DNA of 40,676 nt, taken from the IMG/VR virus record IMGVR_UViG_3300021058_000001, positions 1-40,676 of that record. One strand, given 5' to 3'. This DNA comes from a virus. Below, one piece after another: positions 1 to 40,676 of this stretch. Numbering within the stretch: position 1 is the first letter of the stretch; every line of letters begins with the position of its first letter. The position numbers were made by a program, and so were the translations under genes. The notes under the pieces were generated by a model. That model was given only the letters and a program-made list of their open reading frames with translations, was not told the DNA's origin and made no database searches.

Positions 1-6653: not shown

Positions 6654-7261
6654 CACACGCCCTCCAACAGCACATAGGGGATGACCTCGCGCCGCCAGCC
6701 CGCGGGGGCGATGCGCTTGGCCTGGTCGGTCACGGTGGCGATGAAGGCGGGCCACTGGTCGGGCGGAATGGTCTGACACCCTTCGGAGCTGGTCGAACCC
6801 CAGCCGCCCCGGTGAATGTTGATCCCGAACATTCCGGTTTCGGGATAGGGCGGGTCGCCGTCGCGGGTCACGGTCACCACGCCCGCGCGCTGGCACAGGG
6901 CCTCATGCGCGCCCTTGGCGCCGCGCTTGTGAACGTCGAGGCGGTACACCGGCCAGACGCCGGGGTTCAGGCTGGCCATCCCCTTGCCCGCGCCAAAGCC
7001 CTTGCCCTTGCGATAGCCGCTCGGGTCGGTGTTGGCGTTGAAGGCGACAAAGGCGTCCGGCGTGACGACGAAGATAGCATCGTCATAGACGGCGCGATCG
7101 TTGCGGCCGACCGCGCCCATGGTGTCGCGATAGTAGCCTCGGACGCCGACGATCAGCAGCGGGGCGTTCAACAGGCCGCGATCGGGGTGAACGGCCAGGA
7201 CGCGCCCCAGCAGCTCCGACCGGCTCATCTTCGGACGGGCGGCAGGACGGGCGGCGGTCAT
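6653..7261 (-). CDS. Putative endolysin (202 aa), possibly a YkuD-like (L,D-peptidase fold) Cys enzyme
   Basis: It sits between the holin and Rz, and its ATG overlaps the holin stop (ATGA). The motif GINIHRGGWGSTSSEGCQTI resembles the H...S-x-G-C active-site signature of the YkuD fold. The family assignment is tentative. Confidence 0.55.
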   Translation of the reverse strand: MTAARPAARPKMSRSELLGRVLAVHPDRGLLNAPLLIVGVRGYYRDTMGAVGRNDRAVYDDAIFVVTPDAFVAFNANTDPSGYRKGKGFGAGKGMASLNPGVWPVYRLDVHKRGAKGAHEALCQRAGVVTVTRDGDPPYPETGMFGINIHRGGWGSTSSEGCQTIPPDQWPAFIATVTDQAKRIAPAGWRREVIPYVLLEGV

Positions 7262-7620
7262 GCGGGCGCTCCGGCGACATAGGCTTGCGCCGCCAGCGTG
7301 GCGGCCTGGATCAGGGCGTCGACCGCCTCGGACGATCCCTTGCTCAACAGGGTCACGGCGATCGGCAGCAGCCACCAGCCGACCTTGGGAAACCATTTCC
7401 GCACGAAGGCGCAGAACAGCAGCCATTTGGTCAGGATATCGCCCATGGCCTGCAGCGTCGGTTTCAGCTCATGGAACTCGGCCTGGAAGGCCTCGGCCGT
7501 GTCGGCCAGACGCGTCAGCGCCCGCGCCTGTTCGCGCTGGCAGTCGTCATGGCGCGGGCATTGATCGGCCCGCTCATTCGACGCGCCCGCCTCCGGCCGA
7601 CGGGTCGGCGCCCGGCTCAC
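7258..7620 (-). CDS. Putative holin (120 aa)
   Basis: GTG start overlaps the upstream stop (GTGA). It has two hydrophobic segments (ILTKWLLFCAFV and VGWWLLPIAVTLL). It lies directly upstream of the endolysin. Confidence 0.5.
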   Translation of the reverse strand: MSRAPTRRPEAGASNERADQCPRHDDCQREQARALTRLADTAEAFQAEFHELKPTLQAMGDILTKWLLFCAFVRKWFPKVGWWLLPIAVTLLSKGSSEAVDALIQAATLAAQAYVAGAPA

Positions 7621-8006
7621 TGGCCCGCCTCCACCTTGGCCAGGGCGGCGGCGGTCAAGCCCTCCAGCCCCCAAAGGCAGTCGTCCCAATAGGTCAGGTG
7701 ACGCCAGCGAAGGCGCAGCGCCTGTTCCGCCTCGCCGCCGCCCAGCGACCCGTCCACATCGGCCGCGGCGAAGGCGGCCAGCGGGATCAGATACAGGTCA
7801 TGTTCGCGCGGTATGCAGCCGATCTCGGCGCAGGCGAAGGCGACGCCGGCCCGCACGGTCTCCAGCGGGTCAACCGCCGTCGGCTCCGGCCAGGCGACCA
7901 TGGCCGCCTGTATCCGGTCGCGGCGCTCGGCCAGCCCCCGCGACAGGGCGGCCAGCGCCAGCGCCCGATCGGCGCGCTCGATCGCCAGCTGGTCAATCCC
8001 GCTCAT
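7617..8006 (-). CDS. Hypothetical protein downstream of tail fiber (129 aa)
   Basis: ATG overlaps the tail-fiber stop (ATGA). The position suggests a fiber accessory or assembly role. No motif recognised. Confidence 0.5.
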   Translation of the reverse strand: MSGIDQLAIERADRALALAALSRGLAERRDRIQAAMVAWPEPTAVDPLETVRAGVAFACAEIGCIPREHDLYLIPLAAFAAADVDGSLGGGEAEQALRLRWRHLTYWDDCLWGLEGLTAAALAKVEAGQ

Positions 8007-10801
8007 ACGACCGCTCCGTCCCGCCAGCGATAGGTGCCTCGAATGGTGGTCCGGCGGGCCCATTTGCGCGGCGCGGTGCCGCTGCTGACGCCGGGATAGA
8101 CCTTCACCACGTCGACGCGGTCCTGGCAGGTCATGACGGAGGTGGTGCAGTTGCTGAAGTCGCCCGGCGGCGTGGCCGGGCCTTCCGGCATCAAGACTTC
8201 ATAGATGATCCCGCCGTCCGGGTTGCCCGAGCCGTCATCGAAATACAGGGACGCGCTGTCCTTGTTCACCCCGTCCGCGCCGGTGGCCAGCGTCAGGTCG
8301 CGCGCATCCTCCCGGCCGACCACGATGGCGGCATAGCCTTGCGCCTTGGCGCGGGTGATGGCGCGGCCGATCAGCATATTGGAATAGCCGTTCTGCTCGC
8401 TAACCTCGCCGCTGGGCGGCCCCTCGGCGTGGGCGACCAGCACGCTGGCGACCTCGATATCCTCGCCGCCCGCCTCGAAGGTCCCGCTGATCACATCGAC
8501 CAGGATGGTCCCGGCCATGTCGCCGTCGCCCCAGTCGCCCGTCATGCCGTACTCGGGAACCAGACAGACGTAGGCGGTCGCGCCGGAGGTGACGCCCTCG
8601 ATGATATCGCCGACCTGGATTTCCACCTCGCCGGCGGTGATTTCCAGCCGCTGGCCGATATCGAACTCGGCCTCCCAATGGCGGCCCTTGCGGTCGATCC
8701 AGATGCGCTCGCGCACCTCGCCAATCCATTTGCCGGGCTTGTCCCCCTCGACGGCGACATAGGGCATATAGCAGCGGGCGTGCCAGTCGATCATAAGCTC
8801 GGAGCCGCTGCCGCTGTCGCTGACGATCATGGCCAGAACGTCGCGGGTGCTGGTGGCGACCAGGCCGTGGCGCTCGATGCGCGCGCCGGACGGCGGGATA
8901 TGGCCCGCGATCCAGACGATGTTGGTGGTCACGATGTTGTAGTCGACGCCCGCGACCTGTTCGGTGCGCACCCCGGCCGCCGTCTCGACCTCGATCAGGA
9001 CGTCGGCGGGATCGGCGAAGCTGAAGCCAACCGGGATCGTCGTCGTCGCCCCGTCGCCATACGACACCGCCCGCGGATAGACGTTCAGGCTGATGGCGCA
9101 GTAGAACTCCTCCAGATTGCCGTGCCAGCGGCCCAGGAAGTCATGCACCGGATGGCCGCCCGAGACGGCGTTCAGATTGGTCTCCGACAGGGGGCCGACG
9201 CGCAGGGCGTAGATGTCGGTCGACGGCTGGATACGGTCAAAATTGCCGCTGCCGGTATGGCGCGAACCTATCTGGCCATAGCGATAGCGCCGCCCCCGAA
9301 CCTCGGCCTCGGACCAATGCCACACCGGGGCGTAAGGGTTGTCGAACGCCCCCAGCGACATGCCGATCTGGCCGGCGAACACGATCTTGTCCGTGGTGAA
9401 GTCGCCGTTGCTGCGCCGCGCCGGGTCATCATAGGTGATGTTCGCGGCCTTGATCAGGAGGCCGTCATCCTTGCGCTCGACCATGACCGGCCGGACCGGC
9501 GAAGGGATTTCGTACAGATCCCGCCCGGCGATGGCGTTGGCGTATTTCAGGGCGAGGTTCGGGCGCTGGACCAGGTGAAAGAAATTGGTCGTGTCGTCGC
9601 GCGGAAACTCCAGCAGGGTCCGCGCGGGCCACAGGTCCGCGTCGATCAGGGTGTTATTGCCCGCCGCGTCCCGCAGCGGGGTGGCGGTCAACAGGTCGAC
9701 GGTGTCGCCATAGTCGCGAAGGGTCACGGACGGCGAGCCGAAGGTCTTAACCTGATCGGTTTCGACCACATAGATCACGCCCAGGCGGTCGGCCGGGAGA
9801 ACCACCCACGGGTGACGCAGGATCAGGACGAAATTCCGCCCGTCGCCGCCGGACTTGAGGCGGCATCTCACCACGGCGTTGCGCTTGCCCAGCTCGGTCG
9901 CCGACGGAATGGTGAACAGGGTGGACTGCGTCGAGGCGTCGATGCGGCGGTAATATTCCACGCCCGGCCCGCCGATGGTGCCGACCTTGAAGGCGACGCC
10001 GTTGGCCACGGCCGCCCGGCCGGTGGCGATATCGGGATAGAGGGTCGCGGCGTCCAGACTGTCGACCAGGGCTTGCGCGTCGGCGATCGTCAGGTTCGCG
10101 GCGATCACCGACAGGGCGACCGCCGCCTCGGCCGCCGTCGCCTCGCCTGACGCCTCGGCGGCGATGACCGCCTGCGCCAGGGCGATCCCCGCCTGCGTCG
10201 TCGCCGTCCCGGCCTGGGTCGTCGCGGTCGCGGCCGCCGCCTCGGCGTCCACCTTGTGCTGTTCGGCCGCCGCCAGGTCCTCGGCCACCGCCGCTGAACT
10301 GTTCGGCACCAGAATGATCTGATCGCCCGCCTCATTGACGCCGAAGACCCGGCTGGCCAGCGCGGTTCCATGCGCCGGCGGCTTCAGCGAAAGGCCATGG
10401 CCCAGCAGCAGGGCCCGGCCGATATCCCGCCGCGCCTCCTGCGCCCGCGCCGCCGCCTCGCGGGCGTCGGCCTCCAGCCGATCGCTCAGGACCGCCCCGC
10501 CCTGCGGGTGCGCCCTCAGCCGCTTCTGTTTCTGGCGGCCCTCGATATGGCAGCGGTCGCCCGCCTCGGCCGGTTCCGTCAGCGTCAGGGTGAAGCCGTC
10601 GGCGTCCTGCGTCGTGATGGTGAAATCGCTGGTCACCGTCAGCTCGGACCGCACACCGTCGCGCTCGCGCACGAAGACGACACACGATCCCGCCACATCG
10701 CCGGGGGCGTCGATCAGGGGAAAGTCGCCGTCGAACGCCGTCTGCCCCTCCAGGGCGGTGAACGGTCCGGTGACGCGGTCGTTTTCGGGCAGGCTGGCCA
10801 T
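8003..10801 (-). CDS. Tail fiber / tailspike protein (~932 aa)
   Basis: The N-terminal pattern DRVTGPFTALEGQTAFDGDFPL is typical of podovirus fiber adaptor domains. An Ala-rich coiled coil and a large C-terminal domain follow. It occupies the T7 gp17 position. An alternative upstream start lies at 10834. Confidence 0.7.
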   Translation of the reverse strand: MASLPENDRVTGPFTALEGQTAFDGDFPLIDAPGDVAGSCVVFVRERDGVRSELTVTSDFTITTQDADGFTLTLTEPAEAGDRCHIEGRQKQKRLRAHPQGGAVLSDRLEADAREAAARAQEARRDIGRALLLGHGLSLKPPAHGTALASRVFGVNEAGDQIILVPNSSAAVAEDLAAAEQHKVDAEAAAATATTQAGTATTQAGIALAQAVIAAEASGEATAAEAAVALSVIAANLTIADAQALVDSLDAATLYPDIATGRAAVANGVAFKVGTIGGPGVEYYRRIDASTQSTLFTIPSATELGKRNAVVRCRLKSGGDGRNFVLILRHPWVVLPADRLGVIYVVETDQVKTFGSPSVTLRDYGDTVDLLTATPLRDAAGNNTLIDADLWPARTLLEFPRDDTTNFFHLVQRPNLALKYANAIAGRDLYEIPSPVRPVMVERKDDGLLIKAANITYDDPARRSNGDFTTDKIVFAGQIGMSLGAFDNPYAPVWHWSEAEVRGRRYRYGQIGSRHTGSGNFDRIQPSTDIYALRVGPLSETNLNAVSGGHPVHDFLGRWHGNLEEFYCAISLNVYPRAVSYGDGATTTIPVGFSFADPADVLIEVETAAGVRTEQVAGVDYNIVTTNIVWIAGHIPPSGARIERHGLVATSTRDVLAMIVSDSGSGSELMIDWHARCYMPYVAVEGDKPGKWIGEVRERIWIDRKGRHWEAEFDIGQRLEITAGEVEIQVGDIIEGVTSGATAYVCLVPEYGMTGDWGDGDMAGTILVDVISGTFEAGGEDIEVASVLVAHAEGPPSGEVSEQNGYSNMLIGRAITRAKAQGYAAIVVGREDARDLTLATGADGVNKDSASLYFDDGSGNPDGGIIYEVLMPEGPATPPGDFSNCTTSVMTCQDRVDVVKVYPGVSSGTAPRKWARRTTIRGTYRWRDGAVV

Positions 10802-10840
10802 GGGGTCATCCTGCCGCCCCCGACAGGCCCGCAACGCGCG

Positions 10841-13501
10841 TCAGCGTTCGGTCGGCTCCAGCGCCGCGCCAAGGTCCGGCGCCCGCTCCGGCGCCCCGCC
10901 CTGCGGCCACCACTGTTCCTGGCCGTACTCCCGCTCCATCCGCTTGCGGCGCCGCGCGAAGGCCTCCTCGGCCTCGGGGTCCAGAAGGCGATGCAGGTTG
11001 TCGGTCACCCCCCGGCTGAAGGCCGTGCGCAGCCACCACACCGTCGCCAGCGGCGTATAGCGCCCGACATAGTCGGCCGCGTCCCGCCCGATCCGCGCGC
11101 CCGCCACCGCCTCGCCCAGCTCGTCGCCGCGGCCCAGGTCCGCGCCGATTTCCAGCGCGTTCCCGATCGTCAGATTGAAGCTGTCGCCGACGAACTGGCC
11201 GACCGGACCGAAGGCCGCCGCCTGGGCGTTCAAGCCGTTTCGCGCCTGCGCCGCATACAGGAAGTCGCCGAAGATCCCCAGGCCGCCGCCCTGCATCATG
11301 GCCGCCCCCCAAAAGCGGGCATCGTCCATCTTGCGCGGGTCATTGCCCTTGATGATTTCCCGCAGTTGGATCGCCACCGCCCCGGCGATAGTCAGCGAGA
11401 CCAGCATCCCGGCGGCATAGCCCGCCGTCATGGCCACGCCGCCCGCCCGGTTGCCGCGCAACGCCAGCTCCTCGCCGAACAGGTGCGAGGCCGTCATCGA
11501 AAAGCCCCGGAACATGGCCCAGCTGCGCCGCGCCTCGCCCGATACCGTCCCCGGCCGGCTCTGCCCCATAAGCTTGGCGCGGGTCCACAGGGTCGTCTCC
11601 GGGCTGACCAGCCGCGTCTCCATCTCGATCGCCTCGCCCAGCCGCGCGGCCAGGGTCTCGTCGGCGACGTCCATGGGTCTCAGGAATTTGGCCCCGGTGC
11701 GCGGCTCCCACACCGGCGCCGCGCGGATGATCCCCCACGACGCCTCGTCAAACCCCCGCGCCTCCAGCCACTGACCCAGCATCCGGTCGCGCTCGTCCCC
11801 GGCGGCCAGGTCCTTCAGCGTCATGCCCCGCACATCGTGAAGGGCGCCCATGAACTCGAACCGGAAGGCCCGCTTTCGCGCCGCCACATAAGGCGTGAGG
11901 CCCTGCAGCCGCATCGTCGCCGCCGGCATCCGCCGGGCGAAGGCGTTGGCCTTGCCGTCGGCCCGCTCGCCGACCGTGACCAGTCGCAGGTTGTCGCCCG
12001 TCGCGCGCACGAAACCGTCGGTCGCCTGCTCGATGATGAAGCCGCTGCGCCGCGCGATCGCCCGCTCGGCCGGTGACGCCAGCAGCCGCACGAATTCCGC
12101 CATATCCCCGGTCCGCGACAGGCCGGTGAAGCTGCGCGCCATGGCGCCGAACATGGGCGCGCTCGGCATATCCGACAGGATGGCGGACCCCAGCGACACC
12201 CCCGTCAGCCACGCCCGCGCCGTCATTCCGGCCTGGGCGAGCTTGCTGTTCACCGGGGCGGCGGCGTCGCCGTTGAAATGCGCCAGCATATCGCGGGCGG
12301 TCTGGACATAGCTGCGCGCCCGGTCCGAGGCGCCCTGCACCCCGCCCGCCTCCTCGATCTGGGCCTCGCGCTGGGCGAAGGCGGCCAGCCATTCGAATTG
12401 ATGGTCGGGGTTCGGCCCCAGTATCTGCATCTGCGCGATATCGCGGGTCATGTCATCGACATGGCCCATCATCGTCTGGAAGGCGTCGGCCTCGCCGAAT
12501 TCCGATTGCGCCGCCAGCCAGTCGTCGGCGGATTTGAAGACCAGGAACCGTTCCTCGCCCCGCTGTTTGGCCAGCATCCCGCGCCCCAGCCGCTCGCCCG
12601 GTCGGCGCTTGATCGCGCCGCCGGTGGCGATATTGGCCCAGACCTCGCCCAGGACGGCCTTCAGCCGGGCGTCTGTGAACGGCAGGCCGGTCACCCGGTC
12701 GACCATGGCCGTCCGGTTCAACCGCGGCAGGATCCCCGCCACCCATGCGTCCTTGCCGACCTTGCGCACCTGGGCGGCGTCCCACCGTTGCGGCAGGCCC
12801 CATTTGTCCAGCTTGCCGATCGCGCCCCCGGCGGCGTTGAAGCCGTGCCTCAGCCATTCGGCCGTCTGGCCCCACGCCTCGGCCATGCCCTTCGCGGCCA
12901 GGTCGCCGGTGTCCTCGCCGAACGCCTCGCGCACAAGGTTTTCCAGCCGCGCGCGGCCCGGCCGGTCGAACCCGGTCCGCGTCTCGAAGGCCTCGATCAG
13001 CCCGGCCATCATGGCGTCGGCCTGACCGCGCAGATAGCGATACCGCCCCTCGATCGAAGAAAACGGCCCGCCCGACAGGCCGCCCTTGTTCTCGACCAGC
13101 AACTCGAGAGCCCGCGCCGCGATCGCGCCGCCGCTGCCCGGCCCCTTGGGCGGGGGCGCCCCGCCCTGTATCCATCCGTCCTTGGGCGGCTTGGACCCGC
13201 CGCCGCCGCCCAGGGCCTGCACGCCCTGATAGCCGCGGCGCGTCTTCAGGCCGGCGACGCCCTCCAGCACGGATCGCCGGGCGCGGATCATCACCGCCCG
13301 GCGCCGGGCGGCCTCGATCCGCTCGCCCTCCAGACGGCGCATCGTCGCCTCGGCCGCCATCCGGTCGGCCTCGACCGTGCCGAAGGTCTCGCTGAAGGCG
13401 GAAAAGGCGTCGTCATAGGCTTCGCGCGCGACGCCCGCCGTGTCCTCGTCGAACTCGCCCGCCGCCGCCGCCTCGTCGATACAGCCCCGAAAGGTCCCCA
13501 T
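10841..13501 (-). CDS. Large internal virion / DNA-ejection protein with C-terminal hydrophobic segments (886 aa)
   Basis: It sits between the internal-protein genes and the fiber. It has Gly-rich linkers and C-terminal TM-like segments (GVAMTAGYAAGMLVSLTIAGAVAI and GAAMMQGGGLGIFGDFLYAA). Confidence 0.6.
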   Translation of the reverse strand: MGTFRGCIDEAAAAGEFDEDTAGVAREAYDDAFSAFSETFGTVEADRMAAEATMRRLEGERIEAARRRAVMIRARRSVLEGVAGLKTRRGYQGVQALGGGGGSKPPKDGWIQGGAPPPKGPGSGGAIAARALELLVENKGGLSGGPFSSIEGRYRYLRGQADAMMAGLIEAFETRTGFDRPGRARLENLVREAFGEDTGDLAAKGMAEAWGQTAEWLRHGFNAAGGAIGKLDKWGLPQRWDAAQVRKVGKDAWVAGILPRLNRTAMVDRVTGLPFTDARLKAVLGEVWANIATGGAIKRRPGERLGRGMLAKQRGEERFLVFKSADDWLAAQSEFGEADAFQTMMGHVDDMTRDIAQMQILGPNPDHQFEWLAAFAQREAQIEEAGGVQGASDRARSYVQTARDMLAHFNGDAAAPVNSKLAQAGMTARAWLTGVSLGSAILSDMPSAPMFGAMARSFTGLSRTGDMAEFVRLLASPAERAIARRSGFIIEQATDGFVRATGDNLRLVTVGERADGKANAFARRMPAATMRLQGLTPYVAARKRAFRFEFMGALHDVRGMTLKDLAAGDERDRMLGQWLEARGFDEASWGIIRAAPVWEPRTGAKFLRPMDVADETLAARLGEAIEMETRLVSPETTLWTRAKLMGQSRPGTVSGEARRSWAMFRGFSMTASHLFGEELALRGNRAGGVAMTAGYAAGMLVSLTIAGAVAIQLREIIKGNDPRKMDDARFWGAAMMQGGGLGIFGDFLYAAQARNGLNAQAAAFGPVGQFVGDSFNLTIGNALEIGADLGRGDELGEAVAGARIGRDAADYVGRYTPLATVWWLRTAFSRGVTDNLHRLLDPEAEEAFARRRKRMEREYGQEQWWPQGGAPERAPDLGAALEPTER

Positions 13502-13505
13502 GGTC

Positions 13506-16500
13506 TCAGCCCTTCCCCGGCGAACAGGCGTTCAAATGGTCGATCGCGCGATTGAGGCCCGCTTCCTCATCCGGCAGGTCATCGAACAGGCCGGGCGGCG
13601 GGCCCTCGGGCTCGGGCGCGGTCCGCGCATAGCCTTCGCGCAGGGCCGCGCGGACGGCGGACCGATAGTCGCCATACTCGACGTGACCCGTCGGACCCTG
13701 TTCATCGAAATAGGTGACGCGGCCTTGCCCGGCCTTCTCAAGGTCAGGTCCGACCACGACGCCGCGACCGTCTGGATTGGTCAACCGGACCGACCCGCCC
13801 TCGGCCGCGATCTCGTCGGCCTCGGCGTCCAGCCGCTTCATCCGCGCCGTGGTCTCGGCGATCAGCTTGTCCAGCGTGTTCGCCTCGGCCTCTCCGACCG
13901 CCCGCGCGGCGATCCGCTCCACGGCCTCGGCCCGCATCGCCTCCATATTGGCGCGGTTCACCGCGTCGATTTCCCGGCCGTCCGACAGGCGGCCAGCGGC
14001 GAGCGCCCGGTCGTAGGCGTCGATCAGGTCCTCATCCATGACGCCTTCGCGGTTGGTGCCGATCGCGTCGGGGTCGTTGATCTTCTGCCAGGCCACCGCG
14101 TCCGAACGATATTGAGCCTCCGCTGCGGCCTTCTCCAGCTCGGCAATCCGCGCAGGGGCGAAGGCCCCCTCGACGGCCTCCGCGCCGTTGCGCCAGTGAA
14201 CCTCGGCCCGGATCGTCTCGACGCCTTCGCGGGCCGCCATCGCGACCCTGTTGTTTCCCTCGGCGATGAAGGCCTCGCCCCGGTGATTGACCATGACCAT
14301 GATCGCCGGGGGGTCCTGCCAGCCATTCTCCGCAACCGAAGCCGCCAGACGGTCGAACTTACCGCCGCCCGGCGCGGGCCGCTCGCCCTCGACACCCTCC
14401 AGGCCCTTCAAGGCCGCGACGGGCAGGCGCATTTCCTCCTTCAGCCCAGCCGTCGCAGTCGTCGCCCCTCGCAAGCGACGGCCGTTCAAGCCAGTCGGCG
14501 AGGTGCGCCCGTCCGCTTCTAGGTCGGCGGCTTCCTGCTTTCTGGCCACCCAATCGCCGCCGGGGTTGTCCTGCGTGAAACTCTCGGGTCGGGCCGCTGC
14601 CTCGGTCGCCCGCTGCACGTCCGCGCGGATCGGCGTTTCGAGCCAGGCATCCTCCGGCTTCGGCTCGGCCTGCGCCTTCTGTCCCGCGCCGCCCGGCGTG
14701 TCGAACGCCTCGGCCGCCTCGACGGCGGCGGGCGCGGGCGGCTTGGGGTTCAAGGCCACGGCCCGGCCCATGTCGTTCAACTCGCCCGCCTCGACCGCCG
14801 CACGGATGCGCTGGATCAGGCCCTTGGACGCCGCCGCCGGGGTCATCTTGCGCAGGGTCACCGCCTCGGCCGCCTCGGTGAAGGCCTCGCCGATTTCGCC
14901 GCTGCGCAGCGCCAGCCGGGAAACCAGCTCGCCCGCCGCCCGGTCGATCGCCAGCCGGGCTTCGTTGTCGTTCCGCGCCAGTATGTTGCCGCCGGCCTCG
15001 ATGGCCTCGGCGTGCCGGACCAGCTGGGCGTTGATCCGCGCATCCCGGCGCAGCCCGGCCAGCACCGCCTCGCGGATGCGGCCCCGGGCGATCACCGTGC
15101 TTTCGCGCGGCAGGGCGCCGAACAGGTCGCCCTGTATGCCCTCCGTCGCGATGAAGTCGTCCAGCATCGCTTCCTGTATGAGGGCGCGCGCCCCGTCGAC
15201 CGACCCCGGCTCGGCCTTCTGCAACAGGGCGACAAGGTCCGCCTGAATGTCCGGCCGGTCGCCGGCCATCTCGCCCAGGGCGGCGCCGTACCGCTCGGGG
15301 ATCAGGCCGTTCACCACGGCCCGGAACGCCGCGTCGGACAGGCTGGCCAGCTGGCGGGCCTGATGGATGAAGTCGCCGGTGATCGGCAAGGATCGGTCGC
15401 GCAGGGCGCCCGGCGCGTCGCGGAACAGCTTGGCCGCGTCCATGATCGTTCCGCTGCCCTCGCGGATGTTCTTCAGGCCCGCGACCACGCGCACCTCCCG
15501 CGCGGTCCAGCCGTCGGCCTCGCGCAACAGGTGGCCGTCGAGCCGGGTCCCTTCCCAGCCCTGCTCGACCATGCGCCGCGCCAGCCCCCGGCGCTGGTGG
15601 CCGTCGGCGACGAACTGGCGGCCCTGAAGGTCCTCGAAGACCAGGATCTTGCCCGACGCCGTGGCGTCCCATTGCTCGATCCCGCGCAGCCGCCCGGTCA
15701 CGCCCTCGGCGTCCGCGTCGGCCTTGTACTGGAACCGCTCGGCGTCGACCTCCAGCCGCATGGGATCGAACTGGCCGGACCAGATGGTTCGCCCGCGATA
15801 ATCGGTCGGCGTCAGACCGCCCGCGCCGACCGTCGCCCCGCCCGCCGAAGCGGGTTGCGATGGGCTAACACCGCCTAACGCCTCCGGCCCGAACAGGTCG
15901 TCAAGCTCCCGCTCCGGCTCGATCGTCGGCAGTACGCCCCGGTCCAGCGCCGCCCGGTCCGCGTCGAAGTCGCGGCCGGGGCCGATGACGGCCTCGTCCT
16001 CCAGCAGACGGTCCAGCGCCCGCGCCGTTCCCCGGTCGGCCGGATCGGCCGATGCGGCCAGCCGCCGCCCGGCCCCGCGCCATATCGACGCCGCCACCGA
16101 CCCGGCGCCCTCGAACACGACGCCTCCGCCCGCGCCGAACAGGATATCCAGCCCGGCTTCTCCGGCGCCGTATTCCGGCCCGCCGAAGCGCCGCGCATCG
16201 GCCCCGCGCGCGGGAACGTCCAGCGCCTCCTGACCGGCCGCCGCGCCGCCCTGAACCATCATACGGGTGAGCAGGGGCCGTCCGGCGCCCCAGCCGCCGG
16301 TGGCGATGGCCACGCCGATATTGGCCGGGTCGCTCATCGTCGCGCCGATCTGGCCGGTGAAGGCGCCGAACGCGCCGCCGACGCCGCTCCCGGCCGCCTC
16401 GTCCGCGCGCGCCCGCGTGGCCCGGAATTGGGCGTCCAGCCGCGCCGCGATTTCCGCCCGCGTCTCGACGCCCGCCAGCAGGGCGGGGTTCTTCGCCCGC

Positions 16501-16871
16501 TCGGCCTCGATCATCGCCTCATAGGCGTCATCCTCCATCAAACCCGGACGGCCCAGGATCGCGGCGTTGATCGCTTCAGGGTCGAAGGTGATCCGGTCCA
16601 GCAGGGACTGTTCCGACGCGCCCGGCGTCACCCCGGCCAGACTGCGCGACAATTCCAGCCGCCGCCCCAGCCGACGCTCCAGGTCACGATGGCGGCTCCA
16701 CAGCTCGCCGTCCGTCGCCTCATAGCGGGCGTTCCGGCGGCGCGTTTCCCAGCCGTCCTCATAGTTGCGCTGCACGGCATCCCAGAACGGCACCGGCGCG
16801 GCCGGCGCCACGCCCTGTTCGTCCGGCCGGGCCCAGCTGTCCCGGCGAATGGCCCACGACTGCGGCGGCAT
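13506..16871 (-). CDS. Large internal virion 'polyvalent' protein with two ParB/Srx-like domains (~1121 aa)
   Basis: ATG at 16871 overlaps the upstream stop (TTG 16874 is an alternative). ParB-like motif 1 is RFQYK...GKILVFEDLQGRQFVADGHQRRGLARRM. Motif 2 is PPAIMVMVNHRGEAFIAEGNNRVAMAAREGVETIRAEV. The N-terminal part is Gly-rich and hydrophobic. It occupies the T7 gp15/16 position. Confidence 0.65.
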   Translation of the reverse strand: MPPQSWAIRRDSWARPDEQGVAPAAPVPFWDAVQRNYEDGWETRRRNARYEATDGELWSRHRDLERRLGRRLELSRSLAGVTPGASEQSLLDRITFDPEAINAAILGRPGLMEDDAYEAMIEAERAKNPALLAGVETRAEIAARLDAQFRATRARADEAAGSGVGGAFGAFTGQIGATMSDPANIGVAIATGGWGAGRPLLTRMMVQGGAAAGQEALDVPARGADARRFGGPEYGAGEAGLDILFGAGGGVVFEGAGSVAASIWRGAGRRLAASADPADRGTARALDRLLEDEAVIGPGRDFDADRAALDRGVLPTIEPERELDDLFGPEALGGVSPSQPASAGGATVGAGGLTPTDYRGRTIWSGQFDPMRLEVDAERFQYKADADAEGVTGRLRGIEQWDATASGKILVFEDLQGRQFVADGHQRRGLARRMVEQGWEGTRLDGHLLREADGWTAREVRVVAGLKNIREGSGTIMDAAKLFRDAPGALRDRSLPITGDFIHQARQLASLSDAAFRAVVNGLIPERYGAALGEMAGDRPDIQADLVALLQKAEPGSVDGARALIQEAMLDDFIATEGIQGDLFGALPRESTVIARGRIREAVLAGLRRDARINAQLVRHAEAIEAGGNILARNDNEARLAIDRAAGELVSRLALRSGEIGEAFTEAAEAVTLRKMTPAAASKGLIQRIRAAVEAGELNDMGRAVALNPKPPAPAAVEAAEAFDTPGGAGQKAQAEPKPEDAWLETPIRADVQRATEAAARPESFTQDNPGGDWVARKQEAADLEADGRTSPTGLNGRRLRGATTATAGLKEEMRLPVAALKGLEGVEGERPAPGGGKFDRLAASVAENGWQDPPAIMVMVNHRGEAFIAEGNNRVAMAAREGVETIRAEVHWRNGAEAVEGAFAPARIAELEKAAAEAQYRSDAVAWQKINDPDAIGTNREGVMDEDLIDAYDRALAAGRLSDGREIDAVNRANMEAMRAEAVERIAARAVGEAEANTLDKLIAETTARMKRLDAEADEIAAEGGSVRLTNPDGRGVVVGPDLEKAGQGRVTYFDEQGPTGHVEYGDYRSAVRAALREGYARTAPEPEGPPPGLFDDLPDEEAGLNRAIDHLNACSPGKG

Positions 16872-19492
16872 CAACGCGCCTCCAGCACGGCGCCCGGCAG
16901 GCGGCGCGACAGGAGACCCCGGAAGGCCTCGCTCTCGATATCGAACTCGAACGCCGACCCGCGCCGCCCGGCGACCACCTGGCCGCTCATCCGGTCCACC
17001 AGCCGGTAACGCCCGTTCGGCATGGCGCGCAGCTGATAGCCCGCCAGCCGGTTCGCCGGGATCGGTTCGCCGTTCGCATAGACCGGCCCGCGGTCGGCCT
17101 CGACCCAGCCGCGCGCGGCGATTTCCAGCGCCTCGTCCAGCCGGTCGGCCTCAAGCCAGGTCGGCGCCACCGTCACCGCGCCATTGACCCGCACCACCCC
17201 GCCGTAGCGTCGGCCGCCCTGATTGGTCGCCCCAAGGGCGCTGTTCACATAGGCGCCGGGCGGCTGCAGCCGTCCGCGCTGGGCGTCGCCGATCGCCATG
17301 TCCTCGGCCAGCGACAGGATCGCCGGCGTCAGGCCGGGCTGATCGGCCCAGGCCGCCGCGCTGGCCTGCACCACGCGGGCCACCGACGGCTCATCGCCGA
17401 AGTCCGGCGCCCGCGCGCCCTCGGCCCGCGCCGCCCGTCCGTCCAGCGCCAGCCGGACGACGTTCGCATTTCTCGGCTCCATGGCCAGCGAGGCCAGGTG
17501 CAGGTCGGCGCCCGCCACGCCCGCCCGCCCCAGCTCGTCGAAGAACTGGCGGGCGTCCGGCCCCAGCGCCGTTCCCACGGCGGCGGCCAGCGGCAGGATA
17601 TTGGCCGGGTTGTCCTCGATGGCGGATTTGTAGAAGGCGGCCTCGGCGTTATCGAGGATCCGCACCGGCACGCCGTCGCGCTGCGACAGGGCGCGCGCCG
17701 TCGCCAGCCGCTGCTGGATCGCCGCGCCCCATTGCCGCCCCGCGTCGCCGCCGTCGAACACGGCCGCGGGCGTGAACTCGGCCACCGTCGCCAGCGGCCC
17801 TCTCCGGCTGTTCCCGCGCGAGAAGTCGACCGGGTCGCTGGCGTAACCCTCCATGGACCGGCGCTGCGCCCGCTGGGCCGCGATCGCGCCTCGCACCCGG
17901 CCTTGCCGCGCCCGCCAGCCTCTCAGGTCGTCGCCGTATTTGGCCGGGTCGCGGGCGGCCAGGCTCTCAAACCACGCCATTTCCAGCGCGAGGAACCGTT
18001 CGACGTCGCCGTCGGCCTCCCGCAGGAACCGCCGCACCGGCGCGTTGTCGCCGTTGATCCCGCCGACATAGGCGGTGGCCAGGGCGGCGATGGCCAGGTC
18101 GGGGTCCAGCTGATCGCCCCCGATGGCGTCCCAATGCAGCCGCGCGACCCGGATGGCCTCGGGCCGCGTCACCTGACCGTCGCGCCAGGCGTCGGGATAG
18201 CTGGCCTCGGTGACGCCGAACTGGGCGCGGCCGCGGCCGTTGTCGTTGCCGACCAGTCCCGGCCCCTCCAGCGTGTCCAGCAGGAAGGAGGCCGCACCGT
18301 CGAAGCCGACGCCGACCCCGCCCGCGCCGCCCCCGCCGCCGCCGCCGGGGTTGCCGCCGAACCCATGCGTCAGCCGATAGTCGACCTCGGCCTGTAGCCC
18401 CACGTCGCCCGACGCCGCCGCCCGGGCGCGCAATTCGGCCTCGTCCACATCGCCGCCGTATTCCAGCGCCCGCAACAGGTCGCGGGCGCTCGCGGCCGCA
18501 GCGCCCGCCGCCGCCCGCTCGTCGGTCTCGGCCCGGTTCGCCTGTCCCTCCAGCTCGGCGCCCAGCCCGTCCATCTGCGCGGCGTTCAAACCGGCGAACA
18601 TCGGATCGCCCGCCGCCCAGCGTTCGCGCACATTGCCCGCGAAGGCGGCCTTGGCCGCCGATCCCGTCAGCTGGTCCTGGGCGTTCCTGATCCAGCTGAT
18701 CCGCGCCTGTCCCTGGGCGGCGTCCACGATCCGCGCCAGCGCCTCGGGCGAGACCGCATCCTGTCGGCTGGGGTCGGCCGCGAACTCCACGCCCGCCACG
18801 GTGAAGGCCGAACGCGGCCCGAACTGCGCCAGCTCGGCGATAAAGCCATTCAGGGCCTGGCCGACCCTCTGGCCGCCCGCCTCGTCGAACGGGGCGCTGG
18901 CCACGGCCTGCCCCAGCACCGTCTCCTGTACCGACACCGTCGAGGTGAAGATCCCGGCCGCCACCTGACGCCGGCGGGTCTGCTCGCGGGCCAGCACGCG
19001 CACCCGCGCCGTCGACAGGTCCTGCTCCAGCGCCGAATTAAGCGCGGCGTCCGCCCGCGCGTCCCCGGTCGGCTGGTTCAACAGTCCGGCGCGCACCGCC
19101 TCGGCGGCCTCTCCGAACGCCGCCGGGCTGTCGGGGTGGGCTTCCTCGACCTTGGCCAGCTCCTCCAGAAACACGCCCCGACGCTGGGTGACCCGGTGCG
19201 TCCGCAGGATGGCGTTATAGGCGTCGTCGTCCTTGGCGAAGCCGCCCCGGAAGGTCGCCTCGCCGTCGCCCTCTCGCTCGCGCCGCAGGTCATCGACCGC
19301 CGACTGTTCGCCCTTGCGCGTCAGGACCTCATCGGCCAGCGCCCCCAGCCGCCGCCCGAAGGCGTCGGCCGCGCGAGCGACACTGGCGGTCGCCGACGCC
19401 GGGACGTCGTTGGAATGGTTCGGCTGATAGACCGGGCTCGAGGTGGCGCGGCCGAAGTCGGCGCCGGGGAAGGCGGCGGGGCGTCGGGCCAT
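16871..19492 (-). CDS. Internal virion protein with embedded GH108-like peptidoglycan hydrolase domain (873 aa)
   Basis: The segment FDGAASFLLDTLEGPGLVGNDNGRGRAQFGVTEASYPDAW...TRPEAIRVARLHWDAIGGDQL matches the GH108 pattern (F...L..EGG...D.GG.T.FGI....YP...T..EA..IY...YW). It occupies an internal-protein position. Confidence 0.65.
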   Translation of the reverse strand: MARRPAAFPGADFGRATSSPVYQPNHSNDVPASATASVARAADAFGRRLGALADEVLTRKGEQSAVDDLRREREGDGEATFRGGFAKDDDAYNAILRTHRVTQRRGVFLEELAKVEEAHPDSPAAFGEAAEAVRAGLLNQPTGDARADAALNSALEQDLSTARVRVLAREQTRRRQVAAGIFTSTVSVQETVLGQAVASAPFDEAGGQRVGQALNGFIAELAQFGPRSAFTVAGVEFAADPSRQDAVSPEALARIVDAAQGQARISWIRNAQDQLTGSAAKAAFAGNVRERWAAGDPMFAGLNAAQMDGLGAELEGQANRAETDERAAAGAAAASARDLLRALEYGGDVDEAELRARAAASGDVGLQAEVDYRLTHGFGGNPGGGGGGGAGGVGVGFDGAASFLLDTLEGPGLVGNDNGRGRAQFGVTEASYPDAWRDGQVTRPEAIRVARLHWDAIGGDQLDPDLAIAALATAYVGGINGDNAPVRRFLREADGDVERFLALEMAWFESLAARDPAKYGDDLRGWRARQGRVRGAIAAQRAQRRSMEGYASDPVDFSRGNSRRGPLATVAEFTPAAVFDGGDAGRQWGAAIQQRLATARALSQRDGVPVRILDNAEAAFYKSAIEDNPANILPLAAAVGTALGPDARQFFDELGRAGVAGADLHLASLAMEPRNANVVRLALDGRAARAEGARAPDFGDEPSVARVVQASAAAWADQPGLTPAILSLAEDMAIGDAQRGRLQPPGAYVNSALGATNQGGRRYGGVVRVNGAVTVAPTWLEADRLDEALEIAARGWVEADRGPVYANGEPIPANRLAGYQLRAMPNGRYRLVDRMSGQVVAGRRGSAFEFDIESEAFRGLLSRRLPGAVLEAR

Positions 19493-19493
19493 C

Positions 19494-20024
19494 TCAGCCG
19501 CCCGCCTTGGCGAAGGTCCCGGCCACGTCCAGCCCCAGGCTCACCCAAGAACCGATCTTCTGGTTCCGCGCCGCGTTCTTCAGGCTGACCGCCCGCAGCC
19601 GCCGCTGGGCGGCGTTGGCCTCGGCGCTGTTGCGGATGATCCGGCGCTCGCGGTCGGCCTCGTCCCGCGCCGCCTCGCGCGCCGCCACGACAGAACCGGA
19701 GCCGACGTCGATCCCCATGGCGGAGGCGGCGGCCAGCTGATCGCCGGCCAGCCGGTTGAACTCGGCGTCGATCGCGTTCACCCGCTCATTGGCGACGACA
19801 TACTCCTGACGCGAGGCCAGCCGCTCGCCCCAGGCCTCCTGCTTGATCGCCTTGGCCTTCTGCAGCCCGCCCGCGAACTCCATGAGCGAACCCAGGACGG
19901 ACATTCCGCGCCCCATTCCGCCCAACTCGGCCCCGCTGGGTCCGCCGCCCCGTCCGCCGCCCGACGCGGCGCTGGCGGCCATCTGCCCGCCCTGCTTCTT
20001 GGCGAACGCCATCACCGCCTGCAT
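19494..20024 (-). CDS. Small internal virion protein (gp14-like position, 176 aa)
   Basis: ATG at 20024 with SD GGAGG. It has a Gly-rich N-terminus followed by a helical region. It lies immediately after the nozzle gene. Confidence 0.55.
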   Translation of the reverse strand: MQAVMAFAKKQGGQMAASAASGGGRGGGPSGAELGGMGRGMSVLGSLMEFAGGLQKAKAIKQEAWGERLASRQEYVVANERVNAIDAEFNRLAGDQLAAASAMGIDVGSGSVVAAREAARDEADRERRIIRNSAEANAAQRRLRAVSLKNAARNQKIGSWVSLGLDVAGTFAKAGG

Positions 20025-20038
20025 GGAAACCTCCGGCC

Positions 20039-22156
20039 TCAGCTCGTGACCGTCGCCACCAATTCTCGGATTTCCAGCGGACCGGGACGGGACTGCACCC
20101 ATTCGATCTGTGCGTCGTCCTGGAAGCCGGAAACCGGCCAGAGCCGCGTCCAGCCCTCGAAAGCATCCTCGCCCGGCCCGGCGTCCAGCAACGCGCCCCC
20201 CGGCGGCGTCTGGTCGCGCCGCTTCAACGGCACGTCGAACATCGTCTTGCCCGCCATCCCCGCCTTCAGATTGGCGGTAGGCCCCAGCCGGAAACAGATT
20301 TCGCCCGCGCGGGCGCGGCGCGATATGCCCGCGCGCGGGTCCTGCTCAAGCACGATCGGCAGGGTTCGCCCGCGCGGCTCGAACAACAGGCCGACCTCGC
20401 AGGACCGCAGGGCCTCCGTCGGCAGGGTGACCATGCCGCCCTCGACCACGGCGTCTCCCGCGTCGCCGCCGTCGATGTAGAGGCAGACCGTCCGCCCCTC
20501 CAGATGCTCCAGGCCGGAAACCTCCGTGCAGGGCCCCTCGACCAGCACGGAGGCGTCCAGCATCCGGCTTGCGTCCACCCGCTCCAGCCGGTGCGTCTCG
20601 ACGCCGTCGGCCTCGCGCCGGACGCAGACATACAGGTCGCCGGCCATTTCGCCGCCGGCCTCGGTAAAGTCCCCGTCCGTGGTCCATTGGGCGAACCCCA
20701 GGACCTCCTGACGCAACATCGCGTGCATCGCCGTCGCCGTGCCGTCCGAGCGGACGAACAGCGCCAGATTGGGCTCATTGGTCGACCGGCCGCGGCGCAT
20801 CCCGGCCGCGACGATCCCCTCGGCCAGGTGCGAGCTGAAGGCCGACAGGGCGTCGGGCTCGTATTTCAGTTGGCTTTCGTCGAACGACGTGCGGGCGATG
20901 GTGTCCGCGCCCGCCTGGATGAACAGGGCGTTGCCCTCAAGGTCCAGCACCGGCGTTCCCGCCTCGGCGCCGTCCTTGGACGATCGCAGGAAGGGCGGCG
21001 GCGGCGTGATCGGCGAGGCGGGACAGAAGAACAGGCCCGACGGCGTGAACACCTGAAGGTGGCGGCCCGGATAGAAGGCGAGGATCTGTGTCGCCTCGTC
21101 CGTGTCCAGGGTCACGTCAATACCCTTGTCGGCCTGCGCCCCCCGGGTCTGGAAGTCGAAGAAGAAGCCCAGCCGCGACGCCAGCAGCGTCGAGGGCCGC
21201 GAGGCCGGGCCGCCCAGCCACAGCCGCTGCTCATAGAAGACGCCGCACGACGGCCAGCCGCGCGTCGCGCTGATGACCGGCTCGCCGCCCGCCTTGCCCT
21301 GCGTCAGGGTCGCGACCCGCACCACGCCTTCGGCGGACGACAGGGTCGACGGCGCCATTTCGGCCAGGTCCTGCGAGGCGTTCTGGCCGGTGAAGGTCAC
21401 CGAGAATTGGTCGGTCCCCGTCGAAACAACCGAGACGCCGCCGGACCCCACATTGACCAGCGCCTGAAGCGCCGACTGGATCGACGCGGCCAGGGTCGCC
21501 TCTGTGTCGGAAAAGACGATGCTGGCCGTGGTCTCGCCCTCCAGCGTGATGTTGAAGGTGTCGCCGTTGAGATAGTCCACGAAACTCAGCTGCTGGACCT
21601 CGGACACCCCGCCCTCGCTGGCGCCGGTAAAGTCGAAGATCGGCAGGTTCTCAAGCGGCTGGGTCCGGCTGTCCCATTCCGAATGGGCGCCCTGGCGGCC
21701 GATCCGGTGCGGCGCCACCGTCGAATGGAAGGCCAGCAGGGTATCGCGGCTCTGGGCCCGCTTAACGGCCGTCACCACATCGGCGCCATAGGGCGACGGA
21801 ACCGCCGTCTTGCGCTCGCCGCGCCGGTGGACCTCGACATTGCCGTCCGTGGCGATCAGGCCATATCGCTGGTCGCCCGCGTCGAAGTCGAAACTCCAGC
21901 GCCGGTGCGCCGACAGGTCCGCCGTCTCGCGCCAGAACCGGACCTGCCCGATTTCGACGGTGGCGAGGCCCAGGTCATCGTCGCCCAGCCGGACGATCCG
22001 CCACTTCTGCGCCGTGACGCTGACCCGCGGCGCAAAGGCGAAGCGGCGGGTGCGCAGCAGCGAGCCGCCGTCGTGGCGCTCCACGGTCACCCAGCTGTCG
22101 TCCTCGGCCTGGTACTGGACCGCGATCGCATCCGTCAGGGTCGCCGGCACGGTCAC
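20039..22156 (-). CDS. Tail tubular protein B / nozzle, C-terminal major fragment (705 aa)
   Basis: GTG start overlaps the stop of 22153..22608 (GTGA). It begins in the middle of a discoidin-like jelly-roll pattern, then shows the typical nozzle body (RYGLIATDGNVEVHRRG...LLAFHSTVAPHRI). It sits after tubular A. Confidence 0.7.
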   Translation of the reverse strand: MTVPATLTDAIAVQYQAEDDSWVTVERHDGGSLLRTRRFAFAPRVSVTAQKWRIVRLGDDDLGLATVEIGQVRFWRETADLSAHRRWSFDFDAGDQRYGLIATDGNVEVHRRGERKTAVPSPYGADVVTAVKRAQSRDTLLAFHSTVAPHRIGRQGAHSEWDSRTQPLENLPIFDFTGASEGGVSEVQQLSFVDYLNGDTFNITLEGETTASIVFSDTEATLAASIQSALQALVNVGSGGVSVVSTGTDQFSVTFTGQNASQDLAEMAPSTLSSAEGVVRVATLTQGKAGGEPVISATRGWPSCGVFYEQRLWLGGPASRPSTLLASRLGFFFDFQTRGAQADKGIDVTLDTDEATQILAFYPGRHLQVFTPSGLFFCPASPITPPPPFLRSSKDGAEAGTPVLDLEGNALFIQAGADTIARTSFDESQLKYEPDALSAFSSHLAEGIVAAGMRRGRSTNEPNLALFVRSDGTATAMHAMLRQEVLGFAQWTTDGDFTEAGGEMAGDLYVCVRREADGVETHRLERVDASRMLDASVLVEGPCTEVSGLEHLEGRTVCLYIDGGDAGDAVVEGGMVTLPTEALRSCEVGLLFEPRGRTLPIVLEQDPRAGISRRARAGEICFRLGPTANLKAGMAGKTMFDVPLKRRDQTPPGGALLDAGPGEDAFEGWTRLWPVSGFQDDAQIEWVQSRPGPLEIRELVATVTS

Positions 22157-22608
22157 GGCAGAACCTCCAGCCCGCCGTCACCGCCCGTCCACGGATATTG
22201 AGGCGGCGCCGCCGACGCGCCGCCGCCCTCGGAAAAGGCGAAGTCCTCAAGGTCGATCAGGCCGATTTCCACCGGGGCGCCGAAGTCGAACTCCGCGACC
22301 ACATAAGGGTCCGTCGTCCCGACCGCCGTACCGCTCTGGAAGCCGTCGCCATTAGTCAGGCCGGCCGCCGTGCCGCCGTTCGGAACCGACACGGTCGCCC
22401 CGTCGGTCGCCACCGCCTCCAGGGTGTTGCGGATCATCGACACATGGGCGAGGCCCGGCCGCCGGTGCAGCGGCCCCTGCGGCCGGGGCATACAGTTGAC
22501 CGCCAGCGCCAGCGACGACGCATAGGCCTTCAGGTCGCGGCGGCCGATGCAGGCCGGGTCCAGCTCACCGCCGCTGAAGATCGCCTGACGAAAGACCTCC
22601 TGCGCCAT
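22153..22608 (-). CDS. Tail tubular protein B / nozzle, N-terminal fragment (151 aa)
   Basis: The N-terminal pattern FRQAIFSGGELDPACIGRRDLKAYASSLALAVNCMPRPQGPLHRRPG is typical of gp12-like nozzle N-termini. The first half of a discoidin-like domain follows. The ORF abuts the tubular A stop. Confidence 0.65.
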   Translation of the reverse strand: MAQEVFRQAIFSGGELDPACIGRRDLKAYASSLALAVNCMPRPQGPLHRRPGLAHVSMIRNTLEAVATDGATVSVPNGGTAAGLTNGDGFQSGTAVGTTDPYVVAEFDFGAPVEIGLIDLEDFAFSEGGGASAAPPQYPWTGGDGGLEVLP

Positions 22609-23274
22609 TCAACGGATCCCGAGACGCTCGATGAAGGTGGACGCCCCGGTGTAGCGCGCGCCGATCAGCGGCCCGGCGTCGACGCCCGAGACCAGCTTGC
22701 GCGGCGGCGCCATGCGGGCGTCCTCGTTGCGGGCCGTCAGATACAGGCCGCCCTCGCCGTTCTCCTGCGGGGTTCCCCAGGCCTTCGCCTCAAGGGTGCG
22801 TTGCAGGGTGGTCAGCTGGGCGTGGCCGGCCAGGTCGGCGGTGAAGGCCACCTGCGCCAGCTCCGAGAAATAGCCGGGCCACAGGGCCACGGCCCGGTCG
22901 CCGGTGTATTCGCCATAGACGATCGCCTCGTCGGCCCAAAAATGGTCGTTGGCCAGCATCACATAGGGCGTGCGCTCGGCCTCATAGGGGTCGGGATGGT
23001 CGCGGAAGGCGTGGACGGCGTCGATCATATCGGCCGGGATGGTGAATTTGTACGGCATCACCGCCGTCTCGTTCTCGCCGATTTCGGCGGGCGCCAGCAG
23101 CCGGACGGTGTTGGCGAAATTCCAGCGGTATTTCCCCAGCAGCATCCGGCGCTTCTCCGGCCACTGTTCGGCGCAGAAGATGGCCAGCGGGCTTCCCTCG
23201 TCGAAGTCCGCGATGCGGTCGCCGCCGATCCTGCCGATGCACAGATTGCAGAATTCCAGGTCGGTCGCGGGCAT
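22609..23274 (-). CDS. Tail tubular protein A (gp11-like, 221 aa)
   Basis: The N-terminal pattern LEFCNLCIGRIGGDRIADFDEGSPLA...LLGKYRWNFA matches the gp11 family signature. It lies between the capsid and nozzle genes. Confidence 0.7.
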   Translation of the reverse strand: MPATDLEFCNLCIGRIGGDRIADFDEGSPLAIFCAEQWPEKRRMLLGKYRWNFANTVRLLAPAEIGENETAVMPYKFTIPADMIDAVHAFRDHPDPYEAERTPYVMLANDHFWADEAIVYGEYTGDRAVALWPGYFSELAQVAFTADLAGHAQLTTLQRTLEAKAWGTPQENGEGGLYLTARNEDARMAPPRKLVSGVDAGPLIGARYTGASTFIERLGIR

Positions 23275-23294
23275 GAAGGGTTCCGAAAATGCGG

Positions 23295-23321
23295 CCCCCG
23301 CGTCCGGTCGGGACGCGAGGG
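23295..23321 (-). terminator. Hairpin after major capsid gene (possible partial terminator)
   Basis: The stem CGCGTCC/GGACGCG is extended by CCC/GGG. On the minus strand it is followed by CCGCATTTTCGG. The position is analogous to the post-capsid terminator of T7-like phages. Confidence 0.4.
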
Positions 23322-23346
23322 CCAGTCACAGGGATCAGGCGGAGAC

Positions 23347-24273
23347 CTAGACCTCCAGCACCATGCCCTCGACCACCATCGGGCGGCGCAGGACGGTGAA
23401 GTCGATCTTGGACTTGATGCGGATAAGGCCCTTGGCCTCGGTCAGGGCCGTGGCCGACTGGAACCAGGCCCCGATCATGTCGCCGACGCGCGAGCCCAGC
23501 CGCTCATTCAGCTGGGTCACGTCGTCGTTCATGGCCTCGGCCAGGGCCGAATGGCAGACGACATACATATCGACGCCGGTGGCGCCGCCGCCGACCCAGC
23601 CGGCGCCCGCGATCGGCGTGGTCGCATTGCCGGGCAGGCGCTCATAGGTGCGCCAGTCGGCCTGGTTCCAGACCTGTTGGGTCTTCACGTCCGTCTTGGC
23701 CATGTACGGGTCCAGCGACAGCTGGGTGAAGTGGCGGAAGGGCTGGATAACCGTCACCTTCTCGCCCGCGAACATCTCCTGCTCGCCCAGCAGGACGAAG
23801 GCCTGGCACATGGTCTCCAGGTCGGCGACGGTGTCATAGTCGCCGATGGTGGTCACGGTTTCGTTGACGTTCTTGGTGTTGGTCACGCCGTTTTCGGCGG
23901 CATAGCTGAGGGCGTCGATCACCTGGCGGTCCTGCGCCCGGCCGATCGCCCGCTCCGACGCGGCGGCGAAGGTCGAGGCCATGTCGAAGGTGATCTTGTT
24001 CTTGTCCGGGTCCCAGATGGTGAAGTTGACGAATTCCGGCTCGGCGCTGGTCTTGATCCAGTCCAGCGGCAGCTGGTTCTGCAGCAGCTCCTGAAGGCGG
24101 GTCGACTTGGTCGTCTCGGCCGAACCGACGCGCGGGAAATAGACGTCGTCGCCGGTGAACATACCGCCCTGGGTGGCCATCCCGGCGAGGCGCCGCGACT
24201 TCTGCTCGCCTGCGCGAAGCTTCAGGGTCTCGTGATATTTGTCGATAAAGCCGTCGGGCAGTTCGTGGGCCAT
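23347..24273 (-). CDS. Major capsid protein (308 aa)
   Basis: Strong SD AGGAGA. The size, the position after the scaffold and the sequence character are consistent with a T7-gp10-like/HK97-fold capsid protein. Confidence 0.8.
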   Translation of the reverse strand: MAHELPDGFIDKYHETLKLRAGEQKSRRLAGMATQGGMFTGDDVYFPRVGSAETTKSTRLQELLQNQLPLDWIKTSAEPEFVNFTIWDPDKNKITFDMASTFAAASERAIGRAQDRQVIDALSYAAENGVTNTKNVNETVTTIGDYDTVADLETMCQAFVLLGEQEMFAGEKVTVIQPFRHFTQLSLDPYMAKTDVKTQQVWNQADWRTYERLPGNATTPIAGAGWVGGGATGVDMYVVCHSALAEAMNDDVTQLNERLGSRVGDMIGAWFQSATALTEAKGLIRIKSKIDFTVLRRPMVVEGMVLEV

Positions 24274-24361
24274 GGGGGTCTCTCCTGAAGCCGGCCCTGG
24301 CGCCGGCGGTTTTCCACTCCGCCGACGCTAAGGCCGCTCCAGTCGCCGCAACGCGCCCCGC

Positions 24362-25138
24362 TCAGGGCTTGCGGAAGGCCGCCTGCCAGGCCGTGTCGGC
24401 CTCCTTGCGGAAGGCCTTGTCGGTCTCGTACCGGGGGTCCCTGGCCATCTCGCGCGCCTTCTCCTTCGGGTCGGTCACGCCGCCGCCGCCGGGGTCGGCG
24501 ACGATCTCTCCGGCCGGTCCGGCCAGCTTGCGCATGAACTCGACCAGCCGAACGCCCGCCGCCGACGGCGACAGGCTCATCAACTCGCCGTGCATTTCCT
24601 CATCGAAGCCTTCGCGCTCCTTCAGGGCGTTGGCGAAGACCTCGACCTCGCGGCGCCGCCCCTCGGCGTTCTCGCCCAGCTTGGCGGTCTCGGCCGCCAC
24701 ATCGAACCCGGTGTCGAACAGGCCCGCCTCGGCCAGCTTTCCGGCCCGGGTCAGGAAGTCGTCGAACTGGCCCTGCGTCAGCCCCTCGGCCTTGAAGTGG
24801 TCGCGGATGCCCTGGACGATCGGATCGCCGTCGTCGGCCAGCCGCAAAGCCGCCTTGGCCTCGTCGGACAGGTTGACGACATAGCCCGCCGCATCCTCGG
24901 GGACGACGGCCCGCGCCGCCTCGGCCGCGGCGGCGTCGGCCTCCTCGGCGGTCGGCTCCGGCTTGGGGGCATCGTCACCGGACGGCGACGGTTCCGCCGG
25001 GGTCGAAGGCGATGGGGCCGGGTTCGGCGTCTCCGGCGCTGGTGTCTCCGGGGTATCGGGCGAGGCCGGGGCCGGGGTCCCGCCATCCGAAGACGGGCTG
25101 AAGGTCGGGGTCATCAAGTTTCTCAGGAGCATTGTCAT
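24362..25138 (-). CDS. Scaffolding protein (~256-258 aa)
   Basis: It has a P/E/T/A-rich N-terminus and an acidic helical body, and lies between portal and capsid. The second ATG (25132) has better SD spacing (GAGGA). Confidence 0.7.
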   Translation of the reverse strand: MTMLLRNLMTPTFSPSSDGGTPAPASPDTPETPAPETPNPAPSPSTPAEPSPSGDDAPKPEPTAEEADAAAAEAARAVVPEDAAGYVVNLSDEAKAALRLADDGDPIVQGIRDHFKAEGLTQGQFDDFLTRAGKLAEAGLFDTGFDVAAETAKLGENAEGRRREVEVFANALKEREGFDEEMHGELMSLSPSAAGVRLVEFMRKLAGPAGEIVADPGGGGVTDPKEKAREMARDPRYETDKAFRKEADTAWQAAFRKP

Positions 25139-25436
25139 TCCTCGTCAGGTGGTCGTGGGTGTCGAGCAGGTGGACCAGGACGCCGAAAATGGCGTTTTCC
25201 CCGGTGCGGCGCTGGGCGTGGTCGCGGGCGGCCTCGCCGCTGAAGCGCGGATCGGTGGCGGGCCGCAGCACGGTCGCGCGGGCGATGATCTCAAGCAGCT
25301 GTTCGCCGTCGTGGGTGCGCAGCATCCGCGCGGCCAGGGCGGCGTCGGCCTTGTCCTGATCGGTCAGCTCGCGATAGCCCGGCTGGGGCAGCTGCGAGCG
25401 AACCCAGTCCATCGTCTGTTGCAGCAGCGGGGTCAT
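24975..25436 (-). CDS. Hypothetical protein after portal (153 aa); its 3' end overlaps the scaffold gene
   Basis: ATG overlaps the portal stop (ATGA). The first ~100 aa look protein-like. The last ~50 codons overlap the scaffold gene in another frame and may simply reflect how rare stop codons are in GC-rich DNA. Confidence 0.5.
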   Translation of the reverse strand: MTPLLQQTMDWVRSQLPQPGYRELTDQDKADAALAARMLRTHDGEQLLEIIARATVLRPATDPRFSGEAARDHAQRRTGENAIFGVLVHLLDTHDHLTRNDNAPEKLDDPDLQPVFGWRDPGPGLARYPGDTSAGDAEPGPIAFDPGGTVAVR

Positions 25437-27025
25437 GACGGCCTGACCAGGCCAAGGGCGGGTTCACCGCCGACATAGGACGCGCCGGCCGGGACGGGCA
25501 GGCCGTCCTGCCCTTCGGCCGCCGCCTCGCCCATGGTCTGAAGCATGGCCTCGCGGTCCTCGCGCGGACGCGACGCCCAGCCGGGGGCGCCCAGCATCGG
25601 CCCGAGGCGGTGCATTTCCTCCAGATTGAGAACGGCCGCCATAAGCTCGGCCCCGCCGATCGCCTTGACCAGCTCGGCGAAGCGGACATACCGCTCCACG
25701 TCCTCAAGGTTCTGTTGCTGCGCCAGCGGCGAGGTGACCCGCACACGCAGGATCAGCTGATCGACCTTCAGCTGGCGGAAGTCGATCCCCGGCACCTGCT
25801 TCTTGTCGAGGATATCCAGCACCCGCGCGATCACGGCGGGGATGTATTCATGGTTCAACCGGCCGAACGCCGACCCGGTGTCGAACTGGAATTCGCGCAT
25901 CCGCTCGACAATCTCGGTCGGCGAGCGCACCGCCGCGCTCTCCGGCGGCAACTGCCGCGCCATCAGGTTCTGCGCGATATTCTGGCGCATATCCTGAAGC
26001 GCCAGCTGGGTCAGGTCGACCCGGCCGTTCATGTCGAGCGGCTGGATGGACGAGCCCATGGGGCCGCCGGTCCGCGCCACCCGGATCAGGGCGTGCGGGG
26101 CCACCCTCAGATTGTCGGGGTTCACCACCCCGTCGTGGGCGACCATGAGCGGCGGCGCCAGCGCATAGGCCGCCGCCTTCAGGATCATTTCGACCGCCTT
26201 GTTCGCGGTCATCACGTCCGGCAGGGTCAGCAGCAGCGGCCCCATTCCCCAGGGGTTCCCCGGCGTCGTCCACCAGCGGAAGATGATCCAGGGGTTCGTC
26301 CGGTTGATCTGCTCCAGCGCCACCACGCCCTTGCCGCCGTTCGCCCCGACCTCGCAGACGATGACGGCGAAGCGGAACACCCGGTCGATCAGGTCCCAAT
26401 AGCTGGCCTGAAGGATCTCGACCTCGTCGTTCTTGCCCTCGGCGATCTTGCGCCGGATGGCCTCGGGCCAGACGGCCTTGGGCCACAATTCCGGCAGCTG
26501 CTCGCAGGGGTATTTCCGCCGCCAATAGATGTTGTCGACGCGGCCGGACGCGCCCTCCTCGATCGACAGGCCCCAGGGCGGAACCGCCGTCCAGCGGATC
26601 AGCTCCTCGTCGTCGCCCTCGACGGCCAGCAGGCCGGCGGTCCCGATCGACAAGTCGGCATAGGCCTGACCCGACGCATTGGCGAACGAACTGGCGTCAA
26701 GGGCGGCGTGACAGACGGCGGTGGCCAGCTCCAGCTGGCGGTTCACCGCCTCGATCTTGTCCTCGGGAATGAGCGGCCCGCCCTCCAGCTTGAACCAGCG
26801 GGCGAACGGCGGCGTCAGGTCGCGCTGCAGCCTCGAGCCGAATTTGTGAACGCCGGTCGGGCCGGAACTGTCGAACAGCTGCTCGAAGGCGGTCTTGCGG
26901 CCGTGCTGCACCCGCCAGGGCATGGCGAACTGCATGGCCCGGTCGATATAGGGCTTCATTTCGCCGCGCTTGGCGTTGGCGGCGGTCTCCCGGCTCAGGA
27001 TCTTGGCGACGGTCCAGGCGGCCAT
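25433..27025 (-). CDS. Portal (head-to-tail connector) protein, T7 gp8-like (530 aa)
   Basis: The size, the position downstream of terL and upstream of scaffold/capsid, and the sequence character all fit. Confidence 0.8.
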   Translation of the reverse strand: MAAWTVAKILSRETAANAKRGEMKPYIDRAMQFAMPWRVQHGRKTAFEQLFDSSGPTGVHKFGSRLQRDLTPPFARWFKLEGGPLIPEDKIEAVNRQLELATAVCHAALDASSFANASGQAYADLSIGTAGLLAVEGDDEELIRWTAVPPWGLSIEEGASGRVDNIYWRRKYPCEQLPELWPKAVWPEAIRRKIAEGKNDEVEILQASYWDLIDRVFRFAVIVCEVGANGGKGVVALEQINRTNPWIIFRWWTTPGNPWGMGPLLLTLPDVMTANKAVEMILKAAAYALAPPLMVAHDGVVNPDNLRVAPHALIRVARTGGPMGSSIQPLDMNGRVDLTQLALQDMRQNIAQNLMARQLPPESAAVRSPTEIVERMREFQFDTGSAFGRLNHEYIPAVIARVLDILDKKQVPGIDFRQLKVDQLILRVRVTSPLAQQQNLEDVERYVRFAELVKAIGGAELMAAVLNLEEMHRLGPMLGAPGWASRPREDREAMLQTMGEAAAEGQDGLPVPAGASYVGGEPALGLVRPS

Positions 27026-27028
27026 GGA

Positions 27029-27256
27029 TCAGCCGCCCAGCGTGGTCGACAGGCCGGTCTCGGCGCCCTGGAACGACAGGGCGCGGCGGCCGGCGCCGCG
27101 CATGATCCGGCCCGACGCGGCGCGTTCGGCGCGGATGCGTTGGGCTTCTTCCTCGGCGTCGCGCATGGACCGGCGCTGGGCCTTCTCGGCGTCGATCTGC
27201 GCCCACTTCTCCTTGCGGGTCCGGCCACCGAAGAAGGCTTTGACTTTATCGCCCAT
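27029..27256 (-). CDS. Small basic hypothetical protein upstream of portal (75 aa)
   Basis: ATG at 27256 with SD GGAGG 10 nt upstream. It is a K/R/E-rich helix with the C-terminal tail LSFQGAETGLSTTLGG. Confidence 0.55.
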   Translation of the reverse strand: MGDKVKAFFGGRTRKEKWAQIDAEKAQRRSMRDAEEEAQRIRAERAASGRIMRGAGRRALSFQGAETGLSTTLGG

Positions 27257-27725
27257 GGGCTTGTGCGCCTCCGAATTCGCGGCTGAAGACGGCGACGGAG
27301 CCCAGGCGCGTGTCCTCGGTCCCGATCCGTCGGAAGCCCAACCATGCCGCCATGCGCGCCCCCGCAACGCGCCCCGGCCTGTCCCCGCCGCCCGACGGCT
27401 CGCGCACATAGGTCAGCACCCGGTCGCAGCCGCCCTCGGCGGCGATGGCCTCCAGCGTCTCCCGCGTCGCCCGCAAGCCCGCCCGCAGATGCTCCCGAAA
27501 GCCCGGTCCGACCGCCAGCCAGGCCTCCGCATGGTCCGGCTCGGGCCACAGGCCGATGACGCAGACCAGCCGCCCGCCCGGCTCGCGCACCGTGACGGCC
27601 ACGCCCTCGGCGACCTGCCGCGCCATTTCCCCGAACCGCTGGCGCGTCACGCGCGCCCGCCCGCCGTTCGGCGCCAGGGTCTCCAGCATATCGAACGCCG
27701 ACGCCGGCGCGCGCGTCAGCTCCAT
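27246..27725 (-). CDS. Hypothetical protein, possibly GNAT-like acyltransferase fold (159 aa)
   Basis: ATG at 27725 within ORF 27246..28040, overlapping the terL 3' end by 10 nt. The pattern VCVIGLWPEPDHAEAWLAVGP...RVLTYV...ARMAAWLGFRRIG is reminiscent of a small acetyltransferase fold. This is tentative. Confidence 0.4.
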   Translation of the reverse strand: MELTRAPASAFDMLETLAPNGGRARVTRQRFGEMARQVAEGVAVTVREPGGRLVCVIGLWPEPDHAEAWLAVGPGFREHLRAGLRATRETLEAIAAEGGCDRVLTYVREPSGGGDRPGRVAGARMAAWLGFRRIGTEDTRLGSVAVFSREFGGAQAHGR

Positions 27726-29365
27726 GGCGACCAATCCGAACTGTAGGAGCCCTGGCCCCCCGCGCGTCCGGTCATGGCCCCGTCGCGGCCCCGGTCGGGC
27801 ATCCACACCCCGCCCTCGCTCTGGTGGAAGGGCTGGCCGCCCACGTTCTTGCGCGGGCGGTGTTGGTCGAAAGCCTGTCCGCCGACGATCGCGGCCCGCC
27901 CCTGATCGCCCAACAGGGCGTACTGGTCGGCCTCCATGACGTGCGAACTGTTGGACTTCTGGACCTTCAGCCGCTTGCCCGGCGCCTTGGGGTCGTGCGG
28001 CTCCCATTTGTAATCGCCGCCGTAGCCGCGGCGCGACCACCGGCAGGAGGGGTTGATCAACAGGTCGGGCCGCCCGTCGACGGGGTTGTTTCGGCCGATC
28101 AGGGTCCGCACCGCCTCATGCCTCAGACCCAGCTCGTTCGACGGCGCGGCCAGGACCGGGATATTCAGCTTCTGGCCGACCTTCTCCAGATCGGAGAACT
28201 CGCCGAACTCGCGGTCGGCGCCATAGAAGGCCGAAGGGTCGGCCCAGGCGCGCTCGATCACGCAATGGGCGAAGCGCGGGAACAGCACCGCCTCCAGCGC
28301 CTCGGCGAAACGGCCCGCGCCGACGCCGTGCAGGATGCGCCGCCCGCGCGGGTCGGCCGGATCGGTCAGGACACACTCGGCGTATTTGATCCGCCGCCCC
28401 GGGCAGCGCGGGTCGCGACCGAACACCGACGCCGCCGGCGTCCCCCCGCCGTCCATCCCCAGCCAGAGGCTTGCGCCCGCCTCCGGCTCAAGCTCAACGA
28501 GCGAGAAGATGTTGTGGACCGCCGCCTCATCGAAGACTGGTTCGCCCGCAACAGACGCGCCCCACTGATTGCGGATCATCCTGCGGACATACCATTCCGG
28601 CTGGCCTCTAGCCGCGACCTCATAGTAATCGGCGTCCAGGTTGCTCAGGTTCTCGGCGTCTGGATTGGTCAGGAAGGGCGGACCACCCGGCAGGATCGCG
28701 GGCGGCTGGTCGAAGAAGGCGAAGCCGTTGGCGGCGTGGTTGGAGGCCTCATCGACGCAGAGCGAATAGAGCGGATGGTCGGTGTCGGGCTTGTTGAACG
28801 TCGCCCATACGCCGCGGCTTCGCCGGGTCTCCTTGCGCCCGCCGCGCTTCACCCGCCCGGCCAGGAAGCTAAGGGCCTCGGCCGGGGTGGTGTCGGCCTC
28901 GTCGATATAGGCCCCATGCAGCTCCCAGCCGCGACAGGTGGCCTCGACCGTGTGCGTCCCCAGGGCCCGCCACTCGACCCTCAGACGGCATTTCCCCATG
29001 CGCCCGGCGTATTCGGGGCCGTGGATCGCGGGCAGATAGGGGGCGTCGAACTCCAGCTCATGCACCGCCGGCCGATCGTCGGAGCCGACGAAATGGCCGA
29101 ACTCGCGCGGCACCCATGAGAGCCAGGTCTTCATCGTCGTGGCGTACAGGTTGCGATAGTTGTCCCGCAGCGCCCCGACCACCGCCGTTCGGACCCCGTC
29201 GCTGTCCGGCAGCTGGGTCATGACGGTGAAGAACATCTCCGCGACCCCGGCGCCCACCGTCTTGCCGGATCCGATCGGACCTGCCATCGTCCGCGTGAAC
29301 GCTCCGCTCTCGTGAAAAGCCGTCAACGTCGGACCGCCTGGCACATACCGCCGAACGTCGAACAC
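27716..29365 (-). CDS. terL: Terminase large subunit (549 aa)
   Basis: GTG start with SD GAGGTG. Walker A is GPIGSGKT and Walker B-like is GAYIDEAD. A C-terminal nuclease-like region is present. Confidence 0.9.
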   Translation of the reverse strand: MFDVRRYVPGGPTLTAFHESGAFTRTMAGPIGSGKTVGAGVAEMFFTVMTQLPDSDGVRTAVVGALRDNYRNLYATTMKTWLSWVPREFGHFVGSDDRPAVHELEFDAPYLPAIHGPEYAGRMGKCRLRVEWRALGTHTVEATCRGWELHGAYIDEADTTPAEALSFLAGRVKRGGRKETRRSRGVWATFNKPDTDHPLYSLCVDEASNHAANGFAFFDQPPAILPGGPPFLTNPDAENLSNLDADYYEVAARGQPEWYVRRMIRNQWGASVAGEPVFDEAAVHNIFSLVELEPEAGASLWLGMDGGGTPAASVFGRDPRCPGRRIKYAECVLTDPADPRGRRILHGVGAGRFAEALEAVLFPRFAHCVIERAWADPSAFYGADREFGEFSDLEKVGQKLNIPVLAAPSNELGLRHEAVRTLIGRNNPVDGRPDLLINPSCRWSRRGYGGDYKWEPHDPKAPGKRLKVQKSNSSHVMEADQYALLGDQGRAAIVGGQAFDQHRPRKNVGGQPFHQSEGGVWMPDRGRDGAMTGRAGGQGSYSSDWSPWS

Positions 29366-29476
29366 CCGTCACCTCGCCGACCCACACCCCGACCCTCGGG
29401 GCTCAGACTGGCAGGGTCCGCCGGTGTCGAATTCCGCAACGCCATAAAGTGCGGGAACCGATGCACATAAGGGGTT

Positions 29477-29504
29477 GGCGGGGCCGCTTGGGGGGTGGCC
29501 CGCC
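29477..29504 (-). other. GC-rich hairpin in the 190-bp terS-terL spacer
   Basis: GGCGGG(G)CC - 11-nt loop - GGCCCGCC. It lies in the only sizeable non-coding gap inside the late operon (29366..29555). Confidence 0.4.
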
Positions 29505-29555
29505 TCTCCGAGCCGCCCCCTGTTAACGTCCACTTACCACGAAAACCCTTGTATA

Positions 29556-30146
29556 TCAGGCGCTTGACGCGTCGTCCGACTTCGCCTGTCCGACTTGGCC
29601 TAGCCGGACGCTCATTCCGTCACCGGCTGGAAACTCCGACGCCTCCCCGCGCGCGGGAACAAAGGCCCCTCCGTCGCCACCGAGCGAGACCCCGCCAAAG
29701 CTGATCGAAAGGTTCGCCCCGCCCTCCAGCTGGACCGCCTGCGGTAGCTTTTGCGCGACATAGGGTAGCGCCGCCTCGGCCATGCGCAGCTGCAGCTTCA
29801 CGATCTCTAGCAGCCGGTCCGCGTCCGGGTCCTTCTCGCCCAGGGCGACGCGAGCGAACGTCGCCGGGCTCATCGTGTACGCCTCCATGATGACGGCGAG
29901 CGGGTGGCGGTGCTGCGAGAGAAGCCATCCGACCACGGCCTCTGTACGCCGGTTCTTCGCGCCGGGCGGTCGGCCGCGCCGTGGCCGGCGCGGCTCCAAC
30001 GCCGCAGACAAGGGCGAAGGCGCGTCTAGTGCGCCGGTCTCCTCGTCGGTCATTTCCTCGTCGAATAGCCCGGCCTGGACAACGTCGGCCATGGTCGCGC
30101 GGCCCTCCATCGCCTCGCCTAGCGCCGCCGTCACCCCGCCTGTCAT
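29556..30146 (-). CDS. terS: Terminase small subunit (196 aa)
   Basis: ATG at 30146 with SD GAGGG (the track start at 30173 is TTG). The basic motif RRPRRGRPPGAKNRRTE is typical of small terminase DNA-binding N-termini. It lies immediately upstream of terL. Confidence 0.65.
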   Translation of the reverse strand: MTGGVTAALGEAMEGRATMADVVQAGLFDEEMTDEETGALDAPSPLSAALEPRRPRRGRPPGAKNRRTEAVVGWLLSQHRHPLAVIMEAYTMSPATFARVALGEKDPDADRLLEIVKLQLRMAEAALPYVAQKLPQAVQLEGGANLSISFGGVSLGGDGGAFVPARGEASEFPAGDGMSVRLGQVGQAKSDDASSA

Positions 30147-30208
30147 TTCGCCCTCGTTGTTTATTCGCCCCAAGGGTGACGGCCCGCGCCGATCTGCAAC
30201 GCCCTAGA

Positions 30209-30479
30209 CTGAGACTGCCTTGAGACACGTTTTGAGACCGCTAACCCTCTCTTTTGTTTGTGATAATTACTAACTGTCTCAACAGTCTCAACAATCTCAA
30301 GCCTTGCGCTCGCTACACGAACGCCGCCGCCATCATCGGCAAGCGAACGCGATCAGCGCGCGCCCATGATGCGCACACGTTGAGATTTTTGAGACTGTTG
30401 AGACTTGGCCCGAAACCCTAGCGGAAACAGTCGCTTGACTGTCTCAAATCCTGTCTCACCCCGCACCCCGGATTGAGAC
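30209..30479. repeat. Array of 12 TTGAGAC/GTCTCAA heptamers in nested inverted organisation (iteron/operator/pac-like)
   Basis: Forward copies are at 30209, 30220, 30232, 30380, 30389, 30398 and 30473. Reverse copies are at 30276, 30285, 30294, 30441 and 30453. Two triplets have exact 9-bp spacing. An AT-rich 37-bp patch lies at 30239..30275. Confidence 0.85.
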
Positions 30480-30625
30480 CCGGAAGGCCTGGGCGGCTCG
30501 GCCTCCCCCTTATCGCTCAAGACGGCTGCGCCGCCAAGGGTCGGGGGTCGGGGTTTCGGGGCCGTCTTGCGTTTCGGGGTAGCGTGTCCTATAGACAAGA
30601 CGCGGCCCGCATTGCGTCTGGTCGC

Positions 30626-30650
30626 CGCCTCTCGGCATTGGCCGGAGGCG
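30626..30650 (+). promoter_or_regulatory. Conserved hairpin cassette, copy 1, upstream of gene 30671
   Basis: CGCCTC-t-CGGC-attg-GCCG-GAGGCG, followed by the SD block GGGAGTTAACCC and the ATG. Confidence 0.7.
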
Positions 30651-30670
30651 AACATCTGGGAGTTAACCCG

Positions 30671-30913
30671 ATGACGAACCGTCAAGACGTTCTGGCGCGT
30701 GAAACCGCGCACCTTCCCCAAACCGATCGCGACCTGATCGCCCGCCGCCTTGGCGCGGCGGTCGCGCTCGCCCGCCGCTTCCCTACGGCTGACGAGCAAG
30801 CCATGGCCACCAAGCTGCAATCCTTCGGCGGCGCCCCGCGCTGGGTCTGCGTCCTGATCGCCCGCGCGGCCCTCGAAACCCGGCCCGCCCCTGTCGCGGC
30901 GGTGGCGGCGTGA
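30671..30913 (+). CDS. Hypothetical early protein (80 aa)
   Basis: ATG at 30671 with SD GGGAG. It is preceded by conserved hairpin cassette copy 1. Its stop overlaps the next start (GTGA). Confidence 0.55.
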   Translation: MTNRQDVLARETAHLPQTDRDLIARRLGAAVALARRFPTADEQAMATKLQSFGGAPRWVCVLIARAALETRPAPVAAVAA

Positions 30914-31242
30914 CCGCCCTCGCGTCCCAGCTGGGAACCGCCTTTGCCGGGCGGCTGGCTGAACACCTGAGCGGCGACGAGTGGACGGAAATGCGCCGCC
31001 GCAACGCCGCCTTGGAAGCGGGCGGGGCCTTTCTGGCTTGTGCCTCGCACGACTTCCTAGACGCCAACGACGTGATGGACGCGGCGTTTAAGTGGGTGGT
31101 CGGGCGGGCGATGGTCCTTGGCTCGGACGTTGAGGCCGGGCGCGGAACGGAAGCGCAAGCGCGGGCCGATCTGGACCTTTGCAACGCTGCGTGGACTTGG
31201 GCGCGGGCGGCATACCTGACGGCCTCGCCCGACCCGGCCTGA
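30910..31242 (+). CDS. Hypothetical early protein (110 aa)
   Basis: GTG start coupled to the upstream stop. The translation looks protein-like. No motif recognised. Confidence 0.55.
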   Translation: MTALASQLGTAFAGRLAEHLSGDEWTEMRRRNAALEAGGAFLACASHDFLDANDVMDAAFKWVVGRAMVLGSDVEAGRGTEAQARADLDLCNAAWTWARAAYLTASPDPA

Positions 31243-31304
31243 CGGCTCCGGTTATCCCCTCGGCCTCCGGGTCGGGGGGATTGCCCGAACCGCCATGCGT
31301 TCGC

Positions 31305-31329
31305 CGCCCTCGGCAATTGAGCCGGGGCG
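31305..31329 (+). promoter_or_regulatory. Conserved hairpin cassette, copy 2, upstream of ardC
   Basis: CGCCC-t-CGGC-aattga-GCCG-GGGCG, followed by GAGGGAGTTAACCCC and the ATG. It is about 85% identical to copy 1 over ~50 bp by eye. Confidence 0.7.
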
Positions 31330-31352
31330 GTCATCTTGAGGGAGTTAACCCC

Positions 31353-32255
31353 ATGACCCGCGACGATCTTTACGCCTCCGTTACCGCCTCGATCTGCGAG
31401 GCTCTGGAAGCCGGAACCCGCCCTTGGGCGCCCAGCTGGGACAAGGCCGCTTGCGGCGGCGTCGGCGCCCTGCCGCTGCGCTCAACCGGCGAACCCTACA
31501 GGGGCGTCAACGTCCTGTTGCTGTGGGGCGTGGCCATGGCCAAGGGCTACACCCAGCCGCGCTGGCTGACCTTTAAACAGGCCATTGAGGCGGGCGCCGC
31601 CGTCCGCAAGGGCGAGAAGGGCGCCCGCGTGGTCTATGCCGGTCGGCTGGTCCGTGAGGCTGGCGAGGGCGAAACCGGCGACGAGAACGGCCAGCGTCAA
31701 ATCCCCTTTCTCAAGGGCTACACGGTGTTCAACGTCGAGCAAATCGACGGGCTGGGCGCGGACTGGTTTGAGGCGGCGCGGCCCGCCCTGCCCGAACCCG
31801 AACGGGACGCGGCGGCGGAAGCCTTCTTCGCCGCCACGGGCGCGAGGGTCCAGCACGGCGGGGCCGTCGCCTGTTACGTCCCGTCCACCGATCAAATCCA
31901 CATGCCGCCGCTCGGGGCCTTCACTGATCTGGAAGCCTATTACGCGGTCCGCGCCCATGAGACGGTCCACTGGACCGGCCATAAGTCGCGGCTGGACCGG
32001 GCGGGCGGCAAGCGGTTTGCTGACAAGGGTTACGCCTTTGAAGAACTGATCGCGGAAATCGGCGCGGCGTTTCTGTGCGCCTCGCTCGGCCTGTCAGCTG
32101 AACCCCGCGCCGATCACGCCGACTACTTGGCCGGATGGCTCAAGGTCTTGAAGGAAGACAAGCGGGCGATTTTCACCGCCGCCAGCGCCGCCCAGGCGGC
32201 GGTTGATCTGCTGCACCAGCTGGCCGCGCCGGTCGCGCTGGACGTCGCCGCCTGA
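31353..32255 (+). CDS. ardC: ArdC-like antirestriction protein (ssDNA-binding N-domain plus HExxH metalloprotease-like C-domain, 300 aa)
   Basis: The N-terminus DLYASVTASICEALEAGTRPWAPSW matches the ArdC/DUF1738 signature. The C-terminal part contains HETVHWTGH (HExxH). Confidence 0.85.
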   Translation: MTRDDLYASVTASICEALEAGTRPWAPSWDKAACGGVGALPLRSTGEPYRGVNVLLLWGVAMAKGYTQPRWLTFKQAIEAGAAVRKGEKGARVVYAGRLVREAGEGETGDENGQRQIPFLKGYTVFNVEQIDGLGADWFEAARPALPEPERDAAAEAFFAATGARVQHGGAVACYVPSTDQIHMPPLGAFTDLEAYYAVRAHETVHWTGHKSRLDRAGGKRFADKGYAFEELIAEIGAAFLCASLGLSAEPRADHADYLAGWLKVLKEDKRAIFTAASAAQAAVDLLHQLAAPVALDVAA

Positions 32256-32267
32256 CGGCTCTGCTTG

Positions 32268-32292
32268 CCCGCCCGGCCTCGCGCCGGGCGGG
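32268..32292 (+). terminator. Perfect 10-bp GC hairpin after ardC
   Basis: CCCGCCCGGC-ctcgc-GCCGGGCGGG, starting 13 nt after the ardC stop. There is no U tract, so it could be an attenuator or stabiliser rather than a full terminator. Confidence 0.4.
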
Positions 32293-32313
32293 GATACAGA
32301 ACCGTTAGGTTCT

Positions 32314-32338
32314 CCGCTCTCGGCATTGGCCGGGGCGG
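32314..32338 (+). promoter_or_regulatory. Conserved hairpin cassette, copy 3, upstream of parB-like gene
   Basis: CCGCtCt-CGGC-attg-GCCG-gGGCGG. It shares the CTCGGCATTGGCCGG core with copy 1. Confidence 0.65.
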
Positions 32339-32362
32339 TCCCATGGTCGAAAGGACCTGACT

Positions 32363-34141
32363 ATGTCTGCCAAGAAAAACACCGCCGCCGCTCCGCTGGC
32401 CCGCTTCGCTCTGGCCCCGGAAAACGCCCGCCACGGCGTCGAATATGACGCCGACGGCCTCGCCGCTCTGGCCGGGTCCATCGTCGCCTTCGGGCGGCTG
32501 CTGGAACCCCTCAAGGTCTATCAGGACGGCGAGGCCCTGATGGTATGGGACGGCGGGCGCCGCCTCGCCGCCCTGCAACTGCTGGCACAGGCCGAAACCC
32601 CGCCCGCCCTGCTGGACGCGGTCGGCTATATCCTGACGGACCGCGCCGACGCCGCGCTCGCCTCTATGGCGACGTTCCTCCGCGAGCCGATGCACCCCGC
32701 CGACCGCTTCGCCGCTTATTCGGCCCTGTTTGACGCTGGCCAGACGGCGGAACAAATCGCGGCGGCTTGCGCCGTCTCCCCGCGCGGCGTGGCGCAGCTG
32801 CTCCGCTTCCGGCTGCTGGCGCCCGAAATTCTGACGGCGTTCCGCGCCGGTCGGATGGACTTTGACGCTTGCCTCGCCTTCACGCTGGACGCCGACCACG
32901 AGGCGCAGCGGGCCGTTCTGGATAGCTTCGGCGACCGCCGCATAAATGAATGGCAGGTCAAAAACGCCCTGCGATCTGACGCGGTGCGCGGCGATAGCTT
33001 CATCGCCCGCATCGTCGGGCGGGACGCCTATGAGGCGGCGGGCGGGCGCTTCCTTGTCGATCTGTTCACCGGCGACGACGAGGGCGACGAGCGTTGGCAG
33101 GACGGCGCCCTGCTCGGTCGCCTGTTTGAAGCGGCGGTCGCGGCCCGCGTGGCGGAAGCCCAGGCGGAAGGCTGGGGCGCCGTTCGCGTGGTGGAAAACC
33201 AGTATGAGACGGCCATCGGCTATCACCCCGCCGAACCGGAGGGCGAGGCCTTCACCGACGAGGAACGCGCGGGCCTGACGGCCTTCGTCGTCTATCAGCG
33301 CCACCCGGAAGCCGCGCTCGTCATTGAGGGCGGCTGGCGCAGCCACAAGGCGCAGCCCGGCGAGGCCAGCGGGACGGGCGAAGCCAAGCCCAAGCCCGCG
33401 ACGGAAGACCCAGCCCGGTGGGGCTGGGGCCATGGCGGTCACGATCTGGCGACGACACAAGCGACCCTCGCCGTCCGCTCGGCCCTGCTGGCCAATCCCG
33501 CCGCCGCCTATGACGCCCTGCTGGCGCAAATGGCATGGGACGCGCTCGGCTGGTCCGGCGAGGCTATTTCCGGCCTTCGGGTACGGGGCGGGGCCGCGAC
33601 GGAGGCGGAAGCCGACGCGCGGACGGCGTGGAAGGCCCGCCTGAACCCTGTCGACCGCGTGGCCTTCTATGGGGCGGTCGCGGCGCTGGACGCGAGCGAG
33701 AAGGCCGAACTGCTGGCCCTCTGCTTCGTCCTGTCCGTCAGCGTTCGCGAGGCGCGGACGGACAACCACGACCCGGCCCGGTGGGCGCAACTCGGCTGGA
33801 CCGCTCGCCACGCGGGCGTCACCCTGGCCGATTTCGGAACCCCGTCCGAAGCCTTCCTCAAGGGCGGCTCAAGGCCCGCCCTCCTGACCGCCGTGGCCGA
33901 TCTGGCGCCCGGCGAGGAAGTCCGTCAGGCCGAAGCGAAGAAGGGGGCGCTGGTGACCTACGTTGGCCACAAGGCGACGGAGGCGGGCGGCTGGGCGCCG
34001 CAGCTGCTCCGCGATCTGCTCACGGACCCGGCGGCGGAAAAGCCCGCCAAGGCCCCGCGCAAGGGCCGTGGACGGGGAAAGACGGAGGCGGCGGCGCCTG
34101 ACGCCGTCAACGACGCGGACGCCCTCGCGGACGCCGCCTAG
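32363..34141 (+). CDS. Large ParB/KorB-like N-terminal-domain protein (592 aa)
   Basis: ParB box LLEPLKVYQDGEALMVWDGGRRLAALQLL (GxxRxxA-type). An HTH-like region (TAEQIAAACAVSPRGVAQLLR) and a long C-terminal extension follow. It is adjacent to ardC, as in the leading regions of conjugative elements. Confidence 0.75.
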   Translation: MSAKKNTAAAPLARFALAPENARHGVEYDADGLAALAGSIVAFGRLLEPLKVYQDGEALMVWDGGRRLAALQLLAQAETPPALLDAVGYILTDRADAALASMATFLREPMHPADRFAAYSALFDAGQTAEQIAAACAVSPRGVAQLLRFRLLAPEILTAFRAGRMDFDACLAFTLDADHEAQRAVLDSFGDRRINEWQVKNALRSDAVRGDSFIARIVGRDAYEAAGGRFLVDLFTGDDEGDERWQDGALLGRLFEAAVAARVAEAQAEGWGAVRVVENQYETAIGYHPAEPEGEAFTDEERAGLTAFVVYQRHPEAALVIEGGWRSHKAQPGEASGTGEAKPKPATEDPARWGWGHGGHDLATTQATLAVRSALLANPAAAYDALLAQMAWDALGWSGEAISGLRVRGGAATEAEADARTAWKARLNPVDRVAFYGAVAALDASEKAELLALCFVLSVSVREARTDNHDPARWAQLGWTARHAGVTLADFGTPSEAFLKGGSRPALLTAVADLAPGEEVRQAEAKKGALVTYVGHKATEAGGWAPQLLRDLLTDPAAEKPAKAPRKGRGRGKTEAAAPDAVNDADALADAA

Positions 34142-34197
34142 CCCTCGGGGCGGGGGCGGCTTGTCCGTCCCCGCCTCCACGCCCTAAAGGATGGTCC

Positions 34198-34530
34198 ATG
34201 ACCGATCTAACCCCTGACCTCATCCGCCGGGCCGGGCTGGCCCTCTACGGGCCGAACTGGAAGGCCCCGCTAGCCGCCCTGCTCAACTCGGCTCCGCGCA
34301 CCATCTCGCGGATTGACGCCGCGCTCATCAAGGGCGAGGCCTACGACGTCAACCCCGCCTGGGCGGGTCCGCTAAAGCTGGCGCTTGAGGGGCTGCCCGA
34401 ACGGCGGCGCCAACAGGAGGCCGACGCCCGCGCCGTCCTTGAGGCCCTGGCCCATGTTCAACCCCGGCCAGAAGACGACCCACGCGAGCGGATGCGGCGC
34501 AGCCATCTGTTCCGCAACAGCGAGACCTAG
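34198..34530 (+). CDS. Hypothetical protein (110 aa)
   Basis: ATG with SD AAGGA. It is preceded by the hairpin GGCGGGG...CCCCGCC. Its TAG stop shares the CTAG tetranucleotide with the convergent helicase stop. Confidence 0.5.
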   Translation: MTDLTPDLIRRAGLALYGPNWKAPLAALLNSAPRTISRIDAALIKGEAYDVNPAWAGPLKLALEGLPERRRQQEADARAVLEALAHVQPRPEDDPRERMRRSHLFRNSET

Positions 34531-36566
34531 CCGTCCTCGCCCGGCTGGCGCCCGCCGTCCTCGAGACGGCGGGCGCTTTCGCGCGCCTCGGCCTCGGCCT
34601 CAAGGTTCACCTTGTCGGGGTCCAGGTCGAAGATCGGGATGCGCTCGCCGTTGGCCTCATAGGTCGCGCCCAACCATATCTGAGTGCAGCGTTCGCGCTC
34701 CAGCTGGGGAACATTGTCCGAGCGCCACACGCCGTCGCCGGTCCCGTCCTGTTGCAGGATGTATTTCCCGCCGTTGCGAAGGGCGCTCGTCCAAGCCCCG
34801 TCGCCGCCCGCCGCGCGGAAGTCCGTCTCGCGGAATATGGCGTTGACCTGCTGGTGGGTCGGGCTGATCGCCAGAAACACATGGCCCCCCTTGGCCCTCA
34901 CAAGAGCGAGGCCCGCCCGGTTCAGCTTCCTTTGCAGGGCGGGCGCGTCCTCGCTGGGCTTGCCGTCCTTCTTGAGCCAGTCGCGGACCACCTCGCCCAC
35001 ACTGGTCATTGAGCCGGATCCCCACACCGGAGGGTGAGCGTTGAGGATGACGCGGAAGATCCGCAGCCAGGTCGGCTCGCTGCCCTCGTATTCGTACAGG
35101 TCCGCGCGAGCGAGGCCGCGCACAAGGTTGTCGCAAACCCCGTCGCTCTGGACCTCATCGAACAGCATCAGGTCGGCCGCCGCCAGCAAGGTGCCGAACT
35201 GGCGGGCGCCGCGCTGGTTATGGCCGATGCGGCCCAGCGCCATTTCATAGGCCCTCAAGGTCTGTGGCCACCGGCTCCACCCGGCGACCAGCCGCCCGAC
35301 CATCCGCTGGCCATGCTCTCTCAGGGTCCCGTCGGAAAGGTGCGCAAGCTCTGTTCCCTTTTTCAGGGGCTGCAGACGCAGGAAGGTCAGGCGCTGCATA
35401 TCCTGGGCGCGCATGGACGGCGGCACGATGGCCGAAAAGGCGAAGCAGCCGCGCAGGGTGAATTCCGAGGCGTTGTGGTCCTTGCCGCCGCGATAGGTCG
35501 TCCCGCCCGAGGCCGCGACCCGGGCCAGCTTCATCACATTGACGGCCTGATCGGTGTTCACATCGGCCTCGATCTCATCGAACGACACCGCCATGGCGTC
35601 CTGATTGACGATCTGGCGCAGCGCCGCCGGCGAGGCGTCCACCGTCGAGGCCATGCGCCCCGGCAGCAGCTTCTTGATCCGGTCCTGCAACGACGACTTA
35701 CCCGTCCCCGCGTCCCCGGTGATAAAGGTCATGGGGCGCCAGTCCAGGGCGGCGCCCAGCACGGCGCAGCCGATCCACCCCAGCAACAGGTGGGCGTCGA
35801 TCACCCCGCGCGACCAATTCCAGGTCTGAAAGTCGGCCAGCATGGCCTCCGCGCTCTCCTTGCCGCCCTCCATGATGGGCGGCGCGACCTTGGGTCGGCC
35901 GGGATAGACGAAGTCGCCGATCATCCCCGGCTTGCGGCCCTTGGCCTCGCCCTCGATGCGCACCTCGTTTCCAAGGTGCATCACCAGCTCGCCGTCCGGC
36001 CCGCGCCAGCAGCCAAGGCCGCGCACCTTCTCGCGCGGGTCGAAGACGTCGCGATCGCCGCACGACATGAACAGGGCCTTGCGGGCGATATCGGCCTTGA
36101 ACCCGGTCAAGGTGCCGCCCTGATTGAAGGCCGGATAGTTGGACAGAAGCCACCACATCGCCTTGGGGGTGGAGAACAGGCCCTCAAGGTGGGACTGGCC
36201 GAACTTGCCGTCCTCATAGCTGACCAGCTGGCCGCGCTCGGTCAGGAAGAAGAACACCTTTCCGTCCTGCCCCAGCGGCGTCACCGGGCAGTCGTCGGGG
36301 ACAGGGCCCAGGCTGGCGTAATAGATTTCGCCCTCCGGGCTCAGACGGGGGAAGCGCAGGCTGCGATAGACCCGCTTGGGCTTGTCGTCGCCCGTCCCTT
36401 CGTCGGCCGGGCCGTCGTCGTCCTCGTCGTCGCCGTCATCGCCGCCGGGCCAGTCCGCGAAGTCCCCGGCGCCCAGGATGGCGTCGCGCCCCGCCGTCAG
36501 GCGGCGGCGGCGCTGTTCCTCAAGGAACGCCTTGTCGCCATGAGGATCGTCTTCCCTGCCGCTCAC
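34527..36566 (-). CDS. Replicative helicase-like NTPase (SF3/primase-associated type, 679 aa)
   Basis: GTG start overlaps the primase stop (GTGA). Walker A is ITGDAGTGKSS and Walker B-like is AMAVSFDEIE. The N-terminus is an acidic linker. Confidence 0.7.
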   Translation of the reverse strand: MSGREDDPHGDKAFLEEQRRRRLTAGRDAILGAGDFADWPGGDDGDDEDDDGPADEGTGDDKPKRVYRSLRFPRLSPEGEIYYASLGPVPDDCPVTPLGQDGKVFFFLTERGQLVSYEDGKFGQSHLEGLFSTPKAMWWLLSNYPAFNQGGTLTGFKADIARKALFMSCGDRDVFDPREKVRGLGCWRGPDGELVMHLGNEVRIEGEAKGRKPGMIGDFVYPGRPKVAPPIMEGGKESAEAMLADFQTWNWSRGVIDAHLLLGWIGCAVLGAALDWRPMTFITGDAGTGKSSLQDRIKKLLPGRMASTVDASPAALRQIVNQDAMAVSFDEIEADVNTDQAVNVMKLARVAASGGTTYRGGKDHNASEFTLRGCFAFSAIVPPSMRAQDMQRLTFLRLQPLKKGTELAHLSDGTLREHGQRMVGRLVAGWSRWPQTLRAYEMALGRIGHNQRGARQFGTLLAAADLMLFDEVQSDGVCDNLVRGLARADLYEYEGSEPTWLRIFRVILNAHPPVWGSGSMTSVGEVVRDWLKKDGKPSEDAPALQRKLNRAGLALVRAKGGHVFLAISPTHQQVNAIFRETDFRAAGGDGAWTSALRNGGKYILQQDGTGDGVWRSDNVPQLERERCTQIWLGATYEANGERIPIFDLDPDKVNLEAEAEARESARRLEDGGRQPGEDG

Positions 36567-37699
36567 GCCACGCCCCGCACCAAATCGTTGAAGTCCTTGC
36601 CCTCGGGGCTGCGCGCCACCGTGACGGGCTTGCCCATGCCCTTCAGTCGGGCCACCGCCCGGCTCAACAGGGCGTGGGCCTGGGGCTTGCCCCAATCGTT
36701 GTCGGCCGAGACGATGACGGCGCTGGCGCAGGGCGGCGGCACATAGGTCAGCAGCCCCGGCAGCGACCCGGCCACATGGACCCGGTATTCAGGGACCATC
36801 ATGGCGATCGAGAACCCGTCCTCGACGCCCTCGCACACCACCAGCGGGCAGGAATGGCCCTTGGCCGTGGCCTCGTTCTCGCTCAGGAAATTGGCCCCGC
36901 GCCACAGGCGGATGGCCGTCCCTTCCGCCTCCGGCCACATCTTGCGCGGCGGGTCCAGGTCGGCCTTCTCGCCCTCGCGATCGGGGTTGATCCAGATGCG
37001 GTGCAGACTGCCGAACCCGCCCGCGTGAAGGTCCATGCGGGACGCCAGCGCCGGGCCGATATGCTCCTCGATGACCTCGCCGTCGCCGCCGAACTTCACC
37101 CACCGCTCGCGCGGCGACAGTTTCACCGCCCGCGGGATGCGCCCCAGCTGTTTGAAGTCGATGCCGCGGGCCTCCAGATAGCGGGCGCCGACACAGCCCG
37201 GCACGGCCACCCTCCCGTTGTACCGCGTCGGCCGCAGGTCCTCGGCCTCGATCCAGATATGCTCGGCCACGCCCCGGTTGCGCTTCAGGTTCCGCGCCGC
37301 CGCCTTCTGCGCCTCGGCCGCGCGCGCTTTGGCCGCCTCGATGTTCCGGCGCCACGCCAGCTCGTCGAAGTCGCCGCCCTCCAGACCATAGCGGGCGCGC
37401 GCCCATTTGATCCCCTCGCGGCGGGCGTCCCGCGTCTTGGCGTCGGGCTGGCCCGTCAGCACACAGCCGACAAGGCCCAGGGCGTCGCCGAACCGCCCGG
37501 CGATCCAGTCGTTCCACTTCCCGGCGATGGGCTGGATTTCGATTTCCAGCTTGGGCTTGGCGCTGTCGCCCCACGGCGGGATGCAATAGAGGCGGCGCTG
37601 GTCGCGGCGCCGCACGTCGATCCTCAAGTCCGTGACCACGGCCTCGATCTCATCGGCCAGCCGCATCGCCAGCTCGCGCACGGTGACGGTGTCGCTCAT
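36563..37699 (-). CDS. Toprim-domain DNA primase (378 aa)
   Basis: ATG at 37699 (the track start at 37783 is TTG). Toprim motifs are VVCEGVEDG and IVSADNDWG. It lies upstream of the helicase and is coupled to it. Confidence 0.7.
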   Translation of the reverse strand: MSDTVTVRELAMRLADEIEAVVTDLRIDVRRRDQRRLYCIPPWGDSAKPKLEIEIQPIAGKWNDWIAGRFGDALGLVGCVLTGQPDAKTRDARREGIKWARARYGLEGGDFDELAWRRNIEAAKARAAEAQKAAARNLKRNRGVAEHIWIEAEDLRPTRYNGRVAVPGCVGARYLEARGIDFKQLGRIPRAVKLSPRERWVKFGGDGEVIEEHIGPALASRMDLHAGGFGSLHRIWINPDREGEKADLDPPRKMWPEAEGTAIRLWRGANFLSENEATAKGHSCPLVVCEGVEDGFSIAMMVPEYRVHVAGSLPGLLTYVPPPCASAVIVSADNDWGKPQAHALLSRAVARLKGMGKPVTVARSPEGKDFNDLVRGVA

Positions 37700-37878
37700 C
37701 ACTCGCCGCCTTTGGGCAAATCGACGTCGATCGGGGCAGGCCCCGGCTCCCAGCTCGGCGGCAGACGGATTTCCAGCGGCCAAGCCGTTTGCGTGATTTC
37801 GAGGGGTGGATGCAGAACCGCCGCCAACACATGGCGCGCCTCGCGCCGCATCCGGCGGATTTCTCTAGGCCGCATCAT
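37699..37878 (-). CDS. Small hypothetical protein (59 aa, internal start of ORF 37699..37926)
   Basis: The ATG overlaps the upstream stop (ATGA) and its TGA overlaps the primase ATG, so it is coupled at both ends. GC3 is roughly 75% by hand count. Confidence 0.4.
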   Translation of the reverse strand: MMRPREIRRMRREARHVLAAVLHPPLEITQTAWPLEIRLPPSWEPGPAPIDVDLPKGGE

Positions 37879-38615
37879 CCTTCTTCCCCCGCCAGTCGCC
37901 GCACGAACCGCCGCTCGTCCGCCCATACCTGTTCGTCCGGCCCCTTGGCCGCGCGGCGGCGGCCGCGCTCGATGACCTGGCCGTTCTCCACCGTCTCGGG
38001 ATCGTCGCCGTCGCGCTGGCGCAGATAGCGTTCGGTCGCATTGTCGACGGCCTGACGGCTCACCCCGGCCACGCCCGCCACCGTCTCGGAATTCACCCGC
38101 CCGACCACGACGGCCAGGGCCATGCCCCGGCTGCGCGCCGACTGTTCCGGCGTCGGCGTCCCGCCCGCGCCGCCCGCCGGCGCACCCATGACCGCGCGAA
38201 CGTGCAGCCCCGCTTCCTCGGCCGCGAACCGCATGGCCGCGACGATCAGGCCAAGGTCCAGAAGGTCCATGGTCCCCGGTTCGGGGCGCCCCGGCATGGC
38301 CTTGACCGTCGCCGTCGCCCCCTCGGGCAGGCCCGACGCGATCGCGAACCGCGCCCGCGCCCGCTCGATCCAGCCGCGCTCGCGCTCGGCCTCATAGAAG
38401 TCGGCAAGGTCGGGGCGTATCTGTTCGGGCTTCAACCCCAACGCCGCCGCGATCACCGGCACCCGCTCGCGCGGCACCGTGTCCCATTTGCTGACGCTGG
38501 GCTTGCTCACGCCACACAGCCGCGCCAGCTGGCCGATCCCGCCCGCCTTGCGGATCGCCAGCATGGTCCCGGCCGGACGGCCCGGCCGCAAGCCTCCCTC
38601 CCACGCGCCCGTCAT
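37875..38615 (-). CDS. Two-HTH DNA-binding protein (YdaS/Cro-like N-terminal HTH; DnaA-domain-IV-like C-terminal HTH), possible replication initiator/regulator (246 aa)
   Basis: N-terminal pattern: IRKAGGIGQLARLCGVSKPSVSKWDTVPRERVPVIAAALGLKPEQIRPDL. C-terminal pattern: SRGMALAVVVGRVNSETVAGVAGVSRQAVDNATERY. Confidence 0.55.
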   Translation of the reverse strand: MTGAWEGGLRPGRPAGTMLAIRKAGGIGQLARLCGVSKPSVSKWDTVPRERVPVIAAALGLKPEQIRPDLADFYEAERERGWIERARARFAIASGLPEGATATVKAMPGRPEPGTMDLLDLGLIVAAMRFAAEEAGLHVRAVMGAPAGGAGGTPTPEQSARSRGMALAVVVGRVNSETVAGVAGVSRQAVDNATERYLRQRDGDDPETVENGQVIERGRRRAAKGPDEQVWADERRFVRRLAGEEG

Positions 38616-38618
38616 GGT

Positions 38619-39014
38619 TCAATCGCCCCCGGCTATGTCGGCGCGGCGCTGCCAGGCGAACCCCTCGCCGGGCGCCTCCAGCGGCAAGGGCATGGCGGCG
38701 GCCGCCGCCTCGGGCGGCGGCGGCGGCGACAGGTGCGGGGCCAGCCGGTCGCCCAGCTGGTTCAAGGCCTCGGCCCCCGCCACCCGCTCCATCGGCCCGG
38801 CCGTGGCGAACCACAGACAGGCCCAGCGAAAGGCGTTGCACAGGCATTTGACCGATCCGTCGCCCACCCCTCCGGTGGAGGGCGTCGGAACCTCGCGCAT
38901 CCGGTCGGCGCGGGTCCTCAAATCGGTCGGGTCGATATGCGGCATGGCGGCCGCGACGCGCGCCTCCTGCAACAGCCGCGCCCAGCGCTCGGTCGTCAGG
39001 TCAAGCGGCGACAT
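38619..39014 (-). CDS. Hypothetical protein (131 aa)
   Basis: ATG with GGGGA upstream. It is the first gene after the terminator-like hairpin at 39089..39113. Confidence 0.5.
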   Translation of the reverse strand: MSPLDLTTERWARLLQEARVAAAMPHIDPTDLRTRADRMREVPTPSTGGVGDGSVKCLCNAFRWACLWFATAGPMERVAGAEALNQLGDRLAPHLSPPPPPEAAAAAMPLPLEAPGEGFAWQRRADIAGGD

Positions 39015-39088
39015 GGCTGTCCCCGCAATTAGCCACTGACAGATATTTCAACGGACCGCGCGGCGAAGCTTGGCCATAAAAACAAAGG

Positions 39089-39113
39089 AAAAAATCGTGC
39101 CCGATCCCACGAT
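39089..39113 (-). terminator. Rho-independent-like terminator on the minus strand downstream of the cro-like gene
   Basis: On the minus strand the stem ATCGTG/CACGAT (8-nt loop) is followed by TTTTTTCCTTTGTTTTTAT. This is the only clear U-tract terminator I saw in the window. Confidence 0.45.
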
Positions 39114-39136
39114 CTGGGTAGTGAGGAGCATCAACC

Positions 39137-39352
39137 TTGTGCGGACAACCGATCGACCCGGCCGATATCCTCTTGACACTCGCCGGGGCGGACCCCGCCG
39201 CCGGTGCGCCCTTGTGGCGCCGCCGCCTGATCGGCCCCACCTGCCTCGACTGCCTCGCCGAAGCCGTCCATGACGCCGCCGACCTGATCGAGGGCGCCGC
39301 CCGCCGCCCGGCTGAAAGCCCGTACATCACGCCGCCTCCCGCTGACGGATAG
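39137..39352 (+). CDS. Small Cys-containing protein encoded antisense to the early-right transcription unit (71 aa)
   Basis: TTG start 8 nt after the SD GAGGAG (39123..39128). GC3 is about 85% by hand count in this frame. The sequence is MCGQPIDP...GPTCLDCLAEAVH. Its 3' end overlaps the cro-like gene convergently by 26 nt. Confidence 0.5.
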   Translation: MCGQPIDPADILLTLAGADPAAGAPLWRRRLIGPTCLDCLAEAVHDAADLIEGAARRPAESPYITPPPADG

Positions 39353-39608
39353 CGGCCAGCACCTCGGCCGACGGATAGAAGCTCCCGGGCTGCACCTCGC
39401 CCTGGGTCCAGGCCACGATCCGGTCCATCATCGGCGGCTCGGGCGTGCGCCGCATGGCCGCGCCGAACGGCAGCTGATACCGGCGGGCGGTCTCGATCGA
39501 ACACCCAAGGGCCTCGGCGATTTCTCGCTGCTTCAGCTGGCGGGCGAAGCACCACCAGGCGAAGGCCGGCAGGAATTGGGGCGGGGGCGGGGGCGGCGGC
39601 GCAGCCAT
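39327..39608 (-). CDS. Cro/YdaS-like HTH regulator (93 aa)
   Basis: ATG at 39608 with SD GGAG 9 nt upstream. The HTH is LKQREIAEALGCSIETARRYQ and the C-terminal motif is DRIVAWTQGEVQPGSFYP. It is divergent from the repressor gene. Confidence 0.65.
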   Translation of the reverse strand: MAAPPPPPPPQFLPAFAWWCFARQLKQREIAEALGCSIETARRYQLPFGAAMRRTPEPPMMDRIVAWTQGEVQPGSFYPSAEVLAAIRQREAA

Positions 39609-39631
39609 GTGTTCGGGCTCCAAGGGGCGTC

Positions 39632-39669
39632 GCTGGTGAAAAAGTGGGTGATTTGTTGTTTTCTTCAAC
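39632..39669 (-). promoter_or_regulatory. Candidate early-right promoter/operator box (PR-like)
   Basis: The minus strand reads GTTGAA-N19-CTTTTTCACCAGC, the twin of 76..113. It has a GTTGA-N5-ACAAC dyad. A further TTCAAC-N5-GTTAAC dyad lies upstream at 39680..39695. Confidence 0.45.
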
Positions 39670-39696
39670 CCCCTTTTCAGTTAACGAAGCGTTGAA

Positions 39697-40347
39697 ATGT
39701 TGGCGCTTGGAACACCGGCAGTCATGGTGACTTATCACCCCATGCCCCGCCGCCCCCCTGATGACGAGCCATCGCCCGCCCAGCTGGAGCTGAAGCGGCT
39801 GGGTCAGGCGCTGGCCGCCGTGCGCCGCCGCAAGGAACTGACGCAGCAGGATATGGGCGAACGGCTGGGCGTCTCGACCCAGGCCTATCAGCGGTACGAG
39901 GCGGGCCTTCGCCGACTGCCCGACTACAAGCTGCGGTCACTGGCCGAGGCCGCGGGCGGCACACTCGAAGACGTGATGCGCGAGCGCGCCATGCTGGACC
40001 AGGGCGAGGTCATCCCCTTCGCGCCGCGCCCCGGCGAGGGCGGCCCCCTGCTCAATGAACTGGCCTATCTGCTCGGTCCCGGCGCCGACCGGCTGCGGCT
40101 GGACACCGGCGCCCTCTCGCCCTGGGCGGACATGGGCGAACTGATCATCTATGACCGCGCCCGCCCGCCGCGCCGCGACGGCGGCTGCGTGGTCGAAGGC
40201 CTCGACGGCCGCCTGTCGGTCTTCATGTTCGCGGGCCGCGACGACGAAACGGCCCGGCTCTACACCCTGTCGCCCGAACGGCGCGAGGTGACCCGGCCCC
40301 TGTCCGAACTGCGCGGCCTCTACGCCGTGCGCCTGCGCGGCGACTGA
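39697..40347 (+). CDS. cI-like repressor: XRE-type HTH plus S24/LexA-like C-terminal domain (216 aa; start uncertain)
   Basis: The HTH is RRKELTQQDMGERLGVSTQAYQRYEAG. The C-terminal pattern LDTGALSPWADMGELIIYD...RRDGGCVVEGLDGRLSVFMF...LYTLSPE...LRGLYAV matches the S24 fold pattern. None of ATG 39697, 39724 or 39742 has an SD, so the mRNA may be leaderless. Confidence 0.75.
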   Translation: MLALGTPAVMVTYHPMPRRPPDDEPSPAQLELKRLGQALAAVRRRKELTQQDMGERLGVSTQAYQRYEAGLRRLPDYKLRSLAEAAGGTLEDVMRERAMLDQGEVIPFAPRPGEGGPLLNELAYLLGPGADRLRLDTGALSPWADMGELIIYDRARPPRRDGGCVVEGLDGRLSVFMFAGRDDETARLYTLSPERREVTRPLSELRGLYAVRLRGD

Positions 40348-40354
40348 CGCCGCC

Positions 40355-40540
40355 CTAGCGGCCCCGTTCGGCCCGCGCCCAGCGCAATTCCGCCTCGACC
40401 CGATCGACCGCCGCGACCACGCGCGCGGCGTCCTGTCGCGCCCCGGCCGCCGTCCACAGCAGCGTCCCCGCCACGATCGCCGCCGCCAGCAGCACCGCCG
40501 CCGGCGTCCGCCAGCCCTCGCCTCGCATCCCGGTCATCAC
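40355..40540 (-). CDS. Small single-pass membrane protein next to the repressor gene (61 aa)
   Basis: Strong SD AGGAGG 4-7 nt upstream of ATGATG. The TM segment is AAVLLAAAIVAGTLLWTAAG. GC3 is high. Confidence 0.6.
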   Translation of the reverse strand: MMTGMRGEGWRTPAAVLLAAAIVAGTLLWTAAGARQDAARVVAAVDRVEAELRWARAERGR

Positions 40541-40549
40541 CCCTCCTGG

Positions 40550-40676
40550 CCCCGCCGCAACAAAGCGCGGCGCCCGCCGGTGGCGCCAGCGCCGCCGGGC
40601 CGGTGATGGCTTAACCTTTTGTTGGTTGACTTTTTCAACGACGCACCCGCTTTTTCACCAGCCAGTCGCGTTGATC
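40550..40676. repeat. Exact 127-bp terminal duplication, copy 2 (identical to 1..127)
   Basis: Same comparison as for copy 1. Confidence 0.95.

Follow-up and report, generated by a model that had tools for sequence, protein, structure and literature searches.

Polyvalent proteins carrying DdrB-like ParB domains have been described by Iyer, Burroughs, Anand, de Souza & Aravind (2017, PMC5512222), with DdrB of phage P1 as the prototype, and are encoded in late genes beside virion proteins (PMC5512222). Such proteins are thought to be delivered by phages together with their DNA. DdrB is a Dar-system protein carried in the P1 head, and Dar proteins, DdrB among them, leave the particle by co-ejection with the DNA (PMC12810830); a 4515-aa polyvalent protein of podovirus JC1 has been detected in virions by mass spectrometry (PMC9144972). 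Here we describe a 1121-aa protein that is a new example of this class (PMC5512222) and that, judged from sequence and predicted structure, contains two distinct ParB/Srx-fold domains, one fixed in its conserved body and one in a swappable slot.

The gene for this modular, internal-virion-type protein occupies 13506..16871 (stop codon at 13506-13508) on the minus strand of the window, the whole 40,676-nucleotide stretch of viral DNA analysed (IMG/VR record IMGVR_UViG_3300021058_000001); all coordinates within the gene refer to that strand. Its 1121 residues are counted from an ATG that overlaps the stop codon of the upstream gene by one base, with a TTG one codon further upstream. The open reading frame has 127 homologues at E <= 1e-3 (best 72-83% identity) and is thus a real gene. 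The homologues come mostly from Brevundimonas and other Caulobacterales, and Brevundimonas or a relative is the probable host.

Architecture mapped by BLAST comprises a conserved core (aa 1-745, domain 1 included), a cargo slot and a conserved C-terminal tail of ~30 aa. A helical stretch closes the core, and for ~110 homologues the BLAST alignments do not extend past query residue 745, the last of the final core segment (aa 691-745; 14637..14801). The slot insert, delimited by homologue comparison (aa 746-1090; 13602..14636), here holds domain 2a and a further module, 2b. It is missing in 89 of 120 homologues, where the tail directly follows the core, and ~20 of the 120 carry inserts of 87-368 aa in this place, including GNAT, LPD3, PBECR3 or unknown modules. 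The tail (aa 1091-1121, …PPGLFDDLPDEEAGL…CSPGKG; 13509..13601), also delimited by BLAST, is found in 107/120 homologues. The N-terminal region (aa 1-354; 15810..16871) is conserved in the family, contains no domain recognisable in a Pfam search and closes with a linker rich in Gly, Ser and Pro (aa 331-356); insertions occur close to this linker in some homologues. The Gly-rich hydrophobic segments reported here by a first-pass annotation of the DNA are present, and they are weakly hydrophobic: one spans aa 159-198 (AAGSGVGGAFGAFTGQIGATMSDPANIGVAIATGGWGAG; 16278..16397) and includes a charge-free stretch (aa 159-180), and the second (aa 235-263; 16083..16169) is the sole window with a 19-residue Kyte-Doolittle mean of at least 1.0.

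Domain 2a (aa 760-917; 14121..14594) is predicted to adopt the ParB/Srx fold. Its AlphaFold2 model has a pLDDT of 95.9, and the top 48 Foldseek matches in the PDB all belong to the ParB/Srx superfamily (best E = 5e-3), among them sulfiredoxin, PadC, ParB, Noc, KorB, SbnI, serine kinase and Osa. In BFVD the top matches are to phage proteins that bear the name 'ParB/Sulfiredoxin' (E = 2.6e-9, query-normalised TM-score 0.65, 160 columns), and hhalign matches the domain weakly, in the expected register, to a verified ParB alignment (P = 0.0025, 79 columns). In that register the EGNNR motif (aa 871-875; 14247..14261), which lies within IMVMVNHRGEAFIAEGNNRVAMAA (aa 857-880, nt 14232-14303), aligns to AGERR of ParB, and R875 pairs with R80. 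Glu-871, Gly-872, Asn-873 and Arg-875 are invariant in alignment A3, and EGNxR is kept in 145/149 members of the domain 2a family. Fold and motif both fall where a ParB/Srx signature had been claimed (~aa 815-895).

The family to which domain 2a belongs is distinct and widespread in phages (560 representative clusters in an exhaustive search), and has an N-terminal DNPGGxW helix extension. The domain contains no helix-turn-helix DNA-binding domain. Its many invariant polar residues, including Thr-805, Glu-830, Asp-840, Glu-871, Asn-873, Arg-875 and Glu-898, suggest that it is an enzyme and not a scaffold. Its mobility is evident from its occurrence both on its own and within proteins of 2000-5270 aa beside ART, PARP and LPD39 domains, and solo genes are also found outside virion modules, for example beside endonuclease VII in a 155-kb T4-like contig. 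As optional cargo it is present in only one close relative (P0001) and, independently, in a 4562-aa protein (P0152). Module 2b (aa 945-1088; 13608..14039) has no Pfam match; probable helical stretches come first in it, and a small domain (…SVRLTNPDGRGVVVGP…RVTYFDEQGPTGH…) after them. Phmmer matches to this module were found in P0123 (2.8e-9), P0137 (1.8e-11), P0142 (5.7e-10) and P0180 (3.6e-6), and modules 2a and 2b recur together in other proteins, in differing order. LPD23, LPD39, ART, PARP and tail lysozyme domains accompany relatives of domains 1 and 2a in their proteins. The protein thus unites at least two effector-type domains in a single chain, varies as a mosaic among its orthologues and is linked to LPD, PBECR, ART and GNAT domains. 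LPD3, PBECR3 and GNAT at the same slot of homologues, together with the mobility of domain 2a, uphold the 'polyvalent' modularity proposed earlier.

Among proteins of the ParB/Srx fold, sulfiredoxin, SbnI and free serine kinase are ATP/ADP-dependent phosphotransferases, and Osa is an ATPase/DNase. The presence of Osa among the structural matches of domain 2a speaks for a reading that we nevertheless consider unlikely: either ParB/Srx domain, or both, would be a DNase without sequence specificity and regulated by NTP, as Osa or ParB-methylase are, and would attack host or competitor DNA right after entry by nicking or degrading it. The slot otherwise holds enzymatic effectors, and DNase and NTPase activities have been given for several ParB-like domains and a corresponding role considered for polyvalent ones (PMC5512222). 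The same authors, however, think it likelier that such domains sense or degrade NTP than that they are plain DNases (PMC5512222), and in structure domain 2a is matched best by sulfiredoxin, ParB and serine kinases, not by nucleases. We identified no metal-binding motif here, and a DNase packed beside the phage's own genome would need tight control. In the reading that we favor, the slot domain would be an exchangeable effector that uses nucleotides, as an NTPase, DNase or phosphotransferase, and acts against host DNA or defences; the GNAT, PBECR3 and LPD3 domains of sister phages would do the equivalent job in the slot.

Domain 1 (aa 355-690; 14802..15809) is a ParB-homologous module, which the model divides into an N-terminal ParB/Srx domain (~aa 356-475), DNA-binding-domain-like helices and a helical extension. 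The AlphaFold2 model (pLDDT 85.6) returned ParB/Noc/Spo0J structures for all of the top 27 Foldseek matches in the PDB (best E = 6.4e-4), with ~220 aligned columns that take in both the N-domain, which binds nucleotide, and the helical domain that binds DNA; structures of the DNA-binding domain by itself (6y93 and 6s6h) match as well. The hhalign match to the verified ParB alignment is weak, with the register as expected (P = 0.013, 151 columns), and runs on through the DNA-binding domain. In addition, phrog_10691, a profile of 3925 positions, matches the region with E = 7.6e-42. Three motifs mark the putative pocket. RFQYK (aa 379-383; 15723..15737) has Gln-381 and Lys-383 invariant in alignment A1. 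DGHQR (aa 423-427; 15591..15605), located in FVADGHQRRGLA (aa 420-431, nt 15579-15614), is invariant in the same alignment, is kept in 118/120 homologues, and aligns to GERR of the ParB GERRxRA motif, with Arg-427 corresponding to Arg-80 of Bacillus subtilis ParB. The columns of KNIREGSG (aa 467-474; 15450..15473) are invariant or near-invariant and align by hhalign to ParB ENLQRE, so that Asn-468 corresponds to Asn-112 of the B. subtilis protein and Lys-467 takes the place of Glu-111. These fold matches and motifs place domain 1 at the first of the two ParB/Srx signatures claimed (~aa 368-480).

Both domains keep the superfamily arginine within a [D/E]-G-x-x-R motif. Conservation of the CTP-binding residues, which the first-pass annotation had asked about, holds for this arginine in both domains and fails for the canonical GERRxRA motif (as defined in PMC7333895), which is replaced by DGHQRRGLA in domain 1 and EGNNRVAMA in domain 2a, with the second Arg alone kept. 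As the canonical CTP-binding arginines are mostly replaced, a ParB-type CTP clamp cannot be assumed. Searches of Pfam, NCBIfam and PDB sequences gave no match to either region, nor did the Pfam ParB_N and TIGR00180 profiles at E <= 10; ParB_N touches only 2/29 domain 2a relatives (E = 0.016). Aligned to one another with hhalign, the two domains give P = 0.0015; they are members of different families. For both segments the structure searches returned the ParB/Srx superfamily and not unrelated folds. The Foldseek E-values against the PDB are modest (6e-4 for domain 1, 5e-3 for domain 2a), and sequence-profile support is weak.

The ParB DNA-binding-domain-like helices of domain 1 and the loss of most GERRxRA arginines would also fit a catalytically inert, ParB-derived DNA binder that merely holds or organises a DNA end in the capsid or ejection channel, the slot domains being dispensable. 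The 89 homologues that carry no cargo point the same way, as do two (P0108 and P0110) in which FQYK and DGHQR are lost and domain 1 is kept; the latter hint at a possible structural role of the core domain for which the pocket is not needed. Yet 114-118 of 120 homologues, at 35-70% overall identity, still have DGHQR, FQ[YF]K and KN, which argues for a functional pocket in domain 1, and we hold a purely structural anchor to be quite improbable. We favor a ParB-like module that would bind DNA, most plausibly the entering phage genome, under the control of a bound nucleotide.

Genes in the window are ordered portal, capsid, tail tube A/B, a phrog_418 internal virion protein, an 873-aa protein, the 1121-aa protein, a phrog_684 protein and a fibre-like protein. 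The small internal virion protein, in a gp14-like position two genes upstream (19494..20102, minus strand), matches phrog_418 'internal virion protein' with E = 5.1e-5, and the downstream 886-aa protein (10841..13501, minus strand) is a conserved podoviral virion structural protein (phrog_684, E = 4.1e-128) with tblastn matches in 118 phage records. The gene therefore lies between a small internal-virion-protein gene, itself downstream of the tail tube, and a fibre-like gene, as expected from the T7 gp15/gp16-like position claimed for it. The same gene order is present in Dunaliella viridis virus SI2, where a 792-aa protein carries domain 1, and in Ruegeria phage 45A6 and cyanophage P-SCSP1g domain 1 is part of giant proteins encoded after the tail tube; the gene position in P-SCSP1g is analogous to that of the 1121-aa gene. 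Conserved synteny with capsid, tail-tube, internal-virion and fibre-like genes supports an internal-virion role. That the protein is instead a tail, assembly or intracellular late product of the structural operon, whose ParB domains would work inside the producing cell, in packaging or partition for instance, seems very unlikely to us. In favor of this reading, packaging is inferred, as are ejection and enzymatic activity, Pfam, PHROG and PDB searches found no homology to known core proteins, and solo domain 2a genes occur in non-structural contexts. Against it, the position among internal-virion-type genes is conserved in several podoviruses, the gene is tightly coupled to its neighbours, homologues are fused to a tail-tip lysozyme domain (P0119), and packaged polyvalent proteins have precedents (PMC12810830, PMC9144972). 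The literature searched yielded no proteomic data on the protein or its homologues.

A third ParB-like gene, previously assigned to an early operon, does exist; it is located on the plus strand (32363..34141), outside the minus-strand block that holds most other identified genes. Its 592-aa product has the motif WDGGRRLAAL and matches a canonical ParB profile (E = 5.8e-10) and phrog_1033 'ParB-like partition protein' (E = 2.8e-11); its matches to NCBIfam PRK13832, Noc and parB_part are all below cut-off. Immediately upstream is an ArdC-type anti-restriction gene (31179..32255, plus strand), whose product consists of ArdC-N (PF08401, E = 1.6e-36) and a polyvalent-type zincin peptidase (PF18818, E = 6.7e-52) and matches phrog_7245 (E = 1e-89).

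We think it reasonably probable, taking the explanation as a whole, that the record is a ~40-kb podovirus or prophage with T7-like structural gene order, and that the 1121-aa protein is its modular polyvalent internal-virion protein, combining a ParB-like module with an exchangeable slot effector. It would be packaged in the capsid beside other large core proteins and leave the virion with the DNA, the conserved module and the slot domain then acting as proposed above.

Compared with DdrB-type polyvalent proteins, the protein likewise presents a ParB/Srx-fold domain in a multidomain phage protein among late and virion genes, its homologues share the LPD3, PBECR3, GNAT, ART and LPD39 vocabulary, and no ParA partner was found among the window ORFs scanned; ParB/Srx domains of this kind occur, solo or in polyvalent proteins, beside virion genes and apart from ParA. 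A G-N-x-R type motif is common to both (SGNGR in P1 DdrB, EGNxR in domain 2a). DdrB-like ParB domains are characterised by Asp/Asn at the close of strand 2 and by an additional helix with a conserved Tyr; in domain 2a the strand before the motif ends in a near-invariant asparagine (Asn-862, VNH). The DdrB-like ParB profile PF18763 matched neither domain nor any of 29 domain 2a relatives, and HMMs built from alignments A1 and A3 did not match the ParB region of P1 DdrB; single-sequence hhalign against P1 DdrB gave P = 0.3-0.4, a comparison of low power in which canonical ParB against DdrB itself gives P = 0.55. Unlike the DdrB system, our protein has no MPTase domain, domain 1 adds ParB DNA-binding-domain-like helices, and the probable podovirus with T7-like gene order differs from the P1-like myovirus.

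In comparison with the ParB/Noc/KorB CTP-dependent clamps, the domain 1 model superposes on the N-domain and DNA-binding domain of ParB/Noc/Spo0J; a central helix-turn-helix domain is predicted after the N-domain, in domain 1 only, and the DNA-binding domain also aligns in its 'LxxLP/S…G' helix pattern. Domain 1 differs in having DGHQRRGLA for GERRxRA and Lys for Glu-111, and in being embedded in a 1121-aa virion-type protein for which no ParA or parS is known; sequence searches found no connection to chromosomal or plasmid ParB/Noc/KorB. For domain 2a, sulfiredoxin, SbnI, free serine kinase and Osa are the best or recurrent PDB matches (80-100 columns, 14-21% identity), and the model suggests the same single-domain nucleotide-pocket type. 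Its own features are the N-terminal DNPGGxW helix and a C-terminal helix, and the segment with the sulfiredoxin catalytic Cys (GGCHR) is replaced by EGNNR.

Pfam, PHROG and PDB searches found no homology to T7 gp15/gp16 or a structurally characterised ejection protein, sequence similarity to gp15/gp16 or JC1-type DarB-like proteins is not detectable, and, unlike T7 core proteins and the JC1 gp69 type, the protein has no lytic transglycosylase domain. With gp15/gp16 and with the giant virion-borne DarB-like proteins of Bcep22-like podoviruses (JC1 gp69, PMC9144972) it shares its place in the gene order, behind the tail tube and the small internal virion protein and ahead of fibre-like genes, a large size, and accessory, putatively enzymatic domains on a virion or virion-type protein.

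The focal gene (13506–16871, minus strand) is a genuine ORF that encodes a protein of 1121 amino acids counted from its ATG, as the first-pass annotation had proposed. Its start shares one base with the stop of an upstream 873-aa gene and its stop lies 4 nt ahead of the start of the next gene; the gene and its neighbors form a tightly packed operon. The motifs by which two ParB/Srx signatures had been recognized from the sequence, RFQYK (aa 379–383), FVADGHQRRGLA (aa 420–431) and IMVMVNHRGEAFIAEGNNRVAMAA (aa 857–880), lie where they had been placed, and the Gly-rich N-terminal segments are present at aa 159–198 and aa 235–263 and are weakly hydrophobic. We located 127 homologues of the focal protein (E ≤ 1e-3). 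Those with a named source come mostly from Brevundimonas, with a few from other Alphaproteobacteria and from Burkholderiaceae. Many of their contigs are ∼40 kb long and some are far longer (up to 2.4 Mb), the latter presumably representing prophages. A megablast search of the focal gene against 50,697 phage records returned no match, and the focal protein, queried whole, as subregions and as family profiles, gave no ParB match in Pfam, NCBIfam or the PDB sequences.

The identified genes of the minus strand include a repressor-like gene (37875–38615; phrog_35, 'transcriptional repressor'), two primase-like genes encoding 406 and 722 aa (34527–37783; phrog_510, and phrog_35358 plus phrog_21086), the portal (25433–27025; phrog_332), the major capsid protein (23347–24273; phrog_3437), tail tube A (22609–23274; phrog_394), tail tube B (20039–22156; phrog_376) and a 202-aa internal virion protein (19494–20102; phrog_418). 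Next comes the 873-aa protein (16871–19492, minus strand). It includes a long run of Gly (GGNPGGGGGGGAGGVGVG) and, its conserved position among genes of the internal-virion type notwithstanding, has no match in Pfam, PHROGs, NCBIfam or the PDB sequences. Downstream of the focal gene are an 886-aa virion structural protein (10841–13501; phrog_684, E = 4e-128) and a 943-aa 'fibre-like' protein (8003–10834), named mainly for its position, as its faint match to the T7 tail-fibre N terminus is sub-threshold (E = 0.68). PDB sequence searches with the two neighboring large proteins returned nothing. Tail tube B apparently consists of two ORFs in different frames (20039–22608, minus strand), with 22156–22608 covering profile positions 7–61 and 20042–22156 covering positions 53–708; the open frames overlap at ∼22156–22177. 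A frameshift or an assembly error could account for the split, as could an insertion combined with a programmed shift.

The gene order is identical in Dunaliella viridis virus SI2, whose 792-aa protein contains the first ParB-like region of the focal protein (domain 1, aa 355–690) at aa 355–680 (E = 4e-99). In Ruegeria phage 45A6, domain 1 is found at aa 731–1047 of a 3912-aa protein encoded after the tail genes (E = 9e-110), and in cyanophage P-SCSP1g at aa 458–776 of a 2563-aa protein (E = 1.3e-36), the gene of which lies downstream of the gp11/gp12 tail-tube genes. The three domain 1 genes (8966–11344 in SI2, 6805–18543 in 45A6 and 7618–15309 in Prochlorococcus phage P-SCSP1g) are deposited as hypothetical, and the structural module of SI2 is typical of a podophage and shows synteny with the window. 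The counterpart genes of P-SCSP1 have been taken for internal virion proteins, a guess of the authors from gene size and position only (PMC9860041). The first-pass annotation had placed the focal protein in the position of T7 gp15/gp16; no homology to these proteins was found in it. Given the gene order shared with SI2 and the location of domain 1 in 45A6 and P-SCSP1g, the positional argument for a predicted internal-virion or ejection role is good. The rival reading that the protein is not ejected has to be weighed against this argument; our search of the literature on virion proteomics of relatives (P-SCSP1, phiGT1 and Brevundimonas phages) yielded nothing bearing on the focal protein.

Mapping of the homologues onto the focal protein by BLAST delimits a conserved core (aa 1–745) and a conserved C-terminal tail of ∼30 aa, which 107 of 120 homologues keep. 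In 89 of the 120 the core runs straight into this tail, giving proteins of ∼770–790 aa, and ∼20 homologues carry inserts of 87–368 aa between the two. This slot is polymorphic: identifiable inserts are GNAT acetyltransferases (PF00583, PF14542), LPD3 (PF18798, 'large polyvalent-protein-associated domain 3') and PBECR3 (PF18812, a predicted RNase), each in some homologues, and the insert of the focal protein (aa 746–1090) is among the largest in the family. A second, less used insertion point is located near a Gly/Ser/Pro linker (aa ∼330–355, nt ∼15807–15881) that joins the N-terminal region to the ParB-like module; insertions there are found in homologues P0016, P0049, P0103–P0107 and P0109, that of P0016 having a weak GNAT-like match.

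Sequence searches were blank for both ParB-like regions, and their folds were thus established by structure prediction. Domain 1, as a single sequence or as a 21-sequence profile, did not match ParB in Pfam, NCBIfam or the PDB, and its one match in PHROGs was phrog_10691, a profile of 3925 positions with no assigned function. The AlphaFold2 model calculated from the domain 1 alignment, whose sequences are 34–72% identical to that of the window, has a mean pLDDT of 85.6. The best 27 Foldseek matches in the PDB are ParB, Noc or Spo0J without exception (best E = 6.4e-4, probability 1.00 for nearly all) over ∼220 columns, which span the N-terminal nucleotide-binding domain and the central DNA-binding domain of ParB; 6y93 and 6s6h, structures of the DNA-binding domain in isolation, are matched as well. 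Against a small ParB reference alignment with sequences verified against PDB entries 6sdk, 7bnk and 1vz0, hhalign gave a weak match in the expected register (P = 0.013, 151 columns), which pairs ADGHQR with VAGERR of ParB, (A)LKNIREGSGT…DAAK with (L)LENLQREDLSP…EEAQ, and the helices 'ARxLAxLSdeAF…NGxIP…G' with the DNA-binding-domain helices 'LRLLxLPxxv…xGxLSxGH'.

In the nucleotide pocket, Arg-427 and Asn-468 of domain 1 correspond to Arg-80 and Asn-112 in ParB numbering and are kept, and Glu-78, Arg-79 and Arg-82 of GERRxRA are replaced by His, Gln and Gly, and Glu-111 by Lys. GERRxRA is the ParB CTP-binding motif (PMC7333895). Because it is altered, domain 1 is a ParB homologue with a remodeled pocket and not a canonical CTPase; a canonical CTP-clamp ParB could be ruled out, as GERRxRA is not retained. 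Of 120 family members, 118 have DGHQR, 118 have FQ[YF]K and 114 have KN[ILMV]x[E/S], and judged from this retention the remodeled pocket is under selection. Two outliers, P0108 and P0110, keep the ParB-like module and have lost FQYK and DGHQR; their pockets look degenerate. The alternative that the module is an inert DNA anchor is to be set beside the outliers on the one hand and the motif retention in 114–118 members on the other.

The insert contains a second ParB-like region, domain 2a (aa 760–917). A word-indexed homologue search returned one match for the insert and only 25 for the domain 2a profile, and an exhaustive HMMER search at E ≤ 1e-3 returned 560 representative clusters, of which 267 also pass E ≤ 1e-10. 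The domain has no model in Pfam or NCBIfam, both of which we searched. It occurs in solo proteins of 150–200 aa and as a module in proteins of 2000–5270 aa, some with ADP-ribosyltransferase, PARP-like or LPD39 domains. One solo protein (157 aa) is encoded at 6001–6474 of a 155-kb metagenomic contig from a T4-like large phage, among small genes, with endonuclease VII and a T4 gp59-like gene nearby; domain 2a is thus not confined to virion modules. Its AlphaFold2 model has a pLDDT of 95.9, and the best 48 structural matches in the PDB all belong to the ParB/Srx superfamily, most over 80–105 columns (sulfiredoxin (E = 5e-3), PadC, ParB, Noc, KorB, SbnI, free serine kinase, Atu1540 and Osa). The best BFVD matches are phage proteins labeled 'ParB/Sulfiredoxin' in UniProt (E = 2.6e-9, query-normalized TM-score 0.65, 160 columns). 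In hhalign against the ParB reference (P = 0.0025, 79 columns), AEGNNRVAMAA is aligned with VAGERRFRAAK. Invariant residues are Asn-769, Pro-770, Gly-771, Gly-772, Trp-774, Thr-805, Gly-826, Glu-830, Asp-840, Gly-865, Glu-871, Gly-872, Asn-873, Arg-875, Ala-879, Gly-896 and Glu-898; EGNxR is found in 145 of 149 representatives (EGNTR 97, EGNNR 30, EGNHR 17). The large number of invariant polar residues suggests an enzyme. A chance resemblance of motifs was ruled out by the uniform structural match lists and the near-invariant motifs.

Between domains 1 and 2a there is only a distant relationship (P = 0.0015). Both are carried by the close relative P0001 and, as an independent case, by P0152 (4562 aa). 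Next to domain 2a lies module 2b (13608–14039, minus strand; aa 945–1088), which is small and unannotated, has no match in Pfam and contains …RVTYFDEQGPTGH…. It recurs with domain 2a, in a different order, in at least four unrelated proteins (P0123, P0137, P0142 and P0180; E = 3.6e-6 to 1.8e-11); it looks like a companion of domain 2a, and this recurrence suggests a functional pair. An alignment mixing domain 2a with module 2b fragments was discarded, as the latter were misaligned.

A third ParB-like gene had been placed in the early operon by the first-pass annotation. The gene exists (32363–34141) but is on the plus strand, and none was found among the minus-strand early ORFs. Its 592-aa product matches the canonical ParB profile (E = 5.8e-10) and, in PHROGs, a ParB-like partition protein (E = 2.8e-11), and the NCBIfam matches (PRK13832, Noc and parB_part) are all sub-threshold; it resembles the plasmid 'partitioning' protein PRK13832. 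Its motif, WDGGRRLAAL, is nearer to the canonical one. An ArdC-type anti-restriction gene (31179–32255, plus strand) with ArdC-N and a polyvalent-type zincin peptidase (MPTase-PolyVal) is located immediately upstream, and the pair is oriented opposite to most other identified genes of the window. A 562-aa minus-strand ORF opposite the ParB-like gene (32123–33811) has no matches and is probably spurious.

We propose that the focal protein would be packaged and then ejected, that its conserved ParB-like module would bind DNA in a manner governed by bound nucleotide, and that the slot domain may act as an exchangeable effector that uses nucleotide. As a precedent, Iyer et al. have argued that the DdrB-like ParB domains found in polyvalent proteins serve early in infection, either as NTP-regulated DNases or as sensors of NTP (PMC5512222). 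A DNase weapon is a rival reading. A more specific form of our proposal, which we consider improbable, is that domain 1 is a virion-delivered, nucleotide-gated ParB-type clamp that protects, pulls in or organizes the leading end of the entering genome, as a conserved component of the ejection apparatus across a broad podovirus set, with the slot as an anti-defense plug-in site that includes domain 2a as a new nucleotide-using family with a host target. The set may comprise Caulobacterales prophages, the virus SI2 group, Ruegeria phage 45A6 and cosmopolitan MPP-C cyanophages such as P-SCSP1, and may in part be abundant. If the focal protein is packaged and ejected, it would represent a compact, genetically tractable podoviral core protein whose ParB-like DNA/nucleotide module is fixed and whose effector slot is naturally exchangeable. 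The early-infection role of polyvalent-protein domains has been largely untested since 2017, and the natural slot series (ParB/Srx, GNAT, PBECR3, LPD3 or nothing) offers a ready-made experiment on such domains in the first minutes of infection. A formerly blank region of a presumed MPP-C cyanophage internal virion protein is now annotated.

By its predicted structures the focal protein belongs to the ParB/Srx superfamily, and it falls within the polyvalent-protein class. It lies outside the canonical CTPase ParB family, whose motif it lacks, and membership in the DdrB-like ParB group, P1 DdrB included, was undetected by HMMs and hhalign, a test of low power. Genes for the DdrB-like ParB domains of polyvalent proteins adjoin virion genes (PMC5512222), the P1 Dar proteins, DdrB among them, are co-ejected with DNA (PMC12810830), and a 4515-aa DarB-like protein of podovirus JC1 has been detected in virions by mass spectrometry (PMC9144972). 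This kind of protein is already known. New are the definition, with alignments and confident models, of two ParB/Srx families absent from the Pfam and NCBIfam models, one of which comprises at least 560 clusters of sequences, the presence of both families in a single virion-type protein, and a cargo slot with clear boundaries in a podoviral internal-virion-type protein family.

What the first reader, a model, noticed from the sequence alone, without database searches (positions are those of the whole stretch)
30209..30479. Dense, symmetric heptamer array (TTGAGAC/GTCTCAA x12) between terS and the early genes
A 271-bp stretch of the only large divergent intergenic region (30147..30670) carries 12 copies of one heptamer, three of them with a single mismatch.

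The layout is ordered:
- three forward copies (30209, 30220, 30232)
- a 37-bp AT-rich patch (30239..30275)
- three reverse copies at exact 9-bp spacing (30276, 30285, 30294)
- a 79-bp GC-rich spacer
- three forward copies at 9-bp spacing (30380, 30389, 30398)
- a 36-bp spacer
- two reverse copies (30441, 30453)
- one forward copy (30473)

Such an array implies cooperative binding of a sequence-specific protein. I see three hypotheses:
1. A TerS recognition (pac) region. It sits directly upstream of terS, as boxed repeats do in SPP1-type pac sites.
2. A replication origin with iterons plus an AT-rich unwinding patch.
3. An operator array for a phage regulator, possibly the ParB/KorB-like protein encoded 2 kb away.

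I cannot tell which from sequence alone.
Basis: seen in the sequence. Interest (0 to 1): 0.75.

Follow-up and report, generated by a model that had tools for sequence, protein, structure and literature searches.

The report
Phage replication origin iteron array
The 12-copy heptamer array is most likely the phage's replication origin: short repeats flanking an easily melted AT-rich patch, apparently read by the phage's own self-loading helicase. It is a new variant of a design known from staphylococcal pathogenicity islands, not a packaging site or a ParB operator.

Summary
All 8 exact TTGAGAC/GTCTCAA copies in the 40.7-kb circular phage genome, plus 4 one-mismatch copies, lie in 30209-30479, arranged with dyad symmetry.

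About 30 related Brevundimonas/Caulobacteraceae (pro)phages carry the same architecture at the same place: `< 23 >> 42 <<< 77-90 >>> 42 <<<`, then ~70 bp to terS, with a median of 12 words. The word itself differs between phages, always fitting G-N-N-A-C.

Evidence on what reads the word:
- **Replication module:** word divergence tracks helicase divergence (Mantel r=0.44, p=0.002).
- **TerS:** no relation (r=-0.06).
- **Single residue:** in a scan of 2,099 protein columns, the best discriminator is helicase residue 552. Lys goes with pure GGGAC (7/7 vs 0/13), and this arose through four independent coincident switches. It held in a blind hold-out.
- **Helicase fold:** the model matches Cch and SaPI Rep self-loading initiator helicases.
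- **AT patch:** it is the least stable duplex in the genome.
- **Gene order:** the ancestral order is primase-helicase-array-terS. The ArdC/ParB module is a later insertion.

Best explanation: an iteron origin of the SaPI Rep-ori type (confidence ~0.65). Pac-site and ParB-operator readings are disfavoured. No biochemical proof exists.

The parts
30209..30238 (+). Outer iteron set next to terS: three words (CTGAGAC 30209, TTGAGAC 30220, TTGAGAC 30232), spaced 11 and 12 bp, pointing toward the AT patch
   Evidence: the same set is present in 23 related genomes
30239..30275 (.). AT-rich patch (35% GC), candidate DNA-unwinding element. The least stable 40-bp duplex of the genome is 30252-30291
   Evidence: dG -46.6 vs mean -64.9, sd 4.0 kcal/mol; the equivalent patch ranks first in 18 of 22 related loci
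30276..30300 (-). Inner iteron triplet (GTCTCAA 30276, GTCTCAA 30285, ATCTCAA 30294) at exactly 9-bp spacing, pointing toward the AT patch
30301..30379 (.). Central 79-bp spacer (68% GC) containing the dyad axis (~30340). It also holds the only alternating purine/pyrimidine run of 12 nt or more in the genome (ATGCGCACACGT, 30369-30380). Relatives carry CGCGCGCG-type tracts here
30380..30404 (+). Second inner iteron triplet (TTGAGAT 30380, TTGAGAC 30389, TTGAGAC 30398) at 9-bp spacing, the mirror image of 30276-30300
30405..30440 (.). Second spacer (56% GC), the distal counterpart of the AT patch. It contains a TTGACT motif
   Evidence: 42-bp start-to-start spacing conserved
30441..30479 (.). 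Distal outer words: GTCTCAA 30441 (-), GTCTCAC 30453 (-), TTGAGAC 30473 (+)
34527..36368 (-). Self-loading initiator-type helicase. 613 aa from this ATG; the public gene call P0001 starts 66 codons upstream. P-loop GDAGTGKS. This is the proposed iteron reader
   Evidence: AF2 pLDDT 94; best fold match Cch 5DGK, then SaPI PriRep 7OLA/7PDS, then D5/E5
34530..35048 (-). Helicase C-terminal domain (residues ~441-613): a winged-helix-like unit (457-501) followed by a small beta subdomain (548-578)
   Evidence: (word distance vs beta subdomain distance r=0.51, p=0.0002)
34713..34718 (-). Codons for Asp551-Asn552 in the motif GVWRSDNVPQL. Residue 552 tracks base 4 of the word (Lys with G only; Asn with A, A/G or T; Ala/Val with T)
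36563..37783 (-). Toprim/DUF7146 primase (longest ORF), directly upstream of the helicase. It forms a pri-rep pair
30508..30546 (-). Conserved promoter-like element CCCCGACCC-TTGGCGG-N14-GCGATAAG, reading through the array toward terS. It sits at a fixed ~402 bp from the terS ATG in most relatives
   Evidence: The match to the Caulobacter sigma-73 consensus is from my own knowledge and was not tested
29556..30146 (-). TerS-like gene (196 aa), labelled by position only. It starts ~63 bp from the last word

Best explanation
The array is the phage's origin of replication. It consists of about 12 short iterons with core G-A-G-A-C/T, arranged as two mirror-image units. In each unit, two or three words on one side and three words on the other point toward a ~36-bp spacer and lie 42 bp (four helical turns) apart. 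The spacer nearest terS is the most easily melted DNA in the genome.

The proposed reader is the C-terminal domain of the phage's own helicase (34527-36368, minus strand). This helicase belongs to the Cch / SaPI-Rep / D5 class of self-loading initiator helicases and is encoded next to a Toprim primase.

The proposed mechanism is as follows. Helicase subunits dock on the iterons through their C-terminal domains. They assemble one hexamer per unit (12 words for two hexamers) and melt the AT patch. The primase then starts synthesis, and host polymerase does the rest.

What is shown: the array, its conservation, its co-variation with the helicase, the helicase fold, and the low duplex stability.

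What is inferred: direct binding, hexamer stoichiometry, melting and origin activity.
For: (1) Conservation: the same architecture lies at the same locus in ~30 related phages and prophages, with a different word in each. This includes a relative with only ~30% TerL and helicase identity and 49% GC.

(2) Word template: all words fit G-N-N-A-C/T, with 10-15 copies and a median of 12.

(3) Gene order: the ancestral order is primase-helicase-array, with the array directly after the helicase stop codon in L004, L010, L013, L046, L047 and L059.

(4) Mantel tests of word distance against protein distance: helicase r=0.44 (p=0.002), helicase beta subdomain r=0.51 (p=0.0002), HTH protein r=0.41, primase r=0.35, TerL r=0.25, TerS r=-0.06 (p=0.62).

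(5) Column scan: across 2,099 columns in 7 proteins, the best discriminator of 'G only at base 4' is helicase residue 552 = Lys (7/7 vs 0/13, p=1.3e-5). The next best column is ~600-fold weaker.

(6) Blind test: predictions were written down before fetching. Lys gave G in 2/2 cases, Ala gave T in 1/1, and Asn gave A in 1/4 pure cases, 2/4 mixed A/G, and 1/4 failed with T. For Lys vs non-Lys the hold-out split is perfect (2/2 vs 0/6).

(7) Independence: on a tree built without the C-terminal domain, the four K/non-K switches coincide with the four word switches. The window lineage itself is a K-to-N reversal with GGGAC changing to GAGAC.

(8) Helicase fold: AF2 model pLDDT 94. The best PDB matches are Cch (5DGK), SaPI5 PriRep (7OLA), PriRep1 (7PDS) and D5/E5.

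(9) Known precedent: SaPI Reps read 6-12 penta/hexanucleotide iterons that lie immediately downstream of rep, flank an AT-rich region and point in opposite directions. They probably load two hexamers (PMC9371898).

(10) Duplex stability: the AT patch is the least stable 40-mer in the genome, and the equivalent patch is the least stable in 18/22 related loci.
Against: There is no experimental evidence of binding or origin activity.

- **Failed predictions:** The Asn-to-A rule failed for L079.
- **Statistics:** with a strict Bonferroni correction the residue-552 association is only borderline (~0.06). It rests on four evolutionary switches.
- **Shared inheritance:** the replication genes are inherited together, so the HTH protein and primase also correlate with the word.
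- **Position:** in every genome the array stays ~70 bp from terS, while at least five kinds of insertion have occurred between the helicase and the array and none between the array and terS. This also fits a terS-linked or late-promoter-linked function.
- **Fold:** the C-terminal domain alone has no significant fold match, so 'winged helix' is not established.
- **Architecture:** the centre of the array is not AT-rich as it is in SaPI origins.
- **Sequence:** there is no sequence-level homology to SaPI Rep.
Confidence: 0.65

Rival explanations
1. Packaging recognition (pac or cos-type) site. Multiple TerS subunits bind the words on both sides of a central cleavage region, as in P1 pac, SPP1 pacL/pacR or lambda cosB with a bend at the AT patch.
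For: The array always lies ~40-80 bp upstream of terS, even when other genes are inserted between it and the helicase. TerS carries an AT-hook-like RRGRPxGxKNRR motif that could contact the AT patch. The dyad layout around a conserved centre resembles P1 pac (my own knowledge).
Against: TerS divergence is unrelated to word divergence (Mantel r=-0.06, p=0.62). No TerS column discriminates word classes (best p~8e-3). L013, L050 and L014 have near-identical putative recognition helices but read GTAAC, GAGAC and GGGAC. L046 and L047 have the TerS/TerL closest to the window but quite different words. Convergent word orientation does not suit a cyclic TerS ring (inference). A strongly conserved non-coding element in the terS-terL gap is a better match for a conserved TerS.
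Confidence: 0.12
2. The array is an origin, but the iterons are read by the 246-aa HTH protein (37875-38615, minus strand) acting as a lambda-O-like initiator that recruits the helicase.
For: The protein is present in all close relatives, directly upstream of the primase and helicase. It has a Cro/YdaS-type HTH. Its divergence also correlates with word divergence (r=0.41, p=0.008).
Against: No column of this protein discriminates word classes (best p~9e-3). WIN and L004 share GAGAC but differ throughout the N-terminal HTH. The C-terminal HTH (SRQAVDNAxERYLR) is nearly invariant across phages with different words. No homologue was detected in L046, L047 or L059, which do have the array.
Confidence: 0.08
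3. Operator or roadblock array controlling transcription. The targets could be the conserved promoter that reads through the array into the late (terS) operon, the divergent ArdC/ParB operon, or both. The binder would be a phage regulator such as the ParB/KorB-like protein.
For: A conserved promoter-like element points through the array. A sigma-70-like hit (TTGAGA-17-AATTAT) overlaps the inner triplet. The word resembles a -35 hexamer.
Against: The ParB-like gene and the divergent small gene are absent from that position in L004, L010, L013, L046, L047, L059, L074 and L075, all of which keep the array. A separate palindrome upstream of the divergent gene is a more typical operator. Twelve sites with a fixed 42-bp geometry exceed any ordinary operator. 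The word tracks a helicase residue.
Confidence: 0.07

Closest known systems
SaPI / PICI replicon: pri - rep - ori (Staphylococcus aureus pathogenicity islands; PMC9371898 and the papers it cites)
   Same: A primase gene is followed by a self-loading initiator helicase, which is followed by the origin. There are 6-12 penta/hexanucleotide iterons on both sides of an AT-rich region, pointing in opposite directions. Specificity differs between elements and matches the cognate helicase C-terminal domain. A packaging module (terS) lies downstream. The window helicase model matches the SaPI5 and SaPI1 PriRep structures and the related Cch.
   Different: Only 10-12% sequence identity and no shared Pfam family. 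The host is an alphaproteobacterium and the element is a complete temperate podovirus-like phage, not a satellite. The array is a double unit with dyad symmetry, two spacers and a non-AT-rich 79-bp centre carrying an alternating Pu/Py tract. Word sets sit at a fixed 42-bp distance, with 9-bp phasing inside triplets. The specificity-tracking residue lies in a beta strand after the winged-helix-like unit. In this window the origin is separated from the helicase gene by a 4.3-kb insertion.
Bacteriophage P4 ori/crr and the alpha protein (my own knowledge: Ziegelin et al. 1993; Yeo et al. 2002)
   Same: Short repeated words (the octamer TGTTCACC) in direct and inverted orientation are read by the C-terminal domain of a primase-helicase of the same broad helicase class.
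   Different: P4 fuses primase and helicase in one protein and needs a second distant repeat cluster (crr). Here the two genes are separate and there is only one cluster in the genome.
SV40 / polyomavirus and papillomavirus core origins (my own knowledge)
   Same: Pentamer or hexamer words in inverted arrangement, flanked by easily melted DNA, load two SF3 hexamers head to head. The origin sits between divergently transcribed early and late regions.
   Different: These are eukaryotic viruses with a different origin-binding domain fold and far fewer words (4-6). They have no separate primase gene.
Terminase recognition sites with repeated words: P1 pac hexamers, SPP1 pacL/pacR, lambda cosB R sites plus IHF (my own knowledge)
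   Same: Repeated short words lie on both sides of a central region next to terS, with a bendable AT-rich segment between inverted words.
   Different: In those systems the site co-varies with the TerS DNA-binding domain (for example lambda vs phage 21). Here it does not.
T7 SRL/SRR short-repeat arrays next to the terminal repeat (my own knowledge: Dunn and Studier 1983)
   Same: About 12 imperfect heptamer repeats in a podovirus with T7-like structural genes, near the packaging-relevant region.
   Different: T7 repeats are direct, lie at the genome ends beside a 160-bp terminal repeat, and have no known cognate reader. No terminal repeat is evident here: the 127-nt end overlap is an assembly artefact of a circular contig. 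This comparison was not tested further.

Membership tests
SaPI/PICI-type Rep-ori replicon (works-like comparison) | Initiator is a self-loading hexameric helicase of the Rep/Cch (D5-like SF3 / MCM-like) fold | tested here: met
   AF2 model pLDDT 94.1, pTM 0.91. Foldseek top hit is Cch 5DGK_B (E 2.7e-8, 572 aligned columns), followed by SaPI5 PriRep 7OLA, PriRep1 7PDS and D5/E5.
SaPI/PICI-type Rep-ori replicon (works-like comparison) | C-terminal winged-helix domain that binds the iterons | tested here: inconclusive
   The model shows helix-helix-beta-hairpin at 457-501 plus a beta subdomain at 548-578. The CTD-only model (pLDDT 77) has no significant PDB neighbour. The word-tracking residue 552 lies in the beta subdomain.
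SaPI/PICI-type Rep-ori replicon (works-like comparison) | 6-12 penta- or hexanucleotide iterons | tested here: met
   12 words with core GAGAC/T in the window. Relatives have 8-15, median 12.
SaPI/PICI-type Rep-ori replicon (works-like comparison) | Iterons flank an AT-rich region and point in opposite directions | tested here: met
   The pattern >>> 42 bp <<< lies around a 35% GC patch that is the least stable duplex in the genome. This unit is duplicated in mirror image, which differs from SaPIs.
SaPI/PICI-type Rep-ori replicon (works-like comparison) | Origin immediately downstream of the rep ORF, with pri upstream | tested here: inconclusive
   Met in relatives L004, L010, L013, L046, L047 and L059. 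In the window itself a 4.3-kb opposite-strand module (30671-34530) separates the helicase from the array.
SaPI/PICI-type Rep-ori replicon (works-like comparison) | Iteron sequence matches the specificity of the cognate helicase | tested here: met
   Supported by co-variation only: residue 552 Lys with GGGAC, 7/7 vs 0/13; perfect hold-out split; four coincident switches on the tree; Mantel r=0.44-0.51. Binding itself cannot be tested here.
SaPI/PICI-type Rep-ori replicon (membership by descent) | Detectable sequence homology to SaPI Rep / Cch (for example DUF927) | tested here: not met
   No Pfam family other than weak P-loop hits. No PDB sequence hit with the single sequence or with a 118-sequence profile. 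Identity in structural alignments is 10-12%.
SaPI/PICI-type Rep-ori replicon | The region supports helicase-dependent replication | not testable with these tools
   Needs origin-trapping or marker-frequency experiments.
P4 alpha / ori-crr | Primase and helicase fused in one polypeptide; two separate repeat clusters (ori and crr) | tested here: not met
   Primase (36563-37783) and helicase (34527-36368) are separate genes. All exact words lie in one cluster.
Terminase small-subunit recognition site (pac / cosB) | Located in or next to terS | tested here: met
   The last word is ~63-70 bp upstream of the terS-like ATG in the window and 39-83 bp in 23 genomes.
Terminase small-subunit recognition site (pac / cosB) | Site sequence co-varies with the TerS DNA-binding region | tested here: not met
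   Mantel r=-0.06, p=0.62. No discriminating TerS column. Identical putative helices occur with different words.
Terminase small-subunit recognition site (pac / cosB) | Packaging termini or series start map to the site | not testable with these tools
   No read data. The contig is a circular assembly.
ParB/KorB centromere or operator | The cognate ParB-family protein is encoded wherever the site occurs | tested here: not met
   A ParB-like homologue was found only in genomes with the inserted module. It is absent between helicase and terS in L004, L010, L012, L013, L014, L046, L047, L059, L074 and L075, which all have the array. Only ~10 kb of flank was examined.
ParB/KorB centromere or operator | Palindromic 13-16-bp site | tested here: not met
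   The words are asymmetric 5-7-mers in tandem triplets.

The most novel reading that the evidence does not exclude
The array is a 12-site 'double-hexamer landing pad' of a previously undescribed origin class in alphaproteobacterial temperate podoviruses. A new C-terminal beta-strand module of a Cch/Rep-like helicase would read a G-N-N-A-C pentamer using a simple, naturally re-programmable residue-to-base code (552: Lys-G, Asn-A, Ala/Val-T; 551: Asp/Glu-G:C, Asn-T:A). At least eight natural specificities would then act as replication-incompatibility barriers between co-resident prophages. The same conserved scaffold, fixed ~70 bp from terS and crossed by a conserved promoter, might also couple replication to late transcription or packaging.
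Probability: 0.25. Interest if true: 0.65.

Novelty: new variant of a known kind. Interest (0 to 1): 0.45.

Why it matters
If correct, this assigns a function to a conspicuous non-coding element and to an unannotated 600-700-aa protein family. That family has no Pfam domain, and its members in the databases are called 'hypothetical'.

It extends the SaPI-type 'self-loading helicase plus iteron origin' design from Gram-positive satellites to complete temperate phages of Caulobacterales.

It also provides a natural series of closely related helicase/iteron pairs that differ at single bases and single residues. Such a series is useful for studying how origin specificity evolves, and for building orthogonal replicons in high-GC alphaproteobacteria.

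For genome annotation, it warns that a repeat array next to terS need not be a pac site.

Tried and rejected
- **Phage DNA similarity:** a search of 29500-31500 found no match.
- **Rfam:** searches on the array and on the terS-terL gap found no match.
- **tRNAs:** none.
the idea that the whole helicase C-terminal signature predicts the word, prompted by WIN/L004 similarity, failed. L069 has the same signature but reads GGGAC. I replaced it with a single-residue rule.
- **Asn-to-A rule:** it failed for L079, which has Asn but reads GTGAC. Only the rule 'Lys means G only' is robust.
- **Residue 551 vs base 5:** the association is perfect (15/15 vs 0/5) but not unique, because the trait is clustered on the phylogeny. 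I treat it as suggestive only.
- **Module-swap test:** L047 and L059 share the word GTAAC, but their helicases are no closer to each other than to any other (~30% identity), so the test was uninformative.
- **Helicase-based scan of viral contigs:** it returned only contigs already in hand.
- **Distant TerL relatives:** the L056 'array' is a coding Gly-Tyr repeat. Most distant relatives have no array within the flanks held.
- **CTD-only structure search:** no significant hit.
- **Sequence searches of helicase and TerL against PDB:** nothing significant.
- **RNA structure for the terS-terL element:** weak, with an unfavourable covariation term.
- **IHF, DnaA-box and CtrA-box readings of the AT patch:** I considered these by eye and found no convincing consensus match. 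They were not pursued.
- **Original SaPI ori papers:** PMC1964853 and PMC3804134 were not available in the library.

Full report
**1. The observation**

The window is a circularly assembled, complete ~40.55-kb phage genome: its first 127 nt repeat at the end. It is 70.6% GC.

The exact heptamer TTGAGAC/GTCTCAA occurs 8 times, all between 30220 and 30479. The whole window would be expected to hold 2.1 copies, and no shuffle reached 8. TGAGAY is about 140-fold denser inside the array than outside it.

The array is an imperfect palindrome about position ~30340. Arms 30276-30309 and 30371-30404 are 85% complementary. The 37-bp patch at 30239-30275 is 35% GC. The 79-bp centre is 68% GC, which is only the genome average.

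**2. Genomic context**

The minus strand to the left of the array encodes these genes in order:
- a TerS-like protein (29556-30146), labelled by position only
- a large terminase (27716-29365), with no direct Pfam hit, although 6 of 18 family members hit Terminase_3/6N
- a T7-type portal, scaffold, capsid, tail-tube and internal virion proteins

The plus strand to the right encodes an 80-aa protein, a 110-aa protein, ArdC, a ParB-like protein and another 110-aa protein. A minus-strand block follows: helicase (34527-36368), Toprim primase, and a 246-aa HTH protein. An integrase and a CI-like repressor show that the phage is temperate.

**3. Relatives**

Protein-guided searches recovered about 30 related loci from IMG/VR, GTDB genomes (Brevundimonas and other Caulobacteraceae, as integrated prophages), metagenomes and Logan assemblies.

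Every close relative has an array at the same place. In terS orientation the pattern is `< 23 >> 41-42 <<< 77-90 >>> 41-42 <<<`, followed by ~70 bp to the terS ATG. The median is 12 words. A relative with only ~30% TerL and helicase identity and 49% GC (L059) has the same layout, including a CGCGCGCG-type alternating tract in the centre.

The word differs between phages. Objective calls give GAGAC, GGGAC, GATAC/T, GGAAC, GTAAC, GTGAC, AAGAC, GAGAT and GTTGC. All of them fit G-N-N-A-C/T.

A constant scaffold with a variable word is the signature of a sequence-specific protein that co-evolves with its sites.

**4. Which protein reads the word?**

*Gene order.* The ancestral order, seen in L004, L010, L013, L046, L047 and L059, is HTH protein - primase - helicase - array - terS - terL on one strand. 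The window's ArdC/ParB module is an insertion shared with only some relatives. This removes the ParB-like protein and the divergent small gene as universal readers.

*TerS.* Its putative HTH helix is conserved and does not follow the word. L013, L050 and L014 are nearly identical there but read GTAAC, GAGAC and GGGAC.

*First attempt.* My idea that the whole helicase C-terminal signature predicts the word failed on L069.

*Single-residue rule.* After putting the words in a common register, one helicase position stood out: residue 552 in the motif GVWRSD-N-VPQL, codon 34713-34715. I wrote predictions down before fetching eight more genomes. The outcome:

| Residue 552 | Predicted base 4 | Result |
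|---|---|---|
| Lys | G | pure GGGAC in 2/2 |
| Ala | T | 1/1 |
| Asn | A | 1/4 pure, 2/4 mixed A/G, 1/4 failed (T) |

The robust rule is that Lys552 goes with G only at base 4.

*Unbiased scan.* I scanned 2,099 columns in TerS, TerL, helicase, primase, the HTH protein, a 126-aa protein and the portal. Residue 552 is the best discriminator (7/7 vs 0/13, p=1.3e-5). The next best column anywhere is about 600-fold weaker, and no terminase column comes close.

*Independence.* On a tree built from the helicase core without the C-terminal domain, residue 552 and the word each change four times, on the same branches. The window lineage is itself a Lys-to-Asn reversal accompanied by GGGAC changing to GAGAC.

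*Mantel tests* of word distance against protein distance:

| Protein or region | r | p |
|---|---|---|
| Helicase | 0.44 | 0.002 |
| Helicase beta subdomain carrying residue 552 | 0.51 | 0.0002 |
| HTH protein | 0.41 | 0.008 |
| Primase | 0.35 | 0.02 |
| TerL | 0.25 | 0.05 |
| TerS | -0.06 | 0.62 |

Residue 551 also fits base 5 (Asp/Glu with G, Asn with T). That trait is clustered on the phylogeny, so I count it as suggestive only.

**5. What kind of helicase?**

The helicase has no Pfam domain and no sequence match in the PDB. An AlphaFold2 model built with 118 homologues is confident (pLDDT 94, pTM 0.91).

Its best structural neighbours are:
- Cch of SCCmec (5DGK, aligned over almost the full length)
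- the SaPI5 and SaPI1 primase-Rep helicases (7OLA, 7PDS)
- poxvirus D5/E5
- the NrS-1 and ASFV primase-helicases

These form the class of self-loading initiator helicases. The C-terminal part shows a helix-helix-beta-hairpin unit (457-501) and then a small beta subdomain whose first strand (548-553) carries residues 551 and 552. A model of the C-terminal domain alone found no significant fold match.

**6. Comparison with what is known**

PMC9371898 summarises the SaPI system. Rep helicases also act as initiators through a C-terminal winged-helix domain that recognises penta- or hexanucleotide iterons. Six to twelve iterons lie immediately downstream of rep. An AT-rich region lies near the centre, with iterons on each side pointing in opposite directions. 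Two hexamers are probably loaded.

The array here matches each of these points, and in the ancestral gene order it also matches the position. In addition, the terS-proximal AT patch is the least stable 40-bp duplex of the whole genome (dG -46.6 vs a mean of -64.9, sd 4.0), and the equivalent patch ranks first in 18 of 22 related loci.

The differences are:
- no sequence homology to SaPI Rep
- a mirror-duplicated unit with a non-AT-rich centre
- fixed 42-bp spacing between word sets and 9-bp phasing within triplets
- a specificity residue that lies outside the winged-helix-like unit
- a complete temperate phage of an alphaproteobacterium as the carrier

I therefore file it as working like a SaPI-type Rep-ori replicon, but not as a demonstrated member of that family by descent.

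**7. Rival explanations**

*Pac site.* This keeps some weight. The array is never separated from terS, while at least five kinds of insertion lie between it and the helicase. TerS also has an AT-hook-like motif. The lack of any TerS/word co-variation argues against it. So does a strongly conserved 190-bp non-coding element in the terS-terL gap (29366-29555), which would suit a conserved TerS better.

*Origin read by the 246-aa HTH protein.* This is possible but lacks any discriminating column, and the protein was not detected in L046, L047 or L059.

*Operator or roadblock role.* This is suggested by a conserved promoter-like element (30508-30546, minus strand) that reads through the array. It does not explain the geometry or the link to the helicase. 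It may instead reflect transcriptional activation of the origin, or be the late promoter.

**8. Verdict**

Confidence in 'iteron origin read by the helicase C-terminal domain' is about 0.65. The main gap is the absence of any binding or replication experiment. The statistical case rests on four evolutionary switches and a modest hold-out set.

It is a new variant of a known kind of system. It is of moderate interest, mainly for origin-specificity evolution and for annotating a large unannotated helicase family.

Noticed in passing
window 29366-29555 (terS-terL gap; the minus strand is transcribed): A ~190-bp non-coding element is very strongly conserved at the DNA level across phages whose flanking proteins are only 55-75% identical. 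Invariant blocks are CCAACCCCTTATGTG, TCCCGCAC, GCGTTGC, GACCCTG and CCCCGAGGGTCGGGGT. It also contains one of the least stable duplex spots in the genome. There is no Rfam hit and only weak support for RNA structure. It could be the real packaging site or another protein-binding site.
   Followed up: partly
window 30508-30546, minus strand: A conserved promoter-like element, CCCCGACCC-TTGGCGG-N14-GCGATAAG, points through the array toward terS. It lies at a nearly fixed ~402 bp from the terS ATG in most relatives. In the 49%-GC relative L059 the equivalent is a clean TTGCAA-17-TAATAT. It resembles the Caulobacter sigma-73 consensus (from memory). Its role is unknown: late promoter, or transcriptional activation of the origin.
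   Followed up: partly
window ~30583-30600, and the equivalent positions in L049, L050, L051, L069-L073, L076, L078-L080: A palindrome-like motif (GTCCTA-N4-TAGGAC, or GTCGTA-N4-TACGAC in other relatives) lies upstream of the divergent 80-aa gene that heads the ArdC/ParB module. It looks like a conventional operator for that module, separate from the array.
   Followed up: no
window 30369-30380; the array centres of L010, L046, L047, L059, L069, L070: The only alternating purine/pyrimidine run of 12 nt or more in the whole window (ATGCGCACACGT) lies in the array centre. Relatives carry longer CGCGCGCG/TGCGCAC tracts there, even in the AT-richer L059. These tracts are Z-DNA-prone, or they may be a conserved protein site. 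Their function is unexplained.
   Followed up: partly
window 30671-34530, plus strand: The module 80 aa - 110 aa - ArdC (anti-restriction) - ParB-like 592 aa - 110 aa is an insertion between the helicase and the origin. Its content varies between relatives (ArdC present or absent, an LPD29 gene in L080) and it is missing in others. The helicase-array junction looks like a hot spot for accessory genes.
   Followed up: partly
window 1-127 and 40550-40676: A perfect 127-nt direct repeat at the two ends of the window indicates a circular assembly overlap. The true genome length is ~40,549 bp, and the window ends say nothing about the physical termini.
   Followed up: yes
window 20039-22156 and 22153-22608, minus strand: Two adjacent ORFs overlapping by 4 bp both match the same tail-protein family (phrog_376). 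The 151-aa ORF matches profile positions 7-61 and the 705-aa ORF matches positions 53-708. This is either a split gene, a frameshift (programmed or a sequencing error), or a genuine two-gene arrangement.
   Followed up: no
window ~29950-29990, minus strand (TerS-like residues ~53-66): The TerS-like protein carries a conserved AT-hook-like motif RRGRPPGAKNRR, preceded by an invariant GALDAPSPLSA segment. It has no Pfam family and only a weak hit to an unknown-function PHROG.
   Followed up: no
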